A stretch of 64,000 nt of DNA from Clostridium sp. CAG:433 (GTDB taxonomy: Bacteria > Bacillota_I > Bacilli_A > RF39 > UBA660), in NCBI GenBank assembly GCA_000433675.1, contig FR893565.1, forward strand, positions 55 through 64,054, read 5' to 3'. Positions 1 through 64,000 of the stretch are shown piece after piece. Numbering within the stretch: the stretch's first letter is position 1; each line of letters opens with the position of its first letter. The notes under the pieces are model-generated. The model was not told the origin of the DNA. It made no database searches and saw only the letters and a program-made list of their open reading frames with translations. The translations under genes and the position numbers were made by a program.

Positions 1-199
1 AATATTTCTTTAAATATTGGATCAAATGTTCCTGGTATTACTTCATATTTTTGTCTTACAACATCTTCTTGATAACTTTTTACATATTTAATATATATGC
101 ACCTGCCCTTCTTTAGTTTTTTTCTGAGGTCCTCATATATTATTTACTCCGTCTACATACCAAATTCCCCTAAAAAATAGAAAAAAATTGATATTTCTA

Positions 200-2758
200 T
201 CAATTTTCCATATTAAAGTCATCTAAAAAATCATCTATAGTCATAATCTTATCATCAATTTCTTTTAATGATACATCTTTTTTTGGAATACTTTCTATTT
301 CTTCTTCCTCTTCTAATACTTCAAGTTCCTCTTTTGATATTAATTCTTTTATTTCAAATACATCTAATACTTTTTTCTTAGATATAGATGATCCTGTTGA
401 GTATCTATCATTTATTGATATTTCAGCACTTCTTATATAATCAATATCAGAACTTGTCATAAATCCTAGTTTACTCTTACCATTTATTACAAAAGTTTTA
501 ACTATTTTATATGGATTAGTTTTAACTTCTCTAATTAATAATAATCCTCTTCTAGCTCTTGATGATTTTTCCATTTCTTCTAATTTTATTCTTTTAGCAG
601 TTCCTTTATTTGTAAATACAGCGATATATTCATCATTTTTATTAAATAAGCATCCTGATACTACTATATCATCTTTTAAATTAATAGACTTAACACCTGA
701 CGCTTTTATTCCAGAAATAGGAACTTCTTCTATATCATACCATAATCCGTAACCATTTTCTGTTGAAATTAATACTTCTTTATTTTTAGAATTAATAGCA
801 TTTACAACTTCATCATCATCTTTTAATTTAATACATGTTACTGCCTTTGAATATCTTTGAAGTTTAAACTCTGATAAATTAGTTCTTTTTATCATACCAT
901 TTTTAGTAAATATAGTAATAATATCATTTGTTTCAAAATTAGTTACTGGTATACATCCAATTATTTTTTCTTCTGATTTTATAGTTCTAATATTACTTAT
1001 ATGTTTTCCTAAATCTTTCCATTTTGCATCTGGGATTTCATGAACTGGAACATATAAATAATTACCTAAATTAGTAAATAAAAGTACTGTATCTAATGTA
1101 TTTAGTTCATATAAACCAAGTACATAATCATTATCTTTTAATAAAGTATCTTCATTCTTACTAGATTGATAACTTCTACTTGATACTCTTTTTATATATC
1201 CTTCTTTTGTTATAACTACTATTACATCTTCTTTTTGAATCATATCTATTGCATCTATTTTTATTTCAGATACTTCATCTTTAATAACTGTTTTTCTTTC
1301 TGTAGCATATTCTTTCTTTATATCTAATAATTCTTTTTTCATTTGTTTAAATAATATCTTTTCATTAGATAAAACTGAGTTTAAGAATTCTATTATCTGT
1401 TCTAATTTTGCTCTTTCTTCTTCTAAAGCTACTACATCTGTATTAGTTAAACGATATAATTTCATATCTACTATTGCAGTTGCTTGTTCTATAGTAAATT
1501 CAAATTCTTTTACTAAGTTATTTATAGCATCCATTCTATTATTACTTTTTCTAATGCACGCAATTACTTCATCTAATATACTCATTGCTTTTAAATAACC
1601 ATCTACTATATGCATTCTTGCTTTAGCATGTTCTAAATCAAATTTACTTTTTCTTATTGTAACTTCTTTTTGATGAGCAATATATGCATCAATTATATCA
1701 ACAAATCCAACAAGTTTTGGTCTTCTATTAACAATAGCAATCATATTAAAGCTATATGATATTTGCATATCTGTATTTTTAAGTAAATAATTTAAGATAA
1801 GTTCGCTATTAGCATCTTTCTTTAAATCAATTGCAATTCTAAGATCTCCTCTTGCTGTTTCATCTCTAGCATCTACTATTCCATCTATTTTCTTTTCTAT
1901 TCTAATATCATTTATTTTCTTAACTAAATTTGCTTTATTTACTTCATATGGAATTTCTGTAATAAGTATTTGATGAACTCCCTTTTCCTTTATGATTTCA
2001 TATTTACATTTTACATTTATTTTTCCTTTACCAGTTCTATATGCTTCTTCTATATTTTTCTTTCCTTCAATTGTTCCACCTGTTGGAAAGTCTGGTCCCT
2101 TTACTATATTAAATATTTCTTCAAAAGAACAATTTGGTTTATCTATTCTGTAAACTGTTGCATCTATTACTTCACCTAAATTATGTGTTGGTATATTAGT
2201 TGCATATCCAGCACTTATTCCTGTTGAACCATTTACAAGTAAATTAGGAAACTTACAAGGAAGTACTGTTGGTTCTACTCTTGTATCATCATAGTTAGGA
2301 GCCATATTAACAGTTCCTTTTTCTATATCTTTAAGTAGTTCACCTGCTATTTTAGATAATCTTGCTTCTGTATAACGCATAGCAGCAGCTGAATCACCAT
2401 CCATAGATCCATTATTACCATGCATATCAATATATGGAGTCATCATTTTCCAATCTTGACTCATTCTAACCATTGCATCATATATAGATGAATCACCATG
2501 TGGATGGTAATTACCCATTATTTCTCCAACAGCTTTGGCACTTTTTCTATATTTTTTATCATATGTATTTTTACTTTCATACATTCCATAAAGTATTCTT
2601 CTTTGAACAGGTTTAAGTCCATCTCTTACATCAGGAAGGGCTCTATCTTGAATTATTTCTTTAGCGTATGATGCGAATCTGTCACCCATTATTTCTTCAA
2701 GGGCATAATCATGTATTCTTTGTATTACTTCTTTTGTTTCATCATTTTTCTTTTTCAT
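200..2758 (-). CDS. gyrA: DNA gyrase subunit A
   Basis: 852 aa. Carries the GyrA N-terminal catalytic core motifs (AAMRYTEARL active-site region) and the C-terminal beta-pinwheel repeat region. Lies immediately downstream of gyrB. Stop codon is TGA. Confidence 0.97.
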   Translation of the reverse strand: MKKKNDETKEVIQRIHDYALEEIMGDRFASYAKEIIQDRALPDVRDGLKPVQRRILYGMYESKNTYDKKYRKSAKAVGEIMGNYHPHGDSSIYDAMVRMSQDWKMMTPYIDMHGNNGSMDGDSAAAMRYTEARLSKIAGELLKDIEKGTVNMAPNYDDTRVEPTVLPCKFPNLLVNGSTGISAGYATNIPTHNLGEVIDATVYRIDKPNCSFEEIFNIVKGPDFPTGGTIEGKKNIEEAYRTGKGKINVKCKYEIIKEKGVHQILITEIPYEVNKANLVKKINDIRIEKKIDGIVDARDETARGDLRIAIDLKKDANSELILNYLLKNTDMQISYSFNMIAIVNRRPKLVGFVDIIDAYIAHQKEVTIRKSKFDLEHAKARMHIVDGYLKAMSILDEVIACIRKSNNRMDAINNLVKEFEFTIEQATAIVDMKLYRLTNTDVVALEEERAKLEQIIEFLNSVLSNEKILFKQMKKELLDIKKEYATERKTVIKDEVSEIKIDAIDMIQKEDVIVVITKEGYIKRVSSRSYQSSKNEDTLLKDNDYVLGLYELNTLDTVLLFTNLGNYLYVPVHEIPDAKWKDLGKHISNIRTIKSEEKIIGCIPVTNFETNDIITIFTKNGMIKRTNLSEFKLQRYSKAVTCIKLKDDDEVVNAINSKNKEVLISTENGYGLWYDIEEVPISGIKASGVKSINLKDDIVVSGCLFNKNDEYIAVFTNKGTAKRIKLEEMEKSSRARRGLLLIREVKTNPYKIVKTFVINGKSKLGFMTSSDIDYIRSAEISINDRYSTGSSISKKKVLDVFEIKELISKEELEVLEEEEEIESIPKKDVSLKEIDDKIMTIDDFLDDFNMEN

Positions 2759-2770
2759 TTAAAGCACCTC

Positions 2771-4696
2771 CTATATCTTATAATCATCTTCCAAAGAAAA
2801 TTCTACATTTTCTTCTATCCATTCTTTTCTAGGATCAACATTATCACCCATAAGTACTGATACTCTTTTTTCTGCAAGTGCAGCATCAGTTATCTTAACT
2901 CTAATTAATAATCTATGTTCTGGATCCATTGTTGTTTCCCATAACTGTTCAGCATCCATTTCACCAAGACCTTTGTATCTTTGTGTATCAATTGGTTTTC
3001 TTGTCTTTGTATATTCTTTTAATTCATCATCATTATAAGCATACACTACTTCATTTTTAGCAAACTCTATTTTATAAAGTGGTGGTGTTGCGATATAAAG
3101 TCTTCCTTCTTCTATAAGTGGTCTCATATATCTATAGAAGAATGTTATTAAAAGAACTTGTATATGTGATCCATCAACATCGGCATCGGTCATTATTATT
3201 ACTTTATCATAATTACAATCTTTAATATCAAAATCTGTCCCAACACCCGCACCTATTGTATAAATAAGTGTATTAATTTCTGCATTTTTATATGCTTCTT
3301 CTATTTTTGCTTTTTCTGTATTAAGTACTTTACCACGAAGAGGTAATATTGCTTGATATCTTCTATCTCTTCCTGTTTTAGCAGAACCTCCTGCTGAATC
3401 ACCCTCTACTATAAATAGCTCATTTTTAGATGAATCTTTCTTTTGTGCAGGAGCAAGTTTATCACTAATATTTTTTTCTTTTTTTGTTCCGCTTGCTTTT
3501 CTAGCAGCCTCTCTTGCCTTTCTAGCTGCTTCTCTTGCGGCTTTTCCTTTTAATGCTTTATTTAATATTGTAACTGCTACTTCTTTATTTTCTTCTAAAT
3601 AAAATCCAAACTTTTCAGAAACTACATTTTCTACTACAGTTTTAGCAAGTGGTGTACCTAGTTTACCTTTTGTTTGTCCTTCAAATTGAAGTAATGCTTC
3701 TGGAATTCTAAGTGATATAACTGCGGTTAAACCTTCCCTTACATCAGGTCCTTCTAAGTTTTTATCTTTTGCTTTTAAGTATCCATTATTTCTAGCATAT
3801 TCATTAAATACTTTTGTTAATGCTGTTTTAAATCCTACCTCGTGTGAACCACCATCACTTGTTTTAACATTATTAACAAATGAAATAATGTTTTCATTAT
3901 ATGTATCTGTATACTGCATTGCAATTTCTACTTCAATTTTATCTTTTTCTCCAGTAAAATGTAATACATTATGAAGTGTATTTTTTCCTTCATTCATATA
4001 TTCTGCGAATGATTTAATACCATTTTCATAGTGATATTTTACTTCTTTTTTATCTTCTTCATCTATTACTTCTACAGAAAGACCTTTTAGTAAGAAGGCA
4101 GATTCTTGCATTCTTTCACATATAGTTGTAAATGAGAAGTTTGTAGTAGAAAATATTTTATCATCAGGCATAAATCTAACAGTAGTACCAGTTTTATTAG
4201 TAGGACCAACCTTTTTTAAAGGACTATCTACTTCTCCACCATTTTTAAAACTGATTGTATATTCTGCTCCATCTCTTTTAGAGGTTACTATCATCCATTT
4301 TGAAAGTGCATTTACAACAGAAGCACCTACACCATGAAGTCCACCAGATACTTTATAGTTTCCTTCTTCAAACTTACCACCAGCATGAAGTATTGTATAA
4401 ATTACTTCTACTGTACTTTTACCTGATTCATGCTTTCCGACAGGAACACCACGTCCATCATCTGAAACACTAACTGAACCATCTGAATGAAGAATTATCT
4501 TAATATTTTTACCATATCCATTCATTACTTCATCTATTGAATTATCTACTATTTCCCATACAAGATGGTGAAGTCCTCTTTTATCTGTTGAACCAATATA
4601 CATACCTGGTCTTTTTCTTACTGCTTCAAGACCCTCTAGTATTTTAATTGATTTTTCATTATATTCTGCCATAAATAAAACTCCTTTACTTTTCAC
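2771..4696 (-). CDS. gyrB: DNA gyrase subunit B
   Basis: 641 aa. Has the GHKL ATPase and TOPRIM motifs (HAGGKF, EGDSAGGSAK, PLRGKVLN). A Shine-Dalgarno AAAGGAG sits 8 nt upstream of the ATG. Confidence 0.97.
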   Translation of the reverse strand: MKSKGVLFMAEYNEKSIKILEGLEAVRKRPGMYIGSTDKRGLHHLVWEIVDNSIDEVMNGYGKNIKIILHSDGSVSVSDDGRGVPVGKHESGKSTVEVIYTILHAGGKFEEGNYKVSGGLHGVGASVVNALSKWMIVTSKRDGAEYTISFKNGGEVDSPLKKVGPTNKTGTTVRFMPDDKIFSTTNFSFTTICERMQESAFLLKGLSVEVIDEEDKKEVKYHYENGIKSFAEYMNEGKNTLHNVLHFTGEKDKIEVEIAMQYTDTYNENIISFVNNVKTSDGGSHEVGFKTALTKVFNEYARNNGYLKAKDKNLEGPDVREGLTAVISLRIPEALLQFEGQTKGKLGTPLAKTVVENVVSEKFGFYLEENKEVAVTILNKALKGKAAREAARKAREAARKASGTKKEKNISDKLAPAQKKDSSKNELFIVEGDSAGGSAKTGRDRRYQAILPLRGKVLNTEKAKIEEAYKNAEINTLIYTIGAGVGTDFDIKDCNYDKVIIMTDADVDGSHIQVLLITFFYRYMRPLIEEGRLYIATPPLYKIEFAKNEVVYAYNDDELKEYTKTRKPIDTQRYKGLGEMDAEQLWETTMDPEHRLLIRVKITDAALAEKRVSVLMGDNVDPRKEWIEENVEFSLEDDYKI

Positions 4697-4758
4697 TATA
4701 AGTGATTATAACACATTTTTCCCTTTAAATTCAAGGTATTTTACATTTTGTTTATGTA

Positions 4759-4787
4759 AAGAAAAAAGGTTTATTATTAAACCTTTA
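4759..4787 (-). terminator. Rho-independent terminator ending the adhesin-locus transcription units
   Basis: The hairpin AAAGGTTTAATAATAAACCTTT is followed by a T-run on the minus strand, directly after the stop of the 4788-5396 gene. Confidence 0.6.
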
Positions 4788-5396
4788 TTATTCTTCTCCA
4801 ACATTTGTATAACTAACATTTATATTAACTTCATCAGATGAATAACTTACTATATATACATTATTGTCTTCAGTTACATATGCATATCCTGTTCCATCAT
4901 TTTTAACAGTTATACCAAATGGTTTTAAAATCTCATTAAATGTTGCTGCTTTTACTGCAAAACTATATTTTGTATATTCTTTATCATCTATTGTTTGAGA
5001 TTCTTTAACAGTATTTTTATCATCTATATTTATACCTTTTAGAAATAAATCTGTATTAGTATAATCATATTTTAATTTTACATTAACTGTTTTACCTAAA
5101 ACATCAGTTACTTCTGTTTTGTTATCTTTTATTTTAGCAACATACGATGCATTATTATCATTAAAACTTATTGTATATTCTTTATTTTCTTTATTTAAAA
5201 CAACATAGTTTTCATTAAATGAATCTGTACGTATTGATACCTTTGTTCTATAACTTTTTACTTTATCTATTTTAGTATTATTTGCAGCTGAATTTAAATC
5301 ATCTACCTTACTATTTCCAAAAAATAACAAAAGTAATATACATAGAAATAAACACGCTATTAATATAATTATTCTTTTCGTTGGTATTGTTTTCAT
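4788..5396 (-). CDS. Small secreted/membrane-anchored protein. The likely true start is the internal ATG at 5394-5396, read as MKTIPTKR.
   Basis: The track ORF begins at a TTG that overlaps the end of the upstream gene. The internal ATG is preceded by GGAGG at 6-7 nt. It has a hydrophobic N-terminal signal/anchor (IILIACLFLCILLLLFF). It is the last gene before a hairpin/T-run terminator. Confidence 0.5.
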   Translation of the reverse strand: MKTIPTKRIIILIACLFLCILLLLFFGNSKVDDLNSAANNTKIDKVKSYRTKVSIRTDSFNENYVVLNKENKEYTISFNDNNASYVAKIKDNKTEVTDVLGKTVNVKLKYDYTNTDLFLKGINIDDKNTVKESQTIDDKEYTKYSFAVKAATFNEILKPFGITVKNDGTGYAYVTEDNNVYIVSYSSDEVNINVSYTNVGEE

Positions 5397-5407
5397 TTTT
5401 ACCTCCA

Positions 5408-8014
5408 TTATTCTGTAGTACAAGTTAAACTTGTATTAGTCTTTTTATTATTTATAGTTGTATTAGTTGAAACCATGTTACATGTCAATAAACCAGAATT
5501 ATCATTTGCTACTGTAAGATTTGTGTTATTATAAAATAAATAATCATCTACAGATGTAACTGTACTTGGTATTGTAACAGATTTAATATTATTACTTTGG
5601 AAAGCATTCATACTTATTTGAGTTATTCCTTCATTTAATGTTAAATTTTGTATATTTAATGACCCAAATGAATTTCTTCCTATTTTCTTAACACTTCCAT
5701 ATATATTTATTGTTTTTTCTTTTGTTGCATCCAATCCTTTAAATCCATCTTCTAATATTTCTTGTGATTTCGAAGAATTTTTACCAATATTTAAATTTGA
5801 AACAATTAATTTATTAAACATAGTAGAATCCATACTTGCTACTCCATCACCAATATTTAATGTATTTACAACTCTATTACCTAAAATAGAATTTCCTATT
5901 GTAGTAACAGAATCTGGAATCGTTATTTCATTAATTGTATTCTTTGCTTCTGAATTTAGATAAAAAGCCATATTAGATATTTTTTGTAATCCCTCATTAA
6001 GATTAATACCTTTAAGTGGCACTCCAGTAAATGCTTTTGAACCTATCTCTGTTACACTTCCAGGAATATCTATACTAAGTAATCCTGAATTTGCAAATGC
6101 ATCCTCATCAATTAATGTTAAACTATTTGGAAGTTTTATATCTGTTAAACTTGTATCAGACTCAAAGGCATAACCATTTATACTTGTAAGTTTTTCTGGT
6201 AAAGTAACAGATGTTATTGAACTATCATTTGAAAAACCACTATAAGGGATTGAGTATACATTATTTTTTATTACAACTTTTTCTAATGATGTAAATCCAC
6301 TAAATGACGCCTGATCAATAACTTGTTCTGTTTGAAGAGTATCACTACCTATAGTCAAATCTTTTAGTGTCGATTTTATACCAGAAAATGTACTAGAAGT
6401 AATCTTAAATCCACCACCTGTATTTAATGTTGCTACTGGTGTTCCAGAGAACACATTACCAACAGTTGTTAAACTGTCTGGAAGATTAACACTCTTAAAT
6501 GCATTATTACCAAAGCAATAATTATTAAGAGTTTTTATTCCCTCATTTAATGTTAATTTACTAATATTATTTGCTATAAAAGCATTTTCGCCTATAGTTT
6601 CTACTGATCCTGGAACATTTAATGCAGAAATACTATTTCCAGCAAAAGATGTTGAACCAATACTTGTAACTGAGTCTGGCAATGCTAATGCCAAAATTGA
6701 ATTGCTTACAAATGAATTATCACCCAAAGTTTTTATTGTAGGAGAAATTATTAGTTTAGATGATATACTTTTTTGAGCAAAACCAGCAGTTGATATACCA
6801 GTAACTGTCTTACCATCTATTTTTGTTGGAAGAGCCCATACATTATCTTTATATGATGATGGTGCTGTAGACTTAAATCCACTTATGTTTACTGTTCCAT
6901 CTGAGTTTTCAGTTGTAGAATATAAACTTTCATCTATATAATCTTTACATATTTTATTATATTCTTCTTCACTTATTGTTCCATAATCATATATATGTTC
7001 ATTACAAACATATTTAATAGTTCCATCATCTATATAATCTTTAATATTTTCAACAGTTGTTAAATCAACTCTAATTACAGGAGTTATGTAAAATGGTGTT
7101 CCAGATTCACTAAATCCAAATGTTGATTGCATTGAATTTTGCATTAGATAATAGAATGTATTTTCACCCATTATCAAACATGGCATATATGTTGACGATG
7201 GACAAATATTTAATCCATTTAACAATGCATTGTTATTTTCACTAAGTTCAACTGTGTTCATTATTCTTGCTTTTAAACCTGTAAAATCAAACGTTGAATT
7301 TATATTATATTTTGCTTCTGGTTTTGGAATTTTATCACTCCAAGTCTCAGTTATTGTATTAATATAATTTACTAAGGCTCCATCAGCTGACCCATTATTA
7401 TTCTCTAGTGCCTTACCATAATCATATACTCCAGTATTTTTGTATACTAATTCATATTTACCTTCATCTGTATTTCCATGAAGTACAAGCCACGCATAAC
7501 ATGTATCTGATTCATTATCACACAATTTATAATTAATTGGATCAAAATATACTACTTCATTTTCTTCGTATTTAGGAAGCTTACTTGGATCTATAGTACT
7601 TGTTGTTCCACATTTATCACTTTTTTTAGCACTCCATTTACCATCATTATAAATAACATTATATTCATTAATACATAGATTTGCACCTACTACTCTTTTG
7701 TCATTTATTGTAACTGATCCACTTTGTGGTTTATTTTTTACAGTTACTGAACTTAATTCATTTACACTGTAAACAGATTGACCTGACTTAAAAAAAGATT
7801 TATATTTGCTTGAATCTAAATCAGAGAAAGTCATATTTTGATTTACCGCTCTTGCATATAACTGTCCTGATTCGATAGATGTTTGTCTCTTACTATTTTC
7901 AATAACATCTAATACTTTTGGTACTGCTACTACGGCAATAACTGAAATTATTATAATAACCGCAAGTAATTCAATTAATGTAAACCCTTTATTTTTATCA
8001 TCTAACTTTTTCAT
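5408..8014 (-). CDS. Type IV pilin-like (prepilin-type N-terminal cleavage/methylation domain) protein fused to a BspA-type leucine-rich-repeat domain. Putative minor pilin/adhesin.
   Basis: The N-terminus MKKLDDKNKG|FTLIELLAVIIIISVIAVVAVP is a class III signal peptide with Gly at -1, Phe at +1 and Glu at +5. The rest carries about 20 BspA-like LRR units with a repeated '..I..IG..AF....L..V.LP.S...IG' pattern. AGGAGG sits 7 nt upstream. The gene has its own TTGACT-17-TATACT promoter. Confidence 0.8.
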   Translation of the reverse strand: MKKLDDKNKGFTLIELLAVIIIISVIAVVAVPKVLDVIENSKRQTSIESGQLYARAVNQNMTFSDLDSSKYKSFFKSGQSVYSVNELSSVTVKNKPQSGSVTINDKRVVGANLCINEYNVIYNDGKWSAKKSDKCGTTSTIDPSKLPKYEENEVVYFDPINYKLCDNESDTCYAWLVLHGNTDEGKYELVYKNTGVYDYGKALENNNGSADGALVNYINTITETWSDKIPKPEAKYNINSTFDFTGLKARIMNTVELSENNNALLNGLNICPSSTYMPCLIMGENTFYYLMQNSMQSTFGFSESGTPFYITPVIRVDLTTVENIKDYIDDGTIKYVCNEHIYDYGTISEEEYNKICKDYIDESLYSTTENSDGTVNISGFKSTAPSSYKDNVWALPTKIDGKTVTGISTAGFAQKSISSKLIISPTIKTLGDNSFVSNSILALALPDSVTSIGSTSFAGNSISALNVPGSVETIGENAFIANNISKLTLNEGIKTLNNYCFGNNAFKSVNLPDSLTTVGNVFSGTPVATLNTGGGFKITSSTFSGIKSTLKDLTIGSDTLQTEQVIDQASFSGFTSLEKVVIKNNVYSIPYSGFSNDSSITSVTLPEKLTSINGYAFESDTSLTDIKLPNSLTLIDEDAFANSGLLSIDIPGSVTEIGSKAFTGVPLKGINLNEGLQKISNMAFYLNSEAKNTINEITIPDSVTTIGNSILGNRVVNTLNIGDGVASMDSTMFNKLIVSNLNIGKNSSKSQEILEDGFKGLDATKEKTINIYGSVKKIGRNSFGSLNIQNLTLNEGITQISMNAFQSNNIKSVTIPSTVTSVDDYLFYNNTNLTVANDNSGLLTCNMVSTNTTINNKKTNTSLTCTTE

Positions 8015-8039
8015 AAATTCCTCCTAGTATTACATTATA

Positions 8040-8068
8040 AGTATAAAATACAATCAAAAATCAGTCAA
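8040..8068 (-). promoter_or_regulatory. SigA-type promoter (TTGACT-17-TATACT) for the pilin-LRR gene
   Basis: It sits between the terminator of the giant adhesin gene and the AGGAGG SD of the pilin-LRR gene. Confidence 0.55.
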
Positions 8069-8071
8069 TAT

Positions 8072-8097
8072 AAAAAGAGTTCAAATGAACTCTTTTT
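8072..8097 (-). terminator. Rho-independent terminator after the giant adhesin gene
   Basis: The hairpin AAAAAGAGTTCA-ttt-TGAACTCTTTTT is followed by a T-run and abuts the TAA stop. Confidence 0.65.
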
Positions 8098-11000
8098 ACA
8101 CTTTTCTTGATAGTTTTCTTTGCTCTTTAAATGCGAAGTATAAACCAAGAATTATTGATACCATCGCAACTATATAAATTATATATTTTATTTGATTTAC
8201 TCCTGTTTGGATTGTTATTATTAAATATGCTAATGCTGATTCTATTACTTTTCTCTTTTCATTAGTATTTTCTAAGATATTTCCATTTACTTTTCCATCT
8301 TCTGTTATTGTAAATTCTATATCTTTATTATCACTACTTACTAGTTTATAACTTCCTTCTTCAAGATTATTTAAATATATTCTTCCTTTTATTGAAGTCA
8401 TTTCACTATTATTTGATCCCGTAATATATCTACCTACTTCTTCGTCCTTTTCCATATTTAATAATTTATATTCATTATCTACTTTCTTATACAAATTATA
8501 TGTATTTTCTGTTGATAACTTACTTCCATCACTCATTTCATATACAATTATATTTTTTCCATTTTGATTTATATTTAATACTTTTTCTATTGTATTTATT
8601 ATACTTGCACCTATACTCTCTGATGGAGCTGAATCAATTATTGTAAGTGTTCCATTCTTAACAAAACTATAATCTCCATATGTTATTGTATGTCCATTTA
8701 AATATAGATTTATAATTTTATTTTCTGGTACTATTATATCTTCAGTTAATTCTATATCTTTATATATTACTATATTTGATTCTGTATTATCTTTAACTGA
8801 ATTAATTGCTGTTTGTAAACTAGTAAAGTTAATTCCATTTACCATTGCTACTCTTTCATCATCAGCAATTACAACTAAATAACCAACTTTTGTATTGTTT
8901 GTTGTATCATCGCTTATAGAAAGTTTATAACCCGGTTCTATTTCTGTTATTGTTCCAGAAACAGGAGCAGTACCACCAATTAATTTACCATCATATAAAT
9001 TAAATGTTCCTGCATTATTTACAGCATATTTTGATCCTTGAATTACTGGACTTGTAATACTTATTACTCCACCTTTTTCACCAATATTCAATACACCTTC
9101 ATCATTATATATGCACTCTGTACTACCTGATGTATAGTTACCACTAGTTATATTTAAAGTACCTTTATATCTATTATTAAATACCCTATTTGAACTATTA
9201 ACACTATTTAACGTTGAATTAGAAACTGTTAGTGTTGAATTATTACTTATATATGCAGTACCTGATAGAGTGTCTATAATACTACTACCACTATTATTAT
9301 TTAATACAAATCCTTTTGCAGTAGCATTTTGAATTTTCAACTGACCAGTATTAATTATTTTGGATAATATACCTCCAGTTATATTTGTAATTTTATTATT
9401 TGTTAATCCTGATACTGTTCCACCAGTCACATTTACTGTTCCTGAATTTTCAAAGGAATTCATAATACCAGAATTTTGAGTAAATATTCCACTAGAAGAG
9501 TTTGTACCTGATATTGTTCCTCCATTATTATTAATATTACCATTGTTTGTTACTGCAAAGTCACCACCAGTTATTTCCATAGTTCCATTATTTTCTATTG
9601 GAGACTCATAATCTATCTTGCCTGATGACACATTATCAATCATAGTTACTGAACCATTATTTATGAATGGTATATTAGATGTATAAATATTTTTACCATT
9701 TATATCAAACGTCATATTCATATTTTCATTAACAATTCCACCATCAATTTTATTTGTATAAATCCATACATTATCAAGTAATTGCAATGTATCATTATTT
9801 GATATCTCATTAACTGCAGACCTTATATTATTATATTCTTTATTACTTGTAGTATTTTTTATAACAGGTGTATCAACTAAATAATAGCCATCCGTTGATA
9901 CCTTAACATTATAGCCATCTTCAACTTCTATTGGTTTTGAAATATTTTTCTTTACAATTCCATCGTAGAAATATAGATTTAAATATGTAGCAGTAATTCT
10001 ACCACTAATCATTGGATCTGTTGTTGAAACATTAGAGTCCCCTTTTATACCTAAAGTTACATTTATATCGCCCTGATTTTTCATAGGTGAAATAGAACCT
10101 GTAACTGTTCCAGATTTAATAATTACTGTTGGAGTCGATGTATAGGAATACATATCATAAATACTTGTTATTTTTCCTGATTCCATTGTAACTCTACTTA
10201 CACCTATAATATTTTTTACAGTTGATGAAGTTATTGAAACTCCTGATTGATATCCTTTTATATTTCCATCTATTTCAGTATTATTTAGAGTAATATTATC
10301 ATAATCCGAAAGAATAACGGTATCTACTGCTCCACTATAATTTCCACCTTCAATTGATAATTTTAATCCTCCACTATATGATGAAAATTTTGGACTAAAC
10401 TTACCACAATTTACACTACTGTAATAAGAATTACAGTTTAATATATTGTACTTTTGATTTTTCATTTCAACATTCTTTAAATTAATTGTATTCCCAACAT
10501 GTTTACTTTGCATAAATATACCATTATAAGTATTTATTGTTGCACCATCTACTTTTACTGTTGTTTCTGGATTAATTACGGTTAAGAATTTTCCAAATTT
10601 AAAATTGAAAATTCCTCCTATTATTTCTACACTCTTTGCGTCATATGTTCGAATTAATCCAAATTCAGTTGCATCACTATCAGTTGTAGTCTGATTGCTA
10701 AATCTAGGGTCTCTAGTAATATTTGTATTATTTAAAATAAGCTGTCCAGTTAAAATATCAAGAGAATGTAATTCATCATCAGCCATATCATAATATTTAG
10801 ATGTTATATTTGAATTACTAATATTTAAAATTGGGCTATTAGAACCATAATTTTTAATAATACATCCATAAGACGATGATGTTATTGTTACACCTGTTAT
10901 ATTCATATTTGATTCATTTTTTATTAAACCAACATATTCAATAGTACCTTTATTTAGTGTGAAATCTTTAGTATTAGTTATTGTTGATGATGATGGTATT

Positions 11001-14000
11001 GTAATATTATTTGCTGTAAATGTAGAACTATTTGTTATTGGTCCAGTAATATTATCATTTTCAGAAACAAGTATACCATTATTAGTTAATGCATCACTAC
11101 TTCTAATTTGTGAATTTGAAATATTTATAGTACCATTATTTGTTATTGACTTACCACTAGTGTTTATTTTTATAGAATCAACTGTTGCTGTTCCTGAGTT
11201 AAATATTACACTATTTGATGATGTTTTACCATAAGAATTGTATAAAATTGATTCTTTAATATTTAATTCACCATTTACTTTATTACTTATCATTTCACAT
11301 TCAACTGTACTTTCAATATATATTTTATTCAATTTTAATATTCCAGAATTATCGATAACATTACTTCCACCAGTATTATATATACCGCCATCATCAATTG
11401 ATGGTGTTGTTTCATTATAATTACTATTTGTTATTGTTAACTCTCCTAAATTTGAAAGGAATAAAGCATTATTTTCATTTATTTTATAACCATTTACATC
11501 TATAGTAACATTTAATCCTTCTGGAACTACAGTTGCTTCAGCACTAGCAAGCGTTGAAATTTCACTTATTACTTGTATAGTATTACCATCTGTTGCTTCA
11601 TCTATAGCCTTTTGTAAAGTACTATATTCTTTTTCAGTATCAACGTTTCTTGCAACCATTGTTTCTTTTTCATCTTTATGTAAATATTTTGAATTATCTA
11701 CTTGAATTACAGTATATTCATCTTCAGTGTCATACACATTTCCATCAATTGGTGTTGTACCTGTGAATATTCCATCGTAGAACTTAAATACCGTTTTTGA
11801 ACCAGTTTTTATACCCGCAGTTGTACCTGTTATTTCAGGATTAGAAATTGATACATTTAAACTTCCATCATCGTTAGTATCACCTTTAATACCGAAAGTT
11901 ATAGTATTTTCACTAGTATTTCGTATTGCAATTCCATCTGCAGATGTATATGTTCCACTAATTATATTAACATCACCAGTTGTAGTAGAATAAATTGCGC
12001 TATTTCCTGAACTACTAACATTTGAACCAGTTACTGTTATATTTGCCGTTCCCGTTAATTGGAATGGTACACAAGCAGCAACATATTTACCACCATTTAC
12101 TATAACATTTCCTTTTTTAAAGTTTAAAATACCATATGTTGATGTTACCATTGATGTTGATGTTATATTATTATTATTAAATATTGCACTATTACCATTA
12201 TTAGTAAAGACATTATAATTATTAGTACTAAATACATTATTAGTAAACTCAATAGAATTATCATTTGTTCCAATATATTTTAATGAAGAATTTAAGTCAT
12301 GAATTTTTGCAATTCCTGAATTATAAATCAAATTATTTGCTTCACTATAATTACCACCAGAAACATCAACATTTCCATTTGCACTTGTTTTTATGGCATA
12401 TGATGTTTTAAAAGTTCCTCCTGTAATATTAGTTATTCCATCAGAATAAACTGCAATATACCCTACTTCAAAATTTCCATCATTTATGTTTGTTGTTGCA
12501 TCGCTAGAAGTATATATAATATTATCTGTATCATTACTAATATTTCTTATAGAGAATGTACCACCAGAAACATTTAGTTTAGAATTATTAGTTATAAATC
12601 TCATTGGCTTACTTGTTTTATAATTACCACTGAAATTATGAACAATTGAACCAGAATTGAAATTCATATTACCATTGTTTATAAATGTATTTATATTGCT
12701 ATAATAACATTTTAAATTAATTCCATTATTTTCCAATGTTCCATTATTTTCTAATAAACTTTCTCCATAAACTCTACTAATTTCTGAAGAAGAATCAGAC
12801 GTTTTCAATTTTAATGTTCCATTATTTACAATCAATGGATTTTGTTTTTTATAATATACTATTTTTTTGTCATCTAAATTTAATTCTATATTTTTATTAG
12901 AATCAACTGTAGAATTCAAAACCGTATATATATCTTTTATTATTTTTATTTTTGTTTGATTGTTATCGCCATTAACGTTTTCTATTGCTTCACTTAATGT
13001 TTTATATTTAGTTTCTCCAATTTGAGCAACATAATCTTTATCAATTATTTTATTTAATGATATTTTATTTATGTCATTAGTATTTGAATAGTCAACATCA
13101 TAACCATTAGGAACTAAATTTATTGAAGTATTTATTACTTCTTCATTATCACTTATAAGAGTTCCATCATAATAATTTACAATTGACTCATTAATAGTTT
13201 CAATACTATAGTCAATAGTGTCAATAATAATATTATCACTACTAACAGTTTCATCATCACTTCCAAGATTAATAGTTGAACCTTTTCCATAAATTCCTTT
13301 TTTGTAATTTAAAATTTTAAATCCATCATTTAAATTTAGTGTTCCTTCATTTGTTACTGCTGTAAGATTACTTTTTGTTGATGTCATGGTAGTATTTTCC
13401 GCTGTAAGTATACCTAAATTTTGAATTGTTCCATCAGCAAATTGTGTATTATTTATATTTGCATTTCCTCTATTTGATAAAATACCATTAATTTTAGAAT
13501 TATTATATTTAAACTCTCCATCAGCGTAATTAGTTATATTCATTGCAGTTACATTTTCTTCTATAGTCATATTTTTAGAGTTTTCAATTTTTGTATTAAC
13601 CATATCCATATTTTTCATTGTAACTGTACTATTTGAGTTTTCAAACAAGGACATTGATTGAATAATTACATTATCCATATTTAATGTACATGAATTGAAA
13701 TCAATACTATTTATAGTTGAATCTTTTATATCTATAGTACTACTACCATTATATATATCTCCTAGTGTAGAATTATTAATTTCTACTTTTTTATTTGTAT
13801 TTGAGCTAACGGTTCCTTCAATATAACTATTATTAATCTTAATATCCTTTTTACCCATAGAATACGAATTTTTTATTCCATTATCTATCGCTTGTGAACC
13901 GTATATATTTGAATTATTTATTTCAAGCATTCCTTTTTCACTTAATTTAAACGCATAAGAGCTAGTTGATGATGGTACAATAATTGATGAATTATTTATA

Positions 14001-17000
14001 GTTAACTTATAAATAGATGAATCTATTATTGCAGATGAATAATTATAATCCCTTATGATAACATTGTCTAATGTTAAGTCTGAATTACTTTGATTATATA
14101 TAGAACCACCAACAAATGTATAACCTTTAATATTATTTTTCTTAATACTTTTTGTATATAATGAATAATTACTTGTTGATGCAATTGTTCCAGAACCTTC
14201 TACAATTTCACCTGTTTCTCTGTTATTAACACCATAAGCATATGCTCGAACATATCCTCCATTACCTATGCTCAATTTTCCATAATTATCTACGCCTGAA
14301 GATGAAGTTGAATTATCCTTTGTATAAACTAATGTTTTTTCAACACTCAAATATGCACCTTCATTATTTTTTATAGCACTACTTGCAGAACTATAAATTG
14401 ATGAAACATAATCACTATCAGATAAAGTTGGTATATCAATTTTCGAATTAATTTCGTTTATCCTTAAACTTATTTGTGTTCTTGGTAGACATATTTTTAA
14501 ATAATATTCTCCGATTTTCGTTGGTTTTAACTCGAAATTAAATGTTTGAGCTGCTGTTGACGTTCTAACAAATCTTTTTTGAACATCAAAACTAGATTCA
14601 TTTACATTTTTATCACTACTCAAACCAATAGTTACATAACCAAATGAACTAGATGCTTTAGGGAGTGTTATCGTTCCTACTATAGATTTATATTTACTGT
14701 CAAAATTTATTTTATAATTTGAAAAAGTTGAATTCATATATGTTTCTCTAGAACTAATACTTATATTTCCATAACTAAATGAATTATAACTACACTTTTT
14801 CGTACTTGTTGAGTTGTTGCAAAAGATTGAAAAATCAGATGTATCATATTTTACAGTTTTAAAATCAGATATTTGACTATTAAAATCTTCTATACGATTA
14901 GCATAAGTTGGAACATATTTAGAATCTGTTACTTTTAAACTACCGTTATTTGTAATAACTGGATCTGAAGATGTTGTTGTCAAAGTGTGACCATTTAAAT
15001 CTAACTCAACACTTTTAGTACTTTCAATCTGCAATGAATTACTTATATTTAAATCCTTTATCAATTGAACAGTATCAACTTCTTTATTTAATGTAGTAGT
15101 AACACCATCATATCTTATGTAATCATTAGTCTTATCATCGTCATTTAAATATGTAATACCAATTTCAAAACTATCTGCATTCGTGTCTGATACTGGAAGA
15201 TTTCCATCTTTTTCATAAGCAAATTGTAAATAATATATATTACCCTTTTCCAAAACTTTTGAAATTGTACCAGAAGAAGACTTATTACTTGTAACAAGTA
15301 AACTATCTTTCGAATAACTTGAGCTATTATTATAATTTATCTTTGTTAAATCATTTTTCATTAAATTAATGAATCCCATAGAATAGTTATCATTTTTAGA
15401 AATATTATAATTTATATCTATTGGCATATCACTAGTAGCATTTGTTAAATCTATTTTTATATATGATATTGCTGTTGTATTTGCAATTCCTTTATTTTCA
15501 TTAGTAAATACACCTTTTTCGCTATTATAAGTAAATCCATATGCTGGTTCATTTTTTACATAAATATAATCTAATGTCTCATCCTCATCATTTATTTCTG
15601 TTTCTTCTTCTTTAACATCTTCTTTTATTAAATCAGGAACAAGTCCATAATATAATGTTGTATTTTCTTCTTCACCAAGTTCTATATTAAATGGATCATT
15701 TTGTGTACCACTACCAGATGTTATTTTTACTTTAGGATTTAAATAAACTGTTGGTTTTAAAACATAATAATTGTTTGCTGCTGGCATAGTATATAGAGCT
15801 GTTATCATTGCTGCCGTGAATGATGGGAATGATGCACCATAAATTGGACTCATTGTCATAAGTGGTGATGAAAGGTTTACACCCATCCAGTTATTATTTG
15901 ATGAACAATCACCATATACATTAGAATTTGAACTCATACACTTGCTTCTGTCATTTCCTGAACCATCGCCTGAAGCCATTATATAATCGCTAGGATATGG
16001 AAGACCAACCTTACCAAACCATGTTGTTGTTCTATCAACTAAATCAGTTGTTGGATAACTCGAGGAATCAAAATCTGTTTTTCCGTTTTTATCCCCTCTT
16101 TCATATGTATACATCTGATATGGAGTTAAATTTTGAGTATCATTTGAAATTGCTCCTGTATTCCATAAAACTGAATCAATCATTGATTTTGCACTATCAT
16201 TCAAGCCAATAGATGTAAAATCACAGAATGTAGTTGAAAGGCCTCCAGAATTCAAACATTTTCCACTTTTCTTATTCCAATACAAACTATTATTAGTAAC
16301 AATTTCAGAACCTGAATCGTGAAGAACTTTATTATTTTCATAACCTGGATTTAATAACTTCATTACAGCTGCTTGTGACCATTCATTAACTCCATATCCG
16401 TTATTTACTTTTGAACTACTTGAATCCCAAACAATATTGCTTCCAATAGAATCATTTCTAACTAGCTTTACTCTTTTTGCATAATTTCCATCAGCATCGG
16501 TTGTATTAAATATTCCTATTACTCTCCATAACTCGTTATTAAATTTAACATAATTTTTAGTATCTTTACCAATAAACCTAAAATTTGAATCTGCTGTTCC
16601 ATCATCTGTTACATATGGAAGATTAGACTTATTACTATCATCAATTGTTCCTTTTAAATGAGGTAATGTACCAATATTTATAATATTATCAGTCACAGGA
16701 ATAAGTGAAATGTTTTTTATATATGGATGTGGTTTACCTTCGGGATTGTAACTTGCAAAATGCACATAATACACGCTTCCTTTTGGAAGAACATATTTAT
16801 AATCACGGAAATCATAATAATTACTATTACCATTTATGTAATAGCTGTAATTTGAAAAAAATGACAACAATGTATTATTCATATTATTAATAATAAGTTC
16901 TTTTTTAGAATCTTTATTATTACTTGTTATATATATACTTGAATAACTATTCAATGCTAAATTAAAATCTATTATTTTATCCGTTTTTGACTCTGTTAAA

Positions 17001-20000
17001 TCAATCTTAACATATGAATCAAATTTTTCACCATAAGGTGCATTACTTGAAATTGAATATCGATCATATGAAGAATCATAACTATCAATTCCATAATAAT
17101 TTGTTCTTAAACTTGTAGATAAATCTATATTTTCTTTATCTCCTATACCTACCACATCTATTGAATTAATTATAAATTGATCTTTTGAATTATTATATGT
17201 ATAATCTGGCTCTGAATAATTATCATATCCTTTAAAATAATAAAATTGAAGATAATATTTTTTACCTTTTTTCAATGTTTGTGAATAATTGTATGGGCCA
17301 ATATTATGTTGTGAACTACTATTGACATACATATAACCTAATGCACTATAAGAAGCACTTGATAATTTAGAATTGTCCTCATTTATTACTATATTTCCGT
17401 AATTCCCATAATATAATGTATCTAGCGATGCATTAATTATTACTTCTTTATCTTCTGTTTCGTTTGTTAAATCAACTTCTATATATGAAAATGCTGTGGT
17501 ATTTTGCATATATTGATTATTAGATTTTAATGTTCTTGTTGTTTTGTCATATTCAAAACCGTATGAACTCGATATAGTTTCAAATTCAGTATTTTCATCC
17601 ACATCATATTTATTTATTTTTTGGAAAAACATGTCATAAATTGTAACCATATTTGTTTCATTTTGAGAATATGTAGTATAATCCAATCTTATATAATATT
17701 TCTTACCTTTAGTTAAATAAAATTTATAATTATCTCTCTTAGTAGTATCGTCTGTAGTTTTCGTTTGAGATATATTATTACCATAAGCATCATTTTCTCT
17801 TACAATTACTTCAAAGTTTCCATAATAAGTATCAATAGCATCACTTGAAATAAATAAATACTGATCATTCTCATATCCTGTTAAATCTATTACAGTATAT
17901 GCTTTTACACTTTTACCTGGCTCTGATGATAGTGTATTTGTTTCACTATCGTAAGTAAATCCAGTATCATCAACATTACTAAATCCTTGCATTAGATTAG
18001 TATTTGTTGTCGTAGGTTCAGACAATGTTCCGCTATTTGTATCTTCAACAGCTTTATCTATTTTAGTATAATAAACACCAGTTCTAACTATTCTTGCTTC
18101 TGCATCTTCTAGTATCTTTAATGTTGCGACTTGTCTATTATCACTTGTTACTACACTTGCATTATATAGATATGGTTTATCATTTACTTCACCTTCTATT
18201 GCAATGTTTCCTGCAATCATTCCATCGTAGAAATTAAATCTTCCTTTTGTATTTTTATCTATATATTCATTTACAACACCAAATGTTCCACCATTTATAT
18301 ATGGTTTTGTTGTTGATACTACTAATTCATCTTCTAATTCACCTAGTGTTAGTACACCTGTTGTTTCATTTTTTAATGCTACTCCTGCATTATTTACTAT
18401 ACTTCCTGCTTCTTCAGCATTATCTTTTATTATTAAATTTCCACCATTATTTATTGTATATGTATCTTTTACTCCTGTTATTGTTTTTCCATTTATATTA
18501 AGAGTTATATCTTGTCCTTCTAATACTTCTACACTTTCTTTTGTATCTGTTACCATTTCTATTGTGCATTGGTTACTTGGACATGCTTTTATCGCTCTTT
18601 CAAGTGAGCTAAAGTTTTCATATAAATTTTCATCTTCAAATAGTTTATTTTCTCTTCCAATTATTCTTGCAACTATTTTTTCTTCAGTTTTAACTGTTAT
18701 TTCTTTTGCTTCACTTAAGTTTCCAGCAACATCTTCTGCTATTACTTTTATTTTATAATCATTTCCTGATATTAAATCATTAAATGTATATGTACTATTT
18801 TTTTCTTCATTATAGTTCTCAGTATATACTATTGTTGTTTCTAATAAATCATCTTTATATATATGTATTTGTTTCATTCCTGATTCATTATCTATTGTAC
18901 TTACATTTATATCAAAACTTGTTCCTGATACATTTGTTTCATTTAATGAATTTATTATTGGTTTTATTTTATCTATATTTGTTATGTCATGTGATTCTGT
19001 TATACTATCTACATTTTCTTTTACCGATTTTGCTACTACTGTGCAGTTATAATCTATATCAAATGGTCCTGTATATTCTTTATATTCTCCTGTGTCTATT
19101 TTATATAGATATTTATAATCTTCATGACTTGATGTTATTGTTACTGTTACTTTATTGTTTGTCCACTCTGTTGGCACATGGCTTATACTTGGTTTTTCTA
19201 TTTCTTCATATGAACTACGCAATATCATATTATCTATTACTGGTAAATTAAAGTCATATTCTTTATCATTTAATGTCCATGTTTTAAACAAATTATGTTC
19301 TTTTGTTGGATTCTCACTTGGTTTAGTTGCCTTTAATCCATATTTAACTTGTTCTTGTTTAAATAAGTTATCTCCATCCATGAACTTAACTGTATATTCA
19401 TTTGCTTCATATACAGAATAAAGTGTTGTATCTTTTGTTATTTTTGTACTAAAGTCATAGGCTGTACCATTTTCTCCTAGTGACCAATATTTAAATGTGT
19501 GTCCAACTTTACTTGGATCTGTTTCTGGTTTTATAGCGGCTTTATTATATTCTATAGTTTCATCTTCTATATATTTAGTGCCATTATCTATAAATGATAC
19601 TTTATAATTATTTACACTATATACTGAGTAAAGTGTTATATCTTTTGTTATTTTTGCATTAAAGTCATAGGCTACACCATTTTCTTCTAGTGACCAATAT
19701 TTAAATGTATGTCCTTCCTTACTTGGATCTGTTTCTGGTTTTAATGCGACTTTATTATATTCTATAGTTTCATCTTCTATATATTTAGTGCCATTATCTA
19801 CAAATGATACTTTATAACTATTTACACTATATACTGAGTAAAGTGTTGTATCTTTTGTTATCTTTGTATTAAAGTCATATGCTACACCATTTTCATCTAG
19901 TGACCAATATTTAAATGTATAACCTTCTTTTATTGGATCAGTCTCTGGTTTTACTGCAATTTTATTATATTTAACTTTTTGTGTATCACCATATGCATTA

Positions 20001-22447
20001 CCTTGATCTATAAAATTAACGTTATATTCATTTATATTATATACCGCATATAATGTTATACCTTCAGTTATTAATGTATTAAAATCAAATTCTTCTCCAT
20101 CTTGTGTAGTTGACCAATATTTAAATGTATAACCTATTTTTCCTTGGCTTTCTATTTTTTCAACTTTATTATTATAATCTACCTTTTTAGTTGTTATTCT
20201 ATTTTCATCATTAAATATTACTGCATTTTTTATGATTTCATATTTTGAATATAATTTTTTATTTTCTTTTATTTTAGTTGTAAAATCAAAATTTTTGTTA
20301 TTTTCTATCCATCCTGTAAATGTATATCCTGTCTTGATTACAGTAGGAACTTCATTACTATTTATTGTATTATCATAGTCTACTTTTATTGTTTTTATTA
20401 GTTTATTACTATCATAGAACTCTACATTATATTTATTTATTTCATATACTGAATATAATGTTAAATTTCTTGTTATAGGTAAATTTAAATTATATTCTTT
20501 CCCATTCTCTTTTTTCGACCAATATTTAAACGTATAGCCTTCCATTGATACCTTTGGTGCGATTACTAGTGATCCTGCTTCTAGTTCTTGTTTATCTATT
20601 TCTTTTCCTTTATCAATAAAAGTTACTGTATATTTATTAATATCGTACACTGAATAAAGTGTTATATCTTTTGTTACTTTTGTACTTAAATCATAACTAT
20701 CACCATTTTCTTCTAGCGACCAATATTTAAATGTATAATATTCTTTTGATGGACTTGTTGGAACTTTTATATTTTCTCCATATTCAATTTCTTGTTCATC
20801 ATATTTTTCTTTTTCATTTATAAATGTTACTGTATATTTATTTATTTCATATACTGAATAAAGAGTAATATCTTTTGTTACTTTTGTGCTCAAATCATAT
20901 TCTTTTCCATTTGGTTCTTCTGACCAATATTTAAATGTATATCCTTCTTTTGATACCTTTGGAGCATTTAAACTTCCATTTTCTTTTACTTTTTCTGTTT
21001 TAACTATTTTTTCATTATCTACATATGTTACTGTATATTCTTTTATATCTTCTGTTTGTCCATATAATACCAAATCTTTTGTTACTTCATTATTAAAGTT
21101 ATATTTATTTGTATATTTCTTATCTGTATACCATCCTTTGAAGTTTTTATTATCTACTTTTGGTTCTTTTATTTTTTCTCCTTCTAGTACTGTATCTTCT
21201 TTATATGTTTTTCCATCTAAGATATATACTACATTTTCATATATTTCTCCTTTCGCGGTTACTTTGTTTATATATGTCTTTGCTTCACTTGTACTTTCTA
21301 TATCAAGTGTTAAGCCTTCTTCTCTTTTTTCTCCTGCATTTAATGTTATTCCTTCTAAGCTTCTGTTATATAAAACTCCATTCTTTTCTTCCCATGATGT
21401 ATTCTTTTCTTTATTAAATGTTAAGCCTTCTGGTACTTCATCTTTTACTACTGTTACTACTCCTGATTTCTTTCCTGTATTTTGAACAGTTATTTTATAT
21501 TTTACTTCACCAGTCATATTTTTAACATTTCTTAAAGCTTGTTGTACTTTATCTAAGTTTCCATATTTATATGTTGTTGTTTTTCCACCATTTACTATTG
21601 TCATTTCTGTTATTTGTTTTTTTAATTCTATTTTATATGGCGTTACTTCTTTTACTACTATATTTAATTTTGATGATCCTGATATATTTACTTTTTCTTC
21701 ACTTACTTTTTCATATATATCTTCATCAATTTCTAAATTGTATTCTCCTTCTTCTATATCACTAAATACATAATTACCATTTTCGTCTGTATATGTTTTC
21801 TTTATTATTTCTCCATCTTTTTTAAGAGCTAATTCTATATTTGATACATTCATTGATTGTTTATCTTGTACATTTCCTGTTAAACTGTTATTTTTTACTT
21901 CTACATTTTGTACATTTAAATTTGTATATTTTTCTTCACTTACTTCTTTTATTTTGATTTTAGGAGTTGCTTTATATCCATTTGGCGCACCCTCTAATTT
22001 CATAACAAGTTTTAATTCATTTTCTTTATTTACCTTTGCATTTTTTACTGTTATCTTTATATTTTTTCTGTTTTCAGAAACAGTACTTGTCACATCACCA
22101 TTTGTTATATCTTTGAAACTTGCATATTTTTCATTATCATCTAAACTAGCTTCAATTATAACATCTCTTTCTTTTATATTTTCATCAGTTGATAATGAAT
22201 ATTTAATTACATAGTCTATTTCATCATAACCCTTGCTTGTAATTAAATTATCTACTGCTGCTTCATTTATATTCGCACTTAAAGAAGACGTAACATTATT
22301 TATTACAGCCTTAGATACTTTTACCTTTCCTTTATCAAAATCCATATTCCCTATTTTTAATATTCCTACGATTGCTCCTACAACTACTATCATCATCATC
22401 AAAGCAACATATTTTCTTGTTCTTAACTCTTTTAATTTCATATACAA
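8096..22447 (-). CDS. Giant (4783 aa) multi-domain cell-surface protein/adhesin
   Basis: N-terminal signal/TM segment. Cna-B/SdrD-like motif (DENGNYVFSDIEEGEYNL). TIGR01451/DUF11-like motif (YKITVQNTGKKSGVVTVVKDEVPEGL). Ten Listeria-Bacteroides (Flg_new) repeats of about 70 aa with the GYTFKYWS...TKDITLYSVY pattern. A central Cys/Trp-containing globular module of about 330 aa. Four PPC-like beta-sandwich modules ending in KG.xYY.xF.Y. About four Asn/Gly/Thr-rich parallel beta-helix modules, each closing with a (F/L)xFYDG(I/K/M)(I/L) motif. A C-terminal hydrophobic segment followed by the basic tail KEQRKLSRKV, with no LPXTG. The probable true start is the ATG two codons inside the track TTG, with GGAGAG at 8 nt. 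Confidence 0.85.
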   Translation of the reverse strand: MYMKLKELRTRKYVALMMMIVVVGAIVGILKIGNMDFDKGKVKVSKAVINNVTSSLSANINEAAVDNLITSKGYDEIDYVIKYSLSTDENIKERDVIIEASLDDNEKYASFKDITNGDVTSTVSENRKNIKITVKNAKVNKENELKLVMKLEGAPNGYKATPKIKIKEVSEEKYTNLNVQNVEVKNNSLTGNVQDKQSMNVSNIELALKKDGEIIKKTYTDENGNYVFSDIEEGEYNLEIDEDIYEKVSEEKVNISGSSKLNIVVKEVTPYKIELKKQITEMTIVNGGKTTTYKYGNLDKVQQALRNVKNMTGEVKYKITVQNTGKKSGVVTVVKDEVPEGLTFNKEKNTSWEEKNGVLYNRSLEGITLNAGEKREEGLTLDIESTSEAKTYINKVTAKGEIYENVVYILDGKTYKEDTVLEGEKIKEPKVDNKNFKGWYTDKKYTNKYNFNNEVTKDLVLYGQTEDIKEYTVTYVDNEKIVKTEKVKENGSLNAPKVSKEGYTFKYWSEEPNGKEYDLSTKVTKDITLYSVYEINKYTVTFINEKEKYDEQEIEYGENIKVPTSPSKEYYTFKYWSLEENGDSYDLSTKVTKDITLYSVYDINKYTVTFIDKGKEIDKQELEAGSLVIAPKVSMEGYTFKYWSKKENGKEYNLNLPITRNLTLYSVYEINKYNVEFYDSNKLIKTIKVDYDNTINSNEVPTVIKTGYTFTGWIENNKNFDFTTKIKENKKLYSKYEIIKNAVIFNDENRITTKKVDYNNKVEKIESQGKIGYTFKYWSTTQDGEEFDFNTLITEGITLYAVYNINEYNVNFIDQGNAYGDTQKVKYNKIAVKPETDPIKEGYTFKYWSLDENGVAYDFNTKITKDTTLYSVYSVNSYKVSFVDNGTKYIEDETIEYNKVALKPETDPSKEGHTFKYWSLEENGVAYDFNAKITKDITLYSVYSVNNYKVSFIDNGTKYIEDETIEYNKAAIKPETDPSKVGHTFKYWSLGENGTAYDFSTKITKDTTLYSVYEANEYTVKFMDGDNLFKQEQVKYGLKATKPSENPTKEHNLFKTWTLNDKEYDFNLPVIDNMILRSSYEEIEKPSISHVPTEWTNNKVTVTITSSHEDYKYLYKIDTGEYKEYTGPFDIDYNCTVVAKSVKENVDSITESHDITNIDKIKPIINSLNETNVSGTSFDINVSTIDNESGMKQIHIYKDDLLETTIVYTENYNEEKNSTYTFNDLISGNDYKIKVIAEDVAGNLSEAKEITVKTEEKIVARIIGRENKLFEDENLYENFSSLERAIKACPSNQCTIEMVTDTKESVEVLEGQDITLNINGKTITGVKDTYTINNGGNLIIKDNAEEAGSIVNNAGVALKNETTGVLTLGELEDELVVSTTKPYINGGTFGVVNEYIDKNTKGRFNFYDGMIAGNIAIEGEVNDKPYLYNASVVTSDNRQVATLKILEDAEARIVRTGVYYTKIDKAVEDTNSGTLSEPTTTNTNLMQGFSNVDDTGFTYDSETNTLSSEPGKSVKAYTVIDLTGYENDQYLFISSDAIDTYYGNFEVIVRENDAYGNNISQTKTTDDTTKRDNYKFYLTKGKKYYIRLDYTTYSQNETNMVTIYDMFFQKINKYDVDENTEFETISSSYGFEYDKTTRTLKSNNQYMQNTTAFSYIEVDLTNETEDKEVIINASLDTLYYGNYGNIVINEDNSKLSSASYSALGYMYVNSSSQHNIGPYNYSQTLKKGKKYYLQFYYFKGYDNYSEPDYTYNNSKDQFIINSIDVVGIGDKENIDLSTSLRTNYYGIDSYDSSYDRYSISSNAPYGEKFDSYVKIDLTESKTDKIIDFNLALNSYSSIYITSNNKDSKKELIINNMNNTLLSFFSNYSYYINGNSNYYDFRDYKYVLPKGSVYYVHFASYNPEGKPHPYIKNISLIPVTDNIINIGTLPHLKGTIDDSNKSNLPYVTDDGTADSNFRFIGKDTKNYVKFNNELWRVIGIFNTTDADGNYAKRVKLVRNDSIGSNIVWDSSSSKVNNGYGVNEWSQAAVMKLLNPGYENNKVLHDSGSEIVTNNSLYWNKKSGKCLNSGGLSTTFCDFTSIGLNDSAKSMIDSVLWNTGAISNDTQNLTPYQMYTYERGDKNGKTDFDSSSYPTTDLVDRTTTWFGKVGLPYPSDYIMASGDGSGNDRSKCMSSNSNVYGDCSSNNNWMGVNLSSPLMTMSPIYGASFPSFTAAMITALYTMPAANNYYVLKPTVYLNPKVKITSGSGTQNDPFNIELGEEENTTLYYGLVPDLIKEDVKEEETEINDEDETLDYIYVKNEPAYGFTYNSEKGVFTNENKGIANTTAISYIKIDLTNATSDMPIDINYNISKNDNYSMGFINLMKNDLTKINYNNSSSYSKDSLLVTSNKSSSGTISKVLEKGNIYYLQFAYEKDGNLPVSDTNADSFEIGITYLNDDDKTNDYIRYDGVTTTLNKEVDTVQLIKDLNISNSLQIESTKSVELDLNGHTLTTTSSDPVITNNGSLKVTDSKYVPTYANRIEDFNSQISDFKTVKYDTSDFSIFCNNSTSTKKCSYNSFSYGNISISSRETYMNSTFSNYKINFDSKYKSIVGTITLPKASSSFGYVTIGLSSDKNVNESSFDVQKRFVRTSTAAQTFNFELKPTKIGEYYLKICLPRTQISLRINEINSKIDIPTLSDSDYVSSIYSSASSAIKNNEGAYLSVEKTLVYTKDNSTSSSGVDNYGKLSIGNGGYVRAYAYGVNNRETGEIVEGSGTIASTSNYSLYTKSIKKNNIKGYTFVGGSIYNQSNSDLTLDNVIIRDYNYSSAIIDSSIYKLTINNSSIIVPSSTSSYAFKLSEKGMLEINNSNIYGSQAIDNGIKNSYSMGKKDIKINNSYIEGTVSSNTNKKVEINNSTLGDIYNGSSTIDIKDSTINSIDFNSCTLNMDNVIIQSMSLFENSNSTVTMKNMDMVNTKIENSKNMTIEENVTAMNITNYADGEFKYNNSKINGILSNRGNANINNTQFADGTIQNLGILTAENTTMTSTKSNLTAVTNEGTLNLNDGFKILNYKKGIYGKGSTINLGSDDETVSSDNIIIDTIDYSIETINESIVNYYDGTLISDNEEVINTSINLVPNGYDVDYSNTNDINKISLNKIIDKDYVAQIGETKYKTLSEAIENVNGDNNQTKIKIIKDIYTVLNSTVDSNKNIELNLDDKKIVYYKKQNPLIVNNGTLKLKTSDSSSEISRVYGESLLENNGTLENNGINLKCYYSNINTFINNGNMNFNSGSIVHNFSGNYKTSKPMRFITNNSKLNVSGGTFSIRNISNDTDNIIYTSSDATTNINDGNFEVGYIAVYSDGITNITGGTFKTSYAIKTSANGNVDVSGGNYSEANNLIYNSGIAKIHDLNSSLKYIGTNDNSIEFTNNVFSTNNYNVFTNNGNSAIFNNNNITSTSMVTSTYGILNFKKGNVIVNGGKYVAACVPFQLTGTANITVTGSNVSSSGNSAIYSTTTGDVNIISGTYTSADGIAIRNTSENTITFGIKGDTNDDGSLNVSISNPEITGTTAGIKTGSKTVFKFYDGIFTGTTPIDGNVYDTEDEYTVIQVDNSKYLHKDEKETMVARNVDTEKEYSTLQKAIDEATDGNTIQVISEISTLASAEATVVPEGLNVTIDVNGYKINENNALFLSNLGELTITNSNYNETTPSIDDGGIYNTGGSNVIDNSGILKLNKIYIESTVECEMISNKVNGELNIKESILYNSYGKTSSNSVIFNSGTATVDSIKINTSGKSITNNGTINISNSQIRSSDALTNNGILVSENDNITGPITNSSTFTANNITIPSSSTITNTKDFTLNKGTIEYVGLIKNESNMNITGVTITSSSYGCIIKNYGSNSPILNISNSNITSKYYDMADDELHSLDILTGQLILNNTNITRDPRFSNQTTTDSDATEFGLIRTYDAKSVEIIGGIFNFKFGKFLTVINPETTVKVDGATINTYNGIFMQSKHVGNTINLKNVEMKNQKYNILNCNSYYSSVNCGKFSPKFSSYSGGLKLSIEGGNYSGAVDTVILSDYDNITLNNTEIDGNIKGYQSGVSITSSTVKNIIGVSRVTMESGKITSIYDMYSYTSTPTVIIKSGTVTGSISPMKNQGDINVTLGIKGDSNVSTTDPMISGRITATYLNLYFYDGIVKKNISKPIEVEDGYNVKVSTDGYYLVDTPVIKNTTSNKEYNNIRSAVNEISNNDTLQLLDNVWIYTNKIDGGIVNENMNMTFDINGKNIYTSNIPFINNGSVTMIDNVSSGKIDYESPIENNGTMEITGGDFAVTNNGNINNNGGTISGTNSSSGIFTQNSGIMNSFENSGTVNVTGGTVSGLTNNKITNITGGILSKIINTGQLKIQNATAKGFVLNNNSGSSIIDTLSGTAYISNNSTLTVSNSTLNSVNSSNRVFNNRYKGTLNITSGNYTSGSTECIYNDEGVLNIGEKGGVISITSPVIQGSKYAVNNAGTFNLYDGKLIGGTAPVSGTITEIEPGYKLSISDDTTNNTKVGYLVVIADDERVAMVNGINFTSLQTAINSVKDNTESNIVIYKDIELTEDIIVPENKIINLYLNGHTITYGDYSFVKNGTLTIIDSAPSESIGASIINTIEKVLNINQNGKNIIVYEMSDGSKLSTENTYNLYKKVDNEYKLLNMEKDEEVGRYITGSNNSEMTSIKGRIYLNNLEEGSYKLVSSDNKDIEFTITEDGKVNGNILENTNEKRKVIESALAYLIITIQTGVNQIKYIIYIVAMVSIILGLYFAFKEQRKLSRKV
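19350..20000 (-). repeat. Near-identical 210-nt tandem DNA repeats inside the giant adhesin gene, encoding Listeria-Bacteroides repeats 7-9
   Basis: Blocks starting at about 19561 and 19771 are more than 90% identical over about 200 nt, and a third copy follows. The period is 210 nt, or 70 aa. Confidence 0.7.
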
Positions 22448-22520
22448 ACTCTCCTATTTTTACATCTACATTAAGTATACCAAATTATGACATTTTTTTC
22501 TATATTTTCCCTTATATTTA

Positions 22521-22555
22521 TTAAAAAAATCAAGATTTTTTAAACCTTGATTTTA
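22521..22555 (-). terminator. Rho-independent terminator after the paralog B gene, upstream of the giant adhesin gene
   Basis: The hairpin AAATCAAG-(11 nt)-CTTGATTT is followed by a T-run on the minus strand. Confidence 0.55.
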
Positions 22556-24415
22556 CTTTGCTAAATATAGTCCGAAATTAGTACCATTTTTGTCTTTCTT
22601 CTTAGCAATTATATATACATTTTTTTCTTTATTTTGATAAATATTTTCAACAGTTGAATTTTTTATTTTTCTTATTTTCATTCCATCAAAATTAACTATT
22701 TTTATATATTTTCCTTTAGTATTATTTAGAAATATCGCACCCTTATATGGCAATATATCACTTGAATTGTTATTCATTAATTCTTCATTTTTTTCTAAAG
22801 AATAATTCTTTGCTTTAAAGTCATCACTATACATTTTTACTTTTTTGTTATCGATATATATTAATGAATCATCACTATTTTTTAAATTTTGTGACATTTT
22901 TACTTTTAGCATTTCATTTCCATTAGAATCTAAAAGTACAGTATTATTCTTTTCATCTTGATATTTATAATATTCTTTATTTTTTATCTTAATTACATTT
23001 GCGCCTGTATTATTCAAACTTTTCTTATCTTTTATAGAATACAATGTTACTGTTTCATTTTTAACAGGCCCAAATACTATTTTTTGTCCTAAAATAAGTA
23101 TTTCATTTTCTGAAATTGATAATTCTTCATTTTTATCATTATATAGAACATACTTTCCTTTATATTTTTCATCTTCTGATTTATTAGAATATTTTATCAT
23201 TTTATACCCATTTTCATATTGTGTATAATTTTGAAGAACAACCTTATCATTTTCATTATAAAATTCTGTTTTTTTATTTTTCATATTAACTACATATAAT
23301 AAATTTTTGCCACATAATTTACTTGAACAAGATACTTCTAAATAGTTGTTATCATTATCTGAATTTAATTTTGTAATCGAAGAATATATATTACCTTCTT
23401 TTGAATCATATGAATATATCTTATTAAATTTTTTATTTTTTAAATCATAAAATCCTAATTCTTTACTTTTTTTATTATCTACAAGGACTACATTTTGATT
23501 AGATTCATATACACTTACTGAATATAAATAATATTCATCATCATTCATATCTTTAGATATATTATTAATTTCTTCTACCTTTGAAAATGATTTATCTAAT
23601 TTTGTTTGTTCACCTTTTGTATTTATTTTATAATCTACTTTTGTACCATTTTCTCTTTTTGAAACAACTAATTCATTGTCAGTAGTTACTGTATAATTTT
23701 CAAAAGAATCACCAATCATTTTGTAATTATTGCAGTCATAATATTGATATACTCCTGTTTTTACATTTTTTGTAACTAAATATAGTGTATTATTTTCACT
23801 ATCAATAACTTCTTTATCAATCTTATATCCATCTAATATTTTATTTTTTACTTCATCATATATTACATATTTATTTTCTGTTACTATTTCAATTATTTTT
23901 TGATCATTATATAAGTTATATTCCGAAATATTTTCGAATAATTTTTCACCTTTATAATTTAAAAGTGTATATTTTTCACCTTTTTCTAATATATATTTTT
24001 GATTTAAGGAAATTAAAGCATTATTTGTTTTATAAAGTTCTTTAAAAGATTTATTAAAAATATAATATTTATCATTTTCACTTATAATAAAATAATCATC
24101 TTTAATAGAAACAATTTGTTTTTTATCTTCTTTTCCATTTTTCACTACATATGATCCAACTTTTTTTACCTTATCATTATATAGTTCTACTGTCTTATCA
24201 CCTTTTTTGTTTTCTTTAGTTGCTTTAATTGATGAACAATTAACATCTACACATGTTATATCGCTATAAACTGGTTTAAGTATATTTCTAACCATTTTAA
24301 TATTTTTAGAAGAAAAGTATTTTACTAAAAACACAATTGCCGCAATTACAAAAATAGAAACAATTACATATATAATTTTATTTATAACATTCTTTTTCAT
24401 TTTTATTTCCTCCAT
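22553..24415 (-). CDS. N-terminally TM-anchored extracellular Lys/Asn/Tyr-rich protein (paralog B). The likely real start is the ATG at 24398-24400.
   Basis: 620 aa (track). Single N-terminal TM helix (VINKIIYVIVSIFVIAAIVFLV). About 35% identical to the upstream paralog and ends with the same ...NFGLYLAK motif. GGAGG sits 8 nt upstream of the second Met. The track start overlaps the upstream stop as TAATG. Confidence 0.6.
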   Translation of the reverse strand: MEEIKMKKNVINKIIYVIVSIFVIAAIVFLVKYFSSKNIKMVRNILKPVYSDITCVDVNCSSIKATKENKKGDKTVELYNDKVKKVGSYVVKNGKEDKKQIVSIKDDYFIISENDKYYIFNKSFKELYKTNNALISLNQKYILEKGEKYTLLNYKGEKLFENISEYNLYNDQKIIEIVTENKYVIYDEVKNKILDGYKIDKEVIDSENNTLYLVTKNVKTGVYQYYDCNNYKMIGDSFENYTVTTDNELVVSKRENGTKVDYKINTKGEQTKLDKSFSKVEEINNISKDMNDDEYYLYSVSVYESNQNVVLVDNKKSKELGFYDLKNKKFNKIYSYDSKEGNIYSSITKLNSDNDNNYLEVSCSSKLCGKNLLYVVNMKNKKTEFYNENDKVVLQNYTQYENGYKMIKYSNKSEDEKYKGKYVLYNDKNEELSISENEILILGQKIVFGPVKNETVTLYSIKDKKSLNNTGANVIKIKNKEYYKYQDEKNNTVLLDSNGNEMLKVKMSQNLKNSDDSLIYIDNKKVKMYSDDFKAKNYSLEKNEELMNNNSSDILPYKGAIFLNNTKGKYIKIVNFDGMKIRKIKNSTVENIYQNKEKNVYIIAKKKDKNGTNFGLYLAK

Positions 24416-26301
24416 TAGTTTGCTAAATAAAGACCAAAATAATCTTTATTATCAATTGTATTTTTAGTAAATATTAGCACATTTGTTTTATCTATTTGTT
24501 TAACACTAACAATTTCAGTATTATTTATCTTCTTTATTACTCTTCCAGTATTTGAAACTATTTTTATGTAATCATTTGCACTATTATTTACAAATAATGT
24601 ATTTCTATATAAAGGTATTAAATCACCTTTTATATCATTTATTTTTTCATTATTTTCTAGATTATATTTATTTTTCTTTGAATTTTGAGCATTAATCATA
24701 ACAACTTTATTATTACTTAAATAGTAAACTAAATCATCACTATATGATAACTTTATATCATCTTTTGTACATTCTATTTTCTTACCCTTACTATTTAAAA
24801 TACATGTTTTATCATCTGTTTTATATTTATACAAAGTATAATTTGAAATACTTACTATCTTTGCTTCTTCATTTTCTTTATTGTAAGTTTTATTTTTCTT
24901 AAATGAATATAATAAAACATCATCCTCTGTTTTATCATTTGTGTATGATATTTCATCATCTACTACAATAATCTGTTTGTTTGAATCAATTACTTTTTTA
25001 TTATTATTGTCATATAAAACATATTTTGAATTGTTGTTATCATCATATTTTACACTTTTATACCCATTTTCGTACGAAGTATAGTTTAAAATAGATAAAT
25101 TATTATCTTTAATATCAAATACTTTTTTCATATTATTTAAATCATAAACTAAGTTTTCATTAGTTTTACAGTTATCTTTTTTGCATGATATTTGGTAAAT
25201 TCCATTTTTATTTACTTCTGTTATATTTGATTTTGAGTTTTCTTTTGAATAATCATATAATTTTTTATATTTATTATCTTTTACATTATATATACCAAAA
25301 GTATTGTCATCTTTTTTATTTACAAATACATTATTTTGATTTTCTTTATATACTGAATTATCATACACATAATATTTTGAACTATCTATAAGCATTTTTA
25401 TATCATTCACATATTTTTGTGTATTTTTTTCTGTATATTTCTTTTGGTTACCATTTTTATCTAAAATGTATTTACTTAATACGTTATTTTTTACTTTTGT
25501 AATTATTAAATTACCTTTATTATCTTTTTCACTAAAGTTTTGAAAATTATCACCAATTATTTCTTTTTTATCTACATCAAAGTAATAAAATAAATTATTT
25601 TTTACATCTTTAATTACTAAATATAGTGTATCACCATCATTATTTTTTACTTCTTTTGATACAGTATAATCTTCAAGAATTTTTTCTCCCTTGTTATCTA
25701 ATATAACACTAGTATTATTTACATTTATTAATACTATTTTGTCATTATTAAATGTTTTAGCGCTATCAATATTAGAATATTTTTCTTTACCATCTTTTGT
25801 TATAATCTCATAACCACCCTGTTTTTTCATTAATAGTAAATTATCTGTTAAATATTTTAATTCATTACTAGTACTATATTTTTTATTATCTTTTAAATCT
25901 GTTAAATAATATCCTGTTATATCATTATTACTTCTATTAACTTTTTTAAATATTAAATAATTTTCTGAAACTTCATTTATTTCATTTGATGTTTTTGAAT
26001 TACTATTAAAAGTTTCTTTATAACTTGATATTTTTTTACCATTATAATTATAAATATATTTTTTTGATGTTTTACTTTCATCACCACTTGATACGATTAT
26101 ATAATCACATTTTTCACTTATACATTTTACATCATAATATTTTTCATCAAATATCTTATTTACTTTTGTTATACCATCTATTTTTTTATTTGTTAAAATT
26201 AAATACACCATTAAAACAATTATTATTAATGCAACAATAAATAATATTTTTTGTTTTTTGGTCATTGATACTACTTCTTTTTCTTTACTATTTTTACCCA
26301 T
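24415..26301 (-). CDS. N-terminally TM-anchored extracellular Lys/Asn/Tyr-rich protein (paralog A)
   Basis: 628 aa. N-terminal TM helix (ILFIVALIIIVLMVYLIL). AGGAG sits 8 nt upstream of the ATG. Paralogous to the downstream gene; its C-terminus is ...YFGLYLAN. Confidence 0.6.
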   Translation of the reverse strand: MGKNSKEKEVVSMTKKQKILFIVALIIIVLMVYLILTNKKIDGITKVNKIFDEKYYDVKCISEKCDYIIVSSGDESKTSKKYIYNYNGKKISSYKETFNSNSKTSNEINEVSENYLIFKKVNRSNNDITGYYLTDLKDNKKYSTSNELKYLTDNLLLMKKQGGYEIITKDGKEKYSNIDSAKTFNNDKIVLINVNNTSVILDNKGEKILEDYTVSKEVKNNDGDTLYLVIKDVKNNLFYYFDVDKKEIIGDNFQNFSEKDNKGNLIITKVKNNVLSKYILDKNGNQKKYTEKNTQKYVNDIKMLIDSSKYYVYDNSVYKENQNNVFVNKKDDNTFGIYNVKDNKYKKLYDYSKENSKSNITEVNKNGIYQISCKKDNCKTNENLVYDLNNMKKVFDIKDNNLSILNYTSYENGYKSVKYDDNNNSKYVLYDNNNKKVIDSNKQIIVVDDEISYTNDKTEDDVLLYSFKKNKTYNKENEEAKIVSISNYTLYKYKTDDKTCILNSKGKKIECTKDDIKLSYSDDLVYYLSNNKVVMINAQNSKKNKYNLENNEKINDIKGDLIPLYRNTLFVNNSANDYIKIVSNTGRVIKKINNTEIVSVKQIDKTNVLIFTKNTIDNKDYFGLYLAN

Positions 26302-26391
26302 TTTATTACTCCTATTATTATTCTATATATATTATAGAATACATAACTAATTAAGTCAATTAAGCAAAAGAAAAAAAGCTATATAAATAGC

Positions 26392-28008
26392 TTAATTTAA
26401 TTCTGATAATATTGCTGGTAAAATTTGTTTCTTTCTTGAAACAAGTCCATCAACATAATATCCTTGTTTTATATCATCTAATTTATAAATACTTTCTAAA
26501 ACACTCTTAGCATTTTCTGTAAATATTAAATATGATCCGTTTTTAAGTATATCAGTAATAGCAATTACTATAAATTTATATCCTTCTTTATTATTTATTT
26601 CTTCTAATTTTTCTATATAAGTATCAAGTTCATCAAATATTCTATCAACATCTAGTGTAAATACTTGACCTATAGCCATTTTTTCATCACCAATTGGGAA
26701 TGATTTAAAATCACTTTTAATTACTTCTTCTTTTGTTAATCCTTCTAAAGATGTTCCTGCTTTAAACATATCAAGTGCATATTTTTCATAATCAACACCT
26801 GCGATTAATGCTAAATCTTCAGCAACTTTTTTATCTATTTCAGTAGTTGTTGGACTTTGTAAGCATAATGTATCTGATAATAATCCAGAAAGCATTATTC
26901 CCGCAATTTCCTTTGGAATTTCTACATTATTTTCTTTATACATAAAGTAAACTATTGTATTAGTAGATCCTACTGTCATATTTCTAAAATTAATTGGATT
27001 TGTTGTATTAATATTACCAATTTTATGGTGGTCAACAATTTCTAATATATTTGCTTCATCTAAACCTATTACACTTTGTTCTTTTTCTTGATGATCTACA
27101 AGCATAACTTTTTTATTATTCTTATTTATTATTTCTGTAATTCTTATTAATCCTAAACATTCATCATTATTATTTAAAATTGGATAGTTGTTATGTTTTA
27201 ATTTTTTAGTTGCTTCAATAAAATCAGTATAATAATCATTTTCTCTAAATATTTTAGATGTATCTTCTACAAGTAATGTTCCTATTTTATTTGATAAACA
27301 AATTAATTTAGATGTATGAAATGAATCTATATTTGTTTTTATTACATTAATTTTATTATTTTCAGCAAGTTTTAAATTTTCTTCTGTTATTTTTTCTGGT
27401 CCTGTTACTACAATTAATTTTACATTATCATCAATTGCTTTTTTTATAATATCTTGTCTATCTCCAACTATTAGGATGCTATCAGAGTTTAAATTAACAT
27501 TACTTGTAAATGTATCACTATCATATGACGCAACAAGTACATTACCTTTTATTTCATCATCAAATTTTAATACTTCTTCACCACTAACAGTTTCAAGTAT
27601 ATTATTATAATTTGAATCTATTTTATCAAAATCATTACTAATTAATTTTTTAGCAATATCTTTAATTGTTATTATTCCTTTGTATTTATTTCCATCTGTT
27701 ACAACTGGAGTACCTGTTACTCCTTTTTCTGTTAAATATTTATAAACACAATCTATTGATTTATTTTCATCAACAAATAATCCTTTATGATAATCCAAAT
27801 CTTTTAATTGTAATTTAACATCATTTAAATATTTTGGTTCTTTAACACCAAATTTATCTAGTACATATTTTGTTTCTTTATTAATATGACCAAGTACTCT
27901 TGGTTCTGTATCCATTCCTAATTTATTTTTTAAATGTGATAAACTTATTGCAGATGTTACTGCATCAGTATCTGGACTTTGATGTCCAAATATATAAACT
28001 TTATTCAT
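26392..28008 (-). CDS. ppaC: Manganese-dependent inorganic pyrophosphatase, family II (DHH/DHHA2) with inserted CBS domains
   Basis: The N-terminus IFGHQSPDTDAVTSAISL is the DHH phosphoesterase motif. An internal CBS pair and a C-terminal DHHA2 domain are present. Length 538 aa is typical of the CBS-PPases found in Clostridia-like Firmicutes. Confidence 0.85.
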   Translation of the reverse strand: MNKVYIFGHQSPDTDAVTSAISLSHLKNKLGMDTEPRVLGHINKETKYVLDKFGVKEPKYLNDVKLQLKDLDYHKGLFVDENKSIDCVYKYLTEKGVTGTPVVTDGNKYKGIITIKDIAKKLISNDFDKIDSNYNNILETVSGEEVLKFDDEIKGNVLVASYDSDTFTSNVNLNSDSILIVGDRQDIIKKAIDDNVKLIVVTGPEKITEENLKLAENNKINVIKTNIDSFHTSKLICLSNKIGTLLVEDTSKIFRENDYYTDFIEATKKLKHNNYPILNNNDECLGLIRITEIINKNNKKVMLVDHQEKEQSVIGLDEANILEIVDHHKIGNINTTNPINFRNMTVGSTNTIVYFMYKENNVEIPKEIAGIMLSGLLSDTLCLQSPTTTEIDKKVAEDLALIAGVDYEKYALDMFKAGTSLEGLTKEEVIKSDFKSFPIGDEKMAIGQVFTLDVDRIFDELDTYIEKLEEINNKEGYKFIVIAITDILKNGSYLIFTENAKSVLESIYKLDDIKQGYYVDGLVSRKKQILPAILSELN

Positions 28009-28056
28009 TTTATTATTACTCCTCCTTTTAACAATATTATTTTATTACTTTTTTTA

Positions 28057-28959
28057 CTATTTTTCAATCTCTTTATTCTTATATGTGTAAACATAAGCCA
28101 TATCATTATTTACGCTTGGATTACTCTTATATTCAATCTTATCAAACAAAGTGTCTTTTTCTTCATCAGAATAAAAACACTGAATCTTTCCTCTTTCTGA
28201 TAACATATTTCTAAATGATTCTAATATCAATTTTTCTCTTTTTTTAATTTCTTTTTCACTCATGCTTGTTATATCATGTGATAAATATATAAAATCATAT
28301 GGTTCTTTTACTTTACTTTCTATTTTTTCATCTTTTGAATAAATGAATTTTACATCTTTTTCTTTTATATTTTTTGCAAGTTCACCATAACCTTTACTTA
28401 ATGCGCTTCTAACTAAAGTTGATAATTCTTCAAAACTATATCTATCAGGTTCTATTAATTTTGATCTCCTAATTCTTTTGCCTATATAAATTTTATATAA
28501 TTCGTCAAAAAAATATCTTGTTTTATCATCTAAATTATCTCTTATAGATTTATATACATCGTAATTAAATGTATAACTATATCTTCCATGCGTATTCATA
28601 AGAAAACTATAGTAATCTTTAAATCTTAAATCTAAAGCAGCAATTTTTAACTTCATAAAGTATTCATCAAATCTATTATCACTAAATGCTGTAACATTCC
28701 CACCGTAAGATATTATATCAAATATTTCATCTGAAGAATTGATTTTACATATTGTATTTTTATCTTTTAACTTTATTTTTTTAAATGATTTTAATGATTG
28801 ATCTGAAAATAATTTTACTGGTCTATATCCAGTTTTTTCATAAACATTTCCTTCTATAAAATCACGAGCTACTACTATATCTTTTTCTACTTGCATAAAA
28901 AAACTCTCCTTTTTTTGGTTTCGGAGAGTTATTATATCATAAAAATTAATATTATTCAC
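28057..28959 (-). CDS. Hypothetical cytoplasmic protein
   Basis: 300-aa ORF with no TM segment. Overlaps the upstream gene by 8 nt, which suggests translational coupling. I recognise no diagnostic motif. Confidence 0.45.
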   Translation of the reverse strand: MNNINFYDIITLRNQKKESFFMQVEKDIVVARDFIEGNVYEKTGYRPVKLFSDQSLKSFKKIKLKDKNTICKINSSDEIFDIISYGGNVTAFSDNRFDEYFMKLKIAALDLRFKDYYSFLMNTHGRYSYTFNYDVYKSIRDNLDDKTRYFFDELYKIYIGKRIRRSKLIEPDRYSFEELSTLVRSALSKGYGELAKNIKEKDVKFIYSKDEKIESKVKEPYDFIYLSHDITSMSEKEIKKREKLILESFRNMLSERGKIQCFYSDEEKDTLFDKIEYKSNPSVNNDMAYVYTYKNKEIEK

Positions 28960-30364
28960 TATATTTTGATGTTATATTTAAATATTCTTCTAGTGTTTTA
29001 CCAGTATTATATACTTTTTCTGCAAGTTCCTTACCTAAATATCTTACATGCCATGGTTCATATTTATAACCTGTTATTTCTTCTTTACCTTTTGGATACC
29101 TTATTATAAATCCGTATTTATAACAATTTTTTTCTATCCATATTGCTTCAGGAGTACCTTCAAATGATGAATCTATTATATTTAAATCCATTGCAAGCCC
29201 TGTTTGATGTTCAGAATGTCCTGGTCTTGCTGAATATGTATCTGCTTTTGCTTTACCATCTTTTAAAACATAACTATTATATAAATTTGTTTGAAGTGAA
29301 TATGATCTATAACCAGACGCAATCCATAATTTTATATTATCATTTTTAGCAGCATTTTGCATTTCATCAAATGCATTTTTAGCATCCACCGAAAGTGATC
29401 CAGGATCATAGTCCTTTGGCAAAGAATATGTTTTATTAACAATAAGTATTCCATTTACATATGTTAAACCATCTATATTTTTTATTTCTGGTTCATTATT
29501 TGAAGTATTTTCTTCTTTTACATCATTATTTTCTTTTACTTCTTCTTTTTTCTTAGCTTCTACTTTTATTACAATAGATTTTATTAATTTTTGTGTCTTA
29601 TGTTTTATAGTTATTTTTGAAATACCATCTTTTTTAGCAATTATATTGCCTTTATTATCTTTCATGAATATATCACCTATTTTAGTATATTCATATTCTT
29701 TTAAAGTTGCATTATCTGGTTCATATGTTACATTTAATTTTATAGTATCTCCAGTTTCTGCTTTTAAATCTCGTATATTCATTTTAGTTACACTTATATA
29801 AGTTACAAAATATCTTTTATACTTTTTATTTTGAGAAATTGTTATATTTTTACTTGCTTTATTTTTTAATTTAATAGTCTCAACATTACCCTCTTTTGTA
29901 ACTCCATATATATCAACATATTTATTTTTTAGTAAATAATTTGGTAAAGATATATTAAATTTATCAGAGTTTTTAATTATATTACTATTTTCTATTACAA
30001 ACGATTTATCATTACTATAATTTTTGTATGCTAATTTTTTGTTAGATTTTTCTATTTTTAAACTCATATTTTTACTTATATTTTTGCTTGGTAAAATAAC
30101 ATAAGCATTTTTATATTGTATTTTTAAGTTTAAATTATTTTCTTTTATATAGCTTATTGTCTTATTATATAATTTTAATTTACTATATTTCTTTTTTATT
30201 ACAACCGTATTATTTTTGGCGTTTGGAAGACTATTATATATATTACTATTATATATAACATATGGTATAAAGTTCGCTAAAAAGATTATTAAAGCAAAAA
30301 CAACTAATACCATAATTATTCTATCTACTCTAAGTTTTCTTTTTTTCTTTCTTTTTTTACTCAT
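28952..30364 (-). CDS. Membrane-anchored D-alanyl-D-alanine carboxypeptidase (VanY / peptidase M15B family) with a Big_2-like domain
   Basis: N-terminal TM helix. The C-terminal motifs SGYRSYSLQ ... PGHSEHQTGLAMD ... EPWHVRY match the zinc-binding residues of VanY-type DD-carboxypeptidases. Confidence 0.8.
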   Translation of the reverse strand: MSKKRKKKRKLRVDRIIMVLVVFALIIFLANFIPYVIYNSNIYNSLPNAKNNTVVIKKKYSKLKLYNKTISYIKENNLNLKIQYKNAYVILPSKNISKNMSLKIEKSNKKLAYKNYSNDKSFVIENSNIIKNSDKFNISLPNYLLKNKYVDIYGVTKEGNVETIKLKNKASKNITISQNKKYKRYFVTYISVTKMNIRDLKAETGDTIKLNVTYEPDNATLKEYEYTKIGDIFMKDNKGNIIAKKDGISKITIKHKTQKLIKSIVIKVEAKKKEEVKENNDVKEENTSNNEPEIKNIDGLTYVNGILIVNKTYSLPKDYDPGSLSVDAKNAFDEMQNAAKNDNIKLWIASGYRSYSLQTNLYNSYVLKDGKAKADTYSARPGHSEHQTGLAMDLNIIDSSFEGTPEAIWIEKNCYKYGFIIRYPKGKEEITGYKYEPWHVRYLGKELAEKVYNTGKTLEEYLNITSKYSE

Positions 30365-30451
30365 AAACGTTTACCTTCAGTAATATTATAGCATATTTCA
30401 AAAAATAAATGTAAACTAAAAAGCCATAAATGTAAAATTTATGACTATTAA

Positions 30452-31264
30452 TTAATATAAAAGACTTAAAAGTGTATTAAAATCAACTCTTGTTAAAAAT
30501 AATATTAAAGCAGAAATAGCTAAATATGGACCAAATGGAAGCATATGTTCATCTTTTCTATAAACATTTATTATTGCAACTGGAAGCGCTAAAAATGATG
30601 CTAAAAAGACTACTACAATTGATAATCTCCATCCTAAAACAAAACCAATTAGAGCCATCATTTTTATGTCTCCGCCGCCCATCGAATCTTTTTTAAACAA
30701 AGCATTTCCTATCATTCTTATTAAATACATTATTAGGAACATTGCCATTCCATCCATAAGTATAAATAAAAGTTCATATCCAAAACTTAATAAACTAGTT
30801 ATTACTTCAGTTTTATATAATATTATTAATTTTATTATTATAAGTACTATCGAAAAAAATATATTAACTTCATCTGGTATTATCATATATTTTATATCAC
30901 TAATCATTATTATTACCATTGCTGATATAAATGTTAATGAATAAATAATATTAATTATTTCTGGATATACATCTTTATATGCTAAATAACCAAGTACAAA
31001 AAGCACACCAGTTAGAAGTTCAAACATAGGATAAAAAAGTGATATCTTTTCATGACAATGTTTACATCTTCCTTTTTGAAATATATAAGATAGTATTGGT
31101 ATTAATTCTAGTGCACCAAGTTTATGATTACAATTAGTACAATGTGATGGTGGATATACAATAGACATATCATTTGGAAGTCTATAACCTACTACATTAA
31201 AAAATGAGCCAAAGCAAATACCAATTATAAATATCATTATACTGTAAATTATTATTTCCATCAT
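30452..31264 (-). CDS. Prepilin peptidase (A24 family; PilD/ComC-like)
   Basis: Polytopic membrane protein. An N-terminal CxxC...CxxC zinc-ribbon motif pair is present (CTNC ... CKHC). A conserved Asp-containing loop (SMGGGDIKMMA) is present. It lies immediately downstream of the platform-protein gene. Confidence 0.85.
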   Translation of the reverse strand: MMEIIIYSIMIFIIGICFGSFFNVVGYRLPNDMSIVYPPSHCTNCNHKLGALELIPILSYIFQKGRCKHCHEKISLFYPMFELLTGVLFVLGYLAYKDVYPEIINIIYSLTFISAMVIIMISDIKYMIIPDEVNIFFSIVLIIIKLIILYKTEVITSLLSFGYELLFILMDGMAMFLIMYLIRMIGNALFKKDSMGGGDIKMMALIGFVLGWRLSIVVVFLASFLALPVAIINVYRKDEHMLPFGPYLAISALILFLTRVDFNTLLSLLY

Positions 31265-31273
31265 GTTCTCCTT

Positions 31274-32980
31274 CTATAATATGTTTTCATACATACTAAA
31301 CATTGGTATTATTACTGCAAGTAATATTCCACCTACTACAACTGCTAAGAATATAATCATAAGTGGCTCAATTAAAGCCTTAATTCTTGTTATTGCATTA
31401 ATATGTTCTTCTGCATAATAATCTGCTACCTTCTCCATCATTAAACCTAATTGTCCTGTTTTTTCACCCGTAACAATCATTTGGTATGCTATATTTGGAA
31501 AAGCCCAATTATCTTTAAACGCTACTGATATATTTTCACCCTTTGAAAGAGCTATAACAGCATCATATATTATCGATTTATATATTTCATTATCTGTTAT
31601 TCTACCTAATATATCCATACTATCTGTTATAAATATATTATTATTAATAAGAGTCGCAAATGTTTTAGAAAACATTGTCATTTCGTTATAAATAATTATA
31701 TTACCTACGACAGGTATATGCATAATCATATATTGAATATTTGATTTAAATGAAACACTTTTTTTAAATAATATAACAAATGTAGATACTATTAAAAGTA
31801 TTACAAGTATTATTATTAAATACTTTGATCTAACAAAATTACTTATATTTATTATTGCTTTTGTAATACCTGGGAGTTCCGCACCTAGGTTTTTATAAAT
31901 ATTTACAAATTGTGGAACTACTGAAACAATAATATAAATAATTATTATAATTGCAAATATAAATACAAATAATGGATACATCATTGCATTTACCATTTCT
32001 TTTCTTGATTTCTCAACTGATTTATAATATTCTGCCTGTTCGTCTAATACTTCTGGTAAATCACCTGTCATTTCTGCAGCTTTTACCATATTTATTAAAA
32101 GTTTTGGAAATATTACACCCATTCTAATCATTGCTTCAGATAAAGTTGCTCCCATAGATAGTTCATATACAACTGATTTCCATATTGTTTTATCTGATTC
32201 TGTTTTAGATTGTGTTGATAATATTTTTATTGAATCTACTATTGGAATACCTGCTTTTAAATAAGTTGATAATTGTGTTAAATAAAATACTAATATAGAC
32301 TTTTTCATTGGTCTATTAAGTGCAATATCTGTATTAAACATATTGGCTTTAGCAACTGCTTTTATTTCATATACTTTATAACCTTCTGATAATAAATATG
32401 AATGAACATCAAGTTTTGAGTATCCTAAAAATGATCCTTTTTCTATTTTACCTTCTGGATTTAATGCAGAATACTTAAATATTAACTTTTCTGTACTTCT
32501 TTTAGCATCTTCTGAATTAATATCAAGCGCAACAATTTGTTTTCTTCTATCTTGTCTTTTATTTTTTTCAAATATATCTTTTTCTTTTATTTTTTGAAGT
32601 AAACTTTTTTTGTTTTGTTTTTGAAGTTCTTTTTGTCTTAACTTTTCTTTTCTCATTTCTTCTTTTGCTTTTTTATGCTCTTCTTTTGTTATAACAAATT
32701 CTTTAGCACTATCACTAGATTCATCATTTTTAAATTTTAATGTTTCATTTTTTATTTCTTCATCTCTAACATTTTTACTTAAATCTATTTTTTCTTTTGT
32801 GTTATTAGTATCTTTTTTCATAAGTTTATTAACTCCTAAATTTATACTTTTTACTATATTAAAAGGTAGTAAAATAATAAATAAAAATATTTTACCGATA
32901 TAACCAAAAATTGAAGTTTTATTATCTTTATCCATAATACCACCTATTATTCTATTTTCTATACTAGTATTATAACACAC
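31274..32980 (-). CDS. Type II secretion system F-family platform protein (PilC/ComGB-like). The likely true start is the ATG at 32933-32935.
   Basis: Two GspF repeats are present, with the characteristic 'kaamtYP' motif and three TM helices in the C-terminal two-thirds. The PilC-like cytoplasmic N-domain starts around FKYSALNPEGK. There is an unusual extra N-terminal region of about 150 aa with one TM helix and a Lys/Glu-rich coiled-coil-like segment. GGTGG sits 4-5 nt upstream of the second Met. A TATAAT box lies inside the track-predicted first codons. Confidence 0.8.
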   Translation of the reverse strand: MCYNTSIENRIIGGIMDKDNKTSIFGYIGKIFLFIILLPFNIVKSINLGVNKLMKKDTNNTKEKIDLSKNVRDEEIKNETLKFKNDESSDSAKEFVITKEEHKKAKEEMRKEKLRQKELQKQNKKSLLQKIKEKDIFEKNKRQDRRKQIVALDINSEDAKRSTEKLIFKYSALNPEGKIEKGSFLGYSKLDVHSYLLSEGYKVYEIKAVAKANMFNTDIALNRPMKKSILVFYLTQLSTYLKAGIPIVDSIKILSTQSKTESDKTIWKSVVYELSMGATLSEAMIRMGVIFPKLLINMVKAAEMTGDLPEVLDEQAEYYKSVEKSRKEMVNAMMYPLFVFIFAIIIIIYIIVSVVPQFVNIYKNLGAELPGITKAIINISNFVRSKYLIIILVILLIVSTFVILFKKSVSFKSNIQYMIMHIPVVGNIIIYNEMTMFSKTFATLINNNIFITDSMDILGRITDNEIYKSIIYDAVIALSKGENISVAFKDNWAFPNIAYQMIVTGEKTGQLGLMMEKVADYYAEEHINAITRIKALIEPLMIIFLAVVVGGILLAVIIPMFSMYENIL

Positions 32981-33044
32981 CAGAAAAATTTTTTAAACTA
33001 TTTTTTCCTCATTCATATAATATACAAGAAGGAGGTATACTTTT

Positions 33045-33368
33045 ATGTTTAATCCAAATCTACTTTATATGCCTGGAAGAAGTATTTTACCTATTGCTAG
33101 AAAAACAATAAATTGGGCTGGACTACTTAGTAATACACAAAAAACACTTAATATTGTTAATCAAGCAATACCTATTGTTTATCAAGTAAAGCCTATGATT
33201 AATAATGCTAAAACAATGTTTAAGATTGCTAGTGAATTAACTAAGTCAAATACAAATGAAAACTCAAATGTTCAAAACAATGCAAATGAAAGTAACAGTA
33301 CCCAAAGTAATAGTTATAGTGTAAATAATAGTTCATCAAATAATGATGGTCCTTCCTTCTTCATTTAA
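33045..33368 (+). CDS. Small hypothetical protein, possibly YqfQ-like, with an Asn/Ser-rich tail
   Basis: AAGGAGG sits 9 nt upstream of the ATG. It is the only plus-strand gene in this neighbourhood. It is followed by a bidirectional hairpin terminator. Confidence 0.5.
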   Translation: MFNPNLLYMPGRSILPIARKTINWAGLLSNTQKTLNIVNQAIPIVYQVKPMINNAKTMFKIASELTKSNTNENSNVQNNANESNSTQSNSYSVNNSSSNNDGPSFFI

Positions 33369-33396
33369 AAAAAGACAAAATTAATTGTCTTTTTCT
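33367..33396. terminator. Bidirectional hairpin terminator between the small plus-strand gene and trmK
   Basis: AAAAAGACAA-ttaa-TTGTCTTTTT is flanked by an A-run and a T-run, and lies between convergent genes. Confidence 0.6.
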
Positions 33397-34064
33397 AATT
33401 CTTCTTTTATTATTTTTATAAGTCTCATATGATGAAGTCTACTCATAACATTATTTTTTGGAAGTTGCAATAATAAATTTTCATATTTTAATAATTTTTT
33501 AGAGTAATAATCTTTAAATAATTCATCTTTATTTTCCATTAATCTAGGCCCAAAATATATTTGATTATAATTATATTTTTCTACTCCTCTTTTGAATTCT
33601 ATAATTGTATAAATTATATCTTTATCAAGGACAAGTTTTTCTCTTGTTATTTTAAAACCTAATTTAATTACAGATTTTCTAAGTTTTACAACATCTGTAT
33701 TAGATTGAACTATTATTTTATTTATATCTTTTAATTTTTCAGAATTACTTAAAATCTTTTCAATATTATTATATCCCATTCCTGCGATAATAATAGTATC
33801 TACTTCGCCTTCTTTAATAACATCAAGTCCATCACCAAGTCTTAAGGAAATTTTTCTTTCCATAGAATATTTTTCTATGTTTTTTTTAGCTTGTTTAATT
33901 GCCCCTTCATGTATATCAGAGGCAATTATTTTTCTATTTTTTATATTTTCTTTTATATAAATATCAAGTAGTGCATGATCACAACCAATATCTATAATTC
34001 TATCTTCTTTATCTACAAATTCTGTTATTGCTTTTAATCTTTTTGATAATCTCATTTTAATCAA
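33381..34064 (-). CDS. trmK: tRNA (adenine22-N1)-methyltransferase
   Basis: The N-terminal [28 protein letters not shown] pattern is typical of TrmK/YqfN. It occupies the conserved position downstream of sigA in Firmicutes. Confidence 0.75.
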
Positions 34065-35148
34065 CCAAATAATCCTTTAATTTTTTACTTCTTGATGGAT
34101 GACGTAATTTTCTAAGTGCTTTTGCTTCTATTTGTCTAATTCTTTCTCTTGTAACACCAAATATAGTTCCTACTTCTTCTAGTGTTCTACAAGTTCCATC
34201 TATTAAACCAAATCTAAGTTTTATAACTTGTTCTTCTCTTTCTGTTAATGTTAATAATAATTCTGAAATTTCATCTTTAAGTACTTCATTAATCGCGTAT
34301 TCTTCTGGGCTTAAACTACTATCATCTTTAACGAAATCTCCTAAATGTGAATCATCTTCTTCACCAATTGGAGTTTCAAGTGATAGTGGATCCAAAGATA
34401 TTTTAATTATTTCTCTTACTTTATCTTCTGTTGTATTAAGTGCTTTAGCAAGTTCTTCTTCTGTTGGTTCTCTATCTAGTTCTAGAGTCATTTGTCTTTG
34501 AACTCTTTTTAATTTATTAATAGTTTCTACCATATGAACTGGTACTCTTATTGTTTTTGCTTGGTCAGCAATTGCTCTTGTTATTGCTTGACGAATCCAC
34601 CATGTTGCATATGTTGAAAATCTGTATCCTTTAGATGAATCAAATTTATCTACTGCTTTCATAAGTCCAATATTACCTTCTTGTATTAAATCTAGGAATG
34701 ATAAATTTCTACCTACATATCTTTTAGCAATTGATACAACAAGTCTAAGGTTAGATTCAGCAAGTATTGCTTTTGCTTCTTCATCACCTTCATCTATTCT
34801 TTTTGATAATTCAAGTTCTTCATCAAGTGATATAAGGCTTATTTTACCTATTTCTTTTAAATACATTCTAACAGGATCATTAATACTTAAATTTTTAGGT
34901 ATTTCAATATCTTCTAAAAGTAAATCATCAGCTTCTCCGCCATCTTCTGAACCAGCATCCATTTCAGAATCTGCGACTACTTCTATGTTATTATCATTTA
35001 AAAAATTATATAAGTCATCTAAAGATTCAGAATCCATATCTAAACCTTTTAGGGCTGCTGCTAGTTCTTCAAATGTTAAAAATCCTTTTTCTTTTCCTTT
35101 CTTTAATAGTTCTTCTTTTCTTTCTTCAAATGTTTTTATCTCATTCAT
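34057..35148 (-). CDS. rpoD: RNA polymerase primary sigma factor
   Basis: Sigma-70 regions 1.2 to 4 are recognisable, including the [18 protein letters not shown] region 2 and the [27 protein letters not shown] region 4. It overlaps dnaG by 8 nt. Confidence 0.97.
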
Positions 35149-36880
35149 CTTTATTACTCTCCTTTATTTTTAAATCTACTATTTTTTGCGCTATTTCCAT
35201 TCTTTTAACACTATTTGATTCGTTTTTTAACTCACTTGTAAGTTTTACAATTTGATTATTATACAAGCTTTCTTTAATTACGTCAAAATAATTGTCAATA
35301 TTATCATTTAATTCATCTTCTGTATACTTTAAATCTGATATATCAACTACTAAATTTATTAGTTCTTTTTTATCTTCTAAATATATTATGAAGTCACTTA
35401 AGTTAAAACTATTAAACTTCTTATAAAAAAGTACTATTTCACTCGCAAGTTTTCTTTCTGTATCATTTGGTAAATATGATAAATTGTTAAAATAATAAAG
35501 TATCATATTATTATCATTTATCATTCTATACAAAATATACTTAGATGCTTTTTCATATTTATTTATTTTTATATTTTTTGGTTTATGAGTTATAATTACT
35601 TTTTTTTCTGAATCTTTTAATTTTGATTTTATTAGATCATATGAAACATTAGTTGATTCTGATAATTTTTTTATTTCTATTTCTCTTACTATATCATCAT
35701 CTATTTTTTCAAATTCTTTTATCATAACATTTATATAGTTAGATACTTCTTTACTATCATTAAAATCAATATTTTCTTTATAACTAGATAATTTATAATC
35801 ATATACACTTTGTGCATGAGACAAATTATAAATCATTTTGTCTTTTCCTTTTGTAAGTATATATTCATCTGGATCTAAATTATCTTCTAGTCTTACAACC
35901 TTTATATTACTATCGTTTCCATTAGCAAGTTCAATAAATGCATTAGTTGCTTTTTCTCCTGCTTTATCTCCATCAAACATAAGTGTTATATTTGGTGCGA
36001 GTTTTTGAATTAAATTAAGCTGATATTTTGTAACTGCTGTACCCATTGTTGCAACAACATTTACAATACCAATAGTGCTTAATCTTATTACATCCATGAA
36101 ACCTTCTACAACAATTATATTTTTTTCTTTTCTTGCTTCTTTTTTTGCAATGTGATAGTTATATAAAAGTTCACCTTTTTTAAATATTTCTGTTTCTTTT
36201 GTATTAATATATTTGCTTTCGCTTTTTTGATTATATATTCTACCTGAAAAACCTACTACATTTCCTTCTAAATCATAAAGTGGAAACATTATTCTATTTT
36301 TATAAATATCATATATATTATTTCCATTTTGAACAGCAACTCCAGATGATACTATATCATCATCTTTAAACCCTTTTGCTTTTAAAGCATTGCATAATTC
36401 AGAATCAGAAAGTGAAAGCCCTATATTAAAGTTTTTAATAACATCTTCATCTATTTTTCTGTTTAACAAATATTTTTTTGCATCTTTACCATAAACAGTA
36501 TTTAAGTTGTTTTGATAAAATTTATAAGCAATATTATAAATGTCATATAATGGTGACTTTTTAGTATTTTCCTTTTTACTTGTACTTATATCAATACTAA
36601 CACCTATTTTATCCGCAACTATTTTTACTGCTTCATAAAATGAAACTTTTTCATATTCCATTACAAAATTAAATACATTACCAGCATTACCACAAACAAA
36701 GCATTTGTATACTCCCTTTTCAGGTGATACACTCATACTAGGATTATGATCATCATGAAATGGACATATTCCAAAATAATTTTTACCTCTTTGTGTTAAA
36801 GGTACATAATCTCTAATAATATCTACTATATTTGCTTTTCTTTGTATGCTAAGTATTTCTTCATAAGAAATGTTAGCCAT
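35141..36880 (-). CDS. dnaG: DNA primase
   Basis: An N-terminal CHC2 zinc finger ([13 protein letters not shown]...CFVCG) is followed by a TOPRIM domain (VVEGFMDV...DGDKAG). GGAGTG sits 6 nt upstream of the ATG. Confidence 0.95.
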
Positions 36881-37013
36881 TTAATCACTCCAAACCACTC
36901 AATTATTATATTCTCCGTTTCTCCCTCAAATTCCCCTAAAAAATTAAAAAAAATTTAATTTTTTTGCATATTTTACACTTTTTTTACATATTTTTTGATA
37001 GAAAGGGCATAAT

Positions 37014-37550
37014 ATGAGCAAAAAAAGATTAAAAATTATTTCTACAATTTTAGTGATTTTATTTAGTTTTTTATTCCATAGTATCTATGATAAATTTCCA
37101 AATTTTATTACTTCCCTATTCTTTCCAGTGAATGAATCAATATGGGAACATATGAAAATGGTATATTTAAGTTATATCGCTGCTTATATAATTGAACTTA
37201 TTATTATCCATAAAACTAATATGCATATTTATAATCAAAAAGCATCTATAGTAATAAGCATTTTATTTAATATTGTAATTTATTTAGCGTTCTATATACC
37301 AGTATATAATATTTTTGGATTTAATGAATTTGTTACTATTTTCTCTTATATAATCAGCATTATTATTACAGAAATAGTATCATATAAAGTAATTACAAGT
37401 GATAAAAATTATATTTTTTTAAATAAATATTCTTATCTTATACTATTTATAATAGAACTTATATTTATATATTTAACTTATTTCCCATTAAAATTAGATA
37501 TTTTTGTTGATGAACTAAATAAAAAAACAGGAATTAGTAATTTATACTAG
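37014..37550 (+). CDS. Hypothetical polytopic membrane protein
   Basis: 178 aa with 4-5 predicted TM helices. AAAGGG sits 8 nt upstream. It is followed by an imperfect hairpin and T-run. Confidence 0.5.
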   Translation: MSKKRLKIISTILVILFSFLFHSIYDKFPNFITSLFFPVNESIWEHMKMVYLSYIAAYIIELIIIHKTNMHIYNQKASIVISILFNIVIYLAFYIPVYNIFGFNEFVTIFSYIISIIITEIVSYKVITSDKNYIFLNKYSYLILFIIELIFIYLTYFPLKLDIFVDELNKKTGISNLY

Positions 37551-37562
37551 TTCCTGTTTTAA

Positions 37563-38117
37563 TTATTCAAACATATCTATTTTATATGTATTATTTACTT
37601 TTTTAAATATTATGTATAAAGGATATTCATCCTCTAATATCTCTTTTTCAGAATTATACTCAAGCTTACCAGTTGCGACTACATAATCATCATTTGTGCA
37701 AACTATTTTAAGTGGTCTTATACCCTTGTTTGTTGATCCCAACATGCTATACATAAGTATTTTTTCTAAATCTTGGCTGTTTTTATTATTTTCTAAATAA
37801 TTTATTGCTTTATCTGTAAAAAACTTTGAAGCAATTTCTTTATTAATTGTATAAATTGTTTCATTATTGTTATAAGTCGAGTCAATCATACCATCATTTT
37901 CTTTTACTTTTTGAATATTTTCAAAAGCATTTTTATACACTTTAGTAATTTCATCTAACACTTGATTGTCATCTGAATTCTTACTCTTTGTTATCGTTTC
38001 ACTTTCTTTAAACATATTATAGTCCATTTTACCTGAAGCATATTGTCCTACAATAAACATTAAAACACCTATAACAATTACTAATAATATAGTAACTACT
38101 ACTTTACCCTTTTTCAT
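37563..38117 (-). CDS. Hypothetical N-terminally anchored protein. The likely true start is MKKGKVVV at 38115-38117.
   Basis: GGAGG sits 7 nt upstream of the internal Met, followed by a TM helix (VVVTILLVIVIGVLMFIV). The track start lies further upstream and lacks an SD. Confidence 0.5.
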   Translation of the reverse strand: MKKGKVVVTILLVIVIGVLMFIVGQYASGKMDYNMFKESETITKSKNSDDNQVLDEITKVYKNAFENIQKVKENDGMIDSTYNNNETIYTINKEIASKFFTDKAINYLENNKNSQDLEKILMYSMLGSTNKGIRPLKIVCTNDDYVVATGKLEYNSEKEILEDEYPLYIIFKKVNNTYKIDMFE

Positions 38118-38208
38118 ATTTTTCCTCCTACTTTCTAAATTAATTATAAATAATTGAAAATAAATTATCAACAAAAAAAAAGACTACTTTACATGTAGCC
38201 TTTACAAA

Positions 38209-39477
38209 TTATTTATCTTTTTTCTCTTTTACTTTTCCTTTTTTAATAGACTCAATTTCAATTGTATTTGATAATGTATCTATTGCTTCTGGTTTTTCTT
38301 CCTTTTTCTTTTTATGAAATATCTTTTTTAATACTTCTTTTTTACATAAGAAATATCCAAGAACTATACCTAAAGTAAATGTTAGAAGCATACTTACTGT
38401 AAACATTATCCATTCACGAGTACTTGTTTCATCTGGACAAGTTTGTACTACTTTTTGCTCTTCTTTTTCTCTTGTTACTGAAAGTACATAAGTATCTTTG
38501 TTTTCAGTATCTTCACTTGTTACAATAATGTTAATTACATTTCTACCTACTTTTAAAGTAGTATTACCTTCCATATTTATTGTTGCATTTGGGTTTTCAG
38601 CCTCAGCAAGTATATTTAATTTTTTTGTTTTATATGGAACAGATAATGTATATTTTTTAGTATCCGCATTAAAATCTATTTTAAATTTATCTACTTTCAA
38701 ACTTTTTAATTTAGTATTTGCCTTTACAAGTTCTTCTTCTGTTGGTGTCATTTTAAGTGTTACTTTTACAACATATGTCTTAGTAGTTACTCCATCTTCA
38801 GCAGTTACTACAATTTTTATATCATTATCACCTTTAACTAAGTTTTTATAATTATCAGAAATCATTATTTTTGATCCTGAATTACTTGCAACTGCATTTA
38901 CAGTAAGTTCTGTTATATCAGTAATAGTAGTTGTATACTCTAATGTATTTTTATCAAACTTAGGATTTAATGTTGTATTTGGTATTTTTAGTGAACTAAG
39001 TGTTGCATCATTACTAAGTGATACAATTTTTACCATTGAACTTGTGTTAGTAGCATTTGCTGTTTTACCTGAAATAAGTACAACTCCAGAGCTATCAATA
39101 GTTAAATTACAATCTCCACTTTTAGCATTATTTTTAACTCCAAATACAATGGCTGCTAAAGTAGTATTTGTACTAATTGGTGCTCCACTAGCTTTTTTAG
39201 TAATTATAATTGGATTACCATTTACACCTATATCTGATACTTCACTGTTAGATGATTTATACTCTAATTTTGTTGTATCATATGATAAATTAATGCTGTA
39301 ACCCTGAATTGAATCTTCTGTTACATCAGAAGCTTTTACGTATACTGTAACCTCACTACCAGGTTTTGCAGTATCTACTGATTTTTCTACTTTAAATGTT
39401 AATGCACTTACCTTAATAGGCAAAAATATACTAAAAAGTGCAATAACAAAGGCAAATCTTAAAAACCCTTTTTTCAT
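38209..39477 (-). CDS. Surface protein with two cadherin-like beta-sandwich domains and a C-terminal TM anchor
   Basis: Signal peptide MKKGFLRFAFVIALFSIFLPIKVSA. Two modules carry the 'ATLSSLKI..TTLNPKFD.NTLEYTTT' and 'LKSLKVDKFKIDFNADTKKYTLSV' motifs typical of the cadherin-like beta sandwich family (PF12733). A C-terminal hydrophobic helix is followed by a KKKKEE basic tail. Confidence 0.6.
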   Translation of the reverse strand: MKKGFLRFAFVIALFSIFLPIKVSALTFKVEKSVDTAKPGSEVTVYVKASDVTEDSIQGYSINLSYDTTKLEYKSSNSEVSDIGVNGNPIIITKKASGAPISTNTTLAAIVFGVKNNAKSGDCNLTIDSSGVVLISGKTANATNTSSMVKIVSLSNDATLSSLKIPNTTLNPKFDKNTLEYTTTITDITELTVNAVASNSGSKIMISDNYKNLVKGDNDIKIVVTAEDGVTTKTYVVKVTLKMTPTEEELVKANTKLKSLKVDKFKIDFNADTKKYTLSVPYKTKKLNILAEAENPNATINMEGNTTLKVGRNVINIIVTSEDTENKDTYVLSVTREKEEQKVVQTCPDETSTREWIMFTVSMLLTFTLGIVLGYFLCKKEVLKKIFHKKKKEEKPEAIDTLSNTIEIESIKKGKVKEKKDK

Positions 39478-39493
39478 TCTTTTTCCCTCTTTC

Positions 39494-40510
39494 CTAAATT
39501 AATGATTTTCTTTTATAAATTCCTACACCTTTAGGAGCATATACATTAATAACTGCATCCTTTGTAATCTTTATAAAACATAAACCATTCACTATAACAT
39601 CTTCTCCCTTATTAACATTTAGAGTAATCTTTTCTAAATCTTTACCCCTCTTGTTGGTTATAGTGTTTATTCTATTAATTATTATATCATTTGAAATATA
39701 AAATGTAAAACTATTTATTTCACCCTTTACATATTCTAGACGTAAATACTTTTCTACTAATAAAGTTTTACCCATAGAAAGTTGATATGTTATTGGTCTT
39801 ATTTCATTATTTGGCATTATTTTTTTAAGTTCTTTACCACTTACAAAGTTTGAAATATTATCTTTTTCTATAAAACCTGGTGTATCTATAAATGTAAGAT
39901 CATCATTTATTTTTATTTCATTTATATTAATTGTTGTAGATGGTAATATACTTGTTGTTATTTCAAAATCATTATCTGAATAATTTTTTATAAATTTATT
40001 TATGAGTGTACTCTTACCAGCATTTGTATTTCCACATACATAAACATTATTACTAGTTTTATTTTCATCTATTTTTTCTTTTAATAAATCTAAATTATAA
40101 TTTGTTTTACTGCTTATTAAAACTATATCTACTATATTTTTATTTAGTTTTAATTCATTTAATTTTGATTTTATTTTATTTGGATTAACACTTTTTGGAA
40201 TAATATCATATTTTGTAATTACAAGTATAATCTTATTATCAATATATTTATTTACCATATCAATTGATGAATTCAAATTAAATATATCTACTAAGAATAA
40301 TACTAAATCATTTGTTTTATTTATATTTTTATAGATATCAATATATTCTTCACCTGTTGATACTATACTTTTATATTCCCCATAATTAATTAATTTAAAA
40401 CATCTTTCACAGTATTTGGCATCCATATATTTTTCTTCGTTTATATAACCAATTTTATTTTTATCTTGCATTTGCATTATAGCGCCACAACCTAAACATT
40501 TTTTAATCAT
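39494..40510 (-). CDS. yqeH: Ribosome biogenesis GTPase YqeH
   Basis: An N-terminal Cys4 zinc ribbon (CLGCG...CERCF) is followed by a circularly permuted GTPase with G4-G1-G3 order (TKYD ... GNTNAGKST ... DTPG). Confidence 0.85.
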   Translation of the reverse strand: MIKKCLGCGAIMQMQDKNKIGYINEEKYMDAKYCERCFKLINYGEYKSIVSTGEEYIDIYKNINKTNDLVLFLVDIFNLNSSIDMVNKYIDNKIILVITKYDIIPKSVNPNKIKSKLNELKLNKNIVDIVLISSKTNYNLDLLKEKIDENKTSNNVYVCGNTNAGKSTLINKFIKNYSDNDFEITTSILPSTTININEIKINDDLTFIDTPGFIEKDNISNFVSGKELKKIMPNNEIRPITYQLSMGKTLLVEKYLRLEYVKGEINSFTFYISNDIIINRINTITNKRGKDLEKITLNVNKGEDVIVNGLCFIKITKDAVINVYAPKGVGIYKRKSLI

Positions 40511-41027
40511 AATATTTTCCTTTTTCTAGTATTTTATTTTTATTAAAATTTCTTAGTACAAACCCTTCAAAAAATCTACAAAATTTTGTACGAATAGGTT
40601 CATATTCATCAAGTTTATCAACAAATATAACAAACAAATTATTTCTTTTTGCTCCTATTACATCTGTCATTATTTGATCACCTATAAAAGCACATTCTTC
40701 TTTTTTATATTTATTTAATACTTTTTTATAATTTTTCTTAAATGGTTTCATAGAACTAAAATATATTTCTACATTTAACTTTTCTTTAAATGGTAATAAC
40801 CTTTTTTCATATGAATTTGAAAATATAAAAAGTTTAAATCCCATTTCTTCTAATCTAAAAAACAATGTCATTATTTTATCATTTGGCATATTTTCTTTAT
40901 ATGTAATGATTGTGTTATCTAAATCAAAAAATAGGTATTTAATGCCTAGATCTTGAAGTTTTTCATAATTTATTTCATATATATCTTTTTTATACATATC
41001 TGGTTTAAATTTAAACATATTAATCAC
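40503..41027 (-). CDS. yqeG: YqeG-family HAD-IIIA phosphatase
   Basis: The HAD motif I FFDLDNTI is present. The 174-aa size and the 8-nt overlap with yqeH match the conserved yqeG-yqeH operon. Confidence 0.8.
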   Translation of the reverse strand: MINMFKFKPDMYKKDIYEINYEKLQDLGIKYLFFDLDNTIITYKENMPNDKIMTLFFRLEEMGFKLFIFSNSYEKRLLPFKEKLNVEIYFSSMKPFKKNYKKVLNKYKKEECAFIGDQIMTDVIGAKRNNLFVIFVDKLDEYEPIRTKFCRFFEGFVLRNFNKNKILEKGKYYD

Positions 41028-41061
41028 CTTTTATAGATTATACTTTTAATAAGTGTTAAAA

Positions 41062-41856
41062 TCAATACCTTTCTTCTTCTAATCTTTCATATTCTTTATT
41101 TGTTAAAAGACCAAATGGACTTTTATTACTCATAAATTTATCATTTACATTTTTTATTCTTTTTACATACACTATACCTGTTATATAAAGTGGTATAAAG
41201 AATACTAATATAAGTATTATAAATAAAAAGTCTGATGTTACAAATGCTAATATTTTTGTCAAATAATAATTATATACTGTATGAATTAATGTTGGTAAAA
41301 GTAATGAATTAAATAATTTAAACATTTTCATAGAATTCTTTTTAGTAAATTTTTCTGTTCCAACATAATATCCCATTACAATACCACATATTAAATGAAG
41401 TGGAATTGATGTTATTCCTCTTATAATTCCAAGATGTATCATAGAACTAAAATCTGTTTCTGTAAATACATACATTACTGTTTCAAATGCAGCAAAAGAA
41501 AGCGCAATTAAAGATGAATATACAAAACCATCATATACATCATCAAAATTACTATTTTTTTGAATAAAGAAATATAATACTGTTAATTTTGCTGATTCTT
41601 CTACAAATGCGAATATTAATACCTTTACAAAAGTATATGATTCATAATTTAAATAATTCAAATGTGGTAATATTACTTTACCAACAAGAAGAGATACAGC
41701 AATTGTAAATACACCTGATAAAAGTGCAAGTGCAATCATATAACCAGGTTCTTTGCTTTTTCTATCTGAATATAAAATTGCTGATATAAATATTATTGAA
41801 CTAAGTATTGATATAAATATTACAAATAAATAACTTAATGTTCCCATTTTACACAC
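41062..41856 (-). CDS. PrsW-family intramembrane metalloprotease
   Basis: Polytopic membrane protein carrying the conserved EExxK motif (FVEESAKL) and a His-containing motif (IHLGIIRG...PLHLICG). Confidence 0.7.
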   Translation of the reverse strand: MCKMGTLSYLFVIFISILSSIIFISAILYSDRKSKEPGYMIALALLSGVFTIAVSLLVGKVILPHLNYLNYESYTFVKVLIFAFVEESAKLTVLYFFIQKNSNFDDVYDGFVYSSLIALSFAAFETVMYVFTETDFSSMIHLGIIRGITSIPLHLICGIVMGYYVGTEKFTKKNSMKMFKLFNSLLLPTLIHTVYNYYLTKILAFVTSDFLFIILILVFFIPLYITGIVYVKRIKNVNDKFMSNKSPFGLLTNKEYERLEEERY

Positions 41857-41929
41857 TTCCCTACTTTATTACATATTTAGTATATCAGTTTTTTTAAAAG
41901 AAAAAAAGTTACAAACATGTAACTTTACA

Positions 41930-42139
41930 CTATTTAGCATTATTCATTGCTTTCATCATTTGATTAATTTGTTTTTGAGTTGGTGTTCTCCCCATTTGAC
42001 TCATCATAATTTTTATCATTTGTTCATTAATTGGTGGATTTTTCTTTAAATATTTTTCCATATATTTTTTACATACAAAGAATCCAATAACTGCTCCAAT
42101 TACTAAACCTATTACTACTAATAATATATCTTGTAACAT
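41930..42139 (-). CDS. YneF/UPF0154 family small membrane protein
   Basis: 69 aa. Single N-terminal TM helix ([18 protein letters not shown]). The C-terminus carries the conserved [23 protein letters not shown] motif of the UPF0154 family. Confidence 0.7.
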
Positions 42140-42207
42140 TTATTATTCCTCCTTAATTAATATTATAATAAATTTCAATATTTTATACAAGTGTTTCAAA
42201 AGTTATA

Positions 42208-42861
42208 TTATTCATTTTTTATTAAACTACCATCATCAGATAATAAATACATTCCATCTTCACACTCAAGTGCAGAATACTCTTTATTTTCTTTAGTTAA
42301 TATACCAATTGATTTTATTTTTGAAGTTACATTTATTTCTTTAAAAGATCCCATCAAAATATCAGAATTTTCTATAATAGAAGATACATCATCATTTTTT
42401 ATATCTGTGTACCATGCATTAACTTGATCATTTTCATTTGTTAAAAATACTAGAATTCTTTTATAAGTAGAATTTTCAATTGCTCCAATTGACTTAACTG
42501 TTGTATATCCTGGTATAGGTGCATGTATATTTACAGAAGAACCTAAATTTGGATCTTTACTTGTCATAAATATTAAACCAGCAGGTTTATCGTTTGCATA
42601 ATCTTGCTCGAATTTTATACTAAAGTCATTAGATAACTTTATATTCAATTTCTTTTCTGTAAATGCATTATATGTTTCTTTTATATCATTTTCCTTTATA
42701 TCATCTTTATTTTCATCTTTTACATTATTTTCTGTTACCTTTTTATCATTTTCTGTATTAAAGAACTTATCGTATACTATATACGAACCAAGTGCCAATA
42801 CCATTATTATAAGTATGATTAAAATAACTATTACTCCTTTGTTACTCTTTTTGTTTTCCAT
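42208..42861 (-). CDS. Hypothetical N-terminally anchored protein
   Basis: 217 aa. N-terminal TM helix (VIVILIILIIMVLALGSYIVY) followed by an acidic Lys/Asp/Glu-rich linker. Confidence 0.45.
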   Translation of the reverse strand: MENKKSNKGVIVILIILIIMVLALGSYIVYDKFFNTENDKKVTENNVKDENKDDIKENDIKETYNAFTEKKLNIKLSNDFSIKFEQDYANDKPAGLIFMTSKDPNLGSSVNIHAPIPGYTTVKSIGAIENSTYKRILVFLTNENDQVNAWYTDIKNDDVSSIIENSDILMGSFKEINVTSKIKSIGILTKENKEYSALECEDGMYLLSDDGSLIKNE

Positions 42862-42952
42862 ATTCTCTCCTCCTATTTTCTATTTAAAGAATATCATTTA
42901 TTAAATAGTTATTCAATACTAAAAAAGTTACTAAATTATAATTTTACACAAA

Positions 42953-43378
42953 TTATACTAGTAACTTTGTTTTTGTTTCATTTATCCAAAAATAATCTTT
43001 ACTTTTAAAATCAATCACAAATAAACATTCTCTTGAATCAACTATATCTCTTATAAATGTGTTAATATTTTTATTAGATTTTATTTTTAAAAAAGTATTA
43101 TTTATAGTAAGTCTACTTATTTCACTATCACTTTCTATAATATGAACATTATCTGTTTTAGTATAATATATATCATCTCTATGTTTAAGCATAACATAAT
43201 TATTAAATATTCTTTTATTAAATGGTATTGTAATTTGTTCAAATAATCTAAATTTATTAATTAAATCTTCATCATTAGATGAATAAATATCATAAAACAT
43301 TTTAAACAAAATATTTGCTTTATCGTTATAAAAAGTCTGAAACATATTATTAATTTTAAATATATAAAAAGTTCTCAT
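42953..43378 (-). CDS. Hypothetical cytoplasmic protein
   Basis: 141-aa ORF in the same orientation as its neighbours. No recognisable motif. Confidence 0.4.
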   Translation of the reverse strand: MRTFYIFKINNMFQTFYNDKANILFKMFYDIYSSNDEDLINKFRLFEQITIPFNKRIFNNYVMLKHRDDIYYTKTDNVHIIESDSEISRLTINNTFLKIKSNKNINTFIRDIVDSRECLFVIDFKSKDYFWINETKTKLLV

Positions 43379-43436
43379 ATAGTATCACCAAATATATTAT
43401 ATATTTTTATTTTTAAATAATTTGTCAAAAAAAGAA

Positions 43437-45422
43437 TTAAATAAGTGATTTAATTCTTTCTATTATTGAATCTAGATCTAATTTGTAATATTTAAGTATT
43501 TCTTCTTTTGATGCACTTTTTCCAAACTCACTTATCGTTAATAAATAATCTGTACTAGTTACAAATTTTTCCCAACCAAATGAACTTTCATATTCAAGTA
43601 CAAATATTTTAGCACCTGCTGGGAATAAACTATCTTTATAAGAATCAGTTTGTTCTAAGAATTTTTCCATACATGGCATGCTTATAATTCTAACTCCGAT
43701 TCCTTCAGCTTTAAATCTTTCTTTTATTGAGTTTGCGACTTGTACTTCTGCACCGGTTGCGATTATAACAATATCTACATTATCATCTGGATCAGCCTCA
43801 ATATATGCACCTTTTGATACTGATAACATATTTGTTCCACCTTGAACCTTTACTTCTGTTTTTGCAAGTGAAATAACAGCTGGTTTTCTCTCTTTTAGTA
43901 TACAGTTCCAAGCTCCAATTATTTCTACCATATCCGCAGGTCTATATACATATAAATTTGGTGTTGCTCTTAAAGATGCTAACTGTTCTATAGGTTGATG
44001 TGTTGGTCCATCTGCACCTACTGTAATTGAATCATGTGTAAATATATATGTTACAGGTAAATCCATTATAGCACTCATCCTAATTGATGGTTTCATATAA
44101 TCTGAAAATGCCATAAATGTTGATGCAAATGGTCTAAATCCTGATAAAGCAAGTCCATTACTTATTGCTCCACTTGCATTTTCTCTTACACCATACAATA
44201 TATTTCTTCCATTAAAATTATTATAAGCAATATCATTCTTACCATTTAAATATGTAAGTGTTGCACTTGCAACATCTGCTGCTCCACCAATAAAATTCCA
44301 CATAGAATCAGCAATTACATTCATAACTTTTGAATTACTTTCTCTTAAAGTTTCTTTTAAATCATAGTTAATACCAAAATCAACTTTTGTTAAATCTATT
44401 TCTGTATTATTATAAGCTAAATTTTGAAATTCATTATATTTATCAGCAGACATATCTTTTTTATATTCTTCAAGTGTTTTTTCCCATGTATCATATAAAT
44501 TTGATCCTCTTTGTATAACTTGATTTCTTAAATTTTCAGCTGGTTCTTTTAAAAGTGTAAATGGAAGTCCTTCAACCCCTAAACCTTTTTTTAACTGTTC
44601 ATAATCATCCTTTGTAAGTTCTCCAGAATGAATTTTAGGAGTACCTTCTAATTTAGACCCATCCCCAATTGTTGTATTTACAATTATTAAACTTGGATTA
44701 ATAATATTCTTTTTAGCTTTTTCAATAGATTTATTTATTTCAGATATTGATTTACCATTTTTTACTATTTGTACATGCCAACCTTGTGACATAAATCTTG
44801 ATGATATACTTTCTGTAAAGTTTTTATTAGTATTTGTATCCATTGATGATTTATTAGCATCATATAATACAATTAATTTGCCTAGTTTTAAGTTACCCGC
44901 AAATGATGCTGCTTCATAGGATATTCCTTCCATTAAGTCACCATCAGATGCTAAAACATAAGTATAATAATCTATTAGTTTTTTAGTTTTTTTATCAAAT
45001 GCGTTTTTTGGTTTTTTATTAAATCTTTCTTCTAAGATTTTTTCTCCAAGAGCCATACCTACAGCTGTTGCAAATCCTTCACCAAGCATTCCAGTACTTG
45101 CATCTACTCCAATAGTTCCAAATTCTGGATGAGATGGTGTTTTACTATTTAATCTTCTATAATTTTTTAAATCTTCTACTGTAAACTGATAACCGCTTAA
45201 AAATAAAGTTGCATAAAGAAGTGCTGAAGCATGTCCTGCACTTAAAACAAACCTATCTCTGTTTATCCAATCGTACATTGATGGATTAACTTTTATATGT
45301 TTTGCATATAAAGTATATAAAATTGGCGCAGCACTTAATGTTGAACCAGGATGTCCTCCTTTTGCATTTTGTATTATATCAAGTGCTAAACCTTTTAATA
45401 CTGCTAGTGATCTATTATCCAC
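43437..45422 (-). CDS. tkt: Transketolase
   Basis: 661 aa. The thiamine-diphosphate binding motif (GHPGSTLSAAPILYTLYAKH ... GDGDLMEGISYEA) and the C-terminal transketolase domain are present. It starts with GTG. A TATAAT box lies about 25 nt upstream. Confidence 0.95.
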   Translation of the reverse strand: MDNRSLAVLKGLALDIIQNAKGGHPGSTLSAAPILYTLYAKHIKVNPSMYDWINRDRFVLSAGHASALLYATLFLSGYQFTVEDLKNYRRLNSKTPSHPEFGTIGVDASTGMLGEGFATAVGMALGEKILEERFNKKPKNAFDKKTKKLIDYYTYVLASDGDLMEGISYEAASFAGNLKLGKLIVLYDANKSSMDTNTNKNFTESISSRFMSQGWHVQIVKNGKSISEINKSIEKAKKNIINPSLIIVNTTIGDGSKLEGTPKIHSGELTKDDYEQLKKGLGVEGLPFTLLKEPAENLRNQVIQRGSNLYDTWEKTLEEYKKDMSADKYNEFQNLAYNNTEIDLTKVDFGINYDLKETLRESNSKVMNVIADSMWNFIGGAADVASATLTYLNGKNDIAYNNFNGRNILYGVRENASGAISNGLALSGFRPFASTFMAFSDYMKPSIRMSAIMDLPVTYIFTHDSITVGADGPTHQPIEQLASLRATPNLYVYRPADMVEIIGAWNCILKERKPAVISLAKTEVKVQGGTNMLSVSKGAYIEADPDDNVDIVIIATGAEVQVANSIKERFKAEGIGVRIISMPCMEKFLEQTDSYKDSLFPAGAKIFVLEYESSFGWEKFVTSTDYLLTISEFGKSASKEEILKYYKLDLDSIIERIKSLI

Positions 45423-45458
45423 TTTTCTTCACCCAATCCCTTACTATAAAACATTATA

Positions 45459-45492
45459 ACAAAAAAAGTTACTATTTAAAAGTAACTTTTTA
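45459..45492. terminator. Bidirectional terminator at the end of essC
   Basis: AAAAAAAGTTACT-atttaaa-AGTAACTTTTT. The essC TAA stop lies in the T-run. Confidence 0.65.
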
Positions 45493-48400
45493 TATTTGTT
45501 CAATAAATTTGACATAAGTTGGGATTCCTCTTCTTATAACAAATCCAAAATTATATGGTACATCTTCTTTCATTTCAGGAACACGTTTACTTGTATTAAT
45601 TAAAATTTGTTCTCCAAGTCCATTTCCTAAATAAATACCATTACTTGAATTATAATTATCTTTAAACCAAGAATCATATGTAAATTTCTTTATCTTATCT
45701 AATGTATCTATTATTACAAAATTAATAACACCAAGATCTGCTAAATTTGCAAATAATGTATTCATTTCATTTTTTCTATCTGGACTAATCTTATTAATAA
45801 ATGATGATATACCAATTATTACACAGTTAACTTTATTTTTTCCATCAAATACATTTTTGTTTCCATTATTTGAATTATATAATTCCAACGAATCATTAAT
45901 ATATTTTTTAATAGCATCAAATACATTATTAAAATTTCCTTCAAAATAATTTGAATATGATTTGATTTTGTCATTTAAAGCGAAATTTTCTGCATTAATA
46001 ATTATATTTGTTAATGACTTTTTATTTATACATTGTTCAATAAATGGAGCACTAATTCCTTCAAGTAAAGTTATATCTTGTGATGTCATTATATTTACAA
46101 CATCTTTTGTAAAATCATATGTTGCAACTGATAAATCAAGCTTATTAATACCAAGTGCAAGTAAATTATTATTTTCTACTGCACTTCTGCAATCATCATA
46201 ACTTACTATTTCAGGAAGAATTGGTACTCTTCTAGCAATATAATTATACTTTTCTTTATTCTTATTGCAATAATCTTTTATATAATTTGGTATTTCAGAT
46301 TTTTCAGAGGCAAGCGCTGTTTGAAATTCATATATGTCATCTTCTTTGATAAGACCTCTACCAAATAATTTTGATGGATATGTCTTATGTACATTACCAA
46401 GTACAGTGCTATAATCGTCTTCACTATTAAGTTGAAGTGTAAATACTTGTCCAAAGTTTTGTTTTAACTTGAATCTTACACCATTAACTGTATTGACAGC
46501 AAGGACAAAGAAAATACCATATTTTGTACAATCTCTTGTTAATATATTAAGAATGTCCTCATGACTTTGGAAATTTTCAATATATGCTTCATAGTTATTT
46601 ATTATAATAACTAGATTTGGAATTATATTTCCACTATCTTTACAATAAGAAACATAATTACCATTATAATTTGAAAATAAACTTTTTCTTTCATCTATTT
46701 CAGTTTGAATCATCTTATATAAGTTTTCTATTTTTTCATCATCATTTGGATACATTATATCTCCCACATATGGAGAATTATTAAAACATCTTAAACTTTC
46801 TGATCCAAAATCAACAACATAATAGTTTACTTCATTTGGAGTATATGCAACCATTGATGAATAAATCATAGTTGTTATAAAGTTTTCTTTACCAGATCCA
46901 GCAGAACCATATATAATTGAATTACCTTTTTCTGTTAAATTAATAGTTAACAATCTTTGCTCTTGATTTGCTGGAACATCATACTCACCAACAACTGGAT
47001 TTAAAACATAATTCTTTTTAACATAATTATATTTTTTAATAAGATTATCAACAAATATACATTCTGGAATTTTACTAAGCCATAATGGTCTTGTAACTAT
47101 ATTCTCTTCTTTTGCTATATTTGATAAATATTTAACAATATTTATTAATTCTTCTCCATAATTTGCTGTAGACTTTTGTTCTACTCTAGTTTGAACAGTT
47201 CTAATTTTATAACCCATATTGTTTATAAAATCTATTGATGTATCTGATTGTCTTTTTAATGCATCTGTTGGAATATATTTTGTACCTGTATAAGCAGATT
47301 GTCCAAGTACAAATATTTCATTAAATCCAACTTGTAAATAAAATCTACCTGTTTGAGTTAAGAATGCTGCATCTGGTTGTTTTATAACCTCTGATGAATC
47401 ACTCTTATCCTGAACTCTTAAACATACTCTAAATCTTGTGTTACTCCATATCTGTGAATCAACAACACCACTTGGTTTTTGAGTTGCTAGTATTAAATGT
47501 ACTCCTAAACTACGTCCAATTCTCGCAGTACTTATTAATTGATCCATAAATTCTGGTTGTTGATTTTTAAGTTCAGCAAATTCATCTGCGATTATAAGTA
47601 AATGAGATACAGGTTCATCTACAACATGATTTCTATACATTTCTTGATATTTATAAATATCTACTGTACTTTCTTCTGATATTTCTCTTGCTTTATTAAA
47701 TAGTGCCTGTCTTCTTTTAAGTTCACTTTCTATTGACGCAAGTGATCTATTTATTTCATTTTTATCTAAGTTTGTAATTGTTCCAACTAAATGTGGTAAT
47801 TTTATTCCTAGATTTTGATTTTCAAATGCACCAGCAAGTCCACCACCTTTATAGTCTATTAATATAAACTGTACTTCATCAGGATGATAATTAACCGCAA
47901 GTGATAATATATATGTAATAATAAATTCTGATTTACCTGAACCTGTCATACCAGCAATAAGTCCATGTGGTCCATGATATTTTTCATGTAAATCTAGACT
48001 AATTTTTTCACCATTTTTTCCAACACCTACTGGCACTGACATACTAAGAATTGGAACATTATCAATCCATCTTTGCTTTGAATTAAATGACTCTATCTTA
48101 CCTATATTATACATTTCAAGAAAACCAAGTCTTTTAGGTATTATTCCTTCACCTTCATCTTTTATTTCTATTGGAATATTCGACAATGTTTTAAAACATT
48201 TAGGAAAGTTACAATCACTTAAATCTAAACTAAATTCTTGAACTAAACTATTTGATATATTTCTTGATATAGTTGATTTTTCTTTTGATACTTCAATAAA
48301 TGTTTGACATTGATCGGGTAAATTTGAAATTCTATCATTTAAAATAATTACACTAAACCCAACATAATTTTTATTGTTTATAATGTTATTTATTAAATCT

Positions 48401-50103
48401 ATATTTCTAACAGAATTAATTGAATCTATTATTAATACATATAATGAATCAAAATTTTCTATGCCTGACATGCTATTATTAAGCGCATCCATTCTTTTAT
48501 TATAAATTTTATCTAATTGATATGATACTTCCTTATATTCTTTTTCATTACTTGAAAAGTATCTTACTGATTTATCATTGCTCCATAAATGTGGTATTGA
48601 TCTTACTTCTTCATAATTATTTTTATTTTCTTCAGTTGTAAATATAACAAACTTTAAATCATCATAACTATGAAATGTTGAAAGTTGTAATAAAATATTT
48701 TTTATAATTCTATTTTGATAAATCTTATCTCCAATTATTGCGGATATATAATTTTCTCTAAATGAAAAAGGTATTGGAACATTTTCTAATAGTGTTTTAC
48801 TTGATTTTAATTCTTTTACTTTATCCAAAAGTACATCCTCTGTCATAGAAAAATGTTCTTCAGGATAAACAACATTTATATCAAGTGGAAGTTTACCACT
48901 TCCTAAGCTAACACTTAAAAAGTCATCATCTTCTATTCTTCTTTCCCAAAGTCTATCTTCTCTATTTAAAATTACTTTTTCACATTCGGATAAATTTAAA
49001 AATCTTTTATGCATTATATCTTGTTGATTTTGTTTTTCGTTTTCTATCTGTTTTTTTATTGAATCAATATATGCTGAATATTTCTTTTTTCTTTCTTTTT
49101 CTTTTTTCTTTTCTAATCTTTTTTGAAATCTATTTGTCAAAAGTGGCCACATTAAGAAACTTAACATCATCGCACCACTCATAACAAGTGATGGTATAGC
49201 ATTATTCATTGTTTGATTACCATTATTTACATTATTCATTGTTGTATAAAATGTCATAACAGATGTCATACTCATAGTAAGCATAGGTCCTATTGTTAAT
49301 ATTGCTGGCATTTCATTTTTATCTCCACCACCTGGAGGATTATCTACTCTTATTGAAATACTATTTATTGAGTATATAAATCTTGGTTTTCTATAAAAAT
49401 AATCCTCTTTTGAATAAAGTTCCATATCTTTTTCTTCTTGTGGTTCATCTATTCTATTTTGAGATAAATCTTGTTGCATCTCTACACTTTTCATAAATGT
49501 TTGAACATTGTTATAATTATTAGAAATACCTAAAACATAATTACCATCTTTTTTTAGGAGTAATAATTCTAGTCCAAGAATGAAAATTACATCACCTATT
49601 TCTATTTTTGTACCACTATTAACCTTTAATCCATTTATAAAAATATTTGTTTGATTATCATTATTTGTAATTATTATATTAGGACCCTCTTGTTTTATAG
49701 TAATAGCGTTAAATTGAATCGCATTAAAATTATAAGAAATTGTACAGTTACTATCTGAACCTATTGTAATACCCATAGGTAATTCAGTACTGCATGAATA
49801 AAAATGCATTTTTTCATATGTACTTGGCATAAATAAATATACTTTATCATACGAATATGCATAAGTTATCTCATAGTAAGAATTTTCTTTAGCAACAACA
49901 AAAGGAACTCTTTTAGAGTTCTCAACGATATAATAATCACTATTGCTTACTATTTTCCATTCACCATCTGAATTAGCCTCTAAATTAATGATATTTTTTT
50001 CTATTCCATTTTCATCAATCTCAGAAAGCCATATATTACCTGTTACTTTATTGGGCAACATATAAGTTAATAATTTATCATTTTTGGCTAAAACTACTTT
50101 CAT
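45490..50103 (-). CDS. essC: Type VII secretion system FtsK/SpoIIIE-family ATPase EssC (YukB-like)
   Basis: 1537 aa. Two N-terminal FHA-like domains. Two TM helices around residues 270-320. A strongly conserved D1 ATPase region ([23 protein letters not shown] ... DYKGGGLAG ... [22 protein letters not shown]). A degenerate D2 Walker A ([10 protein letters not shown]). D3 has no obvious Walker A. The stop codon sits inside a bidirectional hairpin/T-run terminator. Confidence 0.95.
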   Translation of the reverse strand: [1537 protein letters not shown]

Positions 50104-50125
50104 ATATCTTTTTCCCTTTCATTCT

Positions 50126-50380
50126 TTATATCAATATAAATTCAGTACCATTAACTATTCCAGAACCCTTAACATAAACATTAAGATCATAAACAATACA
50201 ACCATCTTTATCATATAAATTTAATTTATCAGTATCTACTAATGAATTATCTGATAATTCATTTATTACGTCAATACAATATTTTCTTATAGTTCCAACT
50301 TTTTTATTTATAGGTATAAATATATCATAACTTTTACTTAAAAGAGGAACATTTATTGTTATTAAAATCTTATTATTCAT
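50126..50380 (-). CDS. esaB: Ubiquitin-like T7SS protein EsaB/YukD
   Basis: 84-aa beta-grasp-sized protein immediately upstream of essC. The pattern 'ILITI...YD...P....VG.....I.......L.L.........L...GI.NG..L.L' resembles YukD. Confidence 0.7.
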   Translation of the reverse strand: MNNKILITINVPLLSKSYDIFIPINKKVGTIRKYCIDVINELSDNSLVDTDKLNLYDKDGCIVYDLNVYVKGSGIVNGTEFILI

Positions 50381-50405
50381 AAATTTCCTTTCATAGACTT
50401 AAATA

Positions 50406-51728
50406 CTAGTTTTTCTTTGACGTTGGATTTGCTAAACTTTTAAGCATATCAGAAGCCTCTGGCACATTACTCTTCATACCTAATTGTTCTTGTAAATATC
50501 CATCATATGGATTCTTTTTTACTCCAAGTAACTCTTGTGACGCCTTGTCAAAATCAAAGTTTTTTGCACTTGTATTAGTTCTTCTCATTGTATTTACAAC
50601 TCTTGGGTCTGGGAGATCTTTTTCAGGTGGATTTACTAAATTATTATAATCTTCAAGGAAAGAACCTGTAGGCTTTTTTGTAAGTGTATCGTTAGGTGTG
50701 GTAGTTGCATGATAATCACTTGTTGATCTTGAAGAGAAGCTTCTTGATGGACCAGCTGTTGTACTACCTCCACCATCACCTGAACCTGATGGACTAACAA
50801 GTGAATTAACAATAGATTGAATTGTAGCATAATTATATCCTGCAGCAGCTAAAGCTTTCTTTCTAGCATCGCCATTACCCCATTTTCCTGCTAACACTTC
50901 TTTTGCGATTGCCATATCAGTTTTAAATGTACCAGAAACACCTTTTTTAGCATATTCTGTTAAGTTTGGTCTTTTTATATTTAAGCTTTGATATGCAGTG
51001 CTTCCTGCATATTTTTTACTACTTGCAGATTTTAATGATAATGTTGTATTATCTGGTAATTGTTTTTCAAGTAGTAAAATATTACTTAAATAGTTTGTCC
51101 ACCAACTATCAATTGAATCTCTTTTTTTCATTACTCTTTGATATGCTGATAAAACTCTATACCATCCATAATATAAATAACTATCTTTTCCAACTGTACT
51201 TTTCATAGAATAAAAATTTTTATAACTATTATATAAAGCTGATCCATATGAATCAAAATTAGATTTTAGATTTTTTAGTTTTTGGTAATTTATTTTAAAA
51301 CTATTATCTAATTGTAATTGCGAAGTGCTATATATATTGTTTGATGAAAAAGTTGCAAGGCCTGATGAATCATTTTGTAAATTATCTATAAGATAAACCA
51401 TATTTTTTAGTTCTGAAGAAATTTTTTGGGCATATGCTGTTTTTGTAGAATAATCTGTCGTACTCTTCATTTTTAATTGTTGTTTTTGAATTAACTCCGC
51501 ATATTGTAAAACTTTTAAATATCCTTTAAGGAAAGTAATTAAGTGATCAAGTTGTTCATAATGTGTTTTAAGTGCACTAGACAATTTTCTAATGGCTGAT
51601 GAATCACATACACTTTCTACATTTCTAAAATTGTATGTTTTTAATTTTCTTACTTCCTTTATACAGTCATTACAAGTCATTAGCAAGTTAGATATTTTTA
51701 TATCTTTAAAATAATTTGTATAATTCAT
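50406..51728 (-). CDS. T7SS-associated soluble protein with an N-terminal helical domain, one Cpl-7-type (CW_7) cell-wall-binding repeat and a Gly/Ser/Thr/Pro-rich disordered C-terminus
   Basis: The motif MAIAKEVLAGKWGNGDARKKALAAAGYNYATIQSIVNSLV matches the Cpl-7 repeat consensus (..ViaGkWGNGeeRk.rL..aGYdY.aVQ..VNel). No TM helix is present. There is an L-K-G motif at about residue 67 in a predicted helical N-terminal region of about 200 aa. It is located between the WXG100 genes and esaB. Confidence 0.6.
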   Translation of the reverse strand: MNYTNYFKDIKISNLLMTCNDCIKEVRKLKTYNFRNVESVCDSSAIRKLSSALKTHYEQLDHLITFLKGYLKVLQYAELIQKQQLKMKSTTDYSTKTAYAQKISSELKNMVYLIDNLQNDSSGLATFSSNNIYSTSQLQLDNSFKINYQKLKNLKSNFDSYGSALYNSYKNFYSMKSTVGKDSYLYYGWYRVLSAYQRVMKKRDSIDSWWTNYLSNILLLEKQLPDNTTLSLKSASSKKYAGSTAYQSLNIKRPNLTEYAKKGVSGTFKTDMAIAKEVLAGKWGNGDARKKALAAAGYNYATIQSIVNSLVSPSGSGDGGGSTTAGPSRSFSSRSTSDYHATTTPNDTLTKKPTGSFLEDYNNLVNPPEKDLPDPRVVNTMRRTNTSAKNFDFDKASQELLGVKKNPYDGYLQEQLGMKSNVPEASDMLKSLANPTSKKN

Positions 51729-51744
51729 AATATTTTCCTACTTT

Positions 51745-52389
51745 CTACTTTATAAATTTTAATAATTCACTTAAGGATATCGCACCTGATGCAGTACTAT
51801 TACTATGTGATGCATTATCAACAATTTTGTCTGTTTGCTTAACGTTACTTCCAATACTATTTAAATCTTTTACCTTTTCATTTGTATTTGTAGTAGTTGT
51901 GTTAGTTTTTTGTGTCTTATCAGGTATCGGATAACTAGGATTAAGGTCTATTATTCCTGTTACAAGCGTATCAGTTGTTTTTAACTTTCCAATATAATTA
52001 GGTGTTTTTATGTTTATTTTTCCAATACCACTAACTATTTTTACATTTGATCCACCTGTTTTTGGAATCGAGATAGTTGGTGCTGAAAAACCTAGTTTTG
52101 CTATTTGCTCTGCATTTATTTCAGTATCTGTTGCTCTATTTTGTTCAACAATTTCTTTTATTGTTTCTAAATATAAAGGTAATGTTTTTTCTGTTACTTC
52201 TGGTATTTCCTTATATTTTTTACTAATTTCATTATAAAATTTATTTGCTGCTGTTCCTTTCCAAAAGCCACTTCTACTATTTGAGAATGAGTTAACTTTT
52301 TCAAATTGTTCATTAAGATCTCTAACAACTGCATTAATTCTATCACATATGTCAATGACAGCATCATATTTGATTGATGTATTATTCAC
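51745..52389 (-). CDS. WXG100-family protein with a roughly 110-aa Thr/Asn-rich C-terminal extension
   Basis: The N-terminal approximately 100 aa form a helical hairpin with a central W-x-G (SGFWKGTAANKFYNE), aligning with the three downstream small WXG100 proteins. The extension ends ...LSELLKFIK. Confidence 0.65.
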   Translation of the reverse strand: MNNTSIKYDAVIDICDRINAVVRDLNEQFEKVNSFSNSRSGFWKGTAANKFYNEISKKYKEIPEVTEKTLPLYLETIKEIVEQNRATDTEINAEQIAKLGFSAPTISIPKTGGSNVKIVSGIGKINIKTPNYIGKLKTTDTLVTGIIDLNPSYPIPDKTQKTNTTTTNTNEKVKDLNSIGSNVKQTDKIVDNASHSNSTASGAISLSELLKFIK

Positions 52390-52403
52390 TTTTATCTCAC
52401 TCC

Positions 52404-52703
52404 TTATATTTTTCTATTTAAAAAATGTGTTTCAAATTTTTGATATGCTTTTTTTACTTCTTTAATCGTGTTAGCATCATCTTCAACCTGATTTTGATAT
52501 GCTTGAAAAAATTTCACATAGTCTTCCATATTACTACAAAATTTTTCTGATGCTGCTCCCTTCCAATATGTGTTCAATTCACTTAAATATTGGCTTATTT
52601 TTGTATTATCACTTTTTATTGCTGCCGCACATTCGTTTATTTCTTCTGCTACCCTATCAAATTCAGCATATTCTACAATTAAATCTTCCATATTTTCCTC
52701 CAA
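52404..52703 (-). CDS. WXG100-family (EsxA-like) secreted protein
   Basis: 99 aa with a central W-x-G (LNTYWKGAASEKF). Helical-hairpin size and composition. Confidence 0.7.
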   Translation of the reverse strand: MEENMEDLIVEYAEFDRVAEEINECAAAIKSDNTKISQYLSELNTYWKGAASEKFCSNMEDYVKFFQAYQNQVEDDANTIKEVKKAYQKFETHFLNRKI

Positions 52704-52771
52704 ACCTTTCGTCAGTAAATACTAAAGTTTAATATTCACTGACCAAAGTCTCTATAGTATAGAGAACTTTA

Positions 52772-53056
52772 TTAACCCATAATTTGAGTATCTGTTTTTT
52801 TATAATTTTCAACAACTGATGTTAAATGAGCTGCTTCATCTGTTACAGCTTTATAAAAATCAGCAAATTTAGCACTAATTGTATTAAATTTTTGTTTTGA
52901 TTCCATTGCAGCATTACCAGCCCAAACATCTTCATTACCAATTTTAGATGATAATGTTGTTATTTCATCTAATATTGATTGCATTTCTCTTGCATAACTA
53001 TTTAAATTTGAGCTTACACTCATAATTTGAGAATATGTTAATGTTGATCCATTCAT
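52772..53056 (-). CDS. WXG100-family (EsxA-like) secreted protein
   Basis: 94 aa with a central W-x-G (EDVWAGNAAMESKQKF). Confidence 0.7.
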   Translation of the reverse strand: MNGSTLTYSQIMSVSSNLNSYAREMQSILDEITTLSSKIGNEDVWAGNAAMESKQKFNTISAKFADFYKAVTDEAAHLTSVVENYKKTDTQIMG

Positions 53057-53068
53057 ATTTTGTTCCTC

Positions 53069-53362
53069 CTATCTGATTCCGTCTTGGTTTGCTTCGTTAA
53101 CTTTTTGGTATGCATTTGCTGCACTTATTAGAAACTCACCCATTTCGCAAATTGTTTTATTTAAGACTTTCATATTTTCTATTTCAGCAGCTACTGCACT
53201 TGTATATTTTTCTGCATCGCTACCTTTCCAAGAATTTCTAAGATTTTCATTTTCACTAGTTATTTTATTTAAAACTTCTGAAAAATCATTACCTTTTTCT
53301 AGAATACTATTACCGATTTGTCTTGTTTGATTATAATCAATACTTAAATCCACAACCTTCAC
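53069..53362 (-). CDS. WXG100-family (EsxA-like) secreted protein
   Basis: 97 aa with a central W-x-G (LRNSWKGSDAEKY). GTG start, with GGAGG immediately upstream. A TTGACA-18-TATTAT promoter lies about 30 nt upstream. Confidence 0.7.
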   Translation of the reverse strand: MKVVDLSIDYNQTRQIGNSILEKGNDFSEVLNKITSENENLRNSWKGSDAEKYTSAVAAEIENMKVLNKTICEMGEFLISAANAYQKVNEANQDGIR

Positions 53363-53386
53363 CTCCCTCCGCTATTTTATACAAAT

Positions 53387-53416
53387 ATAATACCACTTAT
53401 ATTTACATCATGTCAA
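53387..53416 (-). promoter_or_regulatory. Internal SigA-type promoter (TTGACA-18-TATTAT) ahead of the first WXG100 gene
   Basis: Seen on the minus strand in the 84-nt gap between the GT2 pair and the WXG100 genes. A second TTGACA lies 34 nt further upstream. Confidence 0.5.
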
Positions 53417-53446
53417 TTATTACACAACTTTTTTATCCATATTGTG

Positions 53447-54379
53447 TCAATCATTATATATTTTTTTTGATAAATTAAAAAATAGATATTCAACCATATT
53501 TAATACATCATTATCACCTATATTTCCAAAAATAATATCATTTTTATCAGAGACTTTTAATTCAATACCATATTCATTAATTTTTTTATATAATTTGTTA
53601 AAGCTATCTTTCAGTTTTACAACATCACTTTTTGTTTTAAAGTATTTTACATATACATTTGAAAAATGAATTAATTCATTATATAGCTCATAAATTATTT
53701 TATATTCATCGAAGCCCCTTTTATCTGCTTCTTCTGCCATCCATAGCATATTTTCACATAATATAGGAACCTCATTATAACAATAATCTTCTATATTATT
53801 GGTTATACTTCCTTCTGTACATGAATAAAGTAATACATCGCTATTAATATATGAATATTTGTCTGTACCTATTTTCAAAAGTCTATTAAAACAATTATCC
53901 TCGCCATTTCTGCTATCATTAAATTGAAACTTATTTTCATCAATATATTTTCTTTTATATAATTTGCCATGTAATTGAAAACTAAAATCATTCGAAATAG
54001 TTAGTATGGTATTATCATAATTTTCATAATAAACATTACCGCAAATAATATCATTATTCTTAATATTTTTTAAAAGTGTTTCTAACGAATAAATATCAAT
54101 AAACATATCATCTGCATCTAAAAAATAAATATATTCACCATTTGAATGGTCTAAACCGTATTGTCTAGCAACTCCTGGTCCACTATTTTTATCAAGTTTA
54201 TATTCTATTATGTTAATTCTGTCTTTAAATTTATTTATAATATCTTTATAATCATGATCTGAACAATCATCAATTATATATACATTAATTTTGTCATTAA
54301 CCGTTTGCATACATATACTCAATAATGCTTTAGAAATTGTTTTATGTGCATTATATGCTGGAATAATTATATCTATCAT
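53447..54379 (-). CDS. Family 2 glycosyltransferase (GT-A fold)
   Basis: The N-terminus IDIIIPAYNAHKTI, together with the IIDDCSD and FLDADDMF (DxD) motifs, places it in GT2. It is paralogous to the upstream gene. Its start ATG directly abuts the upstream stop (TAAATG). Confidence 0.85.
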   Translation of the reverse strand: MIDIIIPAYNAHKTISKALLSICMQTVNDKINVYIIDDCSDHDYKDIINKFKDRINIIEYKLDKNSGPGVARQYGLDHSNGEYIYFLDADDMFIDIYSLETLLKNIKNNDIICGNVYYENYDNTILTISNDFSFQLHGKLYKRKYIDENKFQFNDSRNGEDNCFNRLLKIGTDKYSYINSDVLLYSCTEGSITNNIEDYCYNEVPILCENMLWMAEEADKRGFDEYKIIYELYNELIHFSNVYVKYFKTKSDVVKLKDSFNKLYKKINEYGIELKVSDKNDIIFGNIGDNDVLNMVEYLFFNLSKKIYND

Positions 54380-55324
54380 TTAATCATCCTCCAATCCTAT
54401 TTCTATTAAAAAATTATCGAATGTAACTAATGGATTAAGTACATTTTCAGTATATCCCTCTGTTACTGCACATTTCATTTTATATTGTAATATGTTATAT
54501 CTATCTATATCCGATATTTCAAGAATATAATCATCATAAATTTCTTTGATTTTTTTTATATTCTTTATTAATTCTTTATTTTTATTTAAAAAATCAAATC
54601 CATAATAAATAGTTAAAAGTGATTCATATGATAAGGATGCTAAATTTTCTTCTGAACATTTTCCTTTTACTCCACACTCTAATGCATAAAGCATTGATTT
54701 AGAATAATTGTATATAGAATTTTCTCTATAATTTTCCTTTCTAGTTAATGAGTTTTCATTATTCATCCATATATATGTTTTTTCATTAACAATATTCATC
54801 TTAGGATTATATAATAAAACTAAATGATTAAATGCGTTATCTTCTTCTGCATAGTAATTTGGAAATCTAATATTATTATCCTCTAGAAATTTTCTTCTGT
54901 AAATTTTACCATGAAGCGCTACTGTATCATTAACAAAAGTATTAAATTTATGCTCTCTAGTTTCTTCTAAAAAAGTACTAAAAACAACATCTAAAGACTC
55001 TTGTTCTATCTTTTTATACAATGTAATTATGGATAGTGGTGTTGCAAAAATATCATCTGAATCTATAAAAACAACATATTCACTGTTTGATTGATCTAAT
55101 CCATATTGTCTCGCATAACCAGGTCCTTTATTTTCATTTAATTTTAGTTCTTTTATGTTAATAAAATCTTTAAAAAAATCTATTTCTTTACTATAATCCT
55201 TTATAGAATTATCATTTATAATATATACATTTAAATCTTCTGAATTTCTTTGATACGCTATAGAATATAATGTTCTTTCAATCGTTTCATGAGCATTATA
55301 TGCCGGAATAATTACATCTATCAT
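54380..55324 (-). CDS. Family 2 glycosyltransferase (GT-A fold)
   Basis: IDVIIPAYNAHETI, IINDNSIKD and FIDSDDIF (DxD) motifs. AGGAG sits 8 nt upstream of the ATG. It is the first long gene of the minus-strand operon that is divergent from lexA. Confidence 0.85.
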   Translation of the reverse strand: MIDVIIPAYNAHETIERTLYSIAYQRNSEDLNVYIINDNSIKDYSKEIDFFKDFINIKELKLNENKGPGYARQYGLDQSNSEYVVFIDSDDIFATPLSIITLYKKIEQESLDVVFSTFLEETREHKFNTFVNDTVALHGKIYRRKFLEDNNIRFPNYYAEEDNAFNHLVLLYNPKMNIVNEKTYIWMNNENSLTRKENYRENSIYNYSKSMLYALECGVKGKCSEENLASLSYESLLTIYYGFDFLNKNKELIKNIKKIKEIYDDYILEISDIDRYNILQYKMKCAVTEGYTENVLNPLVTFDNFLIEIGLEDD

Positions 55325-55381
55325 ATTTTACATCTCCTAGTATTTTAATATTAACACAAAAGAAAATAAAAAAAAACAAGG

Positions 55382-55513
55382 ATTTGAGTTTTTATGAATA
55401 TATTTCCTCATAAGTTTCCTGTTTTGATAAATTATTATCTATATTACTTGCTCTTTCCATCATAAGTAAGAATCCTAAAACTCCTACAACAATAACTACT
55501 AAATAACCAAAAT
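55382..55513 (-). CDS. Putative 43-aa single-TM peptide (MKKYFGYLVVIVVGVLGFLLMMERASNIDNNLSKQETYEEIYS), divergent from lexA. Candidate SOS-induced cell-division inhibitor (SosA/YneA-like position).
   Basis: This ORF is below the track's size cut-off and was found by translating the minus strand. It has a weak SD (GAAGGG). It starts about 40 nt from two LexA operators. Coordinates are accurate to within about 10 nt because of my manual indexing in this region. Confidence 0.35.
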
Positions 55514-55554
55514 ACTTTTTCATACTAACCCTTCTTTCTGATTAAATTCTATCA

Positions 55555-55596
55555 CGAACAAACATTCGTGTCAATAATGCTTCGAACAATTGTTTG
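55555..55596 (+). promoter_or_regulatory. Two Cheo-box-like LexA operators (CGAACAAACATTCG and CGAACAATTGTTTG). The second overlaps the lexA -35 box.
   Basis: The Firmicutes LexA consensus is CGAACRNRYGTTCG; each site matches at 12-13 of 14 positions. They are spaced 14 nt apart, between the divergent lexA gene and the small-peptide/GT2-T7SS operon. Confidence 0.7.
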
Positions 55597-55622
55597 ACAT
55601 TTTACACTTTGTATGTTAAAAT
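55594..55622 (+). promoter_or_regulatory. SigA-type lexA promoter, TTGACA-17-TAAAAT
   Basis: A perfect -35 hexamer, a 17-nt spacer and an A/T-rich -10 lie about 25 nt upstream of the lexA start. Confidence 0.6.
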
Positions 55623-55646
55623 GAAATTGTTATAAGGAGAGATATA

Positions 55647-56258
55647 ATGGAAAAGTTAACAAGTAAGCAAAATAATGTATTAGATTATTTAAAACAATTC
55701 CTTGCTAAAAAAGGATATCCACCTACTGTGAGAGAAATATGTGCCGCACTTAATTTATCTTCACCAGCAACTGTTCATGCACATTTAAATACATTAGAAG
55801 AAAAGGGATATATTTCAAAAGGTAATTCAAAAAATAGAGCTATTGAATTACTTGTAAAAAATGAATATGAAGAAGCAGATAGCGTGGATATTCCACTTTT
55901 AGGTAAGGTTGCTGCTGGTAATCCTATTGAAGCAATTGAAATGCCTGATGAATATTTTACTGTACCATCTTACTTAATCCCTGCAAAAAGAGAAGTATTT
56001 GCTCTTAGAGTAAACGGTGAATCAATGATTAATGCTGGTATTCATGATAATGATATAGTTATAATTCAAAGACAACAAACTGCGAACAATGGTGATATGG
56101 TAGTTGCTATGACTGATGATTATGGTGTTACATTAAAAACATTTTATAAAGAAAATGGATATTTCCGTCTTCAACCAGAAAATGATACAATGGCTCCAAT
56201 AATATTAGATAGTGTTACAATAGTTGGAAAAGCAATTGGATTATATAGAAAAATATAA
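55647..56258 (+). CDS. lexA: SOS transcriptional repressor LexA
   Basis: N-terminal winged HTH. The Ala-Gly autocleavage site (KVAAGNPIEA) and the S24 peptidase Ser/Lys dyad (NGESM ... TLKTF) are present. AAGGAG is the SD. Confidence 0.95.
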   Translation: MEKLTSKQNNVLDYLKQFLAKKGYPPTVREICAALNLSSPATVHAHLNTLEEKGYISKGNSKNRAIELLVKNEYEEADSVDIPLLGKVAAGNPIEAIEMPDEYFTVPSYLIPAKREVFALRVNGESMINAGIHDNDIVIIQRQQTANNGDMVVAMTDDYGVTLKTFYKENGYFRLQPENDTMAPIILDSVTIVGKAIGLYRKI

Positions 56259-56327
56259 AAAAGGAATTTCTATAAAATTCCTTTAATCTATATAAACGCT
56301 TGCTAAAGAAGCAGTAGCGTATAATAA

Positions 56328-56360
56328 TTACAGGTTATTTATTAACCTGTTTTTATTTTC
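56328..56360 (+). terminator. Rho-independent terminator downstream of lexA
   Basis: ACAGGTTA-tttat-TAACCTGT is followed by TTTTTATTTT. A weaker hairpin (AAGGAATTT-ctataa-AAATTCCTT) lies directly after the lexA stop at 56259-56288. Confidence 0.5.
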
Positions 56361-56441
56361 CAACACTAATAATATATTATTCAAATTAATTTATATTATT
56401 CATTAATAATATATTTTTGTTTTTAAATTTTGTATAGACTT

Positions 56442-57323
56442 TTATACTAATTCATACTCTCTTGCTATTATTCTGTCATCACTACAATATTCAATCACAT
56501 ATTTATTTTCTTTCTTGCATATTATTATTCCTATTGTTTTATTTTGATTTATACTTTTTAGATTTTTATCTATATAATTCATATAAAATTCTATTTGTCC
56601 TATATGTTCTTTTCTTAATTCAGTTACTTTTAGTTCAACAACTACAAAGCAATTAAATTCATAATTAAATAATAATAAATCAATATAATTATATCTATCT
56701 CCTATTTTTATTTTATATTCATTATCTATAAAACTAAATTCGTTGCCTAATTCTTTTAAAAATAATGATATATCTTCTAATATCAGTTTTTGAAATATTT
56801 TTTCTGATATTTCATTGTAACCACTTGTATTTCTTATTTGAATTGGATTCTTTACTAAATCTGGTACTTTTAATTCTTCTTTAGTTTTTAATTTTTTCTT
56901 TGTTTCTTCATCTAATCTTTCATATTCATTATTTTTTATTCTTTCTCTTAATTCTCTTACTGATAAGTTTTGTTCTTCTGTTATTTTTATATAATAATTT
57001 ATTTTATCTATGTCAAACCAAATAAGTTCACAATAATGGGAATAACTTAATTTGTCCGACACTGTCGGATGTTTTATTAAAACTTCATAAAATCTTCTAA
57101 AATATCTTAATCTTGTTGGTGTATAACCTTTACCGAACTCATTTGTAAGTCTTTTAGAATATTTTTTTATTATTCCTTCTCCATAATGTTTACCAGCTTC
57201 AGCTAATAATTTTCCAACATTATAATATGTAGTTAAATCACTTTTATTTTTACTATAATCTTTTACCTTTTTAGTAATTTCATTATTTACTAATTCTGTT
57301 TTTATTTCATCATAATAATTCAA
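56442..57323 (-). CDS. DUF1016/YhcG-family PD-(D/E)XK nuclease-like protein
   Basis: 293 aa. The N-terminal DUF1016_N-like helical region and the C-terminal PDDEXK signature (D...VVVELKVTELRKEHIGQ) are present. It starts at TTG, with AAGGAGG 7 nt upstream. Confidence 0.7.
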   Translation of the reverse strand: MNYYDEIKTELVNNEITKKVKDYSKNKSDLTTYYNVGKLLAEAGKHYGEGIIKKYSKRLTNEFGKGYTPTRLRYFRRFYEVLIKHPTVSDKLSYSHYCELIWFDIDKINYYIKITEEQNLSVRELRERIKNNEYERLDEETKKKLKTKEELKVPDLVKNPIQIRNTSGYNEISEKIFQKLILEDISLFLKELGNEFSFIDNEYKIKIGDRYNYIDLLLFNYEFNCFVVVELKVTELRKEHIGQIEFYMNYIDKNLKSINQNKTIGIIICKKENKYVIEYCSDDRIIAREYELV

Positions 57324-57335
57324 ATTTAATCCTCC

Positions 57336-58235
57336 TTATGTTAATTCATATTCTCTTGCTATTATTCTATCATCAGAGCAATATTTAATTACATATTCAT
57401 TGTCATGCTTACAAATAATGATTCCTACTGTATCATTTTCTTCAATAGTTTTTATATTTTTATCAATATAATTCATATAAGTCATAATCTGACCAGTATG
57501 TTCCTTCTTAAGTTCAGTTACTTTTAATTCTACAACTACATAACACTTGTATTTAATATTATAAAGTAGTAAATCAATATAATTATATCTATCATCTAAT
57601 TTGATCTTATATTCGTTATCAATAAAAGTGAATCCATTACCTAATTCTTTTAAAAATGTTGGAATGTCCTCAAGTATTAACTTTTGCAGTATTTTTTCAG
57701 ATATAATTTCTTTTTTATTACTATTTCTAATATGAATAGGATTTTTAACAAAGTCTATTATTCATATATCATCCCTACTTTTCAATTTATTTCTTGCATC
57801 AGCGGGTATTCTTTCGTACTCATTAGATTTTATTTTATTTCTTAATTGTCTAACATCTAAATTATAGACTTCACATTGATTGACATAATATTCTATTTTA
57901 TTTATATCATCAAATGATAACATTTCATACCAATGACTCCATGTTAACTTTCCCGACAATGTCGGGACTTTTTCAATTATATTATAAAATTGTTTAATTT
58001 TATATAATAATGATGACGTATATTTTTTACCAAATTTATTTGTTAATCTTTTAGAATAGTCCTTTATTACATTTTTTCCATACTTAGTATCTACATTTTT
58101 AAGTAGTTCTCCAACTTCTAAATATGTTTTTATTTTTTCCTTTGCTTTTGAATAATCTTTTACGTTTTGATATATTTCATGATTTAATATCTTGTTTTCT
58201 ATTTGTTGATATGTTTTATCTATTTCTTCTATCAT
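57336..58235 (-). pseudogene. Tandem duplicate of the DUF1016/YhcG gene, interrupted by a single in-frame TGA at 57762-57764
   Basis: The 157-aa ORF 57762..58235 aligns with the N-terminal half of the intact copy. The downstream 141 codons (57336..57761) remain in the same frame and translate to the PDDEXK half (VVVELKVTELKKEHTGQ ...AREYELT*). TGA is a genuine stop in this genome, since gyrA ends in TGA. Confidence 0.6.
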
Positions 58236-58247
58236 ATCTACTCCTTT

Positions 58248-60278
58248 CTATGGGCTACAAGTTTCAATTTTTAATTTATTATTTTTAATCTTAAACATAA
58301 TACTTCCATCTTGATCTGTTCTATATATTTTTGAATTATCTAAATTATTTAACACCTCTTTATTTGGATGACCATATCTGTTATTCTTGCCTACACTTAT
58401 AACACTATATTTAGGATTCATTTCATCTATAAAATTTTTATCACTACTTGTTTTACTTCCATGATGACCAATTTTTAATACATCAATTTTTGAAACATTA
58501 TATTTTTCTAATATATCTTTTTCTTTCCCTACTCCTGCATCTCCCATAAACATAAACTTATAACCATTTAACTCCGTATATATAACATTACTATTTTCAT
58601 TTTCATTATCATATTCTTTTGTTTGTAAAAAATGAAGTTTATTATTATCAATATTTAATTCTTTAATACAGGAATAATACTTTATCTTCTTTTTGTCTAA
58701 GACTTCTATTAATTCGTTTTCCAAATCATTATATGAGCCACAATTAAAGATTACTTTCTCTACTTTAAAGTTTTCTACTAAATTAATCGCTTCTCCCATA
58801 TGATCGTAGTCGCCATGAGTTAAAACTAAATAATCTATTTTTTTAATACCTACTGATTTAAAGTACGGAATAAGTATATTTTTAGATATATCATAATTAA
58901 TATTTCCTCCCGTATCAATTAATATATTTTTATTTTTTAATCTAATAAGAGATGAGTCACCTTGCCCAACATCTAAAATACTTACTTCACTATTTACTAT
59001 TCTTCCATTATTAATAAGAAAAATTAGACTTATAATTGCTATAATAATTTTATAAACTAAACTCTTTTTTCTTTTTAAAATATATATAAATATTATGTAA
59101 TACATAATTATTAAAAAAATATTCATCTTACATATTGAAAAAGAAAGAAATTTTATATTAGAAAAAAAGTCTGTAATTTTTTCAAAATAACTTATAAACA
59201 TATATAATATATTATCTAAACTAGGAAATAATACTGTAACCAAACTAAGTGGAAATAATATATATGAAACAAATGGTATATAAATAATGTTAAGAATAAT
59301 ACCAAGAAAATTAACTTCAAAAAAGTTATTAATAAGAACTGGCATTGATGAAAAGAATGATATTAATGATGTTTTAAGTGATTTAATAATAAATTTTCCT
59401 TTAATTAATTTACTACATCTTATTAAAGTAAAACTGATTATGAATGAAAACAAAAATCCAATATTATAAATATTATAAGGGTTTATAATCACTAATATTG
59501 AAAAAAGCAAAAGAACTAAATTTGAATTATCTATGTTTAATTTAAAACTTTTATTTATAAAAAATAATATAAATTGAAAAGTTGCTCGTACCATTGATAT
59601 TGTAAAATTTGTTAAAAATAAGTAAATGCTTAAGAAAATTGAAACTATTATATATCTTTTTCTTTCTTTAATTTTGTTTAATAATTTTAGTAAAACAATT
59701 GATATTAAAGATACATGCATACCTGATACTGCAAATAAATGACTAACACCAATTTTCTGATATTTAGTATAAACATCTTTTTCAATTAAACTTTTATCAG
59801 CATATAGAAATGCAAGTATATATCCTTTTGATTTATTTGCATTTTCAATTTTTCTAAGTAAATTATTTTTAAGTGTATAAAAAACATTATCGTTTTTCTT
59901 TATTACAATAATCTTACTAGCTGTTACAACATAATTTATTTTATTACTTAGTAAATATCTTTTATAATTAAACAAATTAAAATTGCCATTTTCTTTAGGC
60001 TTTTTAAATACACCATAAACATATATATAATCACCATAAGATACATTTATATCACTATAATAATTTACAAGTACCTTTTCTTTTCCTTTTACCCATATAG
60101 TAGTTTTATCTTTACTCTTTTTATAATCCATTACTGTTCCATATAAATTCTTATCACTATCTTTATATTCTGATTTTATTATAATAAAATTAATAAAAAT
60201 AAATGAAGAAATTAAACTTAATACAAGTAATACATAGAATATATAATTACACTGTAATATATTTTTTAATTTTTTCAA
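58248..60278 (-). CDS. comEC: DNA internalisation competence protein ComEC/Rec2
   Basis: 676 aa. N-terminal OB/DUF4131 region, then a polytopic competence domain, then a C-terminal metallo-beta-lactamase domain (LVLTHGDYDHMGE ... GHHGSKTSS). Confidence 0.9.
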   Translation of the reverse strand: MKKLKNILQCNYIFYVLLVLSLISSFIFINFIIIKSEYKDSDKNLYGTVMDYKKSKDKTTIWVKGKEKVLVNYYSDINVSYGDYIYVYGVFKKPKENGNFNLFNYKRYLLSNKINYVVTASKIIVIKKNDNVFYTLKNNLLRKIENANKSKGYILAFLYADKSLIEKDVYTKYQKIGVSHLFAVSGMHVSLISIVLLKLLNKIKERKRYIIVSIFLSIYLFLTNFTISMVRATFQFILFFINKSFKLNIDNSNLVLLLFSILVIINPYNIYNIGFLFSFIISFTLIRCSKLIKGKFIIKSLKTSLISFFSSMPVLINNFFEVNFLGIILNIIYIPFVSYILFPLSLVTVLFPSLDNILYMFISYFEKITDFFSNIKFLSFSICKMNIFLIIMYYIIFIYILKRKKSLVYKIIIAIISLIFLINNGRIVNSEVSILDVGQGDSSLIRLKNKNILIDTGGNINYDISKNILIPYFKSVGIKKIDYLVLTHGDYDHMGEAINLVENFKVEKVIFNCGSYNDLENELIEVLDKKKIKYYSCIKELNIDNNKLHFLQTKEYDNENENSNVIYTELNGYKFMFMGDAGVGKEKDILEKYNVSKIDVLKIGHHGSKTSSDKNFIDEMNPKYSVISVGKNNRYGHPNKEVLNNLDNSKIYRTDQDGSIMFKIKNNKLKIETCSP

Positions 60279-60819
60279 ATAAAGAATCGCCTATTCCAGA
60301 TACATTTTTAATATCTTCTATAGAACTAAAATTACCATTTTCTTCTCTATACTTTACTATATTACTTGCTTTTGATTCACCTATTCCAGTAATGGATGAA
60401 AGTTCTTTTGTAGTCGCAGTATTAATATTTACTAAACTACTATTCTTCGTATTTTGAGTTATAGTATTATTACTTATATTTGTATTTTCAGAGTTTGATG
60501 GCACAATAATAACCATTTCATCAGTTATCTTTTTACTTAAATTAACTGAGTAAGTATTTGCATTTTCTTTTAAACCTCCTGATGCATTTATTGCATCTAT
60601 TACTCTTGATCCTTCTTTTAACTTATACACACCTGGATCTTTTACCTCACCTTTAATATCCACATAATAATATTTTTTCTCACTACTTTGATTATTTTCT
60701 TTGACAATACTATCATTTTCTTTAGCGCTCGCACCATTTGTAATTAAAACTGAAATAATGGTAAATAAGACTAAAACACCTAAAATTACATACTTAAAAT
60801 TTTCTTCTATTTTTTTCAT
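60247..60819 (-). CDS. comEA: Competence protein ComEA (membrane-anchored helix-hairpin-helix DNA receptor)
   Basis: N-terminal TM helix, then a SLBB-like domain (VDIKGEVKDPGVYKL), then tandem HhH motifs (VNINTATTKELSSITGIGESKASNIVKYREENGNF..IEDIKNVSGIG). Confidence 0.85.
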   Translation of the reverse strand: MKKIEENFKYVILGVLVLFTIISVLITNGASAKENDSIVKENNQSSEKKYYYVDIKGEVKDPGVYKLKEGSRVIDAINASGGLKENANTYSVNLSKKITDEMVIIVPSNSENTNISNNTITQNTKNSSLVNINTATTKELSSITGIGESKASNIVKYREENGNFSSIEDIKNVSGIGDSLFEKIKKYITV

Positions 60820-60868
60820 AAAAAAACACCTCCTATAGATATATTCTCTATAAGAAGTGCAAATTCCC

Positions 60869-62014
60869 CTATTTTAGAACTTTTTTTTGTAAAAAATTGT
60901 AATTTTCTATTGAAACTCTCTGTACAAGAGCAAGTCCTATTGCTAGAGTAAGTGCAAATGAACCACCATAACTTAAAAATGGAAGTGGTACACCTGTTAA
61001 AGGAACAAGGCCTAAAACACCAGTTAAATTTACAACTACATGAAGTAAAATATAACTCGCGACTCCATAACAAATAGTCCTGTTTACTATATTATATGAC
61101 CTAAGTCCAATCATAAATATTCTAATAATTATTATCATGTAAATAAGTATAACAACAATTCCTGTAATAAGTCCCATATCTTCTACTACTATTGGAAATA
61201 TAAAGTCAGTATATGCTTCTGGTAAATATAAATATTTTTGTTTACTATTTCCAGGTTCTATACTAAATAATTTACCATTGTTTATAGCAATATAACCATT
61301 ACATACTTGATATCCTGTATCTTCTTGATATCTAGTACATGGTTTTTTATAATTAAATCTAGATTTCTGCATTCCTGTTAATGCGCTTCCACCTGTTACT
61401 AAAAGAATAAGTAAAATAATAACTACAACTACGAGTCCTGCAAAAGTTGTTTTAACTTTTATTTCTTTACTTACATTTGATGAATAAAATAATATAGCGG
61501 ATATAAAGAATAATATAAGTCCTGTACCACCATCAGGTTGTAATAGTGTTAAAATTGTAAATATTGCGCCTAATACAAGTGGTGTTAATGCTACTACAGG
61601 ATTATCTAGTCTTTTTTGATTCATTTGATAGTATACACCAGTAAATAAAATAAGTGCTACTTTAGCAAATTCACTCGGTTGAAGACCAAACGGTCCAATA
61701 TAAATCCAGCTTTTAACACCCGCAGATGTTTCTGTTCCTGCAACAAGTAAAAATATAAGCATTAGTATTAATACTCCCGCAATCAAGAATATTAATTTAT
61801 TATATTTTTTTAATGGTTTTCTAATTATTATAATTGCCATTACAAGTGCTGAAACTAAAAATATTAATTGTCTAAAAAAATATTTCGTATTTTCTCCTGT
61901 ATTTAAAAATGATTTCATGCTTGATGCATCAAGTATCATAAATAAACCAAAGATAAACATAAATATTGATAAAATTAATAATGGTTTGTCCATTTTATTA
62001 AATGCCCTTATCAT
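60869..62014 (-). CDS. SEDS-family peptidoglycan glycosyltransferase (FtsW/RodA/SpoVE)
   Basis: 10-TM protein carrying the conserved SEDS motifs (QPSEFAK ... GLVPLTGVPLPFLSYGGS). Confidence 0.9.
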   Translation of the reverse strand: MIRAFNKMDKPLLILSIFMFIFGLFMILDASSMKSFLNTGENTKYFFRQLIFLVSALVMAIIIIRKPLKKYNKLIFLIAGVLILMLIFLLVAGTETSAGVKSWIYIGPFGLQPSEFAKVALILFTGVYYQMNQKRLDNPVVALTPLVLGAIFTILTLLQPDGGTGLILFFISAILFYSSNVSKEIKVKTTFAGLVVVVIILLILLVTGGSALTGMQKSRFNYKKPCTRYQEDTGYQVCNGYIAINNGKLFSIEPGNSKQKYLYLPEAYTDFIFPIVVEDMGLITGIVVILIYMIIIIRIFMIGLRSYNIVNRTICYGVASYILLHVVVNLTGVLGLVPLTGVPLPFLSYGGSFALTLAIGLALVQRVSIENYNFLQKKVLK

Positions 62015-62138
62015 TTTCTTATCACCTAATATAATTTTAACATAAATATATAAAATTACCTAGATATTAGGTAAATTAAATAACATTTTATTTACATTAT
62101 TAATACAATATAATAGAAAACAAAAAGGAGGTAACGTT

Positions 62139-62330
62139 ATGTATTATTACGGATACAGTGGTGGTTATGGATATAATAATCCTTGCTGTGGCGGTAATCA
62201 AGGTGGTTATGTTTATCCAGTAAATACTGGTTATGGATATAATAATGGCTCAGGTGCCGCTATTATATTAGTATTATTTATATTACTTGTAATAGTTATA
62301 GGAGCAGGATTCTTTAATAGAAATAACTAA
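62139..62330 (+). CDS. YjcZ-like small Gly/Tyr-rich sporulation-family protein
   Basis: 63 aa. An N-terminal (G/Y/N)-rich region with a CC pair is followed by a C-terminal TM helix (AAIILVLFILLVIVIGAGFF). AAAGGAGG sits 8 nt upstream. Confidence 0.55.
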   Translation: MYYYGYSGGYGYNNPCCGGNQGGYVYPVNTGYGYNNGSGAAIILVLFILLVIVIGAGFFNRNN

Positions 62331-62335
62331 ACATA

Positions 62336-62370
62336 AAAAAAGCCTTTTGGTCTATCCAAGAGGTTTTTTA
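62336..62370. terminator. Bidirectional terminator between the YjcZ-like gene and degV
   Basis: An A-run, then CCTTTTGG-tctat-CCAAGAGG, then a T-run. The degV TAG stop lies in the loop. Confidence 0.55.
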
Positions 62371-63245
62371 ATTAAACTTATTCCACATAAATCATCACAT
62401 CCATATGATGCGACTACTCCATTTATATCTCTTCTAATGACTCTATCAAAATAATGTAAATCTTCTAAATATGTTACTATATCATCCATATTTACATATT
62501 TTTGATTAAGATTACCAACTACTACAGCACTACTTTCAAAAGACTCTTTATTTTCATTATTTACTATATTTTTTGTAAAATTCATCATTCCATCTTTTCT
62601 TTTAGATTTAAATATATTTTTAGTATATAAATTACCTTCATCATTAAAGTCAACTCTAAACTTTATACCCGCAATGACTGCTGTTTTAAGACCAATTAAT
62701 AATGCCTTTTCTTTTTTGCATAATTCTGATTTATTTCTTCCACTTCTTATAAATCCTTTTGGATCAGGTACATAAAAACTAGATGCAATCCTTTTCTTTA
62801 TATCATTTAAGTAATTGACTATTTTTTTAGCATCATAACCTTTTCTTCTTAAATGTTCAGCAATTTCACTAATAAGTGTCCCACCAGTTGCTCCTGTAAA
62901 TGTATCTACAACATATATTTTATTTTCATATTCATCATTTAATTCATTTGCGGCAAGAGAAGCTGAATTAAAACTTCCTTCACTAATACCACTACTCATA
63001 CTTAAATGTACAACATCTTTTTTATCTTTTAGTATTGATTCAAATTTATCTATAAAGTCACTTAATATTGGCGAAGCAGTCGTAAACGTACTTCCATTTT
63101 TTGTTTTTTCCAGTATAGTTTTTGAATCTATATCAATAACATCTCTATATGTCTTATCCTTATTTTCAATTATAGTTGCAGGTATCATATTATCCATATT
63201 TAATGGATCTATACCACTATCACATGTTACTATTACTTTTTCCAT
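62352..63245 (-). CDS. DegV-family (EDD-fold fatty-acid-binding) protein
   Basis: 297 aa. The N-terminus KVIVTCDSGIDPLNM is a DegV-like start. Size and composition are consistent with this family. This is a moderate-confidence call made from motif memory only. Confidence 0.6.
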   Translation of the reverse strand: MEKVIVTCDSGIDPLNMDNMIPATIIENKDKTYRDVIDIDSKTILEKTKNGSTFTTASPILSDFIDKFESILKDKKDVVHLSMSSGISEGSFNSASLAANELNDEYENKIYVVDTFTGATGGTLISEIAEHLRRKGYDAKKIVNYLNDIKKRIASSFYVPDPKGFIRSGRNKSELCKKEKALLIGLKTAVIAGIKFRVDFNDEGNLYTKNIFKSKRKDGMMNFTKNIVNNENKESFESSAVVVGNLNQKYVNMDDIVTYLEDLHYFDRVIRRDINGVVASYGCDDLCGISLIKKPLG

Positions 63246-63373
63246 AAAAAGCCTCCTCTAGTAGAATATTTAATGCTACTTCATGCATAATTATAACAAA
63301 TCTAGTAAATTTATTTTGAATTTTGAGTTCTTTTTTACACACATAAAGAAAAATTTTACATATTAAATAAAAT

Positions 63374-63958
63374 ATGATAAAATATTTATCGGATTTAGGG
63401 GTGATGTATATGATTAAATCTAATCAAATTTTAGATGAAAAGGATAAAAGACTTAGAAAAAAAAGTATTGATGTAACTTTTCCTTTAGAAGATAAATATA
63501 AAAAATTCATAGATGAATCAATTGAAATGCTTACTTTAAGCCAAATTGAAGAAGAAGCAGAAAAATATAATTTAAGACCTGGTATGGGACTTTCTGCAGT
63601 ACAAGTTGGAATTTTAAAAAGAATATTTGTAATTGTTTATGAATATGAAGAAGGAAAATTTGAAAATTATATTTTCATTAATCCAAAGATTTTAAGTCAT
63701 TCAGAAGAAATGGTTTATGTTGATGGTGGTGAAGGATGCCTTAGTGTAAATAGAGAAATTGAAGGTATCGTTCCAAGATATGCAAGACTTAATGCTGAAT
63801 ACTATGATATAGATGGTAATAAACATAAAATAAGATTAAGAGAAGAACTTGCGATAGCATTCCAACATGAATATGATCATTTAGATGGTATACTTTTCTA
63901 TGACAAAATAGATAAGAAAAATCCATATAAAAATCAAAATTTAATGAGAGCAATTTAA
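63374..63958 (+). CDS. def: Peptide deformylase
   Basis: All three PDF motifs are present: GLSAVQVG (motif 1), EGCLSV (motif 2) and QHEYDHLDG (motif 3, HExxH). Confidence 0.9.
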   Translation: MIKYLSDLGVMYMIKSNQILDEKDKRLRKKSIDVTFPLEDKYKKFIDESIEMLTLSQIEEEAEKYNLRPGMGLSAVQVGILKRIFVIVYEYEEGKFENYIFINPKILSHSEEMVYVDGGEGCLSVNREIEGIVPRYARLNAEYYDIDGNKHKIRLREELAIAFQHEYDHLDGILFYDKIDKKNPYKNQNLMRAI

Positions 63959-64000
63959 AAGAAAGTTTATTTTAAAAATGAAGTTGTCAACAAAAAGTAG

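Follow-up and report, generated by a model that had tools for sequence, protein, structure and literature searches.

The SOS-induced division inhibitors described in Gram-positive bacteria are single-transmembrane proteins which are not homologous to one another, and their genes adjoin lexA (PMC6851548). In SosA of the staphylococci the segment just outside the membrane is conserved and the extreme C-terminus is variable (PMC6851548). The transmembrane (TM) helix of YneA binds TM7 of FtsW, and in models SosA, ChiZ and SidA sit on FtsW too; the activity of YneA requires, in addition, its LysM domain (PMC13396833). We examined a lexA region within a 64-kb stretch of DNA (the whole stretch that was analysed, hereafter the window) where a short ORF for a predicted membrane peptide diverges from lexA. 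A literature search that combined this lineage with LexA gave no relevant paper.

The lexA gene (55647-56258, + strand) encodes 203 aa comprising a winged-helix DNA-binding domain and an S24 self-cleaving domain, and its product matched the TIGR00498 equivalog model at 223.7 bits along with Pfam PF01726 and PF00717. The VAAG cleavage site (Ala-Gly), the Ser of GESM and the Lys of TLKTF aligned with those of E. coli LexA; judged by this alignment the protein is intact and its self-cleavage machinery is present. The predicted lexA promoter (55594-55622, + strand) has a -35 TTGACA at 55594-99, a 17-nt spacer and a TG-extended -10 TAAAAT at 55617-22, i.e., 11/12 consensus positions plus the TG, and TTGAC[AT]-N16-18-TANNNT with TG was seen upstream of lexA in all 70 of the orthologous regions. 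A terminator scan placed a bidirectional hairpin 3' of lexA (56330-56350, both strands; 8-bp stem plus T run) with a folding energy of -13 kcal/mol.

A second promoter, absent from the sequence-only reading of this DNA, faces the opposite way (55546-55574, - strand), its -35 TTGACA running from 55574 to 55569 and its TG-extended -10 TAGAAT from 55551 to 55546 across a 17-nt spacer; it likewise has 11/12 consensus positions plus TG, and TTGACN-17-TANNNT was found for the small ORF in 70/70 relatives. The RBS AGAAGGG (55529-55535, - strand, read from the sequence) lies in a 5' UTR predicted to span about 16 nt; relatives carry a purine-rich GGAG/AGGA-type motif 5' of the ORF. The layout of two back-to-back promoters, each with a LexA box, recurred in 70/70 of the distinct intergenic regions taken from uncultured relatives among the gut Bacilli.

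Two predicted LexA operators, identified by sequence match, lie within this region. Box 1, CGAACAAACATTCG (55555-55568), fills 14 of the 17 spacer nt of the small-ORF promoter, and box 2, CGAACAATTGTTTG (55583-55596), overlaps the lexA -35 by 3 nt (the earlier claim that the second site overlaps the TTGACA at 55594-55599 was correct). Measured against the consensus CGAACN4GTTCG (PMC9578287), each box agreed at 9 of the 10 specified positions, with one mismatch apiece. No other site with one mismatch or fewer occurred in the 64-kb window, where 0.04 such sites would be expected, and none of 100 shuffled windows reached two. A lineage-specific LexA weight matrix, built from 70 orthologous sites, scored box 1 at 18.2 bits and box 2 at 22.2 bits, the next best score in the window being 8.8. 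The pair of 14-mers upstream of lexA was therefore found where the sequence-only reading had put it, as the sole such pair in 64 kb; the match of "12-13 of 14" which that reading gave holds against the N4 consensus only, since each box agrees with CGAACATATGTTCG at 11/14 positions. The right half of box 2, GTTTG, was unchanged in 70/70 relatives. Among the 70 orthologues of box 1, C1 was retained in 67, A4 in 69, T11 in 70, T12 in 69 and G14 in 68; the central N4 differs among strains while the half-sites are retained, and a LexA half-site abuts the small-ORF -35 in 67/70 relatives. By these counts the paired operators are real, beyond chance.

The small ORF (55392-55523, - strand) has 43 codons, encodes MKKYFGYLVVIVVGVLGFLLMMERASNIDNNLSKQETYEEIYS, and is preceded by an RBS. 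It was correctly described as divergent from lexA; its distance from the operators, given earlier as about 40 nt, is 32 nt from the ATG to box 1. We scored lexA loci for an equivalent ORF, defined as an ATG with RBS, 30-75 codons and a hydrophobic stretch of TM grade, and found one in 68 of the 78 testable loci, compared with 3 of 780 shuffles (0.4%) and 1 of 152 control flanks (0.7%), even though nucleotide divergence among the loci was saturated. The ORF, both boxes and both promoters were conserved across about 70 species. Against the sister genome pN/pS was 0.23; over codons 1-32 values of 0.1-0.5 were obtained, the tail (codons 33-43) being near neutral. Gene calls in metagenome assemblies include the ORF, and when three family members were picked from the peptide side, all three were divergent from lexA. 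In one of these three (L091) the ORF is monocistronic, so it must be more than a leader to whatever gene comes next. Taken on conservation, the small ORF is a real gene.

In its product a basic N-terminus leads into a single TM helix and then a 22-aa acidic tail, and the charge bias predicts an N-in/C-out topology; the N-terminus was more positive than the C-terminus in 69/70 peptides, as the positive-inside rule would have it. A membrane-proximal motif of the type R-x-E/D-x-L/I/V-D/E/N was present in 46/70 peptides, and the TM helix and this motif are conserved at the protein level. The AF2 model gave a single helix over residues 2-42 and nothing more informative. The family consists of single-pass peptides of 38-58 aa, with a basic N-terminus, a TM helix and a membrane-proximal R-x-E/D-x-L/I-D/E/N motif, whose genes adjoin lexA in uncultured gut Bacilli/'Tenericutes' (about 70 species); it forms 112 clusters at 90% identity, every one of which is "hypothetical" or unnamed. 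Scans of the window peptide and 44 relatives against Pfam and NCBIfam returned no significant match and no family model; the YneA model NF010723 did not match the window peptide and hit just 2 of the 44 relatives (E = 0.044), well short of its cut-off. When 1.84 billion representatives were searched exhaustively with a profile, only proteins of 33-84 aa from the same family were recovered, and neither YneA nor SosA, the few long matches being start-codon extensions or stop-codon read-through. SosA had no model among the NCBIfam/Pfam matches and was compared through the models and the profile search only. Pfam showed no LysM domain in the peptide, the 22-aa tail of which is too short to hold one, and an Rfam scan of 54900-56500 returned no RNA family.

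Compared with YneA of B. subtilis and Listeria (NF010723), whose gene is likewise divergent from lexA with Cheo-type boxes and encodes an SOS-induced inhibitor, the peptide shares a single N-terminal TM helix with N-in/C-out topology (predicted for the peptide) and the same chromosomal slot, upstream of tkt-sirA(yneE)-yneF; it differs in length (43 aa vs about 105), in having no LysM domain and no significant HMM match, and in that yneB and ynzC partners are missing here. The likeness to SosA lies in the divergence from lexA, in LexA control (predicted for the peptide), in the single TM helix with no LysM domain, and in the conserved segment just outside the membrane followed by a variable extreme C-terminus (PMC6851548); SosA is, however, 77 aa long with an essential external part of about 45 aa, as against a 22-aa tail, and the profile search detected no similarity between the two. 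SidA of Caulobacter crescentus, a 29-aa SOS-induced membrane peptide, blocks late division via FtsW (PMC13396833, PMC9578287), and its example shows that no further domain is needed for this activity in a peptide of this size range; but SidA is alphaproteobacterial and of unrelated sequence, its LexA box is GTTCN7GTTC and its gene lies away from lexA. The E. coli type I toxins TisB and DinQ are also LexA-repressed single-TM peptides of less than 60 aa (PMC3567139), but require antisense RNAs and long processed 5' UTRs, neither of which is evident at this locus.

The genes downstream of the small ORF bear upon its position. In B. subtilis the gene order is lexA<>yneA...tkt-sirA(yneE)-yneF. The window holds the ancestral downstream neighbours, tkt (43437-45422, - strand; TIGR00232, 685 bits) with its promoter TGTTATAAT (45453-45461, - strand), and then a sirA-like gene (42953-43378, - strand; PF10747 SirA). 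In three sister genomes (L009, L010 and L011) the small ORF is followed directly by tkt, and in another relative (L093) the order is small ORF-tkt-sirA-UPF0154. By gene order the small ORF holds the yneA slot of the B. subtilis yne locus, with the tkt, sirA and yneF neighbours reproduced. The suggestion made from the sequence alone, i.e., that lexA and a small membrane peptide form a divergent unit under LexA control placed like yneA and sosA, thus gains strong support from the comparison: the ORF's own promoter with box 1, the conservation across about 70 species, and the tkt/sirA/yneF neighbours. Across loci the gene after the ORF was polA-fpg (32), tkt (14), sirA (7) or OGG (1), and in most relatives it starts 18-70 nt past the ORF on the same strand with no terminator between. 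Since polA-fpg or tkt lie so near with no terminator intervening, the ORF often heads an operon of repair or housekeeping genes. A canonical intrinsic terminator after the ORF was lacking in the window and was found in only 3/69 relatives; on this count we gave up the view that the ORF usually stands as a monocistronic unit.

Here the ORF is separated from tkt by an island of about 9.9 kb (45490-55389, - strand), which starts 2 nt past the small-ORF stop and carries two GT2 genes, three WXG100 genes, a 214-aa gene, a gene for a CW_7-repeat protein, an 84-aa gene and a gene for an EssC-like FtsK/SpoIIIE protein (1537 aa). In L009 the sequence matching window position 45500 runs straight into that matching 55390, and the island is missing at this site in L009, L010 and L011 and from beside lexA in 72 other species. 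One sister lineage (L095) has it at the same junction with the 67-nt gap conserved; that lineage excepted, we found no general linkage of GT2-T7SS genes to lexA. Directly after the essC stop lies AAAAAGTTACT-TTTAAAT-AGTAACTTTTTTT (45461-45491, - strand; -10.4 kcal/mol), a terminator homologous to the hairpin and T run 3' of the small ORF in L009. As these junctions read, the island is lineage-specific and was inserted later, parting the ORF stop from the terminator that formerly followed it. The GT2 pair was also seen beside an FtsK/SpoIIIE-family gene in one other genome (L096), and with no T7SS genes nearby in another (L097).

The sequence-only reading had suggested that the GT2-T7SS operon itself may be under SOS control, by way of the missing terminator. 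The gap of 67 nt between the small-ORF stop and the GT2a start (55325-55391, - strand) indeed contains no canonical terminator but just a stem that is weak and interrupted (-2.4 to -4.7 kcal/mol, compared with -10 to -13 for true terminators nearby), with a U9 tract after it, and then TGTTAATAT and the GT2a RBS. The matrix scan found no LexA box inside the island (best 5.8 bits, intragenic), and a promoter-like site, TTGACA-18-TG-TATTAT (53387-53416, - strand; 11/12 consensus positions plus TG), lies in the 84-nt gap after GT2b, before the first WXG100 gene. With no LexA box and a strong internal promoter of its own, the island could be linked to SOS through read-through only. Transcripts begun at the LexA-controlled promoter might run on into the island, so that DNA damage would raise expression of the GT2 genes and the T7SS; this is a tentative possibility, somewhat on the unlikely side. 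It would fit with the position of the island between the small ORF and the original terminator (now after essC), with a gap having neither a canonical terminator nor a strong promoter, with island genes that are all co-directional and spaced by 0-84 nt, with the retention of the junction in L095, and with the induction of the E. faecalis T7SS by ciprofloxacin and mitomycin C (PMC7790229), an effect that is not known to depend on LexA. Apart from the missing LexA box and the internal promoter, it is opposed by the U9 tract, which could end part of the transcripts, by TGTTAATAT, which may serve GT2a as an extended -10, and by the separation of the T7SS from lexA in the 72 other species. Beyond such read-through, SOS control of the operon was unsupported. 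We consider it doubtful that the T7SS island with its two glycosyltransferases, inserted precisely in the 3' UTR of a putative SOS checkpoint gene, yields by read-through one damage-induced transcript combining a division brake with interbacterial weaponry.

The explanation that we favor, with a probability of roughly 0.55 for the whole, is a LexA-controlled SOS region with a divergent peptide acting as a late-division brake, into which the T7SS island was inserted later. The 125-bp intergenic region would be a compact SOS control region with two back-to-back sigma-A promoters and one LexA operator each; box 2 over the lexA -35 would provide autoregulation, and LexA bound to box 1, in the spacer between the divergent -35 and -10, should keep RNA polymerase off that promoter. 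Upon DNA damage, RecA would stimulate LexA to cleave itself, which would free both promoters, and the divergent one would yield a short-leader mRNA for the 43-residue bitopic peptide, N-terminus inside and acidic 22-residue tail outside. The TM helix and the membrane-proximal segment may then act upon the septal peptidoglycan synthase (an FtsW-type SEDS protein and its partners) to slow late division; an FtsW/RodA-family gene is located within the window (60869-62014). The island could receive SOS-dependent read-through while having its own internal promoter. Our analysis shows the operators, the promoters, ORF conservation, the topology prediction and synteny; LexA binding, damage induction, the division target and the cytological outcome we infer. 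A role as SOS-induced late-division inhibitor is the most likely one for the peptide, and because it shows no homology to YneA or SosA and has no LysM domain, this function is one that we infer. Points that weigh against the favored explanation are the missing YneA homology and LysM domain, the short tail, the near-neutral codons 33-43 and the frequent placement of the ORF as first gene of an operon.

The peptide could instead be a small membrane protein under LexA control that serves the SOS response in some other way, e.g., a modulator of a membrane protease, a transporter or the competence machinery, or an upstream ORF coupling translation to polA or tkt. We judge this unlikely. The variety of downstream partners, the lack of a terminator after the ORF at most loci, the fast-evolving tail and the absence of homology to characterised inhibitors are what it would lead one to see; the TM helix and membrane-proximal motif kept at the protein level and the monocistronic case speak against it, the gaps of 18-70 nt with a separate RBS for each gene argue against translational coupling in particular, and the characterised Gram-positive genes in this position are all division inhibitors (PMC6851548).

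A membrane toxin of the TisB/DinQ kind, induced by SOS and depolarising or perturbing the membrane so as to bring on dormancy, with no specificity for the divisome, is distinctly improbable. The size (<60 aa), the one hydrophobic helix, the charged tail and the predicted LexA-controlled promoter would suit it, as the LexA-regulated single-TM peptides DinQ and TisB of E. coli illustrate (PMC3567139), and the two classes are inseparable by sequence alone. The locus, however, leaves no evident room for an antisense RNA partner encoded in cis: the predicted 5' UTR is of about 16 nt, the lexA transcript starts about 90 nt off on the opposite strand with no overlap, the next gene lies on the same strand within 18-70 nt in most relatives, and neither an Rfam match nor a cis antisense candidate was found at the locus. 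The predicted co-transcription with polA-fpg or tkt and the fixed yneA slot are also more in keeping with a checkpoint gene than with a module for addiction or toxicity. That the ORF is incidental, its 43 codons being the untranslated leader of a divergent promoter that serves the downstream genes (polA, tkt, here GT2-T7SS), is very improbable: AT-rich DNA readily gives hydrophobic ORFs and the downstream genes are close and unterminated in most relatives, but the 68/78 loci vs 3/780 shuffles at saturated nucleotide divergence, the pN/pS below 1 and the conserved charge asymmetry and motif argue otherwise.

The locus extends the known pattern and does not overturn current understanding. A handful of cultured Gram-positives are known to stall division with small membrane proteins induced by SOS, which share no homology with one another; to these proteins the locus would add an unannotated family from a large, uncultured, genome-reduced gut lineage, for which it also supplies a clean, phylogenetically footprinted model of the LexA operator and promoter. 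At 43-58 residues with no LysM domain, its members would be among the smallest Gram-positive examples, and the peptide would be a handy probe of how a bare TM helix and a short juxtamembrane segment inhibit a SEDS-type cell-wall polymerase. The locus also records the natural placement of a T7SS island inside an SOS transcription unit as predicted here; if the shared damage-induced transcript were true, it would parallel, in a Gram-positive, the SOS-induced release of colicins, with the wiring supplied by an insertion and not by a dedicated operator.

The region 55382-55660 holds the end of the minus-strand small ORF (55392-55523, 43 codons), a 123-bp intergenic sequence and the start of lexA (55647-56258, plus strand; TIGR00498 equivalog, 223.7 bits against a cut-off of 111). 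LexA_DNA_bind and Peptidase_S24 domains were found in LexA by domain scan, and its VAAG cleavage site, GESM serine and TLKTF lysine align with Ala84-Gly85, Ser119 and Lys156 of E. coli LexA; terminator scanning and folding placed a good bidirectional terminator 3' of the gene at 56330-56350. An identical LexA is present on many human-gut metagenome contigs and in MAGs labelled uncultured Tenericutes, Bacilli or Mycoplasmatota, which we take to be of the RF39-type lineage. Tandem DUF1016/YhcG (PDDEXK-type) paralogues adjoin lexA at 56442-58235, minus strand; the first is intact (56442-57323, 293 aa), and the second, intact at 299 aa in strains L002, L005, L007 and L008, is split in the window into 57336-57485 (49 aa) and 57762-58235 (157 aa).

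The SOS box of B. subtilis and S. aureus is CGAACN4GTTCG (PMC9578287). The whole 64-kb window was searched for this sequence with at most one mismatch, and exactly two matches were obtained where 0.04 would be expected by chance; 0 of 100 shuffles gave two. Box 1 (55555-55568, CGAACAAACATTCG) and box 2 (55583-55596, CGAACAATTGTTTG) scored 18.2 and 22.2 bits with a weight matrix made from 70 orthologous sites, compared to only 8.8 bits for the third-ranking site in the window. These sole sites are the two LexA-type boxes that the sequence-only reading had placed upstream of lexA; its match of 12-13 of 14 positions holds if the central four positions are left free, but against CGAACATATGTTCG each box matches at 11 of 14. 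As also read from the sequence, box 2 overlaps the -35 of the plus-strand lexA promoter (TTGACA 55594-99, 17-nt spacer, TG-TAAAAT 55617-22), with which it shares 3 nt. A second promoter on the opposite strand, missed by that reading and equal in quality to the lexA promoter, precedes the small ORF (TTGACA 55574 to 55569, 17-nt spacer, TG-n-TAGAAT 55551 to 55546; 11/12 consensus). Its transcript is predicted to start at about 55539, giving a leader of about 16 nt with AGAAGGG ahead of the ATG at 55523. Box 1 covers 14 of the 17 spacer nucleotides, flush with the -35 and the TG, so LexA bound there should directly block the small-ORF promoter; by the same geometry, LexA on box 2 would block the lexA promoter.

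Eighty species-representative loci, whose LexA proteins share 64-100% identity with that of the window, were compared, and most of them have Cheo-type boxes some 92 and 64 nt upstream of the lexA ATG. When 70 distinct intergenic regions from relatives were aligned, GTTCG-TGTCAA (the right half of box 1 plus the divergent -35) and GTTTGACA (the right half of box 2 plus the lexA -35) were near-invariant; both promoters were found in 70/70 regions, the divergent one having a 17-nt spacer in 69 and a LexA half-site abutting its -35 in 67. Among close strains the central N4 of box 1 differs (AAAC, AAAT, AGGT) and the half-sites are kept, which is the pattern expected of an operator. Taken alone, regulation of the lexA/small-peptide unit by LexA is very probable.

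Fixed criteria were used to score the ORF: strand opposite to lexA, an RBS-preceded ATG at a distance of 60-260 nt from that gene, a length of 30-75 codons and a 17-residue window with mean hydropathy >2. A qualifying ORF was recovered in 68 of 78 testable loci; of the controls, 3 of 780 dinucleotide-shuffled versions of these regions and 1 of 152 control flanks passed. Family members picked from the peptide side, rather than via lexA, lay divergent from lexA in 3/3 cases, and the 43-aa product has already been predicted by gene callers in metagenome assemblies. The pN/pS of the small ORF was 0.23 against sister genome L009, 0.1-0.5 for codons 1-32, about 1 for codons 33-43, and 0.53 over a 17-species subgroup, values indicating purifying selection, though not strong. 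The peptides at lexA in relatives are 38-58 aa long (median 48), and since 69/70 have a more positive N-terminus than C-terminus, an N-in/C-out topology is predicted. A Tyr inside the helix recurs, as does a juxtamembrane R-x-E/D-x-L/I/V-D/E/N motif (E-R-A-S-N-I-D-N-N-L in the window peptide); AF2 gave a single helix over residues 2-42, confident only for the TM and juxtamembrane part.

The Gram-positive SOS division inhibitors YneA, SosA, ChiZ and DivS are single-TM, mutually dissimilar and encoded beside lexA; SosA is without LysM, and its conservation is highest just outside the membrane (PMC6851548). The YneA TM helix binds TM7 of FtsW, and in AF3 models SosA, ChiZ and the 29-aa SidA also sit on FtsW (PMC13396833). 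The window itself carries a gene of the FtsW/RodA family at 60869-62014, so the lineage has the presumed target. From these precedents and this gene, the best single explanation appears to be that the small peptide is an SOS-induced inhibitor of late division, to which, with the regulatory part included, we give a probability of roughly 0.55. Against it, YneA needs its LysM domain whereas the small peptide has none, homology to known inhibitors was not found, and the external tail is only 22 aa with a drifting end. The main rival, less probable on sequence alone, is that the peptide is an SOS toxin of the TisB/DinQ type (PMC3567139); no place was seen for an antisense partner, the leader is not long, and an Rfam scan of 54900-56500 gave no match.

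The GT2-T7SS genes downstream had also been proposed to be under SOS control. By blastn against L009, the match to window 45500 runs straight into the match to 55390, and in L010 and L011 the small ORF is followed by tkt with no island between; these junctions indicate that the segment from about 45490 to 55389 is an insertion starting 2 nt after the small-ORF stop. It carries two GT2 genes, three WXG100 genes, a 214-aa gene, a CW_7-repeat protein, an 84-aa gene and a 1537-aa FtsK/SpoIIIE (EssC-like) gene. In L009 the ORF is succeeded by a hairpin and T run, which in the window lie 3' of essC (45461-45491, -10.4 kcal/mol) and are followed by the tkt extended -10 (TGTTATAAT), so the island is enclosed in the former small-ORF transcription unit. 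SOS read-through from the small-ORF promoter into at least the GT2 genes is conceivable yet doubtful: the 67-nt gap has no canonical terminator, as the earlier claim held, and no strong promoter, the island genes are co-directional and tightly packed, and the junction is kept in the sister lineage L095 at about 8% core divergence; but a U9 tract preceded by an interrupted stem of low stability (-2.4 to -4.7 kcal/mol) could end part of the transcripts, TGTTAATAT in the gap is a possible extended -10 for the first GT2 gene (GT2a), the weight-matrix scan found no LexA box within the island, and GT2-T7SS genes are linked to lexA in 0/72 other species. A further point against is a minus-strand promoter-like site (TTGACA-18-TG-TATTAT, 53416 to 53387; 11/12 consensus) in the 84 nt between the second GT2 gene and the first WXG100 gene, which suggests transcription of the secretion genes from a start of their own, downstream of both GT2 genes. 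Coordinated SOS control of the whole T7SS is improbable. As a published precedent, ciprofloxacin and mitomycin C raise T7SS expression in E. faecalis by a route not known (PMC7790229); here, as far as gene order tells, the linkage to lexA is a lineage-specific accident of insertion.

One strain of the same species (L006; 4968-4985 compared to window 51251-54614) has a deletion of about 3.4 kb. Lost are the second of the GT2 genes, the 214-aa gene and the WXG100 genes, all three of them; what is left of the first GT2 gene, its N-terminal part, is joined to the CW_7-repeat protein in a 512-aa fusion called as an ORF. L095 (7803-16942 compared to window 46301-55523) has the same island and junction, with core genes at about 92% nt identity and an island 5' half far more diverged than the flanks or essC (GT2a 68% protein identity, 5' region about 81% nt, essC about 90%); its middle genes are 206 and 401 aa compared to 214 and 440 aa. 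From this comparison the island looks like a variable-cassette T7SS locus. The second and third WXG100 genes are separated by 68 nt (52704-52771, minus) containing a long, stable hairpin (about -30 kcal/mol for the gap with flanks, no U tract after), which may serve the esx cluster in processing or stabilisation, or as an attenuator. Elsewhere in the window, a 4783-aa ORF (8096-22447, minus) with at least 8 Listeria-Bacteroides repeat domains adjoins an 868-aa BspA-type leucine-rich-repeat protein (5408-8014, minus) that begins with a prepilin-type N-terminal methylation motif, and a 63-aa Gly/Tyr-rich ORF (62139-62330, plus) with a hydrophobic segment at its C-terminus (MYYYGYSGGYGYNN...ILVLFILLVIVIGAGFF) is among the gene calls of the metagenome assemblies.

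In sister genomes transketolase and a SirA-like gene come immediately after the small ORF. The order is lexA<>ORF-tkt-sirA-UPF0154 in L093 and lexA<>ORF-sirA-UPF0154-dnaG-sigA in L089; in B. subtilis it is lexA<>yneA-yneB-ynzC, tkt, sirA (yneE), yneF (UPF0154). By synteny, this places the small ORF in the yneA slot of a gene order older than the separation of these lineages. The SirA-like gene (PF10747, sporulation inhibitor of replication; 42953-43378, minus) follows tkt in this reduced-genome gut lineage as it does in B. subtilis, and directly follows the small ORF in several relatives; at locus L096 a response regulator with a Spo0A_C domain is also present. Four relatives (L019, L026, L027, L054) have no small membrane ORF divergent from lexA and carry there a soluble-looking protein of 278-282 aa (MSKAILSY...LLxGSLR..DN...), which may take its place as an SOS gene.

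The layout is that of the yneA and sosA loci, and this part of the proposed SosA/YneA likeness, with the gene position, stood; the small peptide departs from the YneA family in both homology and the LysM domain. The window peptide matched nothing in Pfam or NCBIfam, and among 44 family members scanned against HMM models at E up to 10, two hit the YneA model NF010723 at a non-significant E = 0.044, the window peptide not at all. A profile search of a 5.8-billion-protein set gave 112 clusters, none carrying a Pfam domain and every one either unnamed or labelled "hypothetical", and an exhaustive HMMER pass over 1.84 billion representatives gave 135 members of 33-84 aa and nothing like the 77-aa SosA or the 105-aa LysM protein. 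These scans and searches gave no support for a YneA or SosA homologue and assign the small ORF to an unnamed peptide family.

In 63 relatives the flank was long enough to identify the first gene downstream: polA (usually then fpg) in 32, tkt in 14, sirA in 7, OGG in 1 and another gene in 9. The gap to it is usually 18-70 nt and a recognisable terminator follows the small ORF in only 3/69 loci, so in many loci the small ORF is predicted to be the first gene behind the promoter of a longer unit under SOS control; in L091 it faces a convergent gene and would thus stand alone. Judged by these comparisons, the lexA/small-peptide SOS unit is real, conserved and previously unannotated.
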